From contig CM060731.1 of the NCBI GenBank assembly GCA_030704615.1, positions 52,328,001 through 52,392,000 on the forward strand: 64,000 bases of DNA, given 5' to 3'. The stretch is from Takakia lepidozioides. Lineage: Eukaryota > Plantae > Bryophyta. Positions within the stretch are counted from its first letter, which is position 1; every line of letters starts with the position of its first letter. Of the stretch, positions 1-64,000 are shown in pieces. Position numbers and translations under genes: made by a program. Under the pieces are notes generated by a model. That model saw nothing but the letters and a program-made list of their open reading frames with translations, did no database searches and was not told the DNA's origin.

Positions 1-408
1 TCTGCGATTAGCATAATTTGCAGGTAGCTTGGAAGTTGCTCAGCATATGCTTACATGAGCAGTAGATTGCTTGGTCGTAGCTTTTGGGATCATGTGAAGT
101 TGTAGCAATCAGTTGGTATACAAGTTAGATCATCATTGTATTCCTTGACAGTCTTGAGTAATACTGAATCTAATCACTTTATTATTGATCTAGGCTTGAC
201 GTGATTTAGCACAAACAATTTTTTTCACCAAATCACCCATAAACTACCACAAACCATACGTTAAATTTTATTAAACTAAAGAACAAGTGCAAGCCTCTCA
301 CACATATAGAAATATGCCAAAATGGCTCTCTTCAGCTCCTCTATGAACAACCTTACAATTTTTTTTTGTATGATAACCAATGTCATGCATATGTAGTTTC
401 TTGGAGGC

Positions 409-888
409 TTACTGACCATTTGTACCAGTACTCCACACAGGATAACCACGAAAGCCACCTAATACTCCTCCAGGAAGGCAATAAAGTACCAAGTTTCCGT
501 CATCTTGCAACCTCAGATAGTACCATCCAACACCAACACAGTCTCCGGTATTTACTGTGTTCGAAGCCCATTTAGGTTGATTATTTTGATCGTAAACCAC
601 CAAGTTTCCATCATCCTGTTGGGTGAGGTAACAATTTACGCCTACACCTCCACTGCCGCTATCCCACAACCGTTTTCCTAGTTCGTCCATATTCTGCAGT
701 CGTACATCACAGTTCTCCAACATTGAGAGCGTATAGCGCTGATTTGAGCTAATGAGAAAGTTGCCACTATTTAGTTGACCTTCAGCCGCTATGCAGCATT
801 CAGCATTTGCATCAGCTCCAACATAAGTTAGATATATGAAAAATAGAACTAATACTAGAGAGAAATTGACAAATTTTGTCATAACCAT
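409..888 (-). CDS. Secreted bulb-type (GNA/B-lectin) mannose-binding lectin
   Basis: Intronless ORF from ATG 888 (or 882). It has a hydrophobic signal peptide (FSLVLVLFFIYLTYVGA), two intact QxDxNxVxY sugar-binding motifs (QDDGNLVVY, QDDGNLVLY), a degenerate first site (MLENCDVRL) and a typical C-terminal PVWSTGT. Confidence 0.92.
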   Translation of the reverse strand: MVMTKFVNFSLVLVLFFIYLTYVGADANAECCIAAEGQLNSGNFLISSNQRYTLSMLENCDVRLQNMDELGKRLWDSGSGGVGVNCYLTQQDDGNLVVYDQNNQPKWASNTVNTGDCVGVGWYYLRLQDDGNLVLYCLPGGVLGGFRGYPVWSTGTNGQ

Positions 889-2555
889 GTTGCAAGTCTG
901 AATACAAATGTTGCTATGATCCACAAAACCTTGGGGGTATGTAAAGATAAAGATATTTGACAAATAGAGCTCTGTGTTGCTAATTGTAGAGCTCTATTAA
1001 GTATGTATTTTGGGAAGAAGATTTAACACTAGTGCGTGTGTAGTCATGTAGCTCCATTTTTTACCTGATGTGATTAAAAATATTACAAAATATTATTAAC
1101 AAAATAATAAAAATAATAAAAATAATGTGTTGTAAATAATAATGGCGTGAAGAAATGAATGTGAGATAAGATTTTTTAATGACAAAAATTAGTAAAATTC
1201 TTATAACATTCTTTATTAATGGACCAACTTGGTTCAATTGCATAATCAGCTCAATGCACTAAATATACATAAATAAAAAATGTCTATATTCCAAACGAGA
1301 GTTAAAATCAGAAATTCGGCCTATATATATACACTAGACATAACTAGACAACTGTCAATAGTTTAATTATAGTTTTATAGTGCAAAATCAAATGAGGAAG
1401 ACATTGGGGGTTTTGGTGGCAGTGGCTAAGGGAAGAAAAGCCAAAATTGTTAGGTGATCTAGTCGATTTAATGGCTTCTAATGCAAGCTTGAAATCCCAT
1501 TATAATACTAATACATATAATGCACGGCGGAACAATTTTAGCTTGGTGAATGTTGCCAATTGTTAGTAGGTATCGAATTGTGCGGACAATGCTTTGTCAG
1601 ATACTAGGACCACTAACATGTTTTATATTGAAAGTCAACATGATCAGTATACAAATTATTTGCTTTTGTTGATTCTTGGACACACCATCTATATCTGATT
1701 TGCAGATAAAGATGATGTACAAGGTAGTTTAATCTATACAATTAAAAAAAAAGCAAGAAACATGCAAAGTCTCATTAGGATCAAACGAAAAAGATAATGA
1801 TCATTTGCTTAAATGGCATGTTGTAAATAAATCTTTGATTTCAAGAGTTTTTCTCATGAGTCCTAATCCCCTGTTTAAATAGAAAAAAATAGTAAAGTAA
1901 AAATCTTGAATCTCTTAATTCGTAATATACATAATATGCTTTAGTTTTAATTATATCATCCAAAAATTTTATTGATTTCTTTGTAATTAACATAAAAATT
2001 TCTAACTATGCTACTATTAGAAGAGAAAAAGACTTACGATGCTTATGAAGACATCTACGAAAAGCCCAAAACAAGCTGGATTTCTTGAGTTGACTGGACA
2101 AGTGGCAGGCACAACAAGTCCCAATTTAGGGTGATTCAGAGATGCGTGAACAGTTACTATATAGTGTATTGTTGTACATTACAATGCTACAACTAGACAA
2201 CTGTCAATAGTTTAATTCTAGTTTTATAGCTAGTGCAATCCAAATGAATAAGTCATTGGGGTTTTGGTGGCACTAGCTAAGGGAAGAAAAAGCCACAATT
2301 GATACGTGATCTAAACCAATTTAATGGCTTATATATTGATCTGAAAGCTTGAAATCGTGACATTATAATACTATACCTACAATGGCCGGTAGAACAATTT
2401 AGCTAAAATGATCATGTTGACATATAAAGCAAGTTAGTGGTCCTACAATAGAAGCATTGTCCGCAATCTGATGCCTTGTAAAGCTTTTCTCACGAGTCCT
2501 ACACGAATTACTTTGACTCCCCTGTTTAAATAGAAGAAAGATAAGGAAAGGAAAA

Positions 2556-2970
2556 TGCATTGGTTGGTAGCTCAACTGATAAGTGCATAGTGTGTCGCCC
2601 TGGTGATTCGGGGTTCAAACCAGCTGCCATGTCCTGTGTCTGGGATTTGTTCGTGACGATAAATAAAAAATAAAAAATATGACGCCTCCCGAAGGGAGCG
2701 TAATTATGGTGTCTCTTCACCACAAGGGCTACTGCCTTCCAGCTGAAAGGTGGACACCTTAATGACACACCAGAACATGGTTTGAACCCACAACCACATC
2801 CAACATAGTATGTGCCAACTACCACCGGGCTACATGCTAGTTGTCATGATGATGTGTATAGGCGTTGATGGTCGATTGAAAGGGGGTTAGTTTTCCCCCC
2901 TCCTGAAGGACCCGAATTGTGGGGTGTCGTTTCCATGTTTCCCTTAAAAAAAGCAAAAAGAAAAAAGAAA
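2556..2970 (+). mobile_element. tRNA-derived SINE (family 1), interrupted by an antisense SINE
   Basis: A-box TAGCTCAACTG and B-box GGTTCAAACC. Body and tail (ttttcccccctcctgaaggacccgaattgtgg...A-rich) match the copy at 45121-45335. Confidence 0.75.
2659..2843 (-). mobile_element. tRNA-derived SINE (family 2) with a structured 3' domain
   Basis: The minus strand reads as a tRNA-like head (A-box TAGCCCGGTGG, B-box GGTTCAAACC), then a multi-stem domain, a UUCG hairpin and a T-rich tail. Confidence 0.7.
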
Positions 2971-3394
2971 ACCCTTGAATTTCTTAATTCCCAATATATA
3001 CATAATATCATACATATTAAGAAAACCCTTGAATTTTTTAACTCCCAATATACATAATATTATATAATATGTAGATCCCATTCTGCCCTACTTCAAAAAC
3101 CATTCATTGTCATTTCTTGTCTTTCGGACAAAACCTGGGCCCAACCTCACCCCTCACCTTGTAGCTACCTAACCCCCTTCCATCCACGTGGATGAACCAT
3201 ACCAAGTCATCCCTATGCACAAGCACTCCAAATTTGGGGAGATTCCACTGTTTTATTTGGGATATTATAACAATTGAACAAGGTGCATTTTTCAGCAAAA
3301 TAAAAATAAAAACGGAAACGTCACCTTTGACCAAGCAAACAATCAATGTTGCAAAATTTACCGGTTGGTCTGATGGTGACGTTTCCCACCTGTG

Positions 3395-3500
3395 AGCCTA
3401 ATGGCTTATCTGAAAGGGGGTTAATTTTTCCCCCTCCTCAAGGGCCTGAATAGTGAGCACTCACTCCCAGGTTTCCTTTAAAATAAATAAAAATAAAATT
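3395..3500 (+). mobile_element. 5'-truncated SINE family 1 tail
   Basis: gggggttaatttttccccctcctcaagggcctgaat...cccaggtttcct plus an A-rich tail, matching the 3' ends at about 2880-2970 and 45260-45335. Confidence 0.65.
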
Positions 3501-3899
3501 TTCTTGCAGGGAGAATCCTAGCCATATTCTACTGTAGTGCCGCATCCCAAACCCTCATACCAAATTGGTTTGGGGGGGGGGGGTTGCATTCTATGTGAAT
3601 GCAATGGGGCTCAAAAGTGGTAATTTCCAAAGCAAATGGTTCAGGTCCCATCATTCTCAGAAGTGATCTAGGTAGGTACTGAGTGCCAACTCCATGCAGG
3701 CATTAACAAGAAACTCAAACAGATTTTGCACCAGTCCAAGTTAAGACCTAGACTAGCCCAACATAGAGTTGCAGACTTAACATTGTGTTGTCAATCACAA
3801 AGTCTCAAACCATCAACCTCGTCATTGTACAAGCCTCCACCACTCCCTGGCGACCTCATCAGCTCTTGACAGTGGGTGTAGATCACACATAATACTACT

Positions 3900-6000
3900 C
3901 TCAAACAAACCTGCAGAGGGATCAACTCTGAGGTCAAGAAACACTTGATGCGTTGGGAGTCGTAACCTTCTCTCCCGTTCTGTCTGATCTAAAATGCTGA
4001 ATCTGGAAGTGTGCTATATACCTACACAGAGGCTTCAGCGGGATCCCCTGACAAGTTAGTCCTGCAAACACATTCGCCCCCTGGAAGAAGTTCTATTCAG
4101 AAGTTTGGAAATGCCCTACCACAACTGCCAAAGCCAGGACCTTCTCCAAGTTCACATCCGCAATCTACTGCAACCGAATGCACGCAACCGCACCGGGCAA
4201 CATTGGAGCTTGCTTCACAATCTTCTGAGCTTGATTTCACATGAACCCTGGGCCGCGATCCACCTTATGTAGCTTCCAAAGTACGAGCTTATTGCCCCGC
4301 TACGCTTTCACAATTGCGTGAGACGCCTTTCAGACTCGAATATCCAAGAGTGACCAAGGCAGGTCCAGGTCCCGCTTCACTTCTATGCTTTCCCCTCTAA
4401 GTCCTCAGCCAGTTTGGGTTTTTCCAAACTAAATCCGTCCTATACCCGTCCAGTGTGCAGGAAAGTGAACCCTGATTGCTTGCAGAGACACGCTTCTACA
4501 CACACACGTAAGGTGCCTAGATTTCCAGAGTTGTACAAATGCCTAGTAAGACATAGGAAGCTGAAAGCCTTGTACATCTGTCATGTTCCACACTGTGCAT
4601 GAAACTGAACCTGATTGCTTCAATAGACAATCTTCGACCTCCACGCACAAAATCACGAATGCCACGCGCTTCAAGGTGCCCCAATTCCCAATTTAGGAAG
4701 ACTTCACTTCGGGACATGAGAAACCCAACAATTCAGCAACCAATTGCAAGAATCGCTATGGCAGAGGTCGCCACCAGGGCAAGAGAATAGAGAGGATAGC
4801 TGCACATCAGCCATAGCAGGCCACCCTCCCTCTTCCTGCCATGCCTTCCACAACCATCCATCCGCCCATGTATGATAACACCGTGCACCCATCCATCTAT
4901 ACACCCCCATCAATCTACAATCCACCGATCCAGAGGGAAGTTCACCTGCACATTTGAGTTTGTCCTCTTGAGACTGCGAAGCTTTGTCAGTGTTCAGGAA
5001 ATCCAGATATGGACTGGTATAGGCTAGCTTGCATCCGTGCCTGTTTTGCTCTTTGCACAACATCAAAGGGTTGGAAAAGGCTCGGACCCATTTGATTACT
5101 CTTCCATGATCTGCTGCAAAGAATTGACTACGGAGGGAATGTGCAGTGGTGAAGGATTGTTTGTTGAAAGTTTGCATCGGTACACTGATAGATATGTACA
5201 CAAGCAAATCCAGTTGATCCCAAGTAAACTTGGACAATCTATCAGAAGCATCTCAGACATATGATATGGGGTTCTACCAAATTTCACCAGTTGGAGCTAT
5301 AAAATGTATCATCTCTCAAGTCTTGTCTTTGGTCGGGTTTCCCCACATGAGAACCAAGGATTTTAGTGTCTTCTCTGTTAAACCATTAAAAGCACTGGAG
5401 CACAGACCTTCCTTCTTGAGGATTTCAACGGTTGAGACTTGAGACCATCATATTTTAAATCTTCATTGGTAAAACATGTTCGCATAGCAACCAACGTTTT
5501 GGAGATAGCCCCTTCCATATACATAACCAAAATGAAAGACTGCAACATCAACAGATCTGCTCCTTCACTCTCTGCATCTACCAAAGGCACTAGTTCTGGC
5601 AAGTCTCCACCACTAACATATAGACATCAAGCAGGAGAGCCTGCACAGATTAATCCGAAAAAGTCAGGTGTGAGCTTGAATGAGACTTATTTGGGACTTC
5701 TTTACCCGCAGGCTCTAAGTCTTCTTAGCGCACCTGCTGGCCCACCACAGCCACGCAAACAATCATGGTGTTGCCCGCCTTTCTTTGACAGGAGCATGGC
5801 ATGATGAGGGCAACGACACCAAACTGCAATTGGGTGACCGTGGAGAACATAGATTTCGCAAAAGACCCACAAGTTGGCGCTCTTCTCCTACAATCGTCAG
5901 CGCAGGAAACGGTGTCTCGTTAAGTTAATTAAACTAGAGAAGCTCTGTTGGATCTGGTCAAAGCTGTGCGCGCAGACGACCTATCTAAAGCACATTCAAG
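3900..6000 (-). pseudogene. Possible highly degraded NB-ARC-LRR (NLR) remnant
   Basis: Motif-like remnants occur in the expected order on the minus strand: ALDR (kinase-2-like), ASLV*LT*RD (GSxIIITTRD-like), HHAM, CGGPAGALRRL (CGGLPLAL-like), VDVAVFHFG (LDIACFF-like), then RCTRLS...LGICTTLEI (LRR-like). Many stops and frameshifts. Confidence 0.4.
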
Positions 6001-6225
6001 GCAAGTTATTTGTACGTATGGATTACTGAACATAAATGAACAGGGATGAGACCTGCACAGGTGGGGGTAGGAAAGAGATTGTTGGGATTGTTAAGATTGT
6101 TTGGTACAGGATGCAAGATGTTCCCGGACCACTACAAAGATTTTTTCTTTGAGTCTTCTGGGGATCCCCCGGGTTCAACCTTTTGGTGCAAAACTTTCTA
6201 AACCGCTTAATGCATGTTACTGGAT

Positions 6226-8430
6226 TCAATGGTAATCCCCACAAATTCATATACCATCTTGGAAGGTATTATGTGCGCCCATCAATCTTGGCAATAAACT
6301 CTGAGGCAGTGTGAACAATTGACGTTTCTGGATAGTGCGGAGAGATGCCCCAGGGGGTGTGCTGATAAGCCCAAAAGCAATGGGCAGCTTCTGATTGTGG
6401 TGGTACAGAGAGAGCGCCTTTTGCTCCTCTAAATCATGCATTACAAAGAGTTTCTTAGTCCATCTGCCCAGACAATCTCTTCAGCTTGGTATGGATTTCC
6501 CCAGTTTGTGGATGCAATTTGTCTTCAGAATAAAGGTATGCACCTGATTGCTGACTTCAATGCAGCTGTGCCCTGCCTCTTTTCTAACACCTGTCCTACA
6601 TTCTTCGTATGTGTCCTCTTTATCATGCCATCTTCTAAACACAGTGTAGATTATTTGATAGCAGCACATAAGGTGCAGCTTGCTATGGACATTTGATAAA
6701 GCTCTTTGCAGCACGTTCTGCTACCTCCACATTACTGTGAACCCTGCAGGCACCAAGCAAGGACCCCAGACCCGAACACCCGGTACAATTGGCATCTTAT
6801 TAATCAAGTTCTCAGCCTCATCCAATTGTCCTGCCTGGCCAAGAAGGTCCACCGCACAACCATAATGCTCCACTGTAGCAGTGAGGCCATGATCTAGACC
6901 CATGGAATCAAAGTAGTGAAGGCCTTCATCCATGAGGCCACATGCTACATGCAGAGAGAAGGGATATGAAGGTGATACAGTCCGGCTTGACACCTTTCTG
7001 TACCATTTGTTCAAAAAGTTGAAGGGCCTCCTTGCAGCACCCATGTTGAGCATATCCTGTGATCATGCCATTCCATGAGATCACATCTCGTGTGACCATA
7101 TTATCAAATGCTTCATGTGCATCATTCATGCTCCCACATTTGGCATACACAACGACAAGGGCAGTCTCTAAAATGACTGATGCACTTCCAGTTTTCATGA
7201 TCTCAGCATGGACCTCTTTCATCGTTCCAAGGGCTCCTAGGCTGGCACACGCATTGAGCACGCCAGTAAATGTGACTGTGTCAGGTGCCACACCTTTCCG
7301 TTGCATTTGTTCATAAATCTCAAAAGCTTCTCTACCACAACCACTCTTGAGTGTATCCTGCTATCATTGCATTCCATGAGACCACATTTTGGTTAGCCAT
7401 CCCGTTGAACACTTGTTGTGCATCCTTCATGCTCCCACACTTGGCATATATATCGATGAGGGTATTTTCCAACTTAACATTTGATGCAATTCCAGCTTTG
7501 GTGATGTCAGCATGTACTTCTTTACCCTTTTCCAGGGCCCCTAGGCTGCCACATGCATTTAGAACAGAAATAAAAGTAACCCTGTTAGGCGCCACCCCTT
7601 CACCTTGCATTTTCTCATAAGTCTTCAATGCCTCCCTACCGCACGCATGCTGAGCATATGTTGTGATCTTTGTCGGAGAGACCACATCTCTATGGGCCAT
7701 ACTGTCAAAAACTTGTTGTGCATCCCTTATGCTCCCGCATTTGGTGTACATGACCACAAGGGCGTTCTCCAAATTAATATATGATGCAATTCCAGATTTG
7801 ATGATGTCAGCATGGAGCTCATTCCTCCTTTCCAGAGCTCCTAGGCTGGCACAAGCATTCAGAACACAAATGAATGTGACCCTATTGGGAATAACCCCTT
7901 CCCCTTCCATTTGCTCATAGGTTTTTGGAGCCTCCCTACCACACCCATGCTTGGCATATCCTGCTATCATTATACTCCATGTAAATATATCTCGATCAGG
8001 CATTGTGTCAAGCACTTGGTGCGCATCTATCATGCTCCTACACTTTGCATACATGTTGGTGAGGGTGTTGAGTAGAAAGATATCCGGTTTGAATCCCCTT
8101 TGGATGATATGGTTGTGCACCTGCTTTCCCTCTGCTAGGTCTTTCATGTCCATGCACTCCTGCAAGAGACAGATGTAGGTACTAAGTCCACCTGGAAGCC
8201 TCCTTGGTTGACAATGTGCACCGCCTCTTTCAATCGTCCTGCCTTACATAGTTTCCTCACATACCCAGCAATGCCAGAAAACCGCTTGTTGACTCCCTCT
8301 CTGGGTCTTTGAAAAGCTGTGGTGAGGCTCCAGGCAAAACCCCCAATTTCATGCTCAACAAATAACTGCGCCTGATCCAACCTTGCCATCCTGCATGCCT
8401 CAAACCTCTTCTTATTTGACTAATACTCAT
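6226..8430 (-). pseudogene. PLS-class PPR-E-DYW RNA-editing factor pseudogene (locus A)
   Basis: ORFs 7332-8165, 6926-7306, 6721-7053, 6481-6714 and 6247-6441 give P/L/S repeats (NALVVMYTKCGS, VTFISVLNAC), E motifs (HYGCAVDLLG), a PG-box-like KEAGHSCIEV and a DYW remnant ending FQDGI*ICGDYH*. It is frameshifted, and the HSE motif is degraded to HNQ. Confidence 0.92.
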
Positions 8431-8619
8431 AAAATATCTCAAAGCTCCTATCTGCTTCCAAAGAAAGATGTCTTCGAGAGGATCATTTGAACAGTTGCAG
8501 TCACTTACTTTCGAGAATAACCTGAAACAACCCTCGCATTATCATCAACACAATACCTGTTGTATTCTCGCCTGGACCTTCATTATGTACATCCACAACA
8601 GATCCATCACCAGATTGTG

Positions 8620-9065
8620 CCTTTGGAGCTAGCTCTGCTATCATCCAAGGACAGTTTCACCAATCCTCAATGCGCAGGACTTATCTCTAAAGTTTGGTGA
8701 TTTTAGACATTTCTCTGAAAATCAAGCGTTGGCAGCTCGACAACTACACTACACCGCGACCTCCTACAACACCGAAGCACGGATTGGTTACAACCTTGAA
8801 CAACATACGTTAATGCCCTGCTTAGAACAATGAAGAACAACTGATAGAAACAATAAGAATCTTATGTTTCTTTTTCAAAATAAAAAGCAAACTTTTATTA
8901 AATTAAGAGCTGGAGCCACCAAAGAGACTTGTGCCAGTGTCAGTGACACTTCCTCATGTCGCAAATGCAGATAGACTCACCTTCCCAAACCTGTTGTCCA
9001 ACCACTCTGAAGGCTCTGAGAGGGAACTCGGAATATGATGAAACTCCAACCATAGTATGCCATCC
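8620..9065 (-). pseudogene. Degraded spliced OSB-type PDF-motif exons directly upstream of PPR locus A
   Basis: LWLEF...SEPSEWLDNRFGK ends at a GT donor (8980). After an AG acceptor (8715) the sequence reads KSPNFRDKSCALRI...PWMIAELA. This resembles the WxxFFxxPxxWWDNRxxK / PDFKHKxxxxALW...PxWV motif. Confidence 0.6.
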
Positions 9066-9390
9066 CACCAGAAGCTAGACTCTCATATTGGAATTTCAAT
9101 GGAGCTCCAATGGTCACAGCATAGAGCCATACTCTCATATCCATCCACGTTCCCATTGTGCTAGACCTTGAAGAGTTTGAGCAACTCTCGATCCAATGGA
9201 CCTCATCTTTGCTTGTATGTCTTAATTCTATTGAGCTTGGATCTTATGTAAAAATGATGATTTGGGCAGCTGAGCAACCATATGTTGACCTGAATTCTTC
9301 TTAGAGCTGGTGGTTGTACCAGAAGTCATGATGACTTAACTTCAGGATTTTCATAGGAGGAAAGACGATGAATACTATAGCATACAACTA

Positions 9391-10770
9391 TGCTAATTAC
9401 ATAGAAACAAAGACAAAGACGGGTTACTGGAGAGACACATTTTATTCCAGAGAGAGATTGAAAGAGATTTATTCAATGGCCTGAAGTGCCTACTAAGTGC
9501 CTACTTAAATACACAAACCTCAACTTTAGATATTTCTATTTGAAGTCCTAGTGTTATTCCTATTTGCACTCCTATGCCTATTCTCTGTCTATCATGACAT
9601 GAATAGCAAAAGCATCTAACAATATCCAACTTGCTATTCAGGGAACATCAGTTACACTGACTCTCTAACACTCCCACTTTGTGAATCTTCATTGTTCACA
9701 TAATCCTAGCTGTATTATGCATTGTTCCAACTTCGGTCTTGGAACATCTTTCGTCAAAATGTTAGTTGTTAGCTCTCTGTCTTACAATAATGAAAGACTG
9801 CTCCCTAACAAAATGATGTTGAATATCAACATGCTTGGTTCGAGCATAAAAGACTGGGTGATTAATCAAAGCAAGGCTACCTTGGTTATCGCTCTTGATC
9901 GGGGTTGCCCTCTTTTGGATGAAGTTCAGTTCATTCAAGAGCGTTCGCAACCACATCGCCTCCTTTGCAGCTTGGGCAGCTGCCATGTATTTAGCCTCTG
10001 TAGTAGACACAACAACTGTAGGTTGTTTTTTACTATTCCAACTGATTGCGCCACTGCCCAAAGTAAAGGCATAACATGTGGTGGACTTCCTACTATCCAA
10101 GTCCCCACCCCAATTTGAATCACAACTGTCTTCCAAAGCATCATTTGCTCCAACCTTAAACTGCAGAACCATCTGTTGAGTCCCCTTCAAATACCTGAAG
10201 ATTCTCTTGACTGCTTTCCAATGAGCAATCCCTGGATTTGCCATAAATTGACTCACCGTTCCATCTGCAACTGCTACATCTGGTCTAGTGCCTGTCATAG
10301 CATACATTAGACTACTAACAACTTGACAGTATGGAACCTTAGTTATCTCATCATGCTCCTCCTTTGTCTGGGGTTGTTTGGATAACATTTTTCCAACTTC
10401 CAGCGGAGTAGAGATTGGGTTGCAATCCTCCATATTGAACCTCTTAAGGATCTGGCTGATGTAACGAGCCTGACTGAGTGAAATGGTTTCTTGCACTCTA
10501 TCCCTTATGATCTGAATGCCTAATAGGTACTTTGCTTCCCCAAGGTCTGTCATTTGAAACTCAGAAGACAAGATCTTCTTGATTTCATTGACCTTGTCCA
10601 GTGATTTGCAAAGCAAGATTAGATCATCCACATATACTGCCAAGATCAAAATGCTCTCTCTACTTCCTAGAACATAGACTCTAAGATCAGAATCACATCG
10701 CAAGAATCCATGTTTTGCTAGGAAATTATCAAACCTCTGGTACCAAGCTTTGGGTGTCTGCTTCAACCTG
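9391..10770 (-). mobile_element. Ty1/Copia retrotransposon, 3' part (RT-RNase H, PPT, 3' LTR)
   Basis: ORF 9762-10766 has KQTPKAWY, VYVDD, TRPD, DSNWGGD and RTKHVDIQHHFVRE. The PPT AAAGTGGGAG precedes an LTR TGTTAG...TTAGCA (9670-9391). The element is cut at 10770. Confidence 0.92.
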
Positions 10771-11350
10771 CACTACAATAGATTGCGGCTTTTACGTCTC
10801 TGTGTTATGACTGCAAATGTAGTTATGGAAGCCATTTACAACTTCTTGACTCTGAAGACGTAAAAGCCTAGTCAGTTGTGACATGGCAGATATGACTCTC
10901 CAGGCTGGTTGTGACGTGGCGCCTGAGCAGCTGTGGGGGTAGTCATACACGCTGGCTTTATTGAATGACTGAACGGACAGTGTAGTCCATGTCAGCGGCT
11001 GTGCAAGAGTGGCACGTGCTCGATACAGGAAATGACACGTGGCAGAGTGTTCGCTCTCCATGACTGCGAACTATGACTATGGGCGTGCTAATCTGGTTGC
11101 AACACGTTGCGCGTTGCAGTTTTTACAAGTGGTCCCTCAGTAGATTGACATGTGTCATGATGGGTGTTTTTTGGGTGTATTGCTAATTCTTAACATATTT
11201 GTATTTCTGCCACGTGGTGTAGTACTATTGGAGAGTGAAAATATATGTAGTCATTATTATGACTATGATAGCAGTCATGTACATGTCTATTACAACAATG
11301 AAATATAATATATATTACAAAGAGAACAAGGCAGCAAGACATAACTGCAA
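10771..11350 (+). mobile_element. CACTA (En/Spm) transposon left end
   Basis: Starts CACTACAATAG and is followed by repeated atgact/agtcat subterminal motifs. The right boundary is uncertain. Confidence 0.6.
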
Positions 11351-11749
11351 CAAGCTGAGCAAACCAAGAGATTGTACACCATCTCTATTTACCAATCTAT
11401 TTATCATTATCCATTTTGTCGCAATCTAAAAATACATAAAATAGTCACACGTTCTCATGTGAATTATATTGTCTAACTATAACACTTTGAAAAGTGTTCA
11501 CCCAGAACTTGCGAGTAAAGCCTTGGCAATGTCACCAGGAAATCCCAGGCTGAATGAATGACACTGAAATAATGGAGCTTGAAATCCAGCCCTCTTGGAC
11601 AAATTTGGGCCCACACTCATCCCTGCTCCTTCAGCTATCTATGCCTCTGCACAAAATCATACATACATCCTTGCCTTCCTGCTAGCAACTGACAATGACA
11701 GCCTAGAATTGTTCCAGCAAACACCCCAACCCTACTTATCAACGAGCAA

Positions 11750-12620
11750 TGAGCTAACTTAGAAAATTCAATATGCATCTTAGGGCCGAGTCTGATGAGA
11801 GGGCAAAACAGACTAAAATAGGTCGAAGAAGAATGTGCCCTCACCACACTGTCCTTGACCTTGTGTCATGACCCATGGAGGATTTGACCGACAAAAGGAC
11901 CTCTTGTGTGTGATGCTTGTGTCTGTAGTCAGGGTCGGATTGGTCAGTGAGAACCTGCACCACGGTGCAACTGAGCAAGCAGACATTGAAACACGGCCTG
12001 CTAAGACCAAGCTGACTCTCCCAAGAACCTTGTAAATATCAGGAAGAATATCAAATCATGGTACTAACAAGAGCCAACAGCCCACATTTGCAGGATGGAC
12101 AAAACTTCTTCATATCGTACATTAAGAAAAAGCCACACCTTACGATTGCGGTTGTCGCACCCTCGTGAAGGATCTTTAAAAAACTCATGCCAGCTGTGCT
12201 CCATGATTCAAATTCAGGGCCGAGTCTGATGAGAGGGCAAAACAGGCTGAAATAGGTCGAAGAAGAAGGTGCCCTCACCACATTGTCCTCGACCTTGTGT
12301 CATGACCCATGGAGGATTTGACTGACCATGAACCCATGAGGACCTCTTGTGTGTGCTGCTTGTGTCTGTAGTTAGGTAATGTTGGATTGGTCAGTGAAAA
12401 CCACCACGGTGCAGCTGAGTGGGCAGAGATTGAAACACGGCCTGCTAAGACCAAGCTAACTCTCCTAAGAACCTTGTAAACATCAGGAAGAATACCAAAT
12501 CATGGTACTAACAGGAGCCAACAACCACATTTGCAAGATGGACAAACTTCTTCACATCGTACTGCGGCAACCGTTGTTGGGTCCTCAGAAACCCCCCATG
12601 TCCATCTTTTTTGAAGAGCC
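11750..12620 (-). pseudogene. Tandemly duplicated exon/intron units encoding PDF-like motifs
   Basis: Two units of about 460 bp. One exon reads MEHSWHEFFKDPSRGCDNRNRK up to a GT donor at 12139. The others read TNPTLPNYRHK...SNPPWVMTQ across a frameshift. The region is homologous in inverted orientation to 40620-41175. Confidence 0.7.
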
Positions 12621-15589
12621 CCGAACACCACATCAGAAAATATCCCATTCGTCCCCGGGAGATTGTCTTTCCCTCGGGTGTGAATAGATTTGACAATACA
12701 GATGCCACAGCATAGACTCATGGTGACGTGGATGGGAGTGTGCATGGCAGACGTAAGCCTGCCCGCAATGTCACATTCGCCAGCCCCATCGCCATCACGG
12801 CTGATAGCGCGAGTGATGCAATGCACCATTCTCCTGATGAGGTTCCACCCAATGTTGTACTTGTAGTTCCAAGCCAACGAACTAAACGAGGAAGAGGTAA
12901 GCATTTGTATTCATGCATGTAACATGTTTTTTTCTAGGTATACGTTGCACGAATGCTTGCATGTGCGCACGAATTCTTATGGGTTGTTCGGCACTGTGCA
13001 GGATACATAGCGAGATGGAAAATGTATTATGAGTTCAACGCCCGTGCACCCTTCTTTACAGTAAATGATATGGTATATCTTCAAATCCTCTTACAAATTG
13101 CACCAGCATTGAACACTGTATTCGTTAAAAGTGGACAATGGCTTGTCCACTTTTATTGTAGGAGAATTGAAATGACATATCTCCAATGAGAGGTTGTAGC
13201 CGAATGGTGAAATGATATTTGTTTGTGTCGACTTTGGCTAAAGGTTTTTTTTTTTTCATTTGCAATAGAATCGTTGATGATAGTTCTGCATTTACATCAA
13301 TACCTTATAACTAAGGTGCGAAGAGTTTTGTCATCACTGGCATGAAACATTGTAAATTTCAAGTCTTTCAATATTTGAGGGTCTTTTATCCATACATCAA
13401 ACATTCATCTACATAATTATAATATAATATGTACATATAATGTAAATATATATTTATGAAAATCATAAGGGAGAAACATCCATAATAGTAGATCATAATG
13501 CATCCAGGAATTCCAACCATCTTTTATTTTATATATGGCATGTCTGGTTTCCATCCTTTATGTGGAACAACATTTGGGATATCTTTCATCCACTTATCAT
13601 ACTCTTCATCAGTTAAAATTCTCCATTTCATTCCTGCTTGCGTCCCATATTGTTCTAATTCTGCCGGTGAGAAAGCTCGGCGGAGCTCCGCCCTCCTGCC
13701 GTGTCCACATCCGTGCCTTAGCAGTGTCTTTAGCCATGACTAATCATGTAGGGTTCCGCCAGTTTTCTACCTACCTAGTCTTATTAACCCTTCAAATAGG
13801 TGTTTCCGCTATCATATCCGTGACTACTACGTCTACGAAACACTCTTCAGCCGCCATCGCTACCTCCCATCTCCCTCTCTTCTCTCAGCAGCTTGTCCTC
13901 TTTTCTCACCTCTTTGTTTGCTACCAGTGCCTTCGCCTCATCATGCTGCTCAAATGGAACCAGTTTTTTTTCACAATGCTTTCTGGTGTATCGCAATACA
14001 AAAAGAGGTCATAGCTTTGTCTGCTCTTTGCTATTCGCTAACATGCTCCAAGTGGACGACCTGCCACGGCCATGCGCTGCTCACTGTGGCATCGCAACTG
14101 CCTACTTCTATCCAGATGAAGAAAATGACACTATTTCCTCAAGTACTCATACAGCTACGACCGCACGGGTTGGCACAAAGTTCACAACACCCCCACGGAC
14201 CAAGTATGTCCACACAGACACGCTCAAGCGGCAGTATTCCAAGGCCACCGAGAACATGACTCGACCCAATCGCTATGGTAACATACAATCAGCGACCTTG
14301 TTGCTCTCCTTGCTCTTCTTTTCCCCCTCCTTCGAGCTCCTACATGCTCTGTCGACTCACTGAGACCAACAAAAGGCGCCGATGGAGCACATCTTACCGA
14401 TCACCACCACCTAGAGTCTCTCCCTCAACACTGCCCTTTGAATGTATCTAACTCACACGCCTCATACACACAAGAGCAACCCCCGGAGGGTACTTGACGG
14501 GCGACCATATCTCGTGAAGTATCCCCAACCCGAGTGGGGATCCACCCATTTGTGAGACTCACCACAAACCACATGTTGTTTGACTCTAACAGGTACAGCA
14601 GGCCTGATCAGATGTGTTTAAGATCTACCAGCAGATGTGCTAGCCAGATCTACTCTCTTTGGCAAATGAGAGTACACCCCAAGATCAAACAAATTGCAAG
14701 AATGACTACAATCCGGTTGGGAATCCTCCATATCAACACATTTTCCTTTTTCAGGACTAGAATTGGCATGAACACCTCTCCCTCTCAACTGCAAACGGGT
14801 GCTAAGAGGGGATGTCAAGGCACTAGTACATTCAAACTCAAGAGGCTGATTGTCACTCAAACCAGCAGGCTCAGAATGTATAAGACCAGTTGGGGGCTGT
14901 TTCAAGGTCAAGTTCTGGCCATGGGACATTGCTGATTCCATCAACAGTGGGGAGAACTGGCAGTGAGAAGTTGATGGTGGGTGCACTAGGGACTGAAGCA
15001 CTGTTGGTTGCCTCAGGTCCTGACTCCACATCATTTGCATTTGGTCCAAGGGAAGCTGTAACAAGTGTTGTATGCGCAAGAGGCGGTTGACCAAATCACT
15101 GAACCCTGTGCTAGACCACTCAACTCTCCGAGCTCTCCAACCAAGTCTCCTTGCAACTTGACGCCTGAAGTGATACCTTATAAGCTCACTAGGTGTGGGA
15201 CTGAAACTCAAAGGACTTACACCAAGTGGAGGCTGGAGAGACACCAAGAACTCTTGGCCTAAGCACCCTCTAATGAAAGCCCTGTCATTCTCACTTGCAC
15301 CCAATCCTACAGTGCACCCATCAAAATATATGCAGGAGGAGCCTATGGAGGAACAACATTGATGCGCAATGAGGGCATGGAGTGATTGCACATCATACAA
15401 ACAAAAACTAGAAAATCCTGAAAAAAACCCAAAATGCAAGTTACCCGAGCATCCACTTACCCACAACAGAAAATCAACAGCAAAAGAAGACTGAAGATGA
15501 AGATGGGGTCCCAAACTACTCCTAATTTATGAAGTACAGCCAACATGCCATAAAGTGAAAGAAGAAGGCTGGTTAGGTTTAGTGGTTGG

Positions 15590-16380
15590 AGACAGGGCTG
15601 GAGTAATCAGCAAAATCGATGGCCAAATGAAAAGATACCCCAATGTCACCCCAAATCGATAAAACAAAAGGCTGGAGGATCCCATGAAGTAACCATGACA
15701 GCCAAAATCGATGGCCAAACGAAAATCGCAGGTCAGTTAGGTTGCCAGGAAGAAATGCCACCCCAAATCGAATGAACAGAAGGCTGGACAAAGGCCAATG
15801 TGCCAGCAAAACTCGAGGCACCCAGAAATCCATAGTTCAAGGAACCATGACACCCTGGAAATGAAAATGATCAGGTCAGTTTAGCTTGTCATTCACAAAT
15901 GTCACCCCAAATCGAAAGAGCAGAAGGCTGGAGAAAGACGAACATACCAAGAACCAGGGAACATGAAGCGCCACCATGCAATCGCATGAAGTAACCATGA
16001 CACCACTCATGAAATGAGCATGTCAGTTAGGTCGACAAGCACAAATGTCACCCCAAATCGATAGAACCCTCAAGCTGAACAAAGGCCTACGTGCACGCAA
16101 CCACAAAATGCATTCAAGTCACCAAGAGCTCCCGCATAATCGATGGCCAAATGGATCGAACTGCGGCGAATCCCATTGCAAATCGATAGAAGAGAAGTAG
16201 GGCAAAGGCCAACGTGCCAGCAACCATGCGAATCACTCTAACCCACCCAAAAATCGCACGAAGTAACCATGATCCCTGCCCATCGATGGGCAAATGAAAT
16301 TTGCAGGTCAATTAGGGTTGTCATGAAAGAATGTCACCCCAAATCGATAGAACATAAGGCTGGAAAACCACCATGGTTGC
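15590..16380. repeat. Imperfect tandem array, about 6 units of 110-160 bp
   Basis: The core aatgtcaccccaaatcga...aaggctgga recurs near 15642, 15753, 15897, 16043, 16170 (diverged) and 16330, together with gtaaccatga and ggtcagttagg. Confidence 0.8.
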
Positions 16381-16469
16381 TTCTCTCTTCATAAAATCGT
16401 GCCACAAACATCCATAACCCAAATCCATAGATTCCAAGTGCTGCGCGCGAAAATAAATGCGGCACCGTG

Positions 16470-16700
16470 CACTGCAGGAAAAAAGGGGGGTTTTCGACGC
16501 AGCGGCCACGCCGCGGCGTCGTAAAACAGCCCTTTTCGGGCCGGGGGAAAAACCAAATTTGCGACGCTCGGGCGTTGCAAGCCCTCGCCAAAAAAACGTC
16601 GCAAATTTGCGACCAATGGGGGTCGCAAATATGCGAAACTGCGATTTGCGACGCTCGCATATTTGCGACGCCGGTGCGTCGAAAAAAAAAAACTACTACA
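16470..16700 (+). mobile_element. CACTG-type (CACTA superfamily) terminal fragment
   Basis: CACTGCAGGAAAAAA is followed by dense direct and inverted TTTGCGAC/GTCGCAAA subterminal repeats. Confidence 0.65.
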
Positions 16701-16845
16701 AGTAGAACGAGGAATCCATGGAAGCTGCTGTCGACAGGAGAAATATATAATCAAACTCAGATCTTAGTTTTGTACAACACCACAACAATCCACCGACTTG
16801 AAGCCATGTTATAAAGCCATGCCTACTGGAAAAAGTCTGTACATT

Positions 16846-17346
16846 ATTTTGACACGATTAAGTAAGGAGTCAACAAGCTGAGATCGGTCAAACCCTAAAA
16901 GCACCACTTCCTGGAGAATGTCTTCATCGATCTGCTCACATATTTCCGCACACGTCAACCACTACACATGTTCAAATTGTTTCTCATAAACCAGAACAAG
17001 ATTTATGACTTCCACACATAGGTAGACATGCAGGCTCTGGTAACATTTCTTTGCTCACCAGTGTTCTCTTCGAGCACAGCTGAAATCAAGTTGATAGTAA
17101 CTAGCCTGCTAGGGATATGTGGACACTAGATGCAACATCTCAACTTCAGCTACTCTCAGAGAGAGTGTACCTGTTAGCTTGCTGTATGGTATTAGGAGGA
17201 GGATAACGAGGCAAATGAGATTGAAACGAAGGATGCTGGCGAACCTCAGGAATAATAACCTGCTTCATCGGGTCCACCAGTAGCATACGTGGAATCAGAT
17301 CCCTTGCTCCCGGCGACAAATGGCTTGGTAGCGTGTACATACCACC
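16846..17346 (-). pseudogene. Two-exon fragment of the SnRK1 alpha (SNF1/KIN10-type) kinase gene
   Basis: Exon 17346-17171 reads GGMYTLPSHLSPGARDLIPRMLLVDPMK...PPPNTIQQA. After a GT-AG intron, the exon from 16931 reads IDEDILQEVVLLGFDRSQLVDSLLNR (UBA domain). It has small deletions and the rest of the gene is absent. Confidence 0.85.
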
Positions 17347-17948
17347 CTGCACAAACAGGCACCCGCCATCTTCACCCCGCCATCTCCATCTCCGTCTGCC
17401 CGCTAGGGTTTCACTGTGACAGTGTTGAGCTCAGCCAGGGGACTTAGCCGATTCTAGCTCATCTCTTCGGCGCGCAATCTTGTCCTTACGATCCTCAGGA
17501 TCTGACAGTGAGTAGTTCTGTAATCGTGCAGATCTGAGCATGTCCATAGGACGATGGAGATCATCCAGGTGCTACATGCATTGGGTGCTTGTGGCAAAAA
17601 ATTTAAAGTTTCCAGGCCAGGTTTTTAGGTTTGTGAAAGCGAATTAGCTAACATAAATTTATTCTACAAGAATTTAAAGGTTAATAACTTTGTAAAATAT
17701 ATATAACCTAAATTATTTATTTCTGTATACTAAAGTAATTTTCATGGTTTTATTTATAAAATCAATTTTATTTATAAAGGCTTGTCCCACCAAAATATAT
17801 ATATATTGCAGTAAAAGGGGCCAGTGGCCCTGGTTGGATATTTAAATTTTCTTTTTTCTTTTTTCTTTTTCGCAGAACAAGGGATATGGGCCCTGGAAAT
17901 TTATTAATGGGAATTTTTAGAACAGGGAGGAAAAAATAAGCTCCGGGG

Positions 17949-18228
17949 CAGTTTTATTTTTATAATTAAAAAAAAAGCACGAGTGGCTACAAAGTTTTGC
18001 AAAAATTAGGCATATATTCTATTCATCCATTCAAATTAGGACAGAATCATCCACATCCATACTTTCATCCAATTATATTATCCATATTTGGCAAATTCAT
18101 CCATAATGATTATTTTTTTGGGAGAAATTTGGCGATTTCATCCATGAAAAAACATGGAATTTCCTACGGAATATTCTTTTCTATTTTTTGAGGTCGCCAT
18201 TTGGCGAAAATTCGCCAAAAAAAAAACG
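17949..18228 (-). mobile_element. MITE of the same family as 59740-60013, with a damaged end abutting the Gypsy element
   Basis: Reverse-complement homology to 59740-60013 (gcacgagtggctaca, ttcatcca repeats, gaggtcgccatttg, ttcgccaaaaaaaaaac). Confidence 0.75.
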
Positions 18229-21200
18229 CCATACAATTCCAATAATGAAACATGAAAGACTGGATGGATGCGCATACTTCGTGGGAGTTCAAGCCGAAAA
18301 TTGACCGGATTTATTTGTCGAATAATTTTGAATGGTCCCAGACGTTGATAATCCAACTTCCTTGATGGTCGCGAGGTTTGTATATCCCGTCGAAGAAGCC
18401 ACTCACGATCTCCGACCTTGAACTGGGGTTGGAGTTGACGATATTGATCTGCATACTCCTTGTATTATTTTTGAGCTTCTGCGAGGTAGAATGTAAGCTC
18501 ATTGTGAATCGTAGTAAGATGAGTAGCAAGGTTTTTTGCAGCAGGGCTTCCAACAGTCTTCATATGGAAAGGGTTTGCTCGAGGATGATGACCATAATTG
18601 GAGAAAAATGGAGTTTGCTTGGTCGAAGAATGTATAGTGTTGTTATAGGCAAACTCAGCCAATGACATAAGGTCCGTCCAATTATCTTGGTGATAATTTA
18701 TCGTATAGCGAAGATACTGCTCCAAAATCTGGTTTACGCTGACCATCAGTCTGTGGATGATTAGCTGTAGAGAGATAGATCTTAGTATCCAATATGTGAA
18801 ATAATTACCTCTAGAAATTTGATATGAACTGTGGTCCTCGATCAGATATGATGTCCTTCGGGAGTCCATGAATGCGGTAGATATTATTGAGGAAGAGTCT
18901 TGCGTCTTATTACATGGAATGAAATGTGTCATCTTTGTAAAACGATCGACAATAATAAGGGTTGAATCGGTGGTCTTGGAAATTGGAAGGTCTGTAATAA
19001 AGTCCATAAACACGGATGACCATGGACCATTGGGAATGGGTAATGGTTGCAGGAGGCCGTAAAGTCGATGTCGTGGTCCCTTCGCTCTAGCACACGTGTC
19101 GCAAGATTTTATAAATTCTTTCACGAGTTTCCACATCTGCGGCCACCAATAGTCCTTGGATATCAATTCCATTGTTTTGTTGAAGCCGAAATGTCATGCA
19201 GCCGGAAGATCATGACATGTTTGAAAAATTTGAAGTCGTGTAGGTCTTGGAAGTACATAGAAAAGTCCCTTGAAATAAAGTAAGCCATCTTTGAATTCGA
19301 AGTTCGTTTGTAACATGTGGGTTGTCTCGAGGTCGATTTAGTTGACTTCGTAGTGTCGTAGCAAATTGGTCGCTCTTCAGTGCTTCATGAATCTCCTTTA
19401 TGATCTCTACATCGTCATAGGTAGACATGGATAGCATATTCACTTGGAGATTTGCTGGTTTCAAAATGATGGATTTCTGTTGGTCAAAAGCTGCATCCCC
19501 TTCTTTTGGCGCAAGATACGATCGTCGAGAAAGAGCATCTGGTTTTCCTTGAAGATGTCCGGGACGGTAGGTAATAACAAAATCAAACCTTGCTAGTGAC
19601 ATACTCCATCTCGATTGACGTCGATTCAAAACACGAGCACTCATAAAATACTCGAGGTTTTTGTGATCGGTATAGACTGTGACCTGATGTTTAGCTCCCT
19701 CCAATAGATGACGCCACTCCTCAAAAACATCAATAATTGCTAGAAGTTCTTTGTCATGGATTTCATAATTGATCTCCGCAACGAAAAATTTGCGAGAACG
19801 AAAACCAACAGGGTGAAGTCGACCATCTGTACCGTATTAAGAGAGTACTGCGCCAAGTGCAAAGTCCGATGCATCTGCTTCCAAAAAGAATGGTTTAGAT
19901 GGGTCTGCATGTACCAGTATTGGAGCCGTTGAAATGCCTGCTTCAGCCTTTCAAATGCTTGGTCAGCCTTCTCGTTCCATACAAATTTGTCCTTTCCTGT
20001 GAGTCGTGTCAATGGTGCAGCAATTTTGGAGTAATCATTGATGAAGATTCTATAGAAATTTGCAAATCCTAGAAAACATTGTACATCTCAGACAGAAGTT
20101 GGTTTAATCCACTCGATGATGGTTTGTATTTTTTTCTGATCCATAAAGACGCCTTTGTCGGAAATAATGTAACCCAAAAATTCGACTTCAGATTGGTGGA
20201 AAAGATATTTTTCCAACTTGGCATATAGTCCTTTTTCCCTCAATTTATCAAAGACAAGACGTACATGGCAACCATGTTCTTCTTCATTCTGTGAAAATAT
20301 CAAAATGTCGTCCAAATAGATGACTACAAAGTCATCTAAAAATTCTCGAAAGATGTCATTCATCATGTGTTGAAAAATTGCTGGAGCATTTGTAAGACCG
20401 AAAGGTATAACACTGTATTCGAAATGTCCGTACCTTGTGCGAAAAGCAGTCTTCCATCCGTCTCCTTTTTTTATTTGTACAAGGTTGTAAGCTCATCTCA
20501 AGTCAATTTTGGTGAAAATCGTCGTTCGTCCCAGTTGGTCGAGAAGCCCAGAAATCAACGGCAACAGATAACGATTTTTAGTTGTGACTTTGTTGAGTCC
20601 ACGATAGTCCACACACATGCGTAACGATCCATCCTTCTTCTTCACAAATAAGATAGGTGCTCCCACGGGTGATTTCGAATGTCGAATGAAATTCTTTGAC
20701 AATTTTTTATCAATGTATTCGCATAAAACAACCAGTTCCGTCTGAGATAAATTGTAGATCGGGCCGAATGGTGGTTGAGCTCCTTCTTGCAACTCAATTG
20801 TACAATCATAAGGTCGATGTTCTGACAACATGTCTGCATTTTTCTTCTCGAAGACATCCTTGAAATCTTGATATTGAGTGGGTAATGTCGAAGTACCTTG
20901 GTTTGTGGTTTTGATTGGAGTCGCATAAAGTGCAAATGTCGCGTCTTTCTTCGCAGCTCTCATGAAGGCTCTAGCTCCAAGAAACATGGGTTAAATACCT
21001 TTGATACTTTTGCATTTTTGTCTTGTCGAAATTTTTCGTGATTGTCAGTCGATGTCAGGATTATGAAGTACAAACCAGGAAAGTCCAAGGATCACAGGAT
21101 TCGTTGGAGATTGGATGACATTGAAAACAATCTGTGATGCTTGATTTTTAAGCTTCACTTCAAGGGGTCGAGTTTCATGGTCAATATTTCCTGATGCTAA

Positions 21201-23010
21201 CGGTCGTCCATCGATGACTTCAACAGGAGCCGAGAATTTCTTCTTTACGAGCATTAAATTGTGTTGCTTCGCAAAGTCTTTGTCAATAAAACACGTTGAA
21301 GCGCCCGAGTCCAAAAGTGTTTCTACGGAGATATCTCGATTTTGCATCCTGATCTTTATTAGAACTCTGAAACAAGGTACAGGGTCTGGAGGTAGAAAAC
21401 GACATTTTTTTGGTGAGGAATTTGGGGCGTCCAGCCGCATGGTCCCGACAGTTTAATGCTATGTGATCATCTTCTCCGCAATAAAGGTATAATCCATTCG
21501 AGTGCCGTCTTTGTTTTTCTTGTGACGTCAATGGCTTGAATCGGACAGTATCAATCTGCATAGGATCATTACCGGATGTCTGATGGATCGTTGTATTTGG
21601 TGCCATAGTAGTAGCGACATGTTGCGTCGTCGACCATCCAGATCGCTTCTCTTGACGTCTTTCGAACAAACGATTATCGCATGCAATGACTTGGGTGATG
21701 AATTCGCTCAGTGTACTCACGTTTGGCATTGTCAACAATAAATCTTTTACATCCTCTTTTAGGCCACATCGAAACTGACTAATGAGACTCTTTTCATTCC
21801 AATCGAGGTCGCACGCAAGTTATCGAAATTCGAACGGAAGCTGGACGTGCTCCTGAACGCTTCAAAATTGTATAGTAAATGCGAATTTTTCTCTAATAGC
21901 GGTGCAAACCAAGATTAAGCAGTGCCTGATAGAAGGGTGCCCATGAATCCCACTTGAATACCTTTATCAGGGTAGCGTTGTGGATGTAGTCGTAGGAACA
22001 ATCGTACTTGTTGAACAAAACCGCGAAATCTTGATCTCGTTCCATCAAATTTCTCGGGCATGCTGACCTTTGGTTCCCTTGTAATCTGTTGGAGATTTGG
22101 AAGAACCGTTGCAGTAGGATTTGTTGTAGTAGGGACTCGTAAGGTTGAAGATCCATTGTTCGACTCCTTCAACTCTGAAATTTGTTGTTGCAAATTGTTG
22201 AGAGCGTTGCCAAGATCTTGAGACTGATCAGCTTATAGTTGGGCAGTAGATGTACGGAGTTCTTGCATCTGGAGCTGAAGACTCTGCAATGTCGCGACCA
22301 TTTCCGCAAATGTGCCTTCCATCTTAACTAATTAAGGAACAAACTTTAGTCTCGCCAAACTGTCAAAGACGAGAACATGACTGAACACAAACAAGAGATC
22401 AGACTAGAGGTACAAGACTAGACAAGAAGTCAAGGTCGACGTGGCCGAATACATGGTGGGTAAACATGAATCAAGATGATCTTTATAACAATGGACAAGA
22501 CTACAAGATACTGGAACTCGACTCGAATACTGGAATGCTAGAAACTGGACTGGGTACCAGATACTGGAAACTGGACTAGAGTACTGGAAGTTGGATTGGA
22601 GTACTGGGACTGGGAATAAGAGTAGCTTGAACTTGTGTTGGCGAGACTGAAGAGTGTCCAGTCTCGCCTCCTATATATACTGGCTACTAAGAAGCTTCCC
22701 TAAGAAGCTTCCCCTATGGAGGTTTATTGCTGGAGAAGTTTTCAAGATTAAACAAAGGTTTCTTGATGGAGAAGCTTCCTTAAACAAAGGAGGTATCTTG
22801 ATGGAGAAGTTTCCTCCAAATGAAGCTTCCTGAGCAGTTTCCCAAGTTACTGTTGGTAATTTGATAAACTCCGGGTAACTTGGTAAGTAATGGTAAATCA
22901 TGGTATATCATGATAAATTAAGGTAAATCATGGTAATTTTCGATAACATTGTAACTTAATAACTTCTAATATTTATTCCTGGTAAGTTCCTCTGGGCTAT
23001 GTCCATGAAA
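18229..23010 (-). mobile_element. Ty3/Gypsy chromovirus-type LTR retrotransposon, copy 1 (degenerate, 3'-truncated)
   Basis: 5' LTR 23010-22361, then PBS, gag (PEKFDGTRSRFRGF), protease (LLDSGAS), RT ([18 protein letters not shown]), RNase H (TDHKNL) and integrase (MDFITDLP; HPVFHVSLL). It has deletions and stops, and ends before the chromodomain. Confidence 0.95.
22361..23010 (-). repeat. 5' LTR of Gypsy copy 1
   Basis: Reverse-complement match to the LTR at 28691-29309, including TATA and the ggcgagactg...cagtctcgcc hairpin. Confidence 0.9.
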
Positions 23011-26000
23011 GCAGCTAACTATTTCTCTCTTCTAGCAGCTCACTTAAGCCTATCATCTCTTCTGCTTCCTTTTCCAGCATGACCCTAGTGTAGACAGGCA
23101 TAGGTAGGACTAACACAGCTTACCTCCTATCCGCTGGAGCTTGCAGAAATTCTTCTCAGTTCGCCACACAGTGACAACTGATGTATTTGTGCTTGGGCAA
23201 GAGGTAGACCGCCTCACCCAACTGATCCCAGACTTCTCGGTCAGATTTGAGCCAAAACGAGACCTTAGCAATGGAGCGAATGATGCGTTCTTTGACAATT
23301 AGGGTATGGGAAGGGTATTCCAGTCCAGTTTCCAACATTCCAGTATCCGAGTCGAGTTCCAGTATTTTGTACTCTTGTCCATTGTTATAAAGATCATCTT
23401 GATTCATGTTCACCTACCATGCATTCGGCCACGCCGACCTTGACTTCTTGTTTAGTCTTGTACCTTAGTTTGATCTCTTGTTTCTATTCTGTCATGTTCT
23501 CGTCCTTGACAGTTTGGCGAGACTAAAGTTTGTTCTTTAGTTAGTTAAGATGGAAGGCACATTTGCGGAAATGGTCACCACATTGCAGAGTCTTCAGCTC
23601 CAGATGCAAGAACTTCGTACATCTACCGCTCGATTGCAAGCTGATCAGTCTCAAGATCTTGGCAACGCTCTCCACAATTTACAACAACAAATTTCAGAGT
23701 TAAAGGAATCGAACAATGGATCTTCAACCATACAAGTCCCTACTGCAACAGCCCCTACTGCAACGGTTCATCTTCAACAGATTACGAGAGATCCAAAGAT
23801 TAGCATGCCCGAGAAATTTGATGGGACGAGATCAAGATTTCGCGGTTTTGTTCAACAAGTACGACTGTTCCTACGACTACATCCACAACGCTACCCCGAT
23901 GAAGGTATTCAAGTGGGATTCGTGGGCACCCTTCTGTCAGGCATTGCCCTATCTTGGTTTGCACCGCTATTAGAAAAACATTCGCATTTATTATACAATT
24001 TTGAAGCATTCATGTCCGAGTTCACTGCAATGTTTGGAGAAAATGATAGAGAGAGAGTTGCAGAAACAAAGATGCGAAATCTTTGACAATGAGCACGTCA
24101 TGTTTCCGTTTATGCTGCCGAATTTCGACAACTTGCGTGCGACCTCGACTGGAATGAGAAGAGCCTCATTAGTCAGTTTCGATGTGGGCTAAAAGATAAT
24201 ATAAAAAATTTGTTGCTGACAATGCCAAACGTGAGCACACTAAGTGAATTCATCACCCAAGTCATTGCATGCGATAATCGTTTGTTCGAAAGACGTCAAG
24301 AGAAGCGATCTGGATGGTCTACGACGCATCATGTCACTGCTACTACGACACCAAACACAACGATCCATCAGACATCCAGTAGTGATCCTATGCAGATTGA
24401 TGCTGTCCGATTCAAGCCATTGACGCCACAAGAAAAACAAAGACGACGCTCGAATGGATTATGCCTCTATTGCGGAGAAGAATATCACATAGCATTAAAC
24501 TGCCCCAACAAGAGAAGATTCAAAGCTCGGGGCATAACTCAAGTGTTCGATACAAGGAGGTCGGAAAACGAAGATGTCCAGTCACAGTAGGGACCATGCG
24601 GCTGGACACCACAAATTCCTTACCAAAAAAATGTCTCTTTCTACCTCCAGACCCTGCACCTTGCTTCACAGTTCCGGTTAAAATCAGAGTGCAAAATCGA
24701 GATATCACTGTAGAAGCACTTTTGGACTCAGGAACTTCAGCTTGTTTTATGGACAAAAACTTTGCGAAGCAAAACAATTTAATGCTCGTAAAGAAGAAAC
24801 TTTCGGCCCCCGTTGAAGTCATCGATGGACAACCATTAGCATCAGGAAATGTGGACCATGAAACTCGACCACTTGAAGTGAAGCTTAAAGATCAAGCATC
24901 ACATATTGTTTTCAATGTCATCCAGTCTCTAACGAATCATGTGATCCTTGGACTTCCCTGGTTCATACTTCACAATCCCGACATCGACTGGCGATCGCGA
25001 AAATTTTTTGCAAGACAAAAATGTAGAAATAGCAAAGGTATTCAACCCCTATGCCTTGGAGCTAGAGCTTTCATGAGAGCTACCAAAAAGGAGGCGACAT
25101 TTGCACTTTATGCGACTCCGATCAAGACCACAACAGACAAAGGTACTTCAACATTACCCGCTCAATATTAAGATTTCAAAGATGTCTTCGAGAAGAAAAA
25201 TGCAGTCATATTGCCAGAACATCGACCTTATGACTGTGCAATTGAGTTACAAGAAGAAGCCCAACCACCATTCGCTCCAATCTATAACTTATCATAGACG
25301 GAGTTGGCTGCATTACGTGAATACATTGATGAAAATTTGTCGAAGCACTTCATCCGACATTCAAAATCACCCGCGGGGGTGCCTATCTTGTTTGTGAAAA
25401 AGAAGGACGGATCATTACGCATGTGTGTCGACTATCGCGGTCTCAACAAAGTCACAATCAAGAATCGTTATCCGTTGCCACTGATTTCTGGGCTTCTCGA
25501 CCAGCTGGGACGAGCGAAGATTTTCACCAAAATCGACTTGAGAGGAGCTTATAACCTTGTACGGATAAAAGAAGGAGACGAATGGAAAACAACTTTTCGA
25601 ATAAAGTATGGACATTTTGAATACAGTGTTATGCCTTTCGGTCTTACAAATGCTCCAGCAATTTTCCAACATATGATGAATGACATCTTTCGAGAATTTT
25701 TAGATGACTTTGTAGTCATCTATTTGGACGACATTTTGATATTTTCACAGAATGAAGAAGAACATGGCCGCCATGTATGCCTTGTCATTGATAAATTAAG
25801 AGAAAAAAAATTATATGCCAAGTTGGAGAAATGTCTTTTCTATCAATCTGAGGTCGAATTTCTGGGCTACATTATTTCCGACAAATGCGTCTTTATGGAT
25901 CAGAAGAAAATACAGACCATCATCGAGTAGATTAAACCAACTTCGGTCCGAGATGTACAATGTTTTCTGGGCTTTGCAAATTTCTATAGAATCTTCATCA

Positions 26001-28084
26001 ATGACTACTCCAAAATTGCTGCACCATTGACACGACTCACAGGGAATGACAAATTTGTATGGGACGAGAAGGCTGACCAAGCATTTGAAAGGCTGAAGTA
26101 GGCACTTACAACGGCTCCCATACTGGTACATGCAGACCCATCTAAGCCATTCTTTTTAGAAGCAGATGCATCGGACTTTGCACTTGGCATGGTACTCTCA
26201 ATACGGTACAGATGGCCGACTCCACCCTGTTGGTTTTCGTTCTCGCAAATTTTCCACTGCGGAGATCAATTATAAAATCCATGAAAAAGAACTTCTAGCA
26301 ATTATCGATGTTTTTGAGGAGTGACGACATCTATTGGAGGGAGGTAAACATCATGTCACTGTCTATACCGATCACAAAAACCTCGAATATTTTATTAGTG
26401 CTCGTGTTTTGAATCGACGTCAAGCGAGATGGAGTATGTCACTAGCAAGGTTTGAATTTGTTATTACCTACCGTCCTGGACATCTTCAAGGAAAACCAGA
26501 TGCTCTTTCTCGACGATCGTATCTTGCGCCAAAAGAAGGGGATGCAGCTTTTGACCAACAAAAATCCATCATCCTGAAACCAGCAAATCTCCAATTGAAT
26601 ATGCTATCCATGTCCACCTATGACGATGCAGAGATCATAAAGGAGATTCAGGAAGCACTGAAGAACGACCATTTTGCTACGACACTACGAAGTCAACTAA
26701 ATCAACCTCGAGACAACCTACATATTACAAACGACTTCGAATTCAAATATGGCTTACTTTACTTCAAAGGACTTCTTTATGTTCCTCCAGGACCTACACG
26801 ACTTCGAATTCTTCAAACATGTCATGATCTTCCGGCTGCAGGACATTTCGGCTTCAACAAAACATTGGAGTTGATATCCAGGGACTATTGGTGGCCGCAG
26901 ATGTGGAAACACGTGAAAGAATTTATAAAATCTTGCGACACGTGTGCTAGAGCGAAGGGACCACGACATCGACCTTACGGCCTTCTTCAACCATTACCCA
27001 TTCCCAAGGGTCCATGGTCGTCCCTGTCTATGGACTTTATTACGGACCTTCCAATTTCCAAGACCACCGATTCAATCCTTGTTATTGTAGATCGTTTTAC
27101 GAAGATGACACATTTCATTCAATGTAATAAGACGGTTACCGGCGAGGAAACTGCAAGACTCTTCCTCAATAATATCTACCGCATTCATGGACTCCCGAAG
27201 GACATCGTATCTGATCGAGGACCATAGTTCATATCAAATTTCTGGAGGGGATTATTTCACATATTGGATACTAAGATCAACCTCTCTACAGCTAATCATC
27301 CACAGATTGATGGTCAAACCGAACGTATAAATCAGATTTTGAAGCAGTATCTTCGTTGTACGATAAATTATCACCAAGATAATTGGACGGACCTTCTGTC
27401 ATTGGCTGAGTTTGCCTACAACAACACTATACATTCTTCGACCAAGCAAACTCCATTTTTCTCCAATTATGGTCATCATCCTCGAGCAAATCATTTCCAC
27501 ATGAAAACTGTTGGAAGCCCTGCTGCAGAAAACCTTGCTACTCATCTTGCTACAATTCACTAGGAGCTTACATCTCACCTCGCAGAAGCTCAAAAACAAT
27601 ACAAAGAGTATGCAGATCAACGTCGCCAACTCCAACCCCAGTTCAAGGTCGGAGATCGTGTGTGGCTTCTTCAACGGGACATACAAACCTCGCAACCATC
27701 AAAGAAGTTGGATTATCAACGCCTGGGACCATTCAAAATTATTTGACAAATAAATCCGATCAGTTTTCGGCTTGAACTCCCACGAAGTATGCGCATCCAT
27801 CCAGTCTTTCATGTTTCACTATTGGAGTTGTATCATCCATCGAATATTCCAGAGAGAGTTTCTGTACCACCTCCACCAATGGAAGTCAATCAGGAAATTG
27901 AATATGAAGTCGACGAAGTCCTAGACTCTCGCATTAAGTATAAACGTCTTGAGTATTTTGTACATTGGAAAGGCTACGACATCAGCAAACGAACGTGTGA
28001 ATCTTCCTCCAACCTCGTCAATGCCTCTGACAAAGTCCAAGAGTTTCATCAACGATATCCAGCTAAGCCTCGAGCTACACGTCA

Positions 28085-28636
28085 ATGAAACATCACAACG
28101 ATGATGTCAGCCAAGCTAGCTTCAAGGAGAAGACTCCACATTCAATGTACCTGATACACATTAAGGAGGGAGGAGCACCACACATCAGTATATATAGCTA
28201 CACTTCCAGCACTCTTGCATCTTGTATTGGCAGCATGGAGTCACAAGAACCAGATACATTGGAGTGGTTGCTTACCCAACTACCAGATCAGCTGTTCTGA
28301 CTCTCACGACCTTCAACATCACGCCGACGCTCTCGAGACGATGGGCCACCAATGCGACGCGTACTTCCTCGTCTGGACCCCGTACGATGGCAAGTGGAGC
28401 CTACTCGAAGTCTGATAATTCTGTTGGAGGTTGAGGCTTCGGACCCAGAGGGCAACGAAATCATGTTTGAAGACAGCTTCGAAAATCAGAATGCTCAAAT
28501 TACTGCGTGGTCCCAAGTTCAAGGTGTTGGACACTATTGATGGTTACAGGGACCTAAAAATCATTTGAGTCAAGAACGAAAAGCCGAATACTTGGCAAGT
28601 ACCATTCGTCGGATTTTGGATTTTCTCCAACTCTAA
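28085..28636 (+). pseudogene. Additional ORF of unknown function between pol and the PPT (183 codons, two in-frame TGA stops)
   Basis: ORFs 28085-28300 and 28352-28540 share a frame that continues to TAA 28636. The ATG overlaps the pol stop codon (ATGA). Confidence 0.5.
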
Positions 28637-28690
28637 GTAAGTCCAAGATTTTACCGCTCCTCGAGGACCTGGCGCTAGAGGAGGGGGTGA

Positions 28691-29309
28691 TGTCACGGAC
28701 ATAGCCCAGAGGAACTTACCAGGAGTAAATACCAGAAGTTACCATGTTACCATGTTACCGAAAGTTACCATGATTTACCATTACTTACCAAGTTATCGAG
28801 AGTTTACCAAATTACCAAGAGTAACTTGGGAAACTACTCAGAAATCTTCATTTGGAGGAAACTTCTCCATCAAGATACCTCCTTCGTTTAAGGAAGCTTC
28901 TCCATCAAGAAACCTTTGTTTAATCTTGGAAACTTCTCCAGCAAGAAACCTCCATAGGGGAAGCTTCTTGGGGAAGCTTCTTAGTAGCCAGTATATATAG
29001 GAGGCAAGACTGGACACTCTTCAGTCTCGCCAACACAAGTTCAAGCTACTCTTGTTCCAAGTCCAGTACTCCAGTCCAGCTTCCAGTATGCAGTCTAGTT
29101 TCCAGTATCTGGTATTCCAGTCCAGTTTCCAGCATTCCAGTATCCGAGCCGAGTTCCAGTATTTTGTACTCTTGTCCATTGTTATAAAGATCATCTTGAT
29201 TCATGTTCACCTACCATGCATTCGGCCACGCCAACCTTGACTTCTTGTTTAGTCTTATACCTCTAGTCTGATCTCTTGTTTGTGTTCTGTCATGTTCTCG
29301 TCCTTGACA
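28691..29309 (+). repeat. 3' LTR of Gypsy copy 2
   Basis: TGTCACGG...CCTTGACA directly after the PPT, with TATATATA at 28992. It matches the partial 5' LTR and the LTR of copy 1. Confidence 0.93.
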
Positions 29310-29500
29310 CCTTCAAGAGTGTTGATTCTGGAGGGTCGAGATGGCATGGTATAGAAAGACAATGTGCGCAATTGTCCGTCATGTCACCTTCCACATGTGC
29401 ATGGGGAGGATAGATCCCAACCTTGCAGTGGTACCTGCAGGGTTGCGTTGCATGCTATGTGGGCATGCTGGTGGTGCTGCGACCATGTTGGTGTGTGACT
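29310..29500 (+). mobile_element. Fragment resembling a Gypsy integrase C-terminus leading into a PHD finger
   Basis: Frameshifted VLILEGRDG...KDNVRNC...CHLP...IDPNLAVVPAGLRCMLCGHAGGAATMLVCD. CxxC...MLVCD is the start of a PHD finger. Confidence 0.55.
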
Positions 29501-29779
29501 CTCCCAAGAACGGCGAGCTCGCTTCTCCTCATCTCCTCTCCTCCTCCTCTTCTCCTTCGTGCATCATTTGCTCAACGCCTCCATCCCACGCCCCTGCATA
29601 TCCTGCTATCATCGCGTTCCATCCCTCGGCTATGTGGTGTGGCGCAGGAGACAAAAAAAGGCCAAGTCCCAGCCCTCCTTTCTGTTCACGATTACCCTAA
29701 TGGCCAACCTTATTAGCAATTTTTTAATTTTTTTAAACCTAATGGGCAACCTTATTTGCATTATATGTGCCTTCAAAAT

Positions 29780-30075
29780 GACACGTGTAGTGATGTAGTC
29801 GTATAAATAGAGCTGTGAAACCATCTTCAGTCATGGAGTCATAAGATTCCATGAAACGTCGTCCACGTGTAGTTAAACATATCACACTAGTCATCATGGT
29901 CAACAATTTTTTACCAATGCTCCCTAACTTTCCGGAGTCATGTAGTGATATCCATTACTACAAAGTCATAAAACTATGACTGCAATGCATTTCAGCGCTC
30001 TGTAGTCATCTACCTAGTGCAGTTTTTATGACTCCGCCAAAGCCGTAGTCCTAAAAACGCTCATCTCTTGTAATG
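29780..30075 (+). mobile_element. CACTA transposon right end
   Basis: Ends ...ctcttgtaatg. Its reverse complement CATTACAAGAGATGAGCGTTTTTAGG resembles the left end at 10771. It carries agtcat/atgact subterminal repeats. Confidence 0.55.
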
Positions 30076-33000
30076 ATGAAATACTACATGCTAGTGAGGG
30101 TTAATCAGCACAGGTGTAGTTGTTACTGACAATGTAAGTTCCTCAAAAGCCTGTTGACATTCAGCTGTCCATGCAAACACTGCATCTTTCTTCAGAAGCT
30201 TGCTCAATGGTGTTGCTATCTGTGCATACCGTCTGACAAATCTTCTGTAATAACTGGTTTGTCCAAGGAATCTCCTTAGACTCTTAACATTTACTGGTGG
30301 TGGAGAGGCTTTAATGGCCTCTGTCTTTCTGGGATCCACAAGAAGTCCCCTCTTACATACAATGTGTCCCAAAAGCACCCTTGAGTTCACACAGAAAGTA
30401 CATTTCTCTGGATTTAGGCCCAGACCTCTCATCCTGCATCTGGCCAAACATAACTCCAATTTATGCAAGTGCTCATTCTTAGAGCTATACACACTGAAAT
30501 CATCCAAGAACACCTACATGAAATCATCCAAATACTCATGAAAGATTCACTTATCACTCTCTGAAAGGTTACTAGTGCATTACAAAGTCCAAAATGCATG
30601 ACTTTGTATGCATAAGCACCCCAGTCTGTGATGAAAGTTGTCTTTCCCTGGTCTTCTTCTGCCACTTGCACTTGATTATAACCACTGAAGCCAACCATGA
30701 ATGAGTACATCTCATGGCCTGCCACAAAGTGTCCAATACTCTTAGCTTCCTCAAAGAATTCTGGCTCCAAATCAGCCTCTACCTTCACCATCCTCGGTTC
30801 CTCTTCAGTTCCCACATTCATTTCTCTCACCTGCTCATCAGTTGTGATTGTCCAACCAGTCACCACTTCATCCTGTAAACTCACATAGGCTGGTTCTTCT
30901 AGGATTTCCATTTCTCCCTCTCTTTCTTTATAGAATTGTGGTGGGTAACTGCTTGTTTCACCCTCAATTGGTGTCGCTGTCACTACACCACAGCAGATAC
31001 CTTTTAAACAACTTAGGCCTTCCAGCTGCATCTTTGCAACCTGCTCCCACTCTGGGTGTGCAGCGAACAGGGTAGCTTCTTGCTCCTCAACAAGTCCTCC
31101 CCTCCAGTCATACTCCCTGACCCCTCGAGGTCTTCTCGTAGCAGGTAGTCTATTAGATTTCTTAGTGGTGATTTGTATCTTGTGCATCCCATCATGCACA
31201 GTTAGTAACTGGGAATTCCAGTCATGGAATACCCTGGCCTATTTCAGCCACAGTCGACCTAGCAATAAGGAGTAAGCTTCCATGACTTCATCCATTTTCA
31301 ACACAGTTACTGTGATCTTAAAGATCATCTTTTGAATCTGTATCTTAACTCCTCTTATCAATCCCAATGGCTGTACACTTCTTTGATCTGCCATTGTTAC
31401 TGTAAATGGGGCTGGTTTCATGTTACTTAGACCAAGCTTCTGCCTTAATTGGTCTTTCATGATATTCACTCCAGAGCCTCCATCTATCAGTACATCAGTT
31501 AGTTCTGTGCTTCCAATTCTCAATTGGATTACTGGCATAGAATCACCAAAGTCCATGACTGTTTCTCGCCCTTCCGGCTTCACATTATAACTGGTCAGCT
31601 TGCTGTTCAGGTCTGTGTTCCCTGTCACATGGGCAATTCGATTGATTGCTTGATACAGCCTATGTATACAATAAGGTGCCACAGCCAATAGCTGTCCAAT
31701 GGTAATCTCCGCTTTGGTCTGGCATATTACTTCAGCCAAAGTCCCTTCATTACTCTGCATTTCCGCAGCTTCTTTCTTCCCTTCATCCTCACTCTCTTCC
31801 TCTTCTCTTTCAGAATCAGAGGAATCTGCCATAGGAATATCAGTACTCTTCTGCATTTCCCTTATGGTATCTGCCACTTCCTTGTGCAGTTCCTTCTCAT
31901 CTCTCCAAGCCTTATCATCTTCAAGCACATCACTGCCATCTTCATTATCATCACCTTCCACATCTACTGGAGGTATTATTTTGGCTTTGCTTCTGGTTAC
32001 TATCATTGTACTTACTTCTGGTACAACACATGGCCTAACCATGTGAGCTACCACCACTGGCCCCTCATTCACAGGAGCTCTCATCTCATTCTGGTGTCTG
32101 ATCCGGAATGGACAGGTTGCCTTCCGATGTCCTGATTACAATAGTAACACAGTTCTTCCCCATTAGGTCCTCGCCCTTGGTCTGTTCCGGGATTGTTTCT
32201 GTAATCCTGATTCCCTGGCTGGTAATTCCCTCTTGGATTACCTCTCCCTTCCATGCCATTGTTATAACCACCAAGCCTACCATAGTGGTCCCGATCACTG
32301 TTTCTTCTTGGTTGGGGCTGCACTTGATGCACCCTTACTTGCCTAGGTTATCTTGCTGCTGTCCTTCTGTTGTAGTAACAATTCTCAGTAGAATGGTTAT
32401 CCATTTTATAGGTAGTATAGTGTTTCTCCTTCATGTGGCATTCAGTGGTGGTATGGCCTTCATTCTGGCATTTTGCACACCAAACACCCTTCCTCCAATG
32501 TGTTGCAGCCTCTGTGGCATACTTCTTCAAGATTTCTTCTAATATTTTCTCATAGGTATCCCTCTTCAACGTTTCCTTCTTCTTACTCTTCCTCTTAAGC
32601 TCTTGCTCTTCTTCCTCATCTGACTCATCCTCAGAGTCCTCATCATCCCTTTTCTCTCTCTTGAGCATTCCCAATTGCTCAATTCTGTTCGATGTTTCAA
32701 ATGCCTCCTCCACTGTATTATGGGGTAACATATCCACTTTCTTTTGCAACTCTGGTCTTAGTCCACTCACAAACCAAGTCTTCTGTAAACCTGGTGCTGG
32801 TACAGCAGCCAGCTTTTTCATCATCAATTCCATCTTTTCCATATACTCCTCAACAATTTCATGCTTTTGCTTTAACAGTTGTAAACTTCCATACACTTCA
32901 TCCTCAGTTTTACTTGTCCTGAACCTACTTTCGGAATGCTGTATTCAAGCCATTCCAGGTTAGGAAATGATTATTAGGGAATCTTGCATACCATTCACTT

Positions 33001-34856
33001 GCTTTCTTTATCAGTGAACAAGGGAACAGTCTCATCTTGGCATCATCGCCATTCTCATTGTTCACAATACACATGTGCTCAAATTGGCTAATGTGTACAT
33101 CAGGATCCCCTTTTCCTGAATATATTGGAAAAGGTGGTTTTGCTCGTGTTGGTTGTAATGCCATTTGTGGCCATACCCCCTGCCCACTTACAGGTGCTGG
33201 CCCCCTTGCTGGTGCTGGTCCTTGAGGACCTGTGGTAGTTGTGGTGGAACTTCCACCAAGTGCTGGCCCCTGAGCACTCCCTGCTACTGGCCCCACTATA
33301 TTCTCAGTATTCCCAGCTCCAGTTGCACTACTTCCCACACTCCCTGTCCCCCCAGAGCCAGATCCAGGCTGCCCGCCTAATCCCCCTGAGCCGACACCTT
33401 CGTTGGCCTGTGATCCAAGTGCTCCACTTGATCCAGGTCCAACGGGTTGGGATGTCCTGGTTGTAGTCTCAACCTCAGCTGTTGGGTCTACTTCTTCATA
33501 CTCTTCCTCTTCCAATTTCTTCTCTCTGTTTTCATCTTCCAAGTTCTGCCCTTGGGTTTCTTCTTCTTCACTCATGTAACTCAATTGCAATGGTGTTGGA
33601 GAGTCTGAACTCTCCGTTGGCTCTGCCACATCCTCTCCTCCTTCTTCGTCTTCCGTCTCAGAAACTGGAGTTCCTGCTTTTGGTGTTCCATGCCAACTCT
33701 TATCAAAGATTTCTGCTATCACATAAACCAGTGTTGGTAACCAACGTGCTCTTCCTCTACAGGCCACCTGATAAATCTTTATCACTCCTTTCTCCAGACC
33801 CCACTCAGGATCAGCATCATGTACTCTCTTAAGAATGTTTTCTTTACAACCGTCTGGCAATTCCAAGAACCTCTGAAAGAATTGTTTGGACAATCTTTCC
33901 TTCTCAGTTCCACAGGGAATTTGATTCACATCAAATTCTTTAATTCTCCAACCACCATGATCCCACCAGATTCCTGTCACATCTGGTTGTTCATGACCCA
34001 GTTCCCCAGTATGGTCGCCAAATGTCGAGCGGCTTTTACTCACCCATCCCTTCGCTATCTGAGGTAGAAACTCCAAGATAGAAGAGTTGGATATCTCTAA
34101 GCATTCAGCCCGCTCAGAACAATCAGTCATGATCTGCAGCTAGTGAATCATGGTTGTGCTTCCTATTTGTATTCCTTCCTGCCTTCATGTTATCAATTTA
34201 CCTTACTGTGTATACTGAAGCATCAGATTGCTTCAGTATCTACTAAGTTCCAATTAATCATGCATTCATTCCATAGCTTCTCTCGTGTCTCTCTACACAA
34301 TATGTTTGTATCGATTCAGTATTGGATTAAGATTAATCATGTATCATGCTTATGCCATGGTGTCTCTATTCTATCCTACTGTATAATTTTACAGCTTGCA
34401 TGAACTAAGCCTCATTCAAGTCATCATCTCCTCTTCACTGTTTTTCGCTCTCCGTTACGTCTCTTCCTCCCCTGAACAAGTCGCCCTCCTCAAGATGTGA
34501 TCCCCTTCCTGTTGCCGCGCTCCTAATCTACCCGCAAGTTGTTCTAACCACCTAACTAACTAACTGTCACCCCTGAAGTAACACGTTCCCTCCGCAGATG
34601 TCGTTCCCACACAGCCGTTCCCTGTCAATGATAGCTGTTCCCCATGTACTGTGATAGGCTGTGTCAAGCTGTGTCGGGCTGTGACTGGCTGTGCGAAGCT
34701 GTGTCGGGCTGTGTGAAGATGTGACGGGCTGTGTAATCCCCCTAAAGCAGGCTCCTACCACCCCTAAGGCTCATGTTGGTCTCAGTCTGCGCAAAAATTA
34801 AGGGTACCCCACAGAACCCGTAAAAGCGTCTAAGTCCCAAGCAGCTCTCTAACAAC
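30076..34856 (-). mobile_element. Ty3/Gypsy retrotransposon, second family (gag, protease, partial RT; 3'-truncated)
   Basis: gag (PIYSGKGDPDVHISQFE, LFPCSLIKKASEWY, CAKCQNEGH), protease (VLIDGGSGVNIM) and RT (FSGYNQV, FGLCNA, FLDDFSV, LRRFLGQTSYYRRFV). Frameshifts and an internal deletion are present. The 5' boundary is approximate. Confidence 0.9.
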
Positions 34857-34858
34857 AC

Positions 34859-35940
34859 ATGCCCCCCATTATGACACAAGGAGTTATAACCTTACTTTAT
34901 AAAAAGGGTGATAGAACAAACATATCCAATTATCGGCCCATAACCCTCCTCAATGTAGCTTACAAGATAGTGGCGAAGGCACTGGCCCTTAGATTGCAGC
35001 CTCTCCTTCCAACGATAATTAGGCCAAATCAAACAGGGTTTATCAAGGGTAGATACATATTGGATAACCTCCTTCTAGCCTAGGAAATTCCAGACTTCGC
35101 TGCTAGAACAAACCAAGCTATTGCCCTCCTCCTTTTAGACTTTGAGAAGGCTTTCGATCGTGTTGAATGGTCATACCTGCTGGCAGCCCTGGCCAAATTG
35201 GGTTCTCTCCAATCCTTTTGCAAATGGGTCAAGATATTACTCACCGATGCATCTAGCAGAGTCTCAATCCATTTGTCAGCTTCGTTCCCTCTGCAGCGCT
35301 CAGTGAGGCAAGGGTGTCCCCTCTCACCTTTCCTGTTTCTGGTGGTAGCAGATACACTAGGCTATATGCTACAACAAAATCAGTTTATAAAGGGCCTCAA
35401 GGTCACTAACTACATTACCAGGCAGTACAATTTCTTGGTAGACTCGATGTTCATTGATGACACATTTTTAATGTTGCAAGCCACCCCGGAAAACTTGGAC
35501 CAGGCAGGGTTTACCTTGAACAAGTTTTGTGCAGCATCTGGATTCAAAGTAAACTGGAATAAGACTCTCAATTACAGGAAGAGCCCTTGTTGCTAATCAA
35601 ATTCATTCAGCTGGATTATGGTATTATGCTTCTTCCTGGCACCCGAACTCTAAACAGATTCAGGAAATCAAGCGCCTGCTTAGGAACTTTGTCTAGGGAG
35701 CCGAGACCTCATCCCAAAACAAACGACCGCTTATAGCCTGGGCTCAAATCTGTTTACCCAAAAAAAAGAGGGGGTTAGGGATACTCGATCCAGAAACACA
35801 GATTGTAGCTCTTCTTGGCAAATGGATACCCAGGTTTCTAGGGCCGGAGGGGGGATGGTGGAAATTCTTGGTCTATGACCACATTACAAAATCCTCCCCT
35901 CTCAAGACTACCCAATGGAGCCCTTCCCTACGTTGGCTCA
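34859..35940 (+). mobile_element. L1/Tx1-type LINE reverse-transcriptase fragment
   Basis: NYRPITLLN, QTGFIKGR, LDFEKAFDRVEW, RQGCPLSP and FIDDT motifs, plus an AWAQICLPK...GGLG-like region. Stops and deletions. Confidence 0.9.
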
Positions 35941-35989
35941 CTTAAGCCGAGCGGGAGTGACTTGAAAATCTTGCTAAGTCCTCGACCCC

Positions 35990-36385
35990 CTCACTGCGAC
36001 TTACGGAGCCCACAACCCAAGCTCTCTATCAATTGTCCCGTTAACAATTCAACGCGTGTCATTGTAATTTCAAAATAGTGCCATATAGGTTACAATTGAA
36101 AAAAATGTCCTTGGGGAGTCCAACCCGCAGTCGTCAACACGACTGCACATTTCATTAATATAAAATATATATTTTTTCCGATTTTTGGAAATCAGCCTAT
36201 AAATCGGCGTGAAACCCAGAGTTCACTTCTGTGACTTGTATACTCCATATTTTATGCCAACGTGGCATAAAAACGACTGCGACAACTGACAAGTCGTCAT
36301 TCACAACCTGGAGTCCCACGAGCAATCATTTTGGACAGAATCGCAACCGCAAGTCGGGTGTGAAAATTAGTTATTCCTTGTAGTG
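35990..36385 (+). mobile_element. CACTA-like right end
   Basis: Ends ttccttgTAGTG and is preceded by repeated cgactgc/agtcg motifs. Confidence 0.5.
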
Positions 36386-36464
36386 TTATAAGTATCCATG
36401 GCGTTGAGCTCCCATCAGCTAGACCTTCGATCACTTGTCAACTCTACCATTGTCATGCCCACTA

Positions 36465-36575
<111 letters not shown>

Positions 36576-36730
36576 TCAATCTCTGACTATGGCTTGGGGG
36601 AGCACGGAGGGAAGGGGCAACCACTCTAGTCCTGCTCCATAATGACTACATTTTTAATTGTGTATGCCTGGGTATGCTTGGAAAGCAGGAACAATTGAAT
36701 TTGTGTATCTTGACCATCAAGTATGCTGCA

Positions 36731-38759
36731 GGTGGGAGGGAGGGTGACGTCGATTCAACAGCTATTCCATGTCACATGAAACGTACTCTTTCCAACAGAC
36801 CTCTGTCTGATGGAGCTACTCAGGGTACAGGAACTGAGGATATTAAGAACTCGAAAACTGATAGCGAGCTATTGTCATAGCCCAATCCATGTGACTTCAA
36901 CAACATAGTCAAGGAGCAGAGAGAGGTGGACACTGGAGTCAGCAACTGTAATGTACTGGACAAAGCTTCTAAGGAGCTGGAAACCAGACTTCACAAGCCA
37001 GGAGGAGATACCTTTGACTCCCTCAATGGTTGTCCTTCAGGAGAACCAGATATGTCCCTGCAGATTTCTGCCAACCCAGTCAGAGTACGCAAGAAACCCT
37101 CAGTTCAGAGTATCAATCAGGTCTCCGTCCCTGCTTCTAATCCAGTCCGGCACAAGAAGTTCGTTGAAAAGTTATTGGCCCGCAACGACCAGAGTGGTGT
37201 GGTGCAGGAGGCCTGGTATGGAAAGCCGTCCTTGGGAAAAGTGACTTACACCCCTCTTGAGCAGCAAGTGGTGGAACTCAAGGCCAGGTACATACCCTCT
37301 TCCTAATAGCCAGAACATTCCTCTGGGACTCTCTAGCCAAGTTCATATTTGAGGAGTGTTTTATTGCCCTTTGAACTTGCAGTTACTTTAAAGAGAGAAT
37401 ATATGTTCCATATCGTTGGCCCACTTTGCAGTTTTGTGAATGACCATGGAATAAATAGACCCATGGACAAATACTGAGACAGACTGTTTCATTGGGTGAT
37501 GTAGGTACCCAAATGTGGTGCTGCTAATTGAAGTGGGCTATAAGTTTTGGTTCTTTGGAGGTGATGCAGAGACAGCCGCACATGTGCTGGGCATCTTTGC
37601 CCACTATGACCACAACTTTCTCACAGCAAGCATTCCCACTTTCAGACTTCATGTGCATGTGCGGCGCCTTGTGGAATTTGGGTATAAAGTTGGGGTTGTC
37701 AGACAAACAGAGACAACAACAATCAAAGCACACGGGGCAAACAAAACTGGGCCTTTCACCCGTAATCTCTCGGCCCTCTACACCCGGGCAACGCTTGAGG
37801 CTGTTGAGATCTAGGAGGAGAGACACAGGGAAGGGTTGGGCGCTTGAGTACCTATCTCATGTGCATTGCAGAACAGCCATTATTGCATGGCTGGAGCCCT
37901 AACAAGGCACGTGTTGGCCTGCCCGGAAGAATGGGTGAGATGGCTGCTGCTGAAGAGGGGGGGCAATTTGGGTTAAAAGGAGACAGAAAAGCAAGCTGTT
38001 TTGATACACGGTTTGGGGTTGTGGCTGTAGAGACTGCAACAGGGGATGTTATGTATGGAGATTTTAAGGACACGGTGATGCGTACTGAGCTGGAGGCACG
38101 GTTGCTGACATGTTCCCCAGCTGAGCTCCTCCTTGCAACACCTCTGGCTTCAGCAACTGAAAAAGTGGGTATACCGCGTTGCTGTTGCAATTATTCCTAC
38201 TCTTTTGTGGTTTTGTGTATAAGGGATTTGGGAGCTTGTGCAGGGCAATAAGAAGAAGTTTGTTGATGTTCTTAAGTGCATTTGTGGGTGTAGCTTTTGA
38301 TGGAATTTGCAGGGCCTGCCTCAGAGGTTCGTGTTGAACGCATGCCCACGTGACTGCTTCAAAGACGGGGGAGCTGTTGCTGAGGTGGTCGCTTTTTATG
38401 GAAGCCAGTCCAATCAAAACTCAAGTGTGGTAGGCACTGCTTCAGAGGGAGACATGTCCCCCAAAGAGGAGAAGGTGGATGAAGGCTTGCAGGTGAGCTG
38501 GGCACAATAAATCCTCTCCATGTCTTCCTCTGATATGTGCCTCCTGCCCTCCCTGCTTGCATTTTGTAACTGGATGGATGTTCTTGGGATGCAGGCAGTG
38601 ATGGCAATGCCAGACATAGTTGTGCAAGCATTGGCACTCGCTTTGCGCTACCTTAAACAGTTTGGACTCGAGAAAGTCCTATGCTTGGGGGCTTCATTTC
38701 GTCCTTTTGCTGGGCAGAATGAGATGAGCCTTTCACCAAACACTCTCCGCCAGCTTGAG
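36731..38759 (+). pseudogene. MSH3: Truncated, frameshifted copy of the 5' part of the mismatch-repair gene MSH3, with introns
   Basis: [36 protein letters not shown]...[41 protein letters not shown] and EMSLSPNTLRQLE|GT. There is a frameshift/stop at about 37812 and no downstream ATPase exons. Confidence 0.88.
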
Positions 38760-38939
38760 GTTTGTTCCAGAGTATTGCTTAATAGGTTGAGGTTTGTCTG
38801 GGCATACAACCAGCGTGGCCAGCCACTTGTCTTATTCTTAAATGTTTTTGATGGCTCCCCCTGCAATAATGGATAGTAATCCAACCCCATAAATGCATGG
38901 CACACAAAGTTGCTTGATATTGAGGTGACCTCTTACAGA

Positions 38940-39840
38940 AATTATTTTGTCAGATAGTTAAACAATCTGTTAAATCCCCAGCAGTGAGGGACAAAAAACT
39001 GGGACATCAGTTGGATGCTACAATGAGGAAAATATAAGTTTGGCTTCTTCCTCACTTTTGTCACCCTCTCCCATGAATATCTCTGGTTGGTGCTCAAACC
39101 CTGCTGAGCTGTAGATGTTGTCCATGCCAATGCATTCTTCTTCACCAAATCCATGTTTTTGCCCTAAATCCTTGATGTCTTGGCTGGATTTTTGCAGAAT
39201 AGGCATCCCATCCCCTATTTTGGCCTTCTTTGCACTTCCCCGTGTCAACATGTTGATGTGGGGTGTTGTTGTAGTCTTATTGGAGTGTGATCACTTATAT
39301 GGTATATCTCGTCCAACTCATCCAGTGCCTTCAGCTCATTATGAGTGAACTGACATGATACTTGTGATGTTGGTTGCATCATGTACTCCGTGCTTGGCAG
39401 TGGGTAAGCTTCTCCTCCTTCCACGTACTCATTGATCACTGCAAAAGGTACTCCATACATCTTCCCTTGAGGTCCTGCCCCTTTTTTTGCTTCTGTGATT
39501 GATTCAGTTTGCCAAGACCCATGTTGGGTTAGCGTGTGACGTGACGACTGTGTCTCATGTTATTACAGATATTGCACACTGTTCTTTGTTTGGGCCTTCT
39601 GATGCCTTGTCTGATGGACTCAGGTTTGTCAAAATCAACTTGTATCCACTCTGCTTCCATGTTGTTGCTGTCAGCAGCTTTTCTGGTGCTACTAGAATCA
39701 AGGACCCTGATGCGGGCAGAAGGGAAGACCCAGGCCCTGTCGGGGTTCAGCTGGCAGAAGAACGTCTTGCTGTAAGCTTCATCTCTCTACACTTAATAAG
39801 CCCCCCAAGTTTACGTGGGCCCTATCCATTAGAGGATGGT
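38940..39840 (-). mobile_element. Possible degraded retroelement gag-region fragment
   Basis: Broken reading frames with a CAICNNMRH (zinc-knuckle-like) segment and MLTRGSAKKAK. Weak support. Confidence 0.25.
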
Positions 39841-40599
39841 CCAGGAATTTAAAAAGGGGCATATATAGTAAGCGACACAAGGATTTGAAGGACCCCATGT
39901 AAGGGGGGTAAAAAAAAAAAGACCGTAGGAAGGCGACATCTATTAAATGGAGGATGGTTGAGGCGCCAAATTGGGGTTGTCAAGTGGTGGTTTCTAGGGG
40001 TGACATGTGTGGGGCAACCTTCTAGAAAGGTCCCCACTGGTTAATGGGGTCGGGCCGCCGCCCTGGGAGGGTATATAAAGGAGAAGAGTGCTCTCCTCCC
40101 CTGCCTCTTATTACTTACTGAGCTTTAATGGGGCTCTGTAGAGGGCAGGGCCTAAAAAAAAGATGCAAACATGAAGCATAGCTATATTAATTAATAGAAC
40201 AGCTGAGTTGAATAAGGCCCCACAGGGAAAGGCTTCATCTTGTGCACTTAATAAAGGTGTTGTATTGATATTTAAAAGATTCTAGCGACGACCGAAGGTC
40301 GGAAGCTAGTTTAGCGTAGAGCAGGAATAGGGTGCCTTTTCATCGCCACGTCATCGTCGCCACGTTTCGTAGCCACGTTTCGTCATCAAATTCCTTAAAT
40401 CTGCCCGGGCTGCCCGCCCGAAATAAGACAATAGAATTGCCGTGACAACTTTTTGGGAACTGCCCGAAATGCCCGGAGCTTGATCTTCTTGATTTGCGTT
40501 TTCTGCCATCGTTCACCTTGCAAGCTGCATCTCAACGAATTGAGGAAATCCATGCTGAGCTGAAGACTTGCTGAAGAGATTGTCTTGGCAGATGAAGGA

Positions 40600-43500
40600 T
40601 CAAGCAAATGATGGGGGAAGGGTGTGGCTTTTTCTTAATGTACGATCTGAAGAAGTTTATCCATCCTGTAAAGGTGGGCTCTTGGCTCCTGTCAGTACCA
40701 CAATTTGGTATTCTTCCTGATGTTTGCAAGGTTCTTGGAAGAGTTCTCATAGATCAATCCGACATTACCTGACTACAGACACAAACAGCACACACAAGAG
40801 GTCATTTTGGGTTGATGGTCGGTCAAATCCTCCATGGGTCATGACACAAGGTCAAGGACAGTCTGGTGAGGGCACCTTTTTCTTCGACCTATTTCAGCCT
40901 GTTTTGCCCTCTCATCAGACTCGGCCCTGAGATGCATTTGTTAGTACCATGATTTGGTGTTCTTCCTGATGTTTACTGCAAGGTTCTTGGGAAAGTCAGC
41001 TTGGGTGTTTCAATCTCTGCCTGCTCAGATGCACCGTGGTGGTTCTCACAGACCAATCCGAGCTGAATACACACACAAGAGGTCCTTTTGGGTTGATGGT
41101 CGGTCCTTCAGCCTGTTTTGCCCTCTCATCAGACTCGGTCTTGAGATGCATATTGAATTCTGTAAGTTAGCTCGTTGGGTGGATCTGTGGTGGTTTGGAG
41201 TGACTTTGACAAGTTACTGCCAATGTGGCAGCAGAAAAGTACCCAAAAACAGATAACAGAGATGAGGAGAAGCTTTGGAATGAACACTTTTCCGACCCCA
41301 GTCAATGGTGGGATTGTGGAGACAAAAAGGTGAATGCTTGTTGGACTACAGAGAGAAGCAGATGCAATTTAGGATTGATAGAACAAGGCACTGCTAATGA
41401 AGGCACAGCAGGGGCGTGGGATGGAGGACTTGGAGACCAATGAGCAAATGATGGGGGAAGGGGTGCATTGAGGATGCAAAGGGAGTATTTGCGTGGGTAG
41501 ATGGTCAACTAGAAACAGCAGCGACAGCAGCACAATTGATAGAACAAGGACTGCTAATGAAGGCACCTTCTTCAACACATTTCACCCTGTTTTTCTCTCT
41601 TGTCAGAATTGGCCCTGAATTTCCATGTTGAATTCTACAAGTTAGCTGGTTGAGTGAATCTAGTTTGAAGTGATTTTGACATGATACTGCCAATGTGATA
41701 ACAGTAAAGTATCCAAAAACAGGTAATAGTGTGGATATGAACTAGTGTGATTGGGTGTTTCCTAAGCTGTCATTGTCAGCTGCTAGCAGCAAGGACAAAG
41801 ATGAATGCATGATTTGTGCATAGGCATGGATAGCTGAAGGAGAAGGGATAGAGTGTGGGTCCAGATTCATCCAAGAGGGCCAGATTTCAAGCACAAGATT
41901 ACGTATGATTCCCTGTGGATCAATAGCTACAAGAAACGTGCATGCGTAGATGGTCAACTAAAGGCAGCAGCTGCAGCGACACAGTTGATAAAATCAGGCA
42001 CCTCAACCATGACCACAACTTCTGAAAGGGGATCAAGAGAGGGAGTCCACAATGCCTCTTCTGGCACTTTTGGGCATGTGAAGATGCTTTGTGTGGCAGA
42101 CTGCCTTACAGAGGCTCTACAGACTTTAAACCCAAGGCGACATTTTAGCAGATTCAGATGCGTATGTCTATCTCTTGCTTAAGTGCATCAAGATGGAAGT
42201 CTGGAAGCTGGAAAGCAGGTGCACACTCACATTATCCAAAGTGGATTCACAACAAATGTTTTTCTACTCAACACCCTTGTCAACATGTATGTTAAGTGGG
42301 GGAGCATCATGGATGCTCACCAAGTGTTCAACAGAATGCCTCAACGATCTTTGATCACATGATAATGTTGGCAGGATTTACCAAGGATAGGTGTGGTAAG
42401 AATGCTTTGGAGACCTATGAGCAAATGCTGCGCGAAGGGGTGAAGCCCAACCACATCACATTTGTTTGTGTTTGCAATGCGTACGCAAGCCTGGGAGCTC
42501 TGGAAAATGGGAAAGAAGTCCATGGCGACATTGTCAAAGCTGGAATTGTACCAGATGTCATTAAAAACACTGCCCTGGTGGACATGTATGCCAAATGTGG
42601 GTGCATTAAGGATGCGAAGGGAGTTTTCAACACTATGGCTGAATGAGTTGTGGTGTCATGGAAGACGATGCATGCAGGGTCTGCATAGCAAGGACGTGGT
42701 ATGAAGGCTTGGAGACCTATGATCAAATGATGGGGGGAGGGGTGAAGCCCGACCACATCACATTTGTGTGCATTTGCGATGCGTGTGCAAGCCTGGCAGC
42801 TCTGGGAAAGGGCGAAGAGGTCCATGACGACATTGTCAGAGCTACAATTGTACCAAGTGTCATTCTGAACAATACCCTCGTGGACATGTATGAACGGAGT
42901 TTTTGACAGTATGGCTGCATGAGATGTGGTGTCGTGGAGTGCGATGATTGCAGGATATGCACATCAAGGGCGCGGGATGGAGGCTTCAGAGACCTATGAG
43001 CAAATGATGGGGGAAGGAGTGAAGCCCGACGACATAACGTTTGTTTGCATTTGCAATGCGTGTGCAAGCCTGGCAGCTCTGGAAAGGTGCAAAGTGGTCC
43101 ATGGGTGACATTGTCACATCTGGAATTGTATCCGATGTCGTTCTGAACACTGCCCTGCTGGACATGTATGTCAAATGTGAGTGCATCGAAGATGCAAAGG
43201 GAGTTTTTGACAGTATGGCTGAACGAGATGTGGTGTCATGGAACACGATGCTTGCAGGGTATCCACAATAGGGACGTGGTATGGAGGCTTTGGTGTGCAA
43301 GCCTGGCAGCTCTGGAAAAGGGCAAAGAGGTCCATGGCCTGCTTGGCCCACCAAGTTCTGGGAAGACGAGTCTGCTATTAGCACTTGCTGGAAAGCTTGA
43401 CAAAGACCTGAAAGTGAGAACCTCAACACTCCTCTTCGTTGTATGCATGCGTCTACTAAAACATGTCTTCTACTAGTCTGGGGACAGTACTTTAAAATGT

Positions 43501-44315
43501 GTTTGTCCATGTAGCTGAAGGCAGATGTCTTTTCAAGTTGGTGCTGACCCTGTTTGACTTTGGCCGACAATGGTGCAGGTGAAAGGGAAGGTTACATACA
43601 ATGGGCACACATTGGATGAGTTTGTGCCGTAGAAAACATCAGTGTACATCAGCCAGAATGATCTACATGTAGCTGAAATGACAGTTCGGGAGACCCTTGA
43701 TTTCTCTGCAAGAACCTTCTGGACGTGCGAGACAACTACACGAGGCAGTGGACCTGATATATAAAATGCCAATCAATCCAGATGTTGTGGTGTGGAAGAC
43801 CTTGCTTGGTGCCTGCAGAATCCATGGCAATGTGGAGATGGCTGAATGTGTGGCAACATCTATCCTCAAGTGGGATGAACAGGATGCCGTGACGTATGTG
43901 TTGCTATATCAAACATCTATGCTGCAGCTGGTTACTGCAAATGTGAGAAGAATGATGAAGGTCAGAGGGGTTAGAAAGGAGCCAGATGACAAGTTGCATC
44001 CCAGAATTAAGGAAATCCATGTTGAGCTGAGAAGATTGTCTGGGCAGATGAAGGAGGCGAGGTATGTGCCTGACACACGTTTTTTATTGCATGATGTGGA
44101 GGAAAGGAATTTTCTCTTTGCCACCACAGTGAGAAGCTGGCCATTGGTTTTGGGCTGATCAACACGACTCATCAAGAATCTTCGGGTGTGTGGAGACTGC
44201 CACACCTCCACCAAATTCATCTCAAAGATTGTTGGCCGAGCAATTGTTGTATAGGACGCTAACTACTTTCCACCACTTTGAAGATGGGATTTGTTCTTGT
44301 GGTGATTACTGGTGA
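40600..44315 (+). pseudogene. PDF-motif + PLS-PPR-E-DYW pseudogene (locus B)
   Basis: PDF exons read PDYRHK...WVDGRSNPPWV near 40770-40850, EEKLWNEHFSDPSQWWDCGDKK|GT at 41330, and AG|IHPRGPDFKHKITYDSLWINS from 41865. PPR repeats span 42075-43335, followed by the E domain and a DYW domain with [16 protein letters not shown] and CSCGDYW* (44315). Many frameshifts. Confidence 0.9.
43339..43713 (+). pseudogene. PDR/ABCG transporter NBD1 gene fragment embedded in PPR locus B
   Basis: [25 protein letters not shown] (Walker A), then a GT-AG intron at 43414-43578, then [44 protein letters not shown]. Confidence 0.9.
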
Positions 44316-44875
44316 AAGGATGTTTTCTTGGAAAGATGCTAATGTCTTGCTTCATTCATTGATCTGTGTAGCTACTCAGACCATCCACCATTTCCTGATA
44401 GTGGGGTCTACCCAGCATAGGTGGGAAGTCAGCCCACAATTGCACTTGACTGAAGGGGTGATTTTTGACTGATTCTGGTGACAGTGGATGGAAATCAGAG
44501 TGCTGTCCTAATTCTGGGTTTGGGTGGTGGAGCTTCTCCAAAGCTTGAAGATGGAAGTGAATACGAATTTTAATGAGCTTGATGAGAGGGGCAGCCCTGT
44601 GCCCAAGTTTGTTCAGCATCTTAAATTTGGACATGTTTGTTTGTTTCTCGTGGTGTGGCTTTGGATGGAGCCCTTGACGAACCTGCATGAATATTGTCAA
44701 AAGCTAGCCTTAACCCACCAAGATCTAATGCCATGGTGGATGCTTGAAAGTTCATATAGTGAATGTAAGGGTATTTGGGTATGTTGTTATTGATTAATGC
44801 GGCTTGTGAAAATTGAACATTGAAATGCAGATCTGCCATTTTTCTTCCAAAAAAAAACAAAACACGGGATCTTTG

Positions 44876-44972
44876 GGAGAGTGAGAGAGGGAGAAGACTC
44901 CGGCCGAAGCCGGCATAACTAAGAGCCACTTCACCTTTCGGCTACTGCCCTCTTTCGGGGGTGGGCCCTATA
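44876..44972 (-). mobile_element. Short retroposed structured-RNA module, copy B
   Basis: The minus strand reads tatagggcccacccccgaaagagggcagtagccgaaaggtgaagtggctcttagttatgccggcttcggccggagtc plus a CT-rich tail. It is flanked by a 9/10-matching TSD, gggatct(t/c)tg. Confidence 0.75.
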
Positions 44973-45120
44973 GGGATCTCTGCATTCAACACCGTGGGGA
45001 TGACCCACCCCTTTTTTTGTGAAAAATTGAACATAGTTCTCAGAATTCGTCGCTAGTAGTGCGGAGCAACGCGAAGCCCTAGTGTGTTTGATCTTGCCAT
45101 CTATTGACGTTTGAAATGTG

Positions 45121-45335
45121 GCACATCAGCTGGTAGCTCAGCTGGTAAGTGCACATTGTGTGGCCTTGGTGGTTTGGGGTTCAAACCCGTTGCCCTGCCC
45201 ATGTGTGGGATTGTTCGTGCTTGGCGTTGATCGTGCTGTAGGTCTCCATGGCCCATAAATGGGGTTTAATTTCCCCCCCTCCTCAAGGGCCTGAATTGTG
45301 GCCTCCCAGGTTTCCTTCTATATATATATATATAT
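45121..45335 (+). mobile_element. Intact tRNA-derived SINE (family 1)
   Basis: A-box TAGCTCAGCTGG, B-box GGTTCAAACCC, a (TA)n tail and a candidate TSD AATGTG. Confidence 0.8.
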
Positions 45336-45888
45336 AATGTGATGAAGTGTATGTGGAAATTTACTGGGATCCATAAAAGCAAGCTGCATAAAAGTGAGTC
45401 TGTCGATCAGCAGCAGTGGTCTTTGGTAGAGGCAATGTGAGTCATTCCAATACAGCTACTTGCAGCCATCAGCCATACACAGAAACAAAGTGATGAAGCA
45501 TTTGGAATCACCAGGGTGATTGGTTAGGTGGGATCAATGTTTCAAGTGTACAATAATGCAACCCTCGAATGAATTTGTTGGCAACTATGTTAGCCAACCA
45601 CGAGCATACTTGAGCGCTCGCCAGGCAGGTGAATAAATTTCCGTGTGTTTGGGCAGCATCCAGAGGCTTCTCCCAGCTTCTCCCTCTCTCTGTCACTCTC
45701 TCTCCCAACCTGAAGACAATGTTAATCTCAAGGCTGAGCCAAAAGCCCAGCCCTTTTGGGGCCTAGTTCTTGGGCAAATCACACAAAGCAGATTGATGCT
45801 TGTGTAAGGGGATTTCTAGAGGATCATACTACCGGCGTCAGCCCCTGACAAAGGTAGTTTCAGTCCCTTTGTGTTGCGGTCAAACTGG

Positions 45889-46025
45889 GCGCGGGGTCAA
45901 TGGCCACAAGGCTACGGCAAACGTCGTCTTATGAGTACATTCTCTCTCTCTCTCTCCAACCTGAGCGCAGGGTCAATGGCCACAAGGCTACGGCAAACAT
46001 CGACTTATGAGTACATACTCTCTCC
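45889..46025. repeat. Tandem duplication of about 76 bp containing a (CT)n tract
   Basis: gggtcaatggccacaaggctacggcaaac...cttatgagtacat occurs twice. Confidence 0.8.
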
Positions 46026-47420
46026 TTCAACCAGAAGAGGCCTTTCAAAGGGGAACTCATTTTGGCCAAAGATGTGGGGAGAAATCCTCCGCAATCTGCA
46101 CTTCCCTCTCATCTCTAGGAAGCACTTTGAAGTGAAACTTCAGGACCTCAAATCAATGCACAACAGCCCTTTCACAACCACAAAGTCTGTGAAGCAGTAG
46201 CGTAATATTAAGGGTCAGGCTGGACCTAGAGAAGTTCACTCCCTGTCTCAACTCCCAGTGCTTCCCTTTAGCTGCCATGTGGTGGTACCCTCCATTGATT
46301 GGGCATCACAACAGGTATCAAAAATCGTCGACACACTGTGTAGGATTGAAGTGTTTTGCAGAAATGCCAACTAATCTGCGGAAGTCCTGCGTGTCCGTAC
46401 ACAGGTAGATAAATCTGGTGTGGACAATCTGAACAGTCAAAACTACAGGAAGAGCTTTTGGTTCAGGTTGTGTCGTATGCAAGGATGACATTTATAGTGC
46501 ACATTGCAACTACGTAAACAGACAACACTCTCTGCAAGCTTTGAAAAGGAGAAGCAACTCCACCATAAAAGAACTTGATCACCTGAAAAGTGCATAAAAC
46601 ATGTATTTGGTGAACATTTTGTAAGTGATATTGACATTGATCATTGTACAATCGGTGTAAGACATCAAGATGGTGAATGCGGCAGTGGAATTCTTTGGCA
46701 GGAATTGGAGGAAAAACTCACAATCAAGTGCCTCGCGCACTCATCTCTACTAAGTAATTTGACACAGAAACTTTGAGGACCTCAATTTGACTAACATCAC
46801 TAATTACAGTAAGCTAAAGGACGCATTGTGAAACAGCAACAGGCATACCGGCATTTCTGGCATCAGGGTTGACCTAGAAGTGTTCACTCCCGGTCTCAGA
46901 TCCCCCATCGCTTCCCATTCACTGCCATGTGATGCAACCCTGCAATAACTAGATGTTGCAGCAAGTCTCAGAGAAGTGCAAGGATGTGCGTGTCATGGAG
47001 AGATGACTACTCATTGGCGGAAGTCCTGCTTTCCGTTACAATGAGAGATGCTCAAAGGAAAGTTCCCGTCACCATATCCCTCTCCTGGAAGCTGGGTGAA
47101 GATCTTGACCGTCTGCAGTTTCAGTTTCTGCTCAACCTCATGATCGCAGTCCTCAGTTTTACACAACCATAAAACGCATCCCAGGCTAGGGCTTTGGAGT
47201 GGGGGTAAAGACCATGTCTTGACTGTTAGGTAGATGATCCCTGCTTCTCAAAGCATAGCAATCCATGTTTTTGTCAACGTTGCTTGCCGCAGACTGGCCT
47301 CCCAAAACAAACCTCCATACAGATTTGTTAGAGGGGAGTGACCCTGTAGAAAGAACTTAAGATTCTTTCAGGAAATTAAAGACACCGAATGAATCCTAAA
47401 GTTGCAAACTAGTAGAAAAA

Positions 47421-48948
47421 TCAGTGAGAGCTTGTTGGGAACAGAGTCAGTATTTGCCGTGGTGGCGACCCAGGCTGGCTGTGCATATGACTGTGACTGT
47501 AACTATGGTTGTCAACCATGTGGTCTCTATGATCCCCATGGGGAGCCCGTTGTGGCAGCCCCCTTCCAATGGGAGCATATGGATGATGCTCGTAGCCTCC
47601 ATAATGGGCATGTGCCATGGGGAGTGGTCCCAATCCTGTTAAAGGCATCTGAACACTTGGGCCTGAAAAGGGTGGAGGACCAATATCATCCCTGTGGCTC
47701 GGCATGTAATGAGAACCAGCAACAATATTTGGTGGTAAAGGGGTGGAGGCAAATAGCTGGTCTGATGCTGAGGGACCTTCATTTGAAAGCCCCTGCATGC
47801 GCTTGAGGTACAACCGATACTTCTGAAGATGGGATGCAACATTCTCTCTTGTCAATCCCTCCACATTCATCAGCTGCATGATGGTTTTGGGAACAGCGTT
47901 CTTGATGCCAAGGTGGCCCACTGCATCAACAAAGCGTTTGTGCAGCTGCGGTGTCCAAACAAGACGGGGCCTTTTGAGTGTGCGGGCGTTTGGTTCATCG
48001 CTACTATTCTCTGGGCCTCCTGCAGAGGCGCCGTCCTCAGACTCTGAATCGGTCATCTTGCGGGCATTCTTGGAAGAGCCCCCACCTTTGCTACTTTCGT
48101 CCCCCCTCCCACCGTAGCTGCTCTCTGCTCTCCTCTCGTAGGAGCCATAAGGGAGATTCATGTTCATCATCAAGGGCAAGGACCCCTGCTCAGACCTTGC
48201 ATCAACTGCATTGTAACTCGTGCCATCTCTGTAGGCCCCAGGCCCGCCATGCTGGCCAGCTTGAGATTGAGGATGATAGGCAGGAGCGTGATTGTTGCCG
48301 CCAGCCCCCGGCCCCCCCGATCCACCATTACTGCCAACGCCTCCTTTTGCTGCAGCACCTCCTCCCACCCGCCCCTGACCTCCAAAGCCAAATCCGCCTG
48401 CAACCACTCAAACATTCTCAACACAGAGTACCCTTGAAGAGTCTCTGACAGGCAAGCAGACGGTCAAATACAAGCCGTCAATTTACTACAGTACGGCGTG
48501 AAATTCTTGTACACGGCTATGTAGAGTTCGTGCATTTAGAAACGAAACTCACTGACAAAACTCTCCTTCAAAATGCGCAGACAGGAAACCCCCAAGGAGA
48601 TCCAAACTTGCAAGTTGCATGTCCACCTCTAATAAGTACTGCTTAATTTCGGTATGTACCTCCTTCCTCGCGCGCTTGAAACGAAGGATACGAATCAATG
48701 GCCGGCACCGAGGGCGTGGGCGTGTGCGCGCGGAGGTTGAGAATGGTGGCCCGAGACGACCGCTGCACATCGGCGGGCATTTTTGGTGGATCGTGCCTTA
48801 TGCTGAAGGCGCATGCCAGCACAGGGGAGATGAGGGTCTGTGAGAGCGGGGCAAGTTCATCGTTGGTAGGAAGTCCCTTCTCCCACTCCACCACGCGGTC
48901 GTTATCCTTCATCATCATGCCTGGCCAAGGCCTCTCTATAGCATGCAT
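47421..48948 (-). CDS. LUX: LUX ARRHYTHMO/PCL1-like GARP (MYB-like) transcription factor, two coding exons (48948 or 48918 to 48660; 48397 to 47421)
   Basis: N-terminal EWEKGLP...L.PLSQTLI.P.LA.AF.I motif and GARP domain [23 protein letters not shown]...[13 protein letters not shown] phase-1 GT-AG intron (48659-48398) joins the frames correctly. The C-terminus ends [10 protein letters not shown]. Confidence 0.93.
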
Positions 48949-49899
48949 GCAGGCCCTCTTCACCCTTCTGTCCCTCTTATACTCTACAGCGCTGTGCGTA
49001 CCTCTATCTCTTCCGTCCTGACAGGTCCCGGGGGCCGCTTGGTACTTCCTCTCCGAAGAACTGTCTCTCTTTACCCACCTTCTTCCCTTGCTCCTTCTTC
49101 AAGTACTAGGTGCTTCCAAGTTCACACAACTTTACTACTCCCAACTGCCCCTTCCCCTCAGACGAAGCTGTGAAATAAGAGCAACCCTTCCTCTTAACTT
49201 CCCTTTGCATGTGTATATCTTCATTCAACTCTGTCTCCGGCACTTCTATCCTGCGCCCTCTCACTATAATATCGGCTGCCTTATCACGACCAAGGTCTCC
49301 CCCCTCCCCCCCACCTCCTTGCCTTCTCTCACTCTCCCCCTCCCTTGTCTGTCACTTACGTCTTACGTCCTTTGAGCTCACTACCGGTATGGCTTGCGTA
49401 AATACGCACATATCGCCTCGGCACAGATCTCTGCGCCCGTTGCAGCCTCTACCTTCCTCAACACCGTCATGTCGCCACCTCCCCCATGGAAGGCTCCAAT
49501 TGACGGCACCTTCGCAAGCTCTCCCCCGCTCTTCCTGGGCACCACACTTTCCACATCAACCTCCCAGATTCACTCCCCCCACTGCCTAGGCCTAGATCCA
49601 ACACTGCCTCTCTCCTCCCAAAACCTTTTCCTCCACCCTCACACACACGCCGCCTCCGGCATTATTGGAAGCGCAGAGAAAAGAAGCTCACGCCCCTGCC
49701 ATCTCCACCCCCTCCTGCCATGGAAGTATGCGCACCCGCACGCTTGGGTCAGAGACACACAAGGCCCACGGTGTGTGGCAAGCATGGAGGAGCGAGGCAG
49801 GCCAGCAGGCGAGCAGCCAAACAAACAAACAAACAAACAAGAAGACGCTCCAGCGATAGAGCGAACGAGCGAGCGAGCCTCATGTGCCCTGCGTGCTGC

Positions 49900-50900
49900 C
49901 TGCTGCCCTACTCCCTCCTACTTCTACTTGTTACTATTTTACCCCGTTTTACCCGCCCCATAATTGATGCCGATTCTCTGATTCGCCTCCTGCGCAATCC
50001 GTTTTCCGATCTTCTTACCGCAATCCAAACTGATTTCCTTTACCTCGCACTTACAATCTATTTTTTTGTTTTTCCCGCAAATTAAGAACAGACGACCGGA
50101 TGAATGAAACCGATCCCTCACGCAGCAGATGGATGAATGCGGCATCCCGCCGCAGCATCCACCGGATTTAGCCGGAATCTTTGGCTTCCAGAACTTGGAT
50201 ATTACTGGTCGGTTTTGTGTGAACGGTATGCTTTTACCGCCAGGTGAAAGAGAAAACTATTTACTATAACCCCCGCAGCCTAGGGAGAGTAACTCGGGTT
50301 AAAGCACGCCTCGGGAGAGTAACCCGGGTTAGGGCAAGCCTGGAGAGATACTAGATATGGGGGCGGTGGGTCGGCCCTACACCCACACATGCGCTCACGT
50401 GACACCTGACTCTCCCTTTGACCCCGGGTTACTTCTACTTTCCCCGCCTCGAGTAACTCTTGCTCTGCCACCGGCTGCAGCCAGTCGCCTGCAGCGGCGA
50501 GTTCTATTTTCAAAAGGACACCTGGGTTTTATTTTTTCCCCTTCTGAAAAACAAAACAAAAGAAAAAAACGAGGGCTTCCATCCCCTCTTTTGCGAGAAA
50601 GAGAAAACACTAGACTCCGCGAGAATTAGTAAAAATCAATAAAGAAGGCGTATGACGGCTGGTGCCGGTCGCGTCCGAGCTCCGACTGGCGAGTGGCGGT
50701 AGAGATGTGCCAGTCAACGGTCAACCGTGGCTGGTAGAACCTGCAGCGCCCCGAATCCACGCTGTACACGTGGACCATGGCAAATGGGTGACGCAATCCT
50801 CGCAAATCCTGAGGCCCAATCAGGCGCACGAGCACACCATTGGCTCCTGGTCACCTCCGTGTCAGGTCCGGTTCCAGGACACGGCAGTTGAGTTAGTAAA
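49900..50900 (-). promoter_or_regulatory. Probable LUX upstream regulatory region
   Basis: GC-rich, with no obvious transposon. It contains GATTCG (49980), clustered AATC/GATT motifs and CACGTG G-boxes at 50396 and 50767. Confidence 0.45.
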
Positions 50901-53069
50901 TAGTCAGCTACTATATCGGACTTACCCTGTTTGACAAACCCACGGTGAGCGAACCTTGCATCCATTGCCTGGTGGATGAGCTACTTGTCATCCACAGAGT
51001 TAGCTCAGATGACGGTCTGGATTCCATGGAGGACTTGTAACTTGTCATCGATTTCCGGTGATGATCAAGTCGGTAGTTAGCCGCCGTGCGGAGAAAATAT
51101 ATCATGTAACGATCCTTGCTGGTTTTGTTTCTAGTACTGTGGGCATCATATTGGTGACAAAAATATGGGAGAATAAACAATATTCAGCATCCCTGTATTT
51201 GCTCTCTGGGTTTTCTATTTATTATTCATGCATTTGTGAGACTCAGATTCGTGCATTTGTGAGACTCAGGTAGCTTGAGAACATATGCCAAAAAGAAAAA
51301 AGAAAAAAGAACATGTGAAATAAAAAACGTATGATGTGTAATTAAAACATATCTCTTGAAAATGAGCATGTGAGAAATTGGGTGGACTCTGGAGTGACTG
51401 GAGCCTGGGTGAGTGAGGATAGAATCTGGGCCCATTGGGAATAAATGGATAAATAAATAAAAGTATAGAAGCCGAACAATCCAGCTGAATCTGGTCCGTT
51501 TGGATTTGCCAGTTGGTGGCTGACCACAGAATCTTGTTGCAACCTACCAGTTGTAGCTGGGATAGATGAATGTGTGGATGAATGTTGGACACTCAGTTCG
51601 TCCTGGTCAACGTGGCACTGGAGACATGATAGAATTATTGCCAAACTTGGGTCGACAATAAATGGATTAAATACAATCACGTCATGTTCTCGTTTTTAAT
51701 AAAGCCTTCTCCCCTGAATGAAACTTTGGCCTAGGGGGGCAGTGTCCCCTTTCTCAGCCTCCATGGCATGTCATGTGAGGTTATTTTTTCCTCATTAATA
51801 TATTCGGCCTATCTGGGGCCTTAAAAGAAAACAAATTTGGCTTATGTGTGACATATGTGTTCACCAAAAAAATAAAAAGAGGAGGGATTAGATGTTGAGA
51901 ATATATTAAAATAAATTCGAATCATTTTAATTTATTTTTATTATTAAAAAATCAAACAGGGGAGGAAGCCCTGAGAATATATTTAGAGGCATGGAAAAAA
52001 TAAACATGCGAGGCCGTAGGGCTTACAGCAGGGATACCACCCAGATGGACCATTATTGTAACCATGGTTTTATATGGGGGATGTTTTTAGTTATTAGCTC
52101 CTGAAGCCCTTTCAGAAAAACCATTATAAACCTACGCAACAAGATCACTTTATTGAAAAGTAGTGGGATATTGTTTTTTAGAAAAGTGGGAAAAGAATTG
52201 AAACCCACAAGGACATAAGGCAAAACTAGGGACAGCGCAAGAGGCCTGCGAGCCGCCTCAGGAAACACACCATTGTTTTTTTTTTTTTCAAAAAAGGGAA
52301 ACACCTGGAAGCGACAGCTCACAAATCAGGCCCCTTAGTTATAGTGAGAGGAAAAAATAACCTCTTTCAGAGTAACCTCGCCGTGAAGGCTTTCACATGG
52401 GACACTGCCCAAGGGAAGAGCACACCATTAAAGGTAAAGGCGAAGTAAATAGGCAGACCATAAACAAGAATTCCAATTTGATAAATGATACAATAAAAAA
52501 AAATAAAAATTGTAATGATGAAACTGATAAACGATTTAAGTTCATGACATGATTATTTTTTCCTTGACATTTTCTGATATTAGATTCAGGCCTCCATCCT
52601 CTTTTGATTTTTCTAAGAAAATGTCTAATACCTTAAATCTACATCATTTAATTAGATCTGATATGCTAAACAAATTTCAATTGATAACGGTTAGATTTTT
52701 TCATGTAACATCCACACAAATGAGATGGAAGGGAAAAAAAAAAAATCACGGACATATGTCATAGTGTCACCCTCAAATATGAATTATTAAAAAAGATACA
52801 AACCCACATAAATATTTATTTATTTAACATTCCTTGGAGTTGGTTATGATGGCGGTCCATTCAATAGTAGCTGATTTATTCTTTCAAGTGTCTATAGAAA
52901 TATTTTTTCATAGTTGTATAATCAAAATTAGGCCCATCACATAGCTAGTTACAAATATTTATTGTTCTTGCAGAATTTTGTATCAAAGCCTTGAAGCGCA
53001 TCAAATATGATATCATTTAAGAAAATAAGTCAAGTGTTTGGAGATATATCCGTGTCCAGTATGATTATG

Positions 53070-56000
53070 GAGAAATATCACAATGATAACTTGTTTTGAG
53101 ACACAAATTTGCTAAATGACTCATCAAATTTAATAACTAATGATAGCCTTCAAATACCTGTATATATAATATAATTTCAAAAAGTTCTCCATTAATATTT
53201 TTTCGTGAGCATTCTATGAGGATGAGTCAATGCCAAAATAATGGCTTCGTATAGAAAATAATTGTAATATTTTGACAACGAGCAAGACATACTCAGATGG
53301 ATTGTGATTTGTAACTTTCTACAGCATAAAAGAGATAATTTATAACTTGTGACTAAGTTGAGAAGTGATGCAATACCCAACTAGCCCATATCAACTACAA
53401 GGTTTTCACAAGAAAACAAGTGGCTAGTCGCCCTCTATTTGAATAGTGGAATATACTTCCATCCATAATAAACTTGAAAATTCATCCATTTATTTTTCCT
53501 AACTTGTTCAATAACAAAGATATTACCTGAGGGAGGTGTTACCTAGAGAAGGCAACATCATGGAAGTAAATTTTAGCAATGGAATTTAGAAAGGAGAAGC
53601 ACCAGAGGGGCTTAGTGATTTTGAGACTGCTGCATACTCTCATCTTTAGAATAAAGATGAGCCAATAAAGCCTATTTTTTTTTATTTAGCTGCAAAGGGT
53701 AGTAGGTACCCTCAGTGAATTCCAACACAAATCGAGAAACTCCCATTCAACAACACCTTTGATACACCGAAATCTCTTTGTACATAAATTAATCAACGTC
53801 AGAAAACAAAATATTAGACTTACTCACATGATATAAAATCATTCTCCACCTCCTTCTCTTCTGGGTGATAGTGGAGCATAACTCATAACAACTTACAAAA
53901 CAATGGGCCTGCAAGGATTGTGGAACTCATGGAAAGTGGGTATGTTCCCTTTTGCTAGGATGAATCATCTGCAACCTACAACCGGCAGTACATCTCCAAA
54001 GACATGCAATTCGCATCTTGGTTCATCAACCTTGTTTCTGTTTGAGAACAATGTAGGGAGATCAGAAAGGCTATATGTTTGTGATAATGTCATCGTTGTG
54101 CTTACCAAAAAAAGCGTACAACATGAAAACACAGAAAAATTGATCAATGAGAAAAGACAATGGCGACAAAGGTGTAATTGGATATGGTGACACATAGAGG
54201 TTGCATCAATGAAAAATGCGATTAAGATGGAATGGATGTGATCGTTGAGAGGACTGGTGCACAATACAAGGATTTGAGTCATGACAATATATTCTTTGGT
54301 GATCGGCCTAACACACATATAAGGAAAACAGTCGGTTAATCTCATGGCTGATGCTTGGCTTTCTCAACCAAATTCCACCTGCACATTGTCTCATAATTTT
54401 GCAGACTCAATGTCAAATGCTGCAAGTTGGGTTAGCTAGTTGGAGGATGGTGGGTCTGGCACAGGGTACTGATAGGAAGAGGATTGTTCTGATGCTCGAG
54501 ATTTGTGTTGTGGCATGCGCTAGGGTTTGAACGTTTTAACGTAGCTTTCGTGTGTGGAGGTGATAGCAACATTTGGGTAGAATGGCGGGCCTGATTTTCA
54601 TTCGAGGCTTAGACGGCATTGAGATCGAGAAGTTGCGCACTCCAAAGATAGTTGTAGAGGTTTTGGAGGCTCTTCGGCATGAGGGGGATTTGCGGAATCA
54701 AGACGGAGTTCGACTGCATGCCAGCGATACCTTGGAGGCAGGATCCTATACCTTTCAGCAAGTTGATATTCCTCCCGCAGGTACGAGGGTCTATGCGTCT
54801 CCGGTTGTTGGACCTAAAGCAAACCATAATAGCCCCACTTCCAATCAGTACCTGAGCTGCAAATCGAAGAGTAGAACAAGAACAAAAAGCATTAGGTATG
54901 ACATCATCACACTAAACTTCAGTCCAATACTAGATATGTAGTTTTCTCTGTGGAATCAATATCTTGAATATATAATTTTGTGGTACGACATACCCTCCTC
55001 ATCCTTTCTATGCAAACAACAAACATTATACACACGCATTTGAGATCTCTTGGGAGGACACTTCCTGGCCCTACACAAACAAAAGCTAAGTAAAACCTCC
55101 TAATAACCTCCTCTTGAATGACCAACTTGGTAGAAATGCAGTAGAGAAATATTATAACGATAACTTGTTACGAGACACATATTTGTTAAATAACTCCTCC
55201 AAGGTTAAGAACTATGTACTAAGTAGAGGTCATTCCTTGGATATCTTCGAAGATTTGTTTATATAACATCATTTCAAAACCTTCTTTTCAGTGCATAACA
55301 GAAATGGTGACCATAATATGAGTTAATGCCAAAATAATGGGCAAATACAAAAAACTGGCAATGAGTAGAGATATTATGATAATTGTAATTGACAACTTTG
55401 TAAAGACGGTGGTTGGAGGTCTAACTTGCTGACTCTTGATAGGAAAACATGATTGAAGAGATATTTTATAATTTGTGATTAAGTTTAGAAGTGATGCGAT
55501 ATCCAACTAGCCTTGGGAGATGGTGTCATCATTCATGTCACCATTCCCACAAGATTCTCACAAGAACATAAAGCCTAAACTCTAGGATTTAGCGGCAAGA
55601 GTGTGCACTCAGCAAATTCAGACACAAATTGAGAAACTCCCTTTCAGCAGCACGTTTAAATAATAGTGACACCGAAACTTTTGTGTACATAGGTAGTTTG
55701 TTCAACCCTCATCAAAGTTGGCAGTGCAACATAACTCATAACAAATTACAAACAATGGCTAAGGATTGTTTGTTGGACTTGTAGAAATGTGTATGTTCCC
55801 TTTTTAATATGATGAATGATCTTCAACCAACCAACACATCTCTAGGGACTTGCATGCATATGCCCAAAGATCTTGGACCTCCCCTAGATTACATCATTTT
55901 AAAGGAGTCAAGGCTTGAGATATGCCTATGCCCAATATGGTTGTAGTTAGATGAAATGGAATGAAGAAATATTATAGTGATAACTTGAGGGGAGACATAT

Positions 56001-56870
56001 ATTACAATGATAACTTGTTTTGGGACACGAATTTGCTAGATGATTTTTTTTTTATTCATTAAAACCATGTAGTAGAGATCATTCCTCAAAGATCGTCGAG
56101 TATTCTACACAATATATTACAATTAATAAAAATAAAAAATCATTGCATCATTGAATTGAGAACCATAATATGGATGAATCAATGCCTAATAACGGCTTCA
56201 TATTAGAAAATTAAAAATAACGAGCCAGACATACTAAGATTAGTTGTGATTTGTAACTTTATAAAAGATGTTGGGGTAGGCTAACTTGCTCTTAATAGAA
56301 AAAACATGAACGAAGAGATATTTTTATAATTTGTAATGAAGTTGCAATACCCAACTAACCTTGGTACATTATGACATGTCATTGACCATGTTTTCACAAG
56401 CAGAAAAGGCCGAAACCCTAGGAATTAGTTGCATGAGTGTGATGAATTCCAAGTTCCAACACAAATAAAAACCTCCCTCCATCAAGTTAGGCCTAAACCC
56501 TAGGAATTAGTTGCATCAGTGTGATGAATTCAAATTACAAAATAAAAAATCTCCCTCCGTCAAGTTGGCAGTGGAGCATAAAGTGGGTATGTTCGTATGT
56601 TCCTATTTGTGAGTTTGAGTCATCTTCAACCAACCGCCACGACATGACATGCAATCGCCCAAAGATCTTGGTTATGGTTCACAAAACGTCTTTTTGCATG
56701 AGGTATTTAATTCTTATAAAGGTCGGCGGTGGACAATGGGCAAGGATTGTTGGACTTGCGGAAAGTATATACCTATGTTCCCTTTTGCTAGATGATTCAG
56801 CTTCAACTAGCAACATCCCCAAAGACATGCATTTGCCCAAAGATCTTGGTTCCTCAACTTTGCTTTTGTC
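53070..56870. repeat. Three diverged direct repeats of about 0.75-1 kb (about 53070-54030, 55143-55880, 55963-56870)
   Basis: Collinear shared blocks: gataacttgtt...gacac, caatacccaacta, caaggattg...tatgttcccttt and aaagatcttgg. Confidence 0.75.
54582..54780 (+). other. Orphan first exon encoding a small domain of unknown function
   Basis: ATG in good context downstream of a TAGGGTTT telo-box. It reads MAGLIFIRGLDG...GDLRNQDGVRLHASDTLEAGSYTFQQ and ends at a strong CAG|GTACG donor. No downstream exon was recognised. Confidence 0.4.
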
Positions 56871-58998
56871 TTTAAAAAAAGTGTTTCAGCTTGACTTACA
56901 TGATAAATGGGGATGAAAGAGGCATAATCGTTAATACATTTTGGATAAGGCCATGATCTTCCGCGGATGTTACAACACCGTTTGGATACTTTGTCGGATC
57001 CATGATGTCATTTGGATTGTTCCCTGGGGTGAGCTGTTTCGCTGCATGTTGAGAGTTGAGAGCCTCTTTTAATCAAAATTTGCAGTATGCCAGATTCGCA
57101 ATGTTTGACTTTATCTTAAGCATTGTTGGATGTAAGAGTTTTCCCGATTCTTTCTACCCACCTATATTGTCATCAATATTTAATTATGAGAAAGCGCCAA
57201 CTTTTGTGGAATCGGAATCATGCGTGTAAATAAATAAATAAATAACGAATCAGAAAACTCTTGTTCATAATACGGCTACCCCCCCCCCCCCCTTCACTAA
57301 TGACTGCTCGGCTCGAAAAATTCAGAGTTAGTGAACCCAAGTACGCTCGGTACGTGCCTGATCAAGACACTAATTACGAGGTTTAGTAGGATTTTCCGAC
57401 TAATCATTCCAGTATCTCGCGCTAGATTGCGGCCGACTAGTAACCTACCAACATGCGCATTCATCCATCCACAACCCCCCAGCGGACGGATGCCTCCGTC
57501 CGGAATTACCTGCAGCGGCGGGCGTAAGTGTGAAAACGGAGAAGGGGGTACGGCGCGGGTGGACTGCGGCAAACGATATGGGATAAAGCCCTCGCCCGTA
57601 CCGTACTGTGGTGTACCGCGCGGCCCCGGCCACGCAATCCTAACCGCGCCACGCTTCGCTACCAGATCCACCCCACCTACGTGGCGCCCTCCGAACCATG
57701 ATGCCCCCCACCCAAATCAAGGACCGCTTCTGAAACCATTGAACACAAGGCACGTGTCTCAAACAGCCTGGGTACAGGATCTGGGTCCCGGCCGCCTCGG
57801 CACGTGGGCCCCGCTCCTACGCGCCCACGTTGCGGATCCCGCCAAGATCCCTCGCTGTCAGTCCTTTCGCATCCGTTCATTCCTTTTTACCCGCCTTCGC
57901 TGTCGAGCATAGAAACTTTTTAACCAATTAAATCGGATATATACGGGGCCTCGTACGACTAATTTTGAGAGTACGACAAAGTCAAGAAGATCCGAACTAG
58001 AAAAAATATGGTATTATATTAAATCGCGTACTGAAGAAGCTCGTGAACCTTTGGACCGCGGTACGTTGCCGCGGTTAGACTGCGGAATCTCGCGCAGCCG
58101 CGGTTGCCGCAGAATCTAGTCACGTCCTTACTTAGCTGCTCACTAAGCGTTGATTTAGTGTTTAAGCAATCACTAACTGCGGTATTAGATACTCGGTAAA
58201 TCCTCGATATTCACCATTTTGTGCGTCATCGATTCCCTCTTGCTAACTTACTCGGATTCGCAGAAAATCTAGGAGAATCGGCGGACGTTCATTCATTGCT
58301 CGCTGGATGTCGGTATTATTCATCCATCCATCCCCCGGATACGATGACGTCACGCCGCCTTCTTGTCGCTACTCCAAAATACTAAACAAATGACAAGGCG
58401 ACGCCAGCCTGGCCCCACCCCGAATCGGGCCATTGCTGCGTGGCGCTTCGTGACTGCGTGAGAGTGCCTGGCACAGATATCAGTGTGCCAGGTCGACGGG
58501 TACCAACCACTCAGCGCAGTTCCCGCGGATTCCAAGAGCCTGGCGGATCTGAGAATATGGCTGTCCTAATTCAGGCAGGTTTTCTGGGCCGGAATGTTCG
58601 GATATCCAGATCCCGAGTTCAGATCCCCAAATATATTGTCCCGCAGTCAATCGCACGCTGCGGTGGCGCCGATGCCGATCTCATCCAACGTGGATGAATT
58701 GTGAGCAACAGAATTGAGCGAGCGTAGATGCCCTGCTCTAGGGCAAAGATAAGGGGCCCCAAGACCGACCCCTGAGCTCCATGGGAGGGAATGCGTGGTG
58801 TCGGTGCCTCGCCGTCTCAATAGATACTGAAGTTTCACAAGGTTTAGCATAAATTAATTGATGCAGTTGAATAAAGCCGCAAATTCTGTCCGTCCAACAA
58901 ACTAAATGGAAATGACGAATGAATGTGCTACGCCCATTCATATCATATGCCTGATGTCGATTAAAAAGTGCGGGGTATTCTAGCTAGGTGAGGGTTAC

Positions 58999-59066
58999 CA
59001 ATTCATTCCTAGTATTCGAAGGTATGTTCTATCAATTCATTCCTAGTATTCGAAGGTATGTTCTAT
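58999..59066. repeat. Perfect 34-bp tandem duplication
   Basis: caattcattcctagtattcgaaggtatgttctat occurs twice. Confidence 0.9.
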
Positions 59067-59739
59067 CAGGAATGTTATAACGATGGCTCATGTTCGAGTT
59101 TACATTTTAAGATTGCTTGCAGAGCCCACCAAAGTAAGGTTGAGGCAGAAGAAGCCCTTAGGTAAAAGTCGGTCCTTACCCTCCTTTATATACCTACTCT
59201 CGGCGGTGAAGTCTTCTAGAAGGGGCCACCGCCTCATCCTACTTCTATGCTCTCCTCTGCACATGGCCTCACACATCAGCCATTCCAACACCCAGTGCCC
59301 TCCCTCCGCATTGGCCGCTCCATTGTTCTCCCTTTTTCCACCTTCAAAATAAACCCTTCAGAATTTGGGACCCCCTTATTATTTATTTATTTATTTTACC
59401 TACTAGGGTTTCCTTTCTCATAATTTCCCTCCATCCATCTAGATGATTAGTTGTGCATTTTCTCCATCCAAAGTAGAAGGCTGCAAGTAGAGGGGATGGT
59501 CAAAGGAAGTTTTAAGTAACCGAGAACATTTCAAAGACAAAAACAATATTCCCAACGTATCGGGAGATAAAAAGGATGCCATATCCAATTCATAACTTAT
59601 TTTACTGTACCCTGAAGGGGTGAAGTTGTAAACTCCGGTAATATCTCTCCACAAACAAATATCATGTGGCCGGACCTCGGACCGGGAATAATCTGCCTGA
59701 AAAGTCCGCTCACAGTCGTCGCTCGTCTTTGGTGCTGCC

Positions 59740-60013
59740 CAGTGTTTTTTTTTGGCGAAAAATCAAATGGCGACCTCAAAACATTAAAATGGAATATTCT
59801 ATCGTAAATTCCCAATTTATTCATGGATGAAATCGCCAAACTTCTACAAGGAAAAAAAATATAATGGATGATTTCGCCAAATGTGGATGATATAAATGGA
59901 TGAAAGTACATAGGAGGATGATTCTATCCAAAGTTTTAATGGATGAACAGAATATATAGCTATTTCCTGTAGCCACTCGTGCTATTTTTCAAATTTAAGA
60001 AAAAAAATCACTG
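59740..60013. mobile_element. hAT-type MITE
   Basis: CAGTG...CACTG termini with T/A-run TIRs and a perfect 8-bp TSD GTGCTGCC (59732-59739 and 60014-60021). Confidence 0.9.
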
Positions 60014-62310
60014 GTGCTGCCTGATCTCCCACGCCGCTCTTGTGTGCCTGGACAGCGATCACGGCAGTGACTGACAGATCTCTGCAGGTTTCTTACATTC
60101 TTGCTGAGCTGTGCTGTGGAAGAGGCTCTCATTGAAGGCCGTGCGCTTTGGGTAAAGAGGGAATTTGAGAGGAGGATAATTTGTAGTTTGTACATGGCAG
60201 AACGGGCCAGTTGCTCGTGAAAAACAAATATCTCTCAAGCGATTCGCAGCCGTGATATAAACCTAACCGAACACCACTGCCCTCATTTTCATCAGGGAAG
60301 ATTGTTTGCAGGGGGGGCAAGAGTGAAAATCTGGCAAACCGGGCAGCCGCAAACTTGTATGTTTGCATTGTCAGAAACTTGGTTTCGTTGTCCACTTCAG
60401 GAACTTGAAAGATTGACATATGGTTGCATCATGTGATGTTGAAGCTCTCACTCGGATTCGAGTCGATAACTCACGGCCAGCTACTCACGAGATAGGAATC
60501 TGGATTGTTTGCCAGGCCTGATGGACAGAACGGATGAGCCAGCCCAAGCTTTATTGCTCATTTTGTGTCTCCCTAGCGAGTGCCAAAGTGATGGAGGATA
60601 TATAACAGGGTCCTGTCGTCCCGTCTTGTCCAAAAGCGCAGCTGCAATAATAACCTGCACCCGGGTTTTGAGAAAGATGTGCCTAGAGGCTGGACTCATC
60701 TGACTATTTTGTGAGCGAACATGTACAGACATGAATAGACGACGACGGACTGGTGTCAGCCCATTGGCATGCACGCAACATTGGCACCAGTACTTGAGGC
60801 GATATTTGTTTCTTGAGCAGTGCACTTGTAACTTTTGCATTTGCCGTCATACTTCGCTTGTACTTTTGTCTCTGCCGCGAATGTGGGGTTTATTGTAAAG
60901 CCCACACTACGCCTTACATACCTGTGTTCTGACTCCGTTGTACAGAGCAGATCATTTAAGTCTTACGGGGTTGTCGCCAGCTTGTCATCTTCTCTAAATG
61001 CGCATCACCGAAGCTCATTTGCTGCTCAAATGCTGCTACCTACTGGTGTTCTTCTAATGCTGACTCATCACGCCATTCGCATGGTTTTGACTTTCGATTT
61101 ACGTAAGTTGTGCGACCATGTGTGACTATCCTGCATGTCTCCGAACCTAGTTTGTGATTACCTCCGAAACCATCACATACTCTCGGACACACACTAGCTA
61201 TTTCAATGATATCGAAATCCTGGATCTCCAACGAACAGGTGTATCAAGTATCAACATTGGGCGCCTACATTCCGGCCCCTGCATTCTGGAACTGAAAAAT
61301 CAATGGGTTTTATCAGCGCTAAACTAAAGGGCTACACATAGGCTCTTCAATGGACCGCACTTCCACAAAACACTACCTACGCATTTGTCTTCTTCATTCA
61401 AATTTAGCGCCAATAATAGATGGGAAGATCTTTGCGCCGTCCAGGATGGACGATGACATCACCACCCTGACCTCACACCAGGTCTACAGTCCAGTCCCTG
61501 CATGCACTGCACTTTTCCATCATCATATCTTCACCTTCTTGTTGTTGCATGTACAGCACTTTTTTGAGTGGGCCCAAAGCGGAAAAGGAGCTTGATGGTA
61601 GGTGCCAGACTCGAGAATCCTCTGTGCACTCCGGATATGAAGACATGCATGGATTGTGCGGGCTGCTTGCCACAGATCTCTCTCTCTACTTGTCATGCCT
61701 GACGCCTACTTACCTCCGCACTTCCCTCTCTCTCCTCCCAGTGGCCATGTCCCGTCCTCTCGTTCATCGCCGTCCGGACCCTCCTAAATAGTACTGTGCT
61801 CTATTTCCTATATTAGGAGCTTCCACGACCAATCCTTCATGCATCGCTTTTCGTGGATGAAGCAAACTATTTCTCACACCGGCCAGGGCTGAACCCAGGA
61901 CCGCCGAGCTAGGTCCGTGAAGCTCCTGAACCCTAAAATGAGGATGGAAAGTAACCAGAAGATGCAGGATTAGGAGCAACAAAGGCCATAAAATGTTGTT
62001 TTTAAAAGTCCCTCCAATTCCCTAACTTATGTGAACCATCATGTAAGGCTTCCTGTCAAGAAGAAAAGATGATGACCTGCAGCAACAGATTGGAGTGTGA
62101 CAATGAATGGTACAATAGAGGAGGATAAGAGGCGCTCATTCTACTCGGTTAGAGCCCATGGATCACACCTATACAAGGAATGGTAGTTTGTTGGGCACTA
62201 AACTGAGTGGGGTGCACTCAAAAATAGACACCACCCCAGCTCATTGTACGTTTGTAGTCACTTGAGTGCCATATTTGGACAATCGTCATCCTAGGAGAGA
62301 TATGACTCAG

Positions 62311-62370
62311 ACCAACCAACCTAACTAAGAGCCACTTCACTTTGCGGCTACACCCTGGGGGGGTGCGCTC
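62311..62370 (-). mobile_element. Structured-RNA module, degenerate copy D with a (GGTT)n tail
   Basis: The minus strand reads gagcgcacccccccagggtgtagccgcaaagtgaagtggctcttagttaggttggttgg and matches the core of copies B and C. Confidence 0.6.
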
Positions 62371-62791
62371 AAGGTAAACTAAATATCATCCAGTTGATCA
62401 ACCTAGGTGTACATGATCTCTATCTTCATATTTCAACAATTTTGTGGAAAAAAGAAGAAGGTGTCATATACATTGACAGACAATACAATGAACATTGCTC
62501 AAATCGTAAACCAAAAAATAAAGAAATTACTCTCCATATACATTTCTTGAGCATTCAAACTAAATTATACGCTAATAAAATAGTGCGAAGGGGCCGGGGC
62601 CATTGGGCTCTGCATTTACTGGTGAGAGAGTACTTAGCCGTTTCTAAGTCCCTCTCAAGGTGGCTTGCATGTGTCTGTGTTTTTATGATGGGACAATCTT
62701 CTCCCTGGTGTTTTTCGGCGCCTTAGTGACTTCAGCTTTGCTGTATCATTTCCATTCTCATAGTTGCCCCTGCACAAGCTCTTGTTCTGAC

Positions 62792-63414
62792 CAGTGTTGG
62801 ACCGGTAAATAGGTCTAGGGCGGGTATCAACTAGGGTAAGGGTAATGGTATGAAGGATCACACCAGGCGGGTACGTGCAAGGGCAAGACCCGACAATACC
62901 CTGGTGGGGCAGGATACATGGACTTCTAAAATCCTAGCGCAAACCAGACCAGTCTGGTCTTCTTCCTCGCGCTAACACTACATGCATGCGGCGGCTGAGA
63001 GAGAGGATGCAGGGGTAGGGTTTAGGGTAGTTTTCATTATGGATACTAATTTGTTAGGGATGCTAAATGTGTTTGAAGAGGAGTAGATGAAATGCAATGT
63101 GTTCTTTGAAGCACTAATTTCACTTTTTGGACTATCATAGCTACTAGTTAGAACAAACTGACAGAATGTAATTTTGATGTACCTGAAGCGCTGATACCAA
63201 ACCTTGGCACATACGAGGCTGGTATGACTTTTAAAATTTTGTTTTATACCATACCAGTCAGATTTTCAGTTTGATACCATACCATATACCTTACCAGGCT
63301 GTCAAATTTACACATCATTTGATACCAGTACCATATTGGCTTGAAATTCAACTGATCTACCCCAATACCATTACCCTAGTGGTATCAAAAAACCATGATA
63401 CCAGTCCAACACTG
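62792..63414. mobile_element. Non-autonomous hAT element
   Basis: TIR CAGTGTTGGAC(C/T)GGTA at both ends, ATACC/GGTAT subterminal repeats and a perfect 8-bp TSD GTTCTGAC (62784-62791 and 63415-63422). Confidence 0.92.
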
Positions 63415-63695
63415 GTTCTGACGAGTCGGCTCTGTAGTAATGTATATTGTTGCAAGGTAAGTTGGACCAAAATTAGCGTCACCAACAAAGTTTTCGGTGA
63501 CTGTCGTGCATAATATCATGAATTGCTTTGAATATAATCAATAATGTTGAGAAACATTTTCCATGTTGATTCCTAACTTCAATATTTACCTATATCAATC
63601 ATCAAATTGTCAATAAAATAAAATATCCAAGAGGTATGGACTTTTGAATACGACAACTGTGGACTGTCACCGCTGCAAATGAAAATACATGGACT

Positions 63696-63786
63696 TAATA
63701 GGGCCCACCCCCGAAAGGGGCAGTAGCCGCAAGGCGAAGTGGCTCTTAGTTACGCCGACTACAAGCCGGAGTCATCTCTCCCTCCC
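63696..63786 (+). mobile_element. Short retroposed structured-RNA module, copy C
   Basis: taatagggcccacccccgaaaggggcagtagccgcaaggcgaagtggctcttagttacgccg...ccggagtcatctctccctccc, flanked by a perfect 10-bp TSD TACATGGACT. Confidence 0.8.
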
Positions 63787-64000
63787 TACATGGACTCAAA
63801 ATAAGCCCTTGTGCATTTGGTGTATTGTTTTGCTCTTTTGAGGTAAGAGGATCAATTTAGAGAACACTCTAGATTTCAATTTAAAATGACAATATCAGCT
63901 GTCATTTACTACTTATGGACTAATATGAGTGTTATATATAGGTGGATTTGTTCTAGTTTAGTACATCTTGTATTTTGGGCTTTTGAGGTGTTATATTTTA

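Follow-up and report, generated by a model that had tools for sequence, protein, structure and literature searches.

The locus at 44873-44972 of the DNA analysed here (the whole stretch of 64,000 nucleotides from Takakia lepidozioides, hereafter the window) raises a question: what is an element that consists of a folded module and a simple-repeat tail, how is it mobilised, and what makes its copies begin at nearly the same place? A preliminary description had put four copies of the module in the window (about 2680-2760, 44876-44972 and 62311-62370 on the minus strand and 63696-63786 on the plus strand), and all four are present there. The elements that carry them are called c02, c44, c62 and c63 below and are listed in Table 1 with the other features of the window and with the anatomy of c44.

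Module copies and their predicted fold

c44 is 100 nt long and runs on the minus strand from 44972 down to 44873, with a 73-nt folded module that ends at 44896. By BLAST, c44 and c63 are 87.5% identical across 88 nt (E 1e-24), the core of c62 is 93% identical across 30 nt, and the sequence likeness of c02 to the other copies comes down to short exact words. c02 is SINE A, in which the module (2681-2762) follows immediately on a head with an A-box-like and a B-box-like motif and is itself followed by a U-rich tail (2661-2680). The 3' tails are CU-rich in c44, c63 and c62 and U-rich in c02 and in the copy at 13167-13258; upstream of c62 there is no ORF and no LINE remnant. Briefly, a covariance model was built from c44, c63, c62 and c02 and run unfiltered over the 64-kb window. 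It recovers its four source copies at 62-100 bits, which is so by construction, and it adds a fifth, decayed copy at 13167-13245. Two weak model matches (22764-22841 and 28832-28907) were rejected, being an inverted pair of another repeat and not the module. This pair, near-identical and GGAGAAG-rich (the first on the plus and the second on the minus strand), flanks the Gypsy body at 23.5-27.2 kb.

Table 1. Positions, in the window, of the module copies, of the parts of c44 and of the retrotransposon remnants.
Feature	Position	Strand	Basis or note
Mini-retroposon c44	44873-44972	-	sequence; best covariance-model match, 100 bits; empty-site joints in other host-repeat copies
Mini-retroposon c63: leader UAAUA, module, CU-rich tail	63696-63787	+	sequence; BLAST; 90.6 bits
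c62, decayed headless copy, loop-E motif damaged	62292-62381	-	sequence; 61.7 bits
c02 = SINE A, 183 nt: tRNA-like head, module, U-rich tail	2661-2843	-	sequence; 72.3 bits
Old AT-decayed fifth copy, core GUAGCCGAAUGGUGAA, T13 tail, apparently headless	13167-13258	+	25.7 bits, E 5e-5
c44: TSD AGATCCC, 5' copy	44973-44979	-	sequence; joints with 5-7 letters fitting both sides
c44: leader UAUA, 4 nt	44969-44972	-	sequence
c44: P1, GGGCC with GGCUC	44964-44968 with 44923-44927	-	standard pairs
c44: three-way junction (whole)	44923-44968	-	standard pairs in c44, c63, c02
c44: junction CAC	44961-44963	-	sequence
c44: P2, CCCC-GAAA-G(A)GGG	44948-44960	-	standard pairs
c44: P3 arm, C-AGUA-GCC-GAAA-GGU-GAA-G, loop-E (sarcin-ricin type) motif	44929-44947	-	sequence
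c44: conserved linker UUAGUUAY (UUAGUUAU)	44915-44922; G at 44914 also unpaired	-	sequence
c44: P4 hairpin CCGGC-UUCG-GCCGG	44900-44913	-	sequence, pairing
c44: AGUC after P4	44896-44899	-	sequence
c44: CU-rich tail, 23 nt	44873-44895	-	sequence
c44: TSD AGATCCC, 3' copy	44866-44872	-	sequence; same joints
Decayed L1-type LINE RT fragment	34853-36100	+	motifs YRPITLLN, RQGCPLSPFLF, FIDD
Gypsy-type LTR retrotransposon body, stop-broken	18465-21738	-	protease, RT, RNase H, integrase H2C2
Gypsy-type LTR retrotransposon body, stop-broken	23550-27227	+	protease, RT, RNase H, integrase H2C2
Gypsy-type LTR retrotransposon body, stop-broken	30429-34130	-	protease, RT, RNase H, integrase H2C2

The AGUA/GAA motif, the GNRA loops and the UUCG loop are all found as first described. 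When the copies are read with the structure in mind, c44, c63 and c02 have standard pairs at all proposed positions; the third hairpin of c63 is degenerate. The claim that letter changes between the copies mostly keep pairing also holds, as P1, P2 and P4 are fully paired in c02 with different letters: P1 reads GC GU GC CG CG in the headless type and GC GC UA GC UA CG in the SINE type, P2 reads CG four times in the headless type and CG CG UA UA UG CG in the SINE type, and P4 of c02 carries other stem letters under an identical UUCG cap. CA, CAGUA and GAA, which are unpaired, do not vary. The loop-E pattern C-AGUA-G / Y-GAA-G is found in c44, c63 and c02 and is damaged in c62; judging from the letters, this arm would adopt the loop-E conformation in three dimensions.

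To look beyond the window, contigs of four public runs from the same organism or sample type were compared with 44800-45050 (251 bases). Across these contigs the P3 tetraloop shows GNRA-compatible variants only: its N position is C in 75%, U in 21% and A in 4%, its third position is A or G (10%), and its fourth position has no listed variant. The P3 pair at 44933 is G-U in 38% and G-C in 62%. All other variants listed for the contigs are CpG-type transitions, which methylated repeats would be expected to show.

A MAFFT alignment of four sequences is 90% paired, a value reached by 12 of 500 shuffles, and its covariation score is reached by 46 of 500, figures to be read with the reservation that four or five sequences are too few for robust covariation statistics. 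MFE folding gives z-scores from -0.25 to -2.3, with no significant excess of stability, and the junction does not stand out in it. From the MAFFT alignment, RNAalifold prefers a P1 lengthened by a CACC/GGUG extension. We rejected this alternative: the majority GGCG variant would break the extension yet keep the P3 G-C pair, and the three-way junction is therefore favoured. We consider the junction plausible and supported by two lineages, though not proven.

The fold was also compared with known RNA families. Rfam gave 0 matches over the whole 64-kb window at gathering thresholds; with E up to 10, the matches for 44700-45150 were rsmX and NPPA-AS1, both noise, and those around c02 were noise as well. 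There was no match to a ribozyme family, an xrRNA, tRNA, 5S, SRP/7SL or snRNA in these searches, and ARAGORN reported no tRNA, SINE heads included. The early remark that the module does not fit the ribozyme patterns compared with it by eye was borne out by cmscan, which gave no match to hammerhead, HDV-like, twister, twister-sister, pistol, hatchet, hairpin or VS. Three further candidates were tried by eye and put aside: a hammerhead-like permutation of the junction has too short a core, an HDV-like nesting would have no P1' after P3, and Pol III A and B boxes are at the wrong position.

Insertion, abundance and proposed mobilisation

Target-site duplications of about 10 bp had been claimed for two copies; the duplications do exist, but their lengths are 7, 9 and 10 bp. 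They read AGATCCC for c44 (7 bp), ACATGGACT for c63 (9 bp; 63687-63695 / 63788-63796) and ATCRTCAYGA for c02 (10 bp; 2844-2853 / 2651-2660), where the two sides differ by CpG-type transitions only. For c62 the TSD is tentative, GGATGA(T/CG)ATT (62382-62391 / 62281-62291). Copies of the host repeat other than the one with c44 have joints that lead from 44865/6 to 44973/4, skipping 107 nt with 5-7 letters shared, and 14 contigs pass from 44872 directly into the window sequence after 44979; together they give a clean empty site with TSD for c44. The 3' loose ends of the contigs are scattered over 44883-44891, as would be expected from a repeat tail of variable length.

The element is abundant. 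The 251-base stretch, which comprises the module and its high-copy flanks, is matched at 80% identity or more by 2,344 contigs of the largest DNA run (94 at 99% or more, 538 at 95-99% and 1,094 at 90-95%). An independent plant-metagenome run yields 140 matching contigs, and two probable RNA runs, their RNA nature being guessed by the tool, yield 56 and 59. Over the core, the summed word depth exceeds that of single-copy contigs several thousand-fold; by the tool's own warning summed word depth is not copy number, and we take it only as an order of thousands.

Two side observations concern the surroundings of c44 and its transcription. The host of c44 (44800-44872 and 44973-45040) is itself a high-copy short repeat, with a summed contig depth of up to ~98k, an internal inverted repeat (TTGAATGCAGAGATC / GATCTGCATTTCAA), bounding direct repeats (ATGTTCAATTTT(T)CACAA) and, as joints show, variant internal deletions in many contigs. 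In the probable RNA runs, C>U at 44912 reaches 30-39% and G>A at 44939 reaches 21-23%, versus 4-5% in the DNA run; if the guess at the RNA nature of these runs is right, transcribed copies may represent older or different subfamilies than the genomic majority.

With TSDs, a simple-repeat tail, an empty site and apparently thousands of copies, the earlier view of a retroposed, promoter-less element stands. The element is probably a LINE-mobilised non-autonomous retroposon, in keeping with its duplicated target sites, the empty site and the variable tail. It is not headed in the manner of a canonical SINE, in that c44, c63 and c62 carry only 4-10 nt before the fold. The mini-retroposon is real, abundant and unusually minimal, and it probably falls among the LINE-tail-dependent non-autonomous elements.

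If the module is a tail recognised by a LINE reverse transcriptase, as had been proposed, the same fold may be expected behind other heads, and c02, a tRNA-headed SINE, does carry it as its 3' part. The c02 head is tRNA-like by eye (A- and B-box-like motifs), and neither ARAGORN nor Rfam reports a tRNA there. SINE A (c02) sits inside a copy of another SINE family, SINE B, which occurs on the plus strand at 45131-45320, at 2556-2640 plus 2861-2945 (the copy split by the SINE A insertion) and at about 3340-3499. The head of SINE B is clearly tRNA-like (GGTAGCTCAGCTGGTAAG ... GGTTCAAACC). Its 3' module is a different one, with a GGGGGTTAATTTTCCCCCC hairpin, then CAAGGGCCTGAATTGTGG ... CCCAGGTTTCCTT, and it ends in (AT)n or A-rich repeats. 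Since the 3' modules of SINE A and SINE B differ, at least two tail types are used in this genome.

No LINE ending in the module was found in the window, either by motif scan or by phmmer of L1-type proteins against the six-frame window. The one LINE piece that these scans detected is an L1-like RT fragment (Table 1). Its closest relatives are at most 52% identical and carry APE, RT and zf-RVT domains, which makes the fragment L1-type and not the partner LINE; no module lies near its end. The fragment abuts a Gypsy element, and a MutS-like gene fragment follows at about 37500-38250. Viral contigs and two metagenome pattern scans gave no relatives of the module, and the single match (L001) was dismissed as chance, having 9 bits with the model and lacking P1 and P2. 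The ORF that spans c63 gave no match in a word search, and an exact protein look-up of a Gypsy ORF of the window returned no record. For the Gypsy integrase ORF, the collection searched holds no public protein closer than 74% identity, and hence the genome of this organism is effectively absent from the collections searched.

We put at roughly 70% the probability that the element is a promoter-less non-autonomous retroposon that has no parts other than a simple-repeat tail and the structured 3' recognition module from a stringent-type LINE/SINE system. The module would then presumably serve as the handle for the reverse transcriptase, with a LINE as partner. The RT of this putative partner would bind the folded module (three-way junction, loop-E arm and capped hairpins), prime on the CU-rich tail at the nicked target and copy the RNA to its 5' end, and the outcome would be insertions of ~90-100 bp with TSDs of 7-10 bp. 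To our knowledge, the recognition of RNA by stringent LINE RTs and the birth of SINEs are no more than partly understood, and almost nothing is known of them for plants. A unit of ~100 nt that is about the recognition module alone would mark the minimal sequence sufficient for mobilisation, and the mini-retroposon offers a small and well-defined target for structural and biochemical work.

The common 5' end

The 5' end had been described as fixed at the base of the outer stem. The first letters are UAUAGGGCC in c44 and UAAUAGGGCC in c63, and these two copies do start within 1-2 nt of each other; the starts, however, lie 4-5 nt upstream of P1 and not at its base, and the 5' end of c62 is about 10 nt before P1. 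Among the best-supported loose ends listed for the contigs, which cannot show RNA ends, 82 contigs of the largest run diverge exactly beyond 44972 into heterogeneous sequence (agreement 0.38), and in the plant-metagenome run divergence falls at 44971 in 14 contigs and at 44972 in 9. Heterogeneous sequence beyond 44972 means independent flanks and not a common LINE body. The summed depth drops from 114k to 19k across the 44972 boundary, and the leader and the 5' half of the module have no variant that reaches 10% among the matching contigs. The common 5' end is well supported but unquantified, and it is not absolute, as c62 shows. Please note that no consistent pairing between leader and linker was seen by eye in c44, c63 and c02. 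Processing by RNase P/Z was considered and rejected, given a distance of 4-5 nt from the start of the copies to the stem and of about 8 nt from the end of the c02 head to the stem.

With a boundary defined to within 1-2 nt and placed a few nucleotides before the stem, we tentatively favour a cause at the RNA level, i.e., trimming to the compact junction. A putative discrete tail RNA would arise from LINE, SINE or read-through transcripts and be trimmed down to the compact junction, either where a 5'-to-3' exonuclease stalls or where an endonuclease cuts, a few nt ahead of P1, and the trimmed tail RNA would then be copied to its end. Most copies would in this case be dead-on-arrival by-products and not a self-sustaining lineage. 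If the 5' end does reflect a decay-resistant or processed RNA, RNA-decay pathways and retrotransposition would be connected in a new way.

The end could instead be set by the reverse transcriptase, if a LINE RT anchored on the module drops off or switches template after copying its own binding site; the copies would then be LINEs or SINEs with extreme 5' truncation, cut short just upstream of the junction. LINE copies are as a rule 5'-truncated (PMC3747384), and some scatter is indeed seen, with c62 ending ~10 nt upstream and the metagenome contigs split between 44971 and 44972. Against an end set by the RT stand the 82 contigs of the largest run that diverge at a single position, 44972, with no other 5' position among the best-supported loose ends, and a leader UAUA that has no variant at 10% or more among the matching contigs; moreover, once the junction has been unwound, nothing in the structure would halt an RT that travels 3' to 5'. 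We regard an end set by the RT as rather unlikely.

Another candidate is a self-transcribed small-RNA gene or novel SINE with a promoter inside the module, the 5' end being the transcription start. This would account for a precise 5' end and for many near-consensus copies (632 of the 2,344 contigs are at least 95% like c44), and GGCGAAGUGG resembles a Pol III A box at 10 of 11 positions by eye, with GCUUCGGCCGG loosely B-box-like. The A-box-like motif, however, is at about +37, a long way from the +8 to +20 where A boxes usually lie, c63 does not have the B-box match, itself a poor one, and neither ARAGORN nor Rfam finds similarity to tRNA, 5S, 7SL or snRNA. In the probable RNA runs 73% of the matching material continues into unrelated sequence, which indicates that the module lies within longer transcripts. 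A promoter inside the module seems very unlikely to us.

Trimming at the RNA level, the reading we prefer, would take a stronger form if the junction also defined its own RNA 5' end, either as a new class of retrotransposon-borne xrRNA (an exonuclease block) or through self-cleavage; we consider this form improbable. The junction required of a class 1 xrRNA is present, but the loops are GNRA tetraloops and Rfam gives no match. Were a self-defined 5' end true, the decay of any carrier transcript would leave a stable, retrotransposition-competent tail RNA, and this RNA would be the source of headless copies and, via template switching at its 5' end, of new SINEs. Within the searchable literature used here, we found no paper linking xrRNAs to retrotransposons.

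As for catalysis by the module itself, a self-cleaving ribozyme of an undescribed class would cut a few nt upstream of the outer stem and release the tail RNA. HDV-like ribozymes in R2 define LINE RNA ends, so that such a role has a precedent, and the fixed 5' end does lie near a compact conserved junction with invariant CA, CAGUA and GAA. Against it, no Rfam ribozyme match appears even at E up to 10, and AGUA/GAA and GNRA loops are ordinary protein- and RNA-docking motifs that need not be catalytic. Because the module stands directly behind the tRNA-like head, efficient cleavage would also sever the head of SINE A from its tail and block propagation of the SINE. We think a ribozyme highly improbable.

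Comparison with known systems

Two structured RNAs resemble the module in outline. Flavivirus and plant-virus xrRNAs have, as here, a compact three-way junction in a 3' region, and the stable RNA would begin a few nt ahead of the outer stem, as the copies here do; class 1 xrRNAs depend on a pseudoknot between a loop and downstream sequence, which the GNRA tetraloops here cannot form. Eukaryotic 5S rRNA shares an outer stem, a 5' hairpin arm and a 3' arm with an AGUA/GAA loop E. The module is about half the size of 5S rRNA and has no 5S match by cmscan at E up to 10, and the resemblance is one of motif and topology only.

Among mobile elements, R2 SIDEs and other internally deleted LINE derivatives are promoter-less and short and keep the 3' UTR needed by the RT. 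SIDEs also keep a 5' HDV-like ribozyme and depend on co-transcription with rRNA. Unlike them, the element described here has neither a ribozyme match in Rfam nor a 5' LINE segment.

A second comparison is with the Chlamydomonas elements SINEX-1/2/4_CR, in which a head of unknown origin precedes a RandI/Dualen LINE tail with (ATT)n or (CTTT)n at its end, and with the SINE-like elements of Entamoeba, which carry R4/RLE LINE tails; in both, the tail comes from a LINE with a restriction-like endonuclease (PMC3747384). They are, like the element here, non-autonomous and lack a recognisable Pol III head, and they end in a pyrimidine-rich simple repeat. Compared by description only, they have a body of unknown origin before the tail, whereas here 4-5 nt precede the fold, and their hosts differ from the land-plant host here. 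The 2013 list holds, for land plants, RTE and L1 tail pairs only (PMC3747384), and tail-sharing of the kind proposed here would extend beyond those pairs.

A further likeness is with the stringent systems. Stringent recognition of the 3' tail is established for several LINEs, and the 3' UTRs of eel UnaL2/UnaSINE1, zebrafish ZfL2, silkworm SART1 and R2 combine, as here, a conserved folded RNA with a 3' simple-repeat tail (PMC3747384). Stringent LINE/SINE tails of the UnaL2 type also share with our element a fold common to a tRNA-headed SINE and the making of TSDs (PMC3747384). They differ in the handle, which is a single stem-loop in the stringent LINE/SINE tails, whereas here it comprises a three-way junction, a loop-E arm and an extra UUCG hairpin (~75 nt). 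Unlike those tails, the module here also circulates alone, without a head or a LINE body and with a common 5' end.
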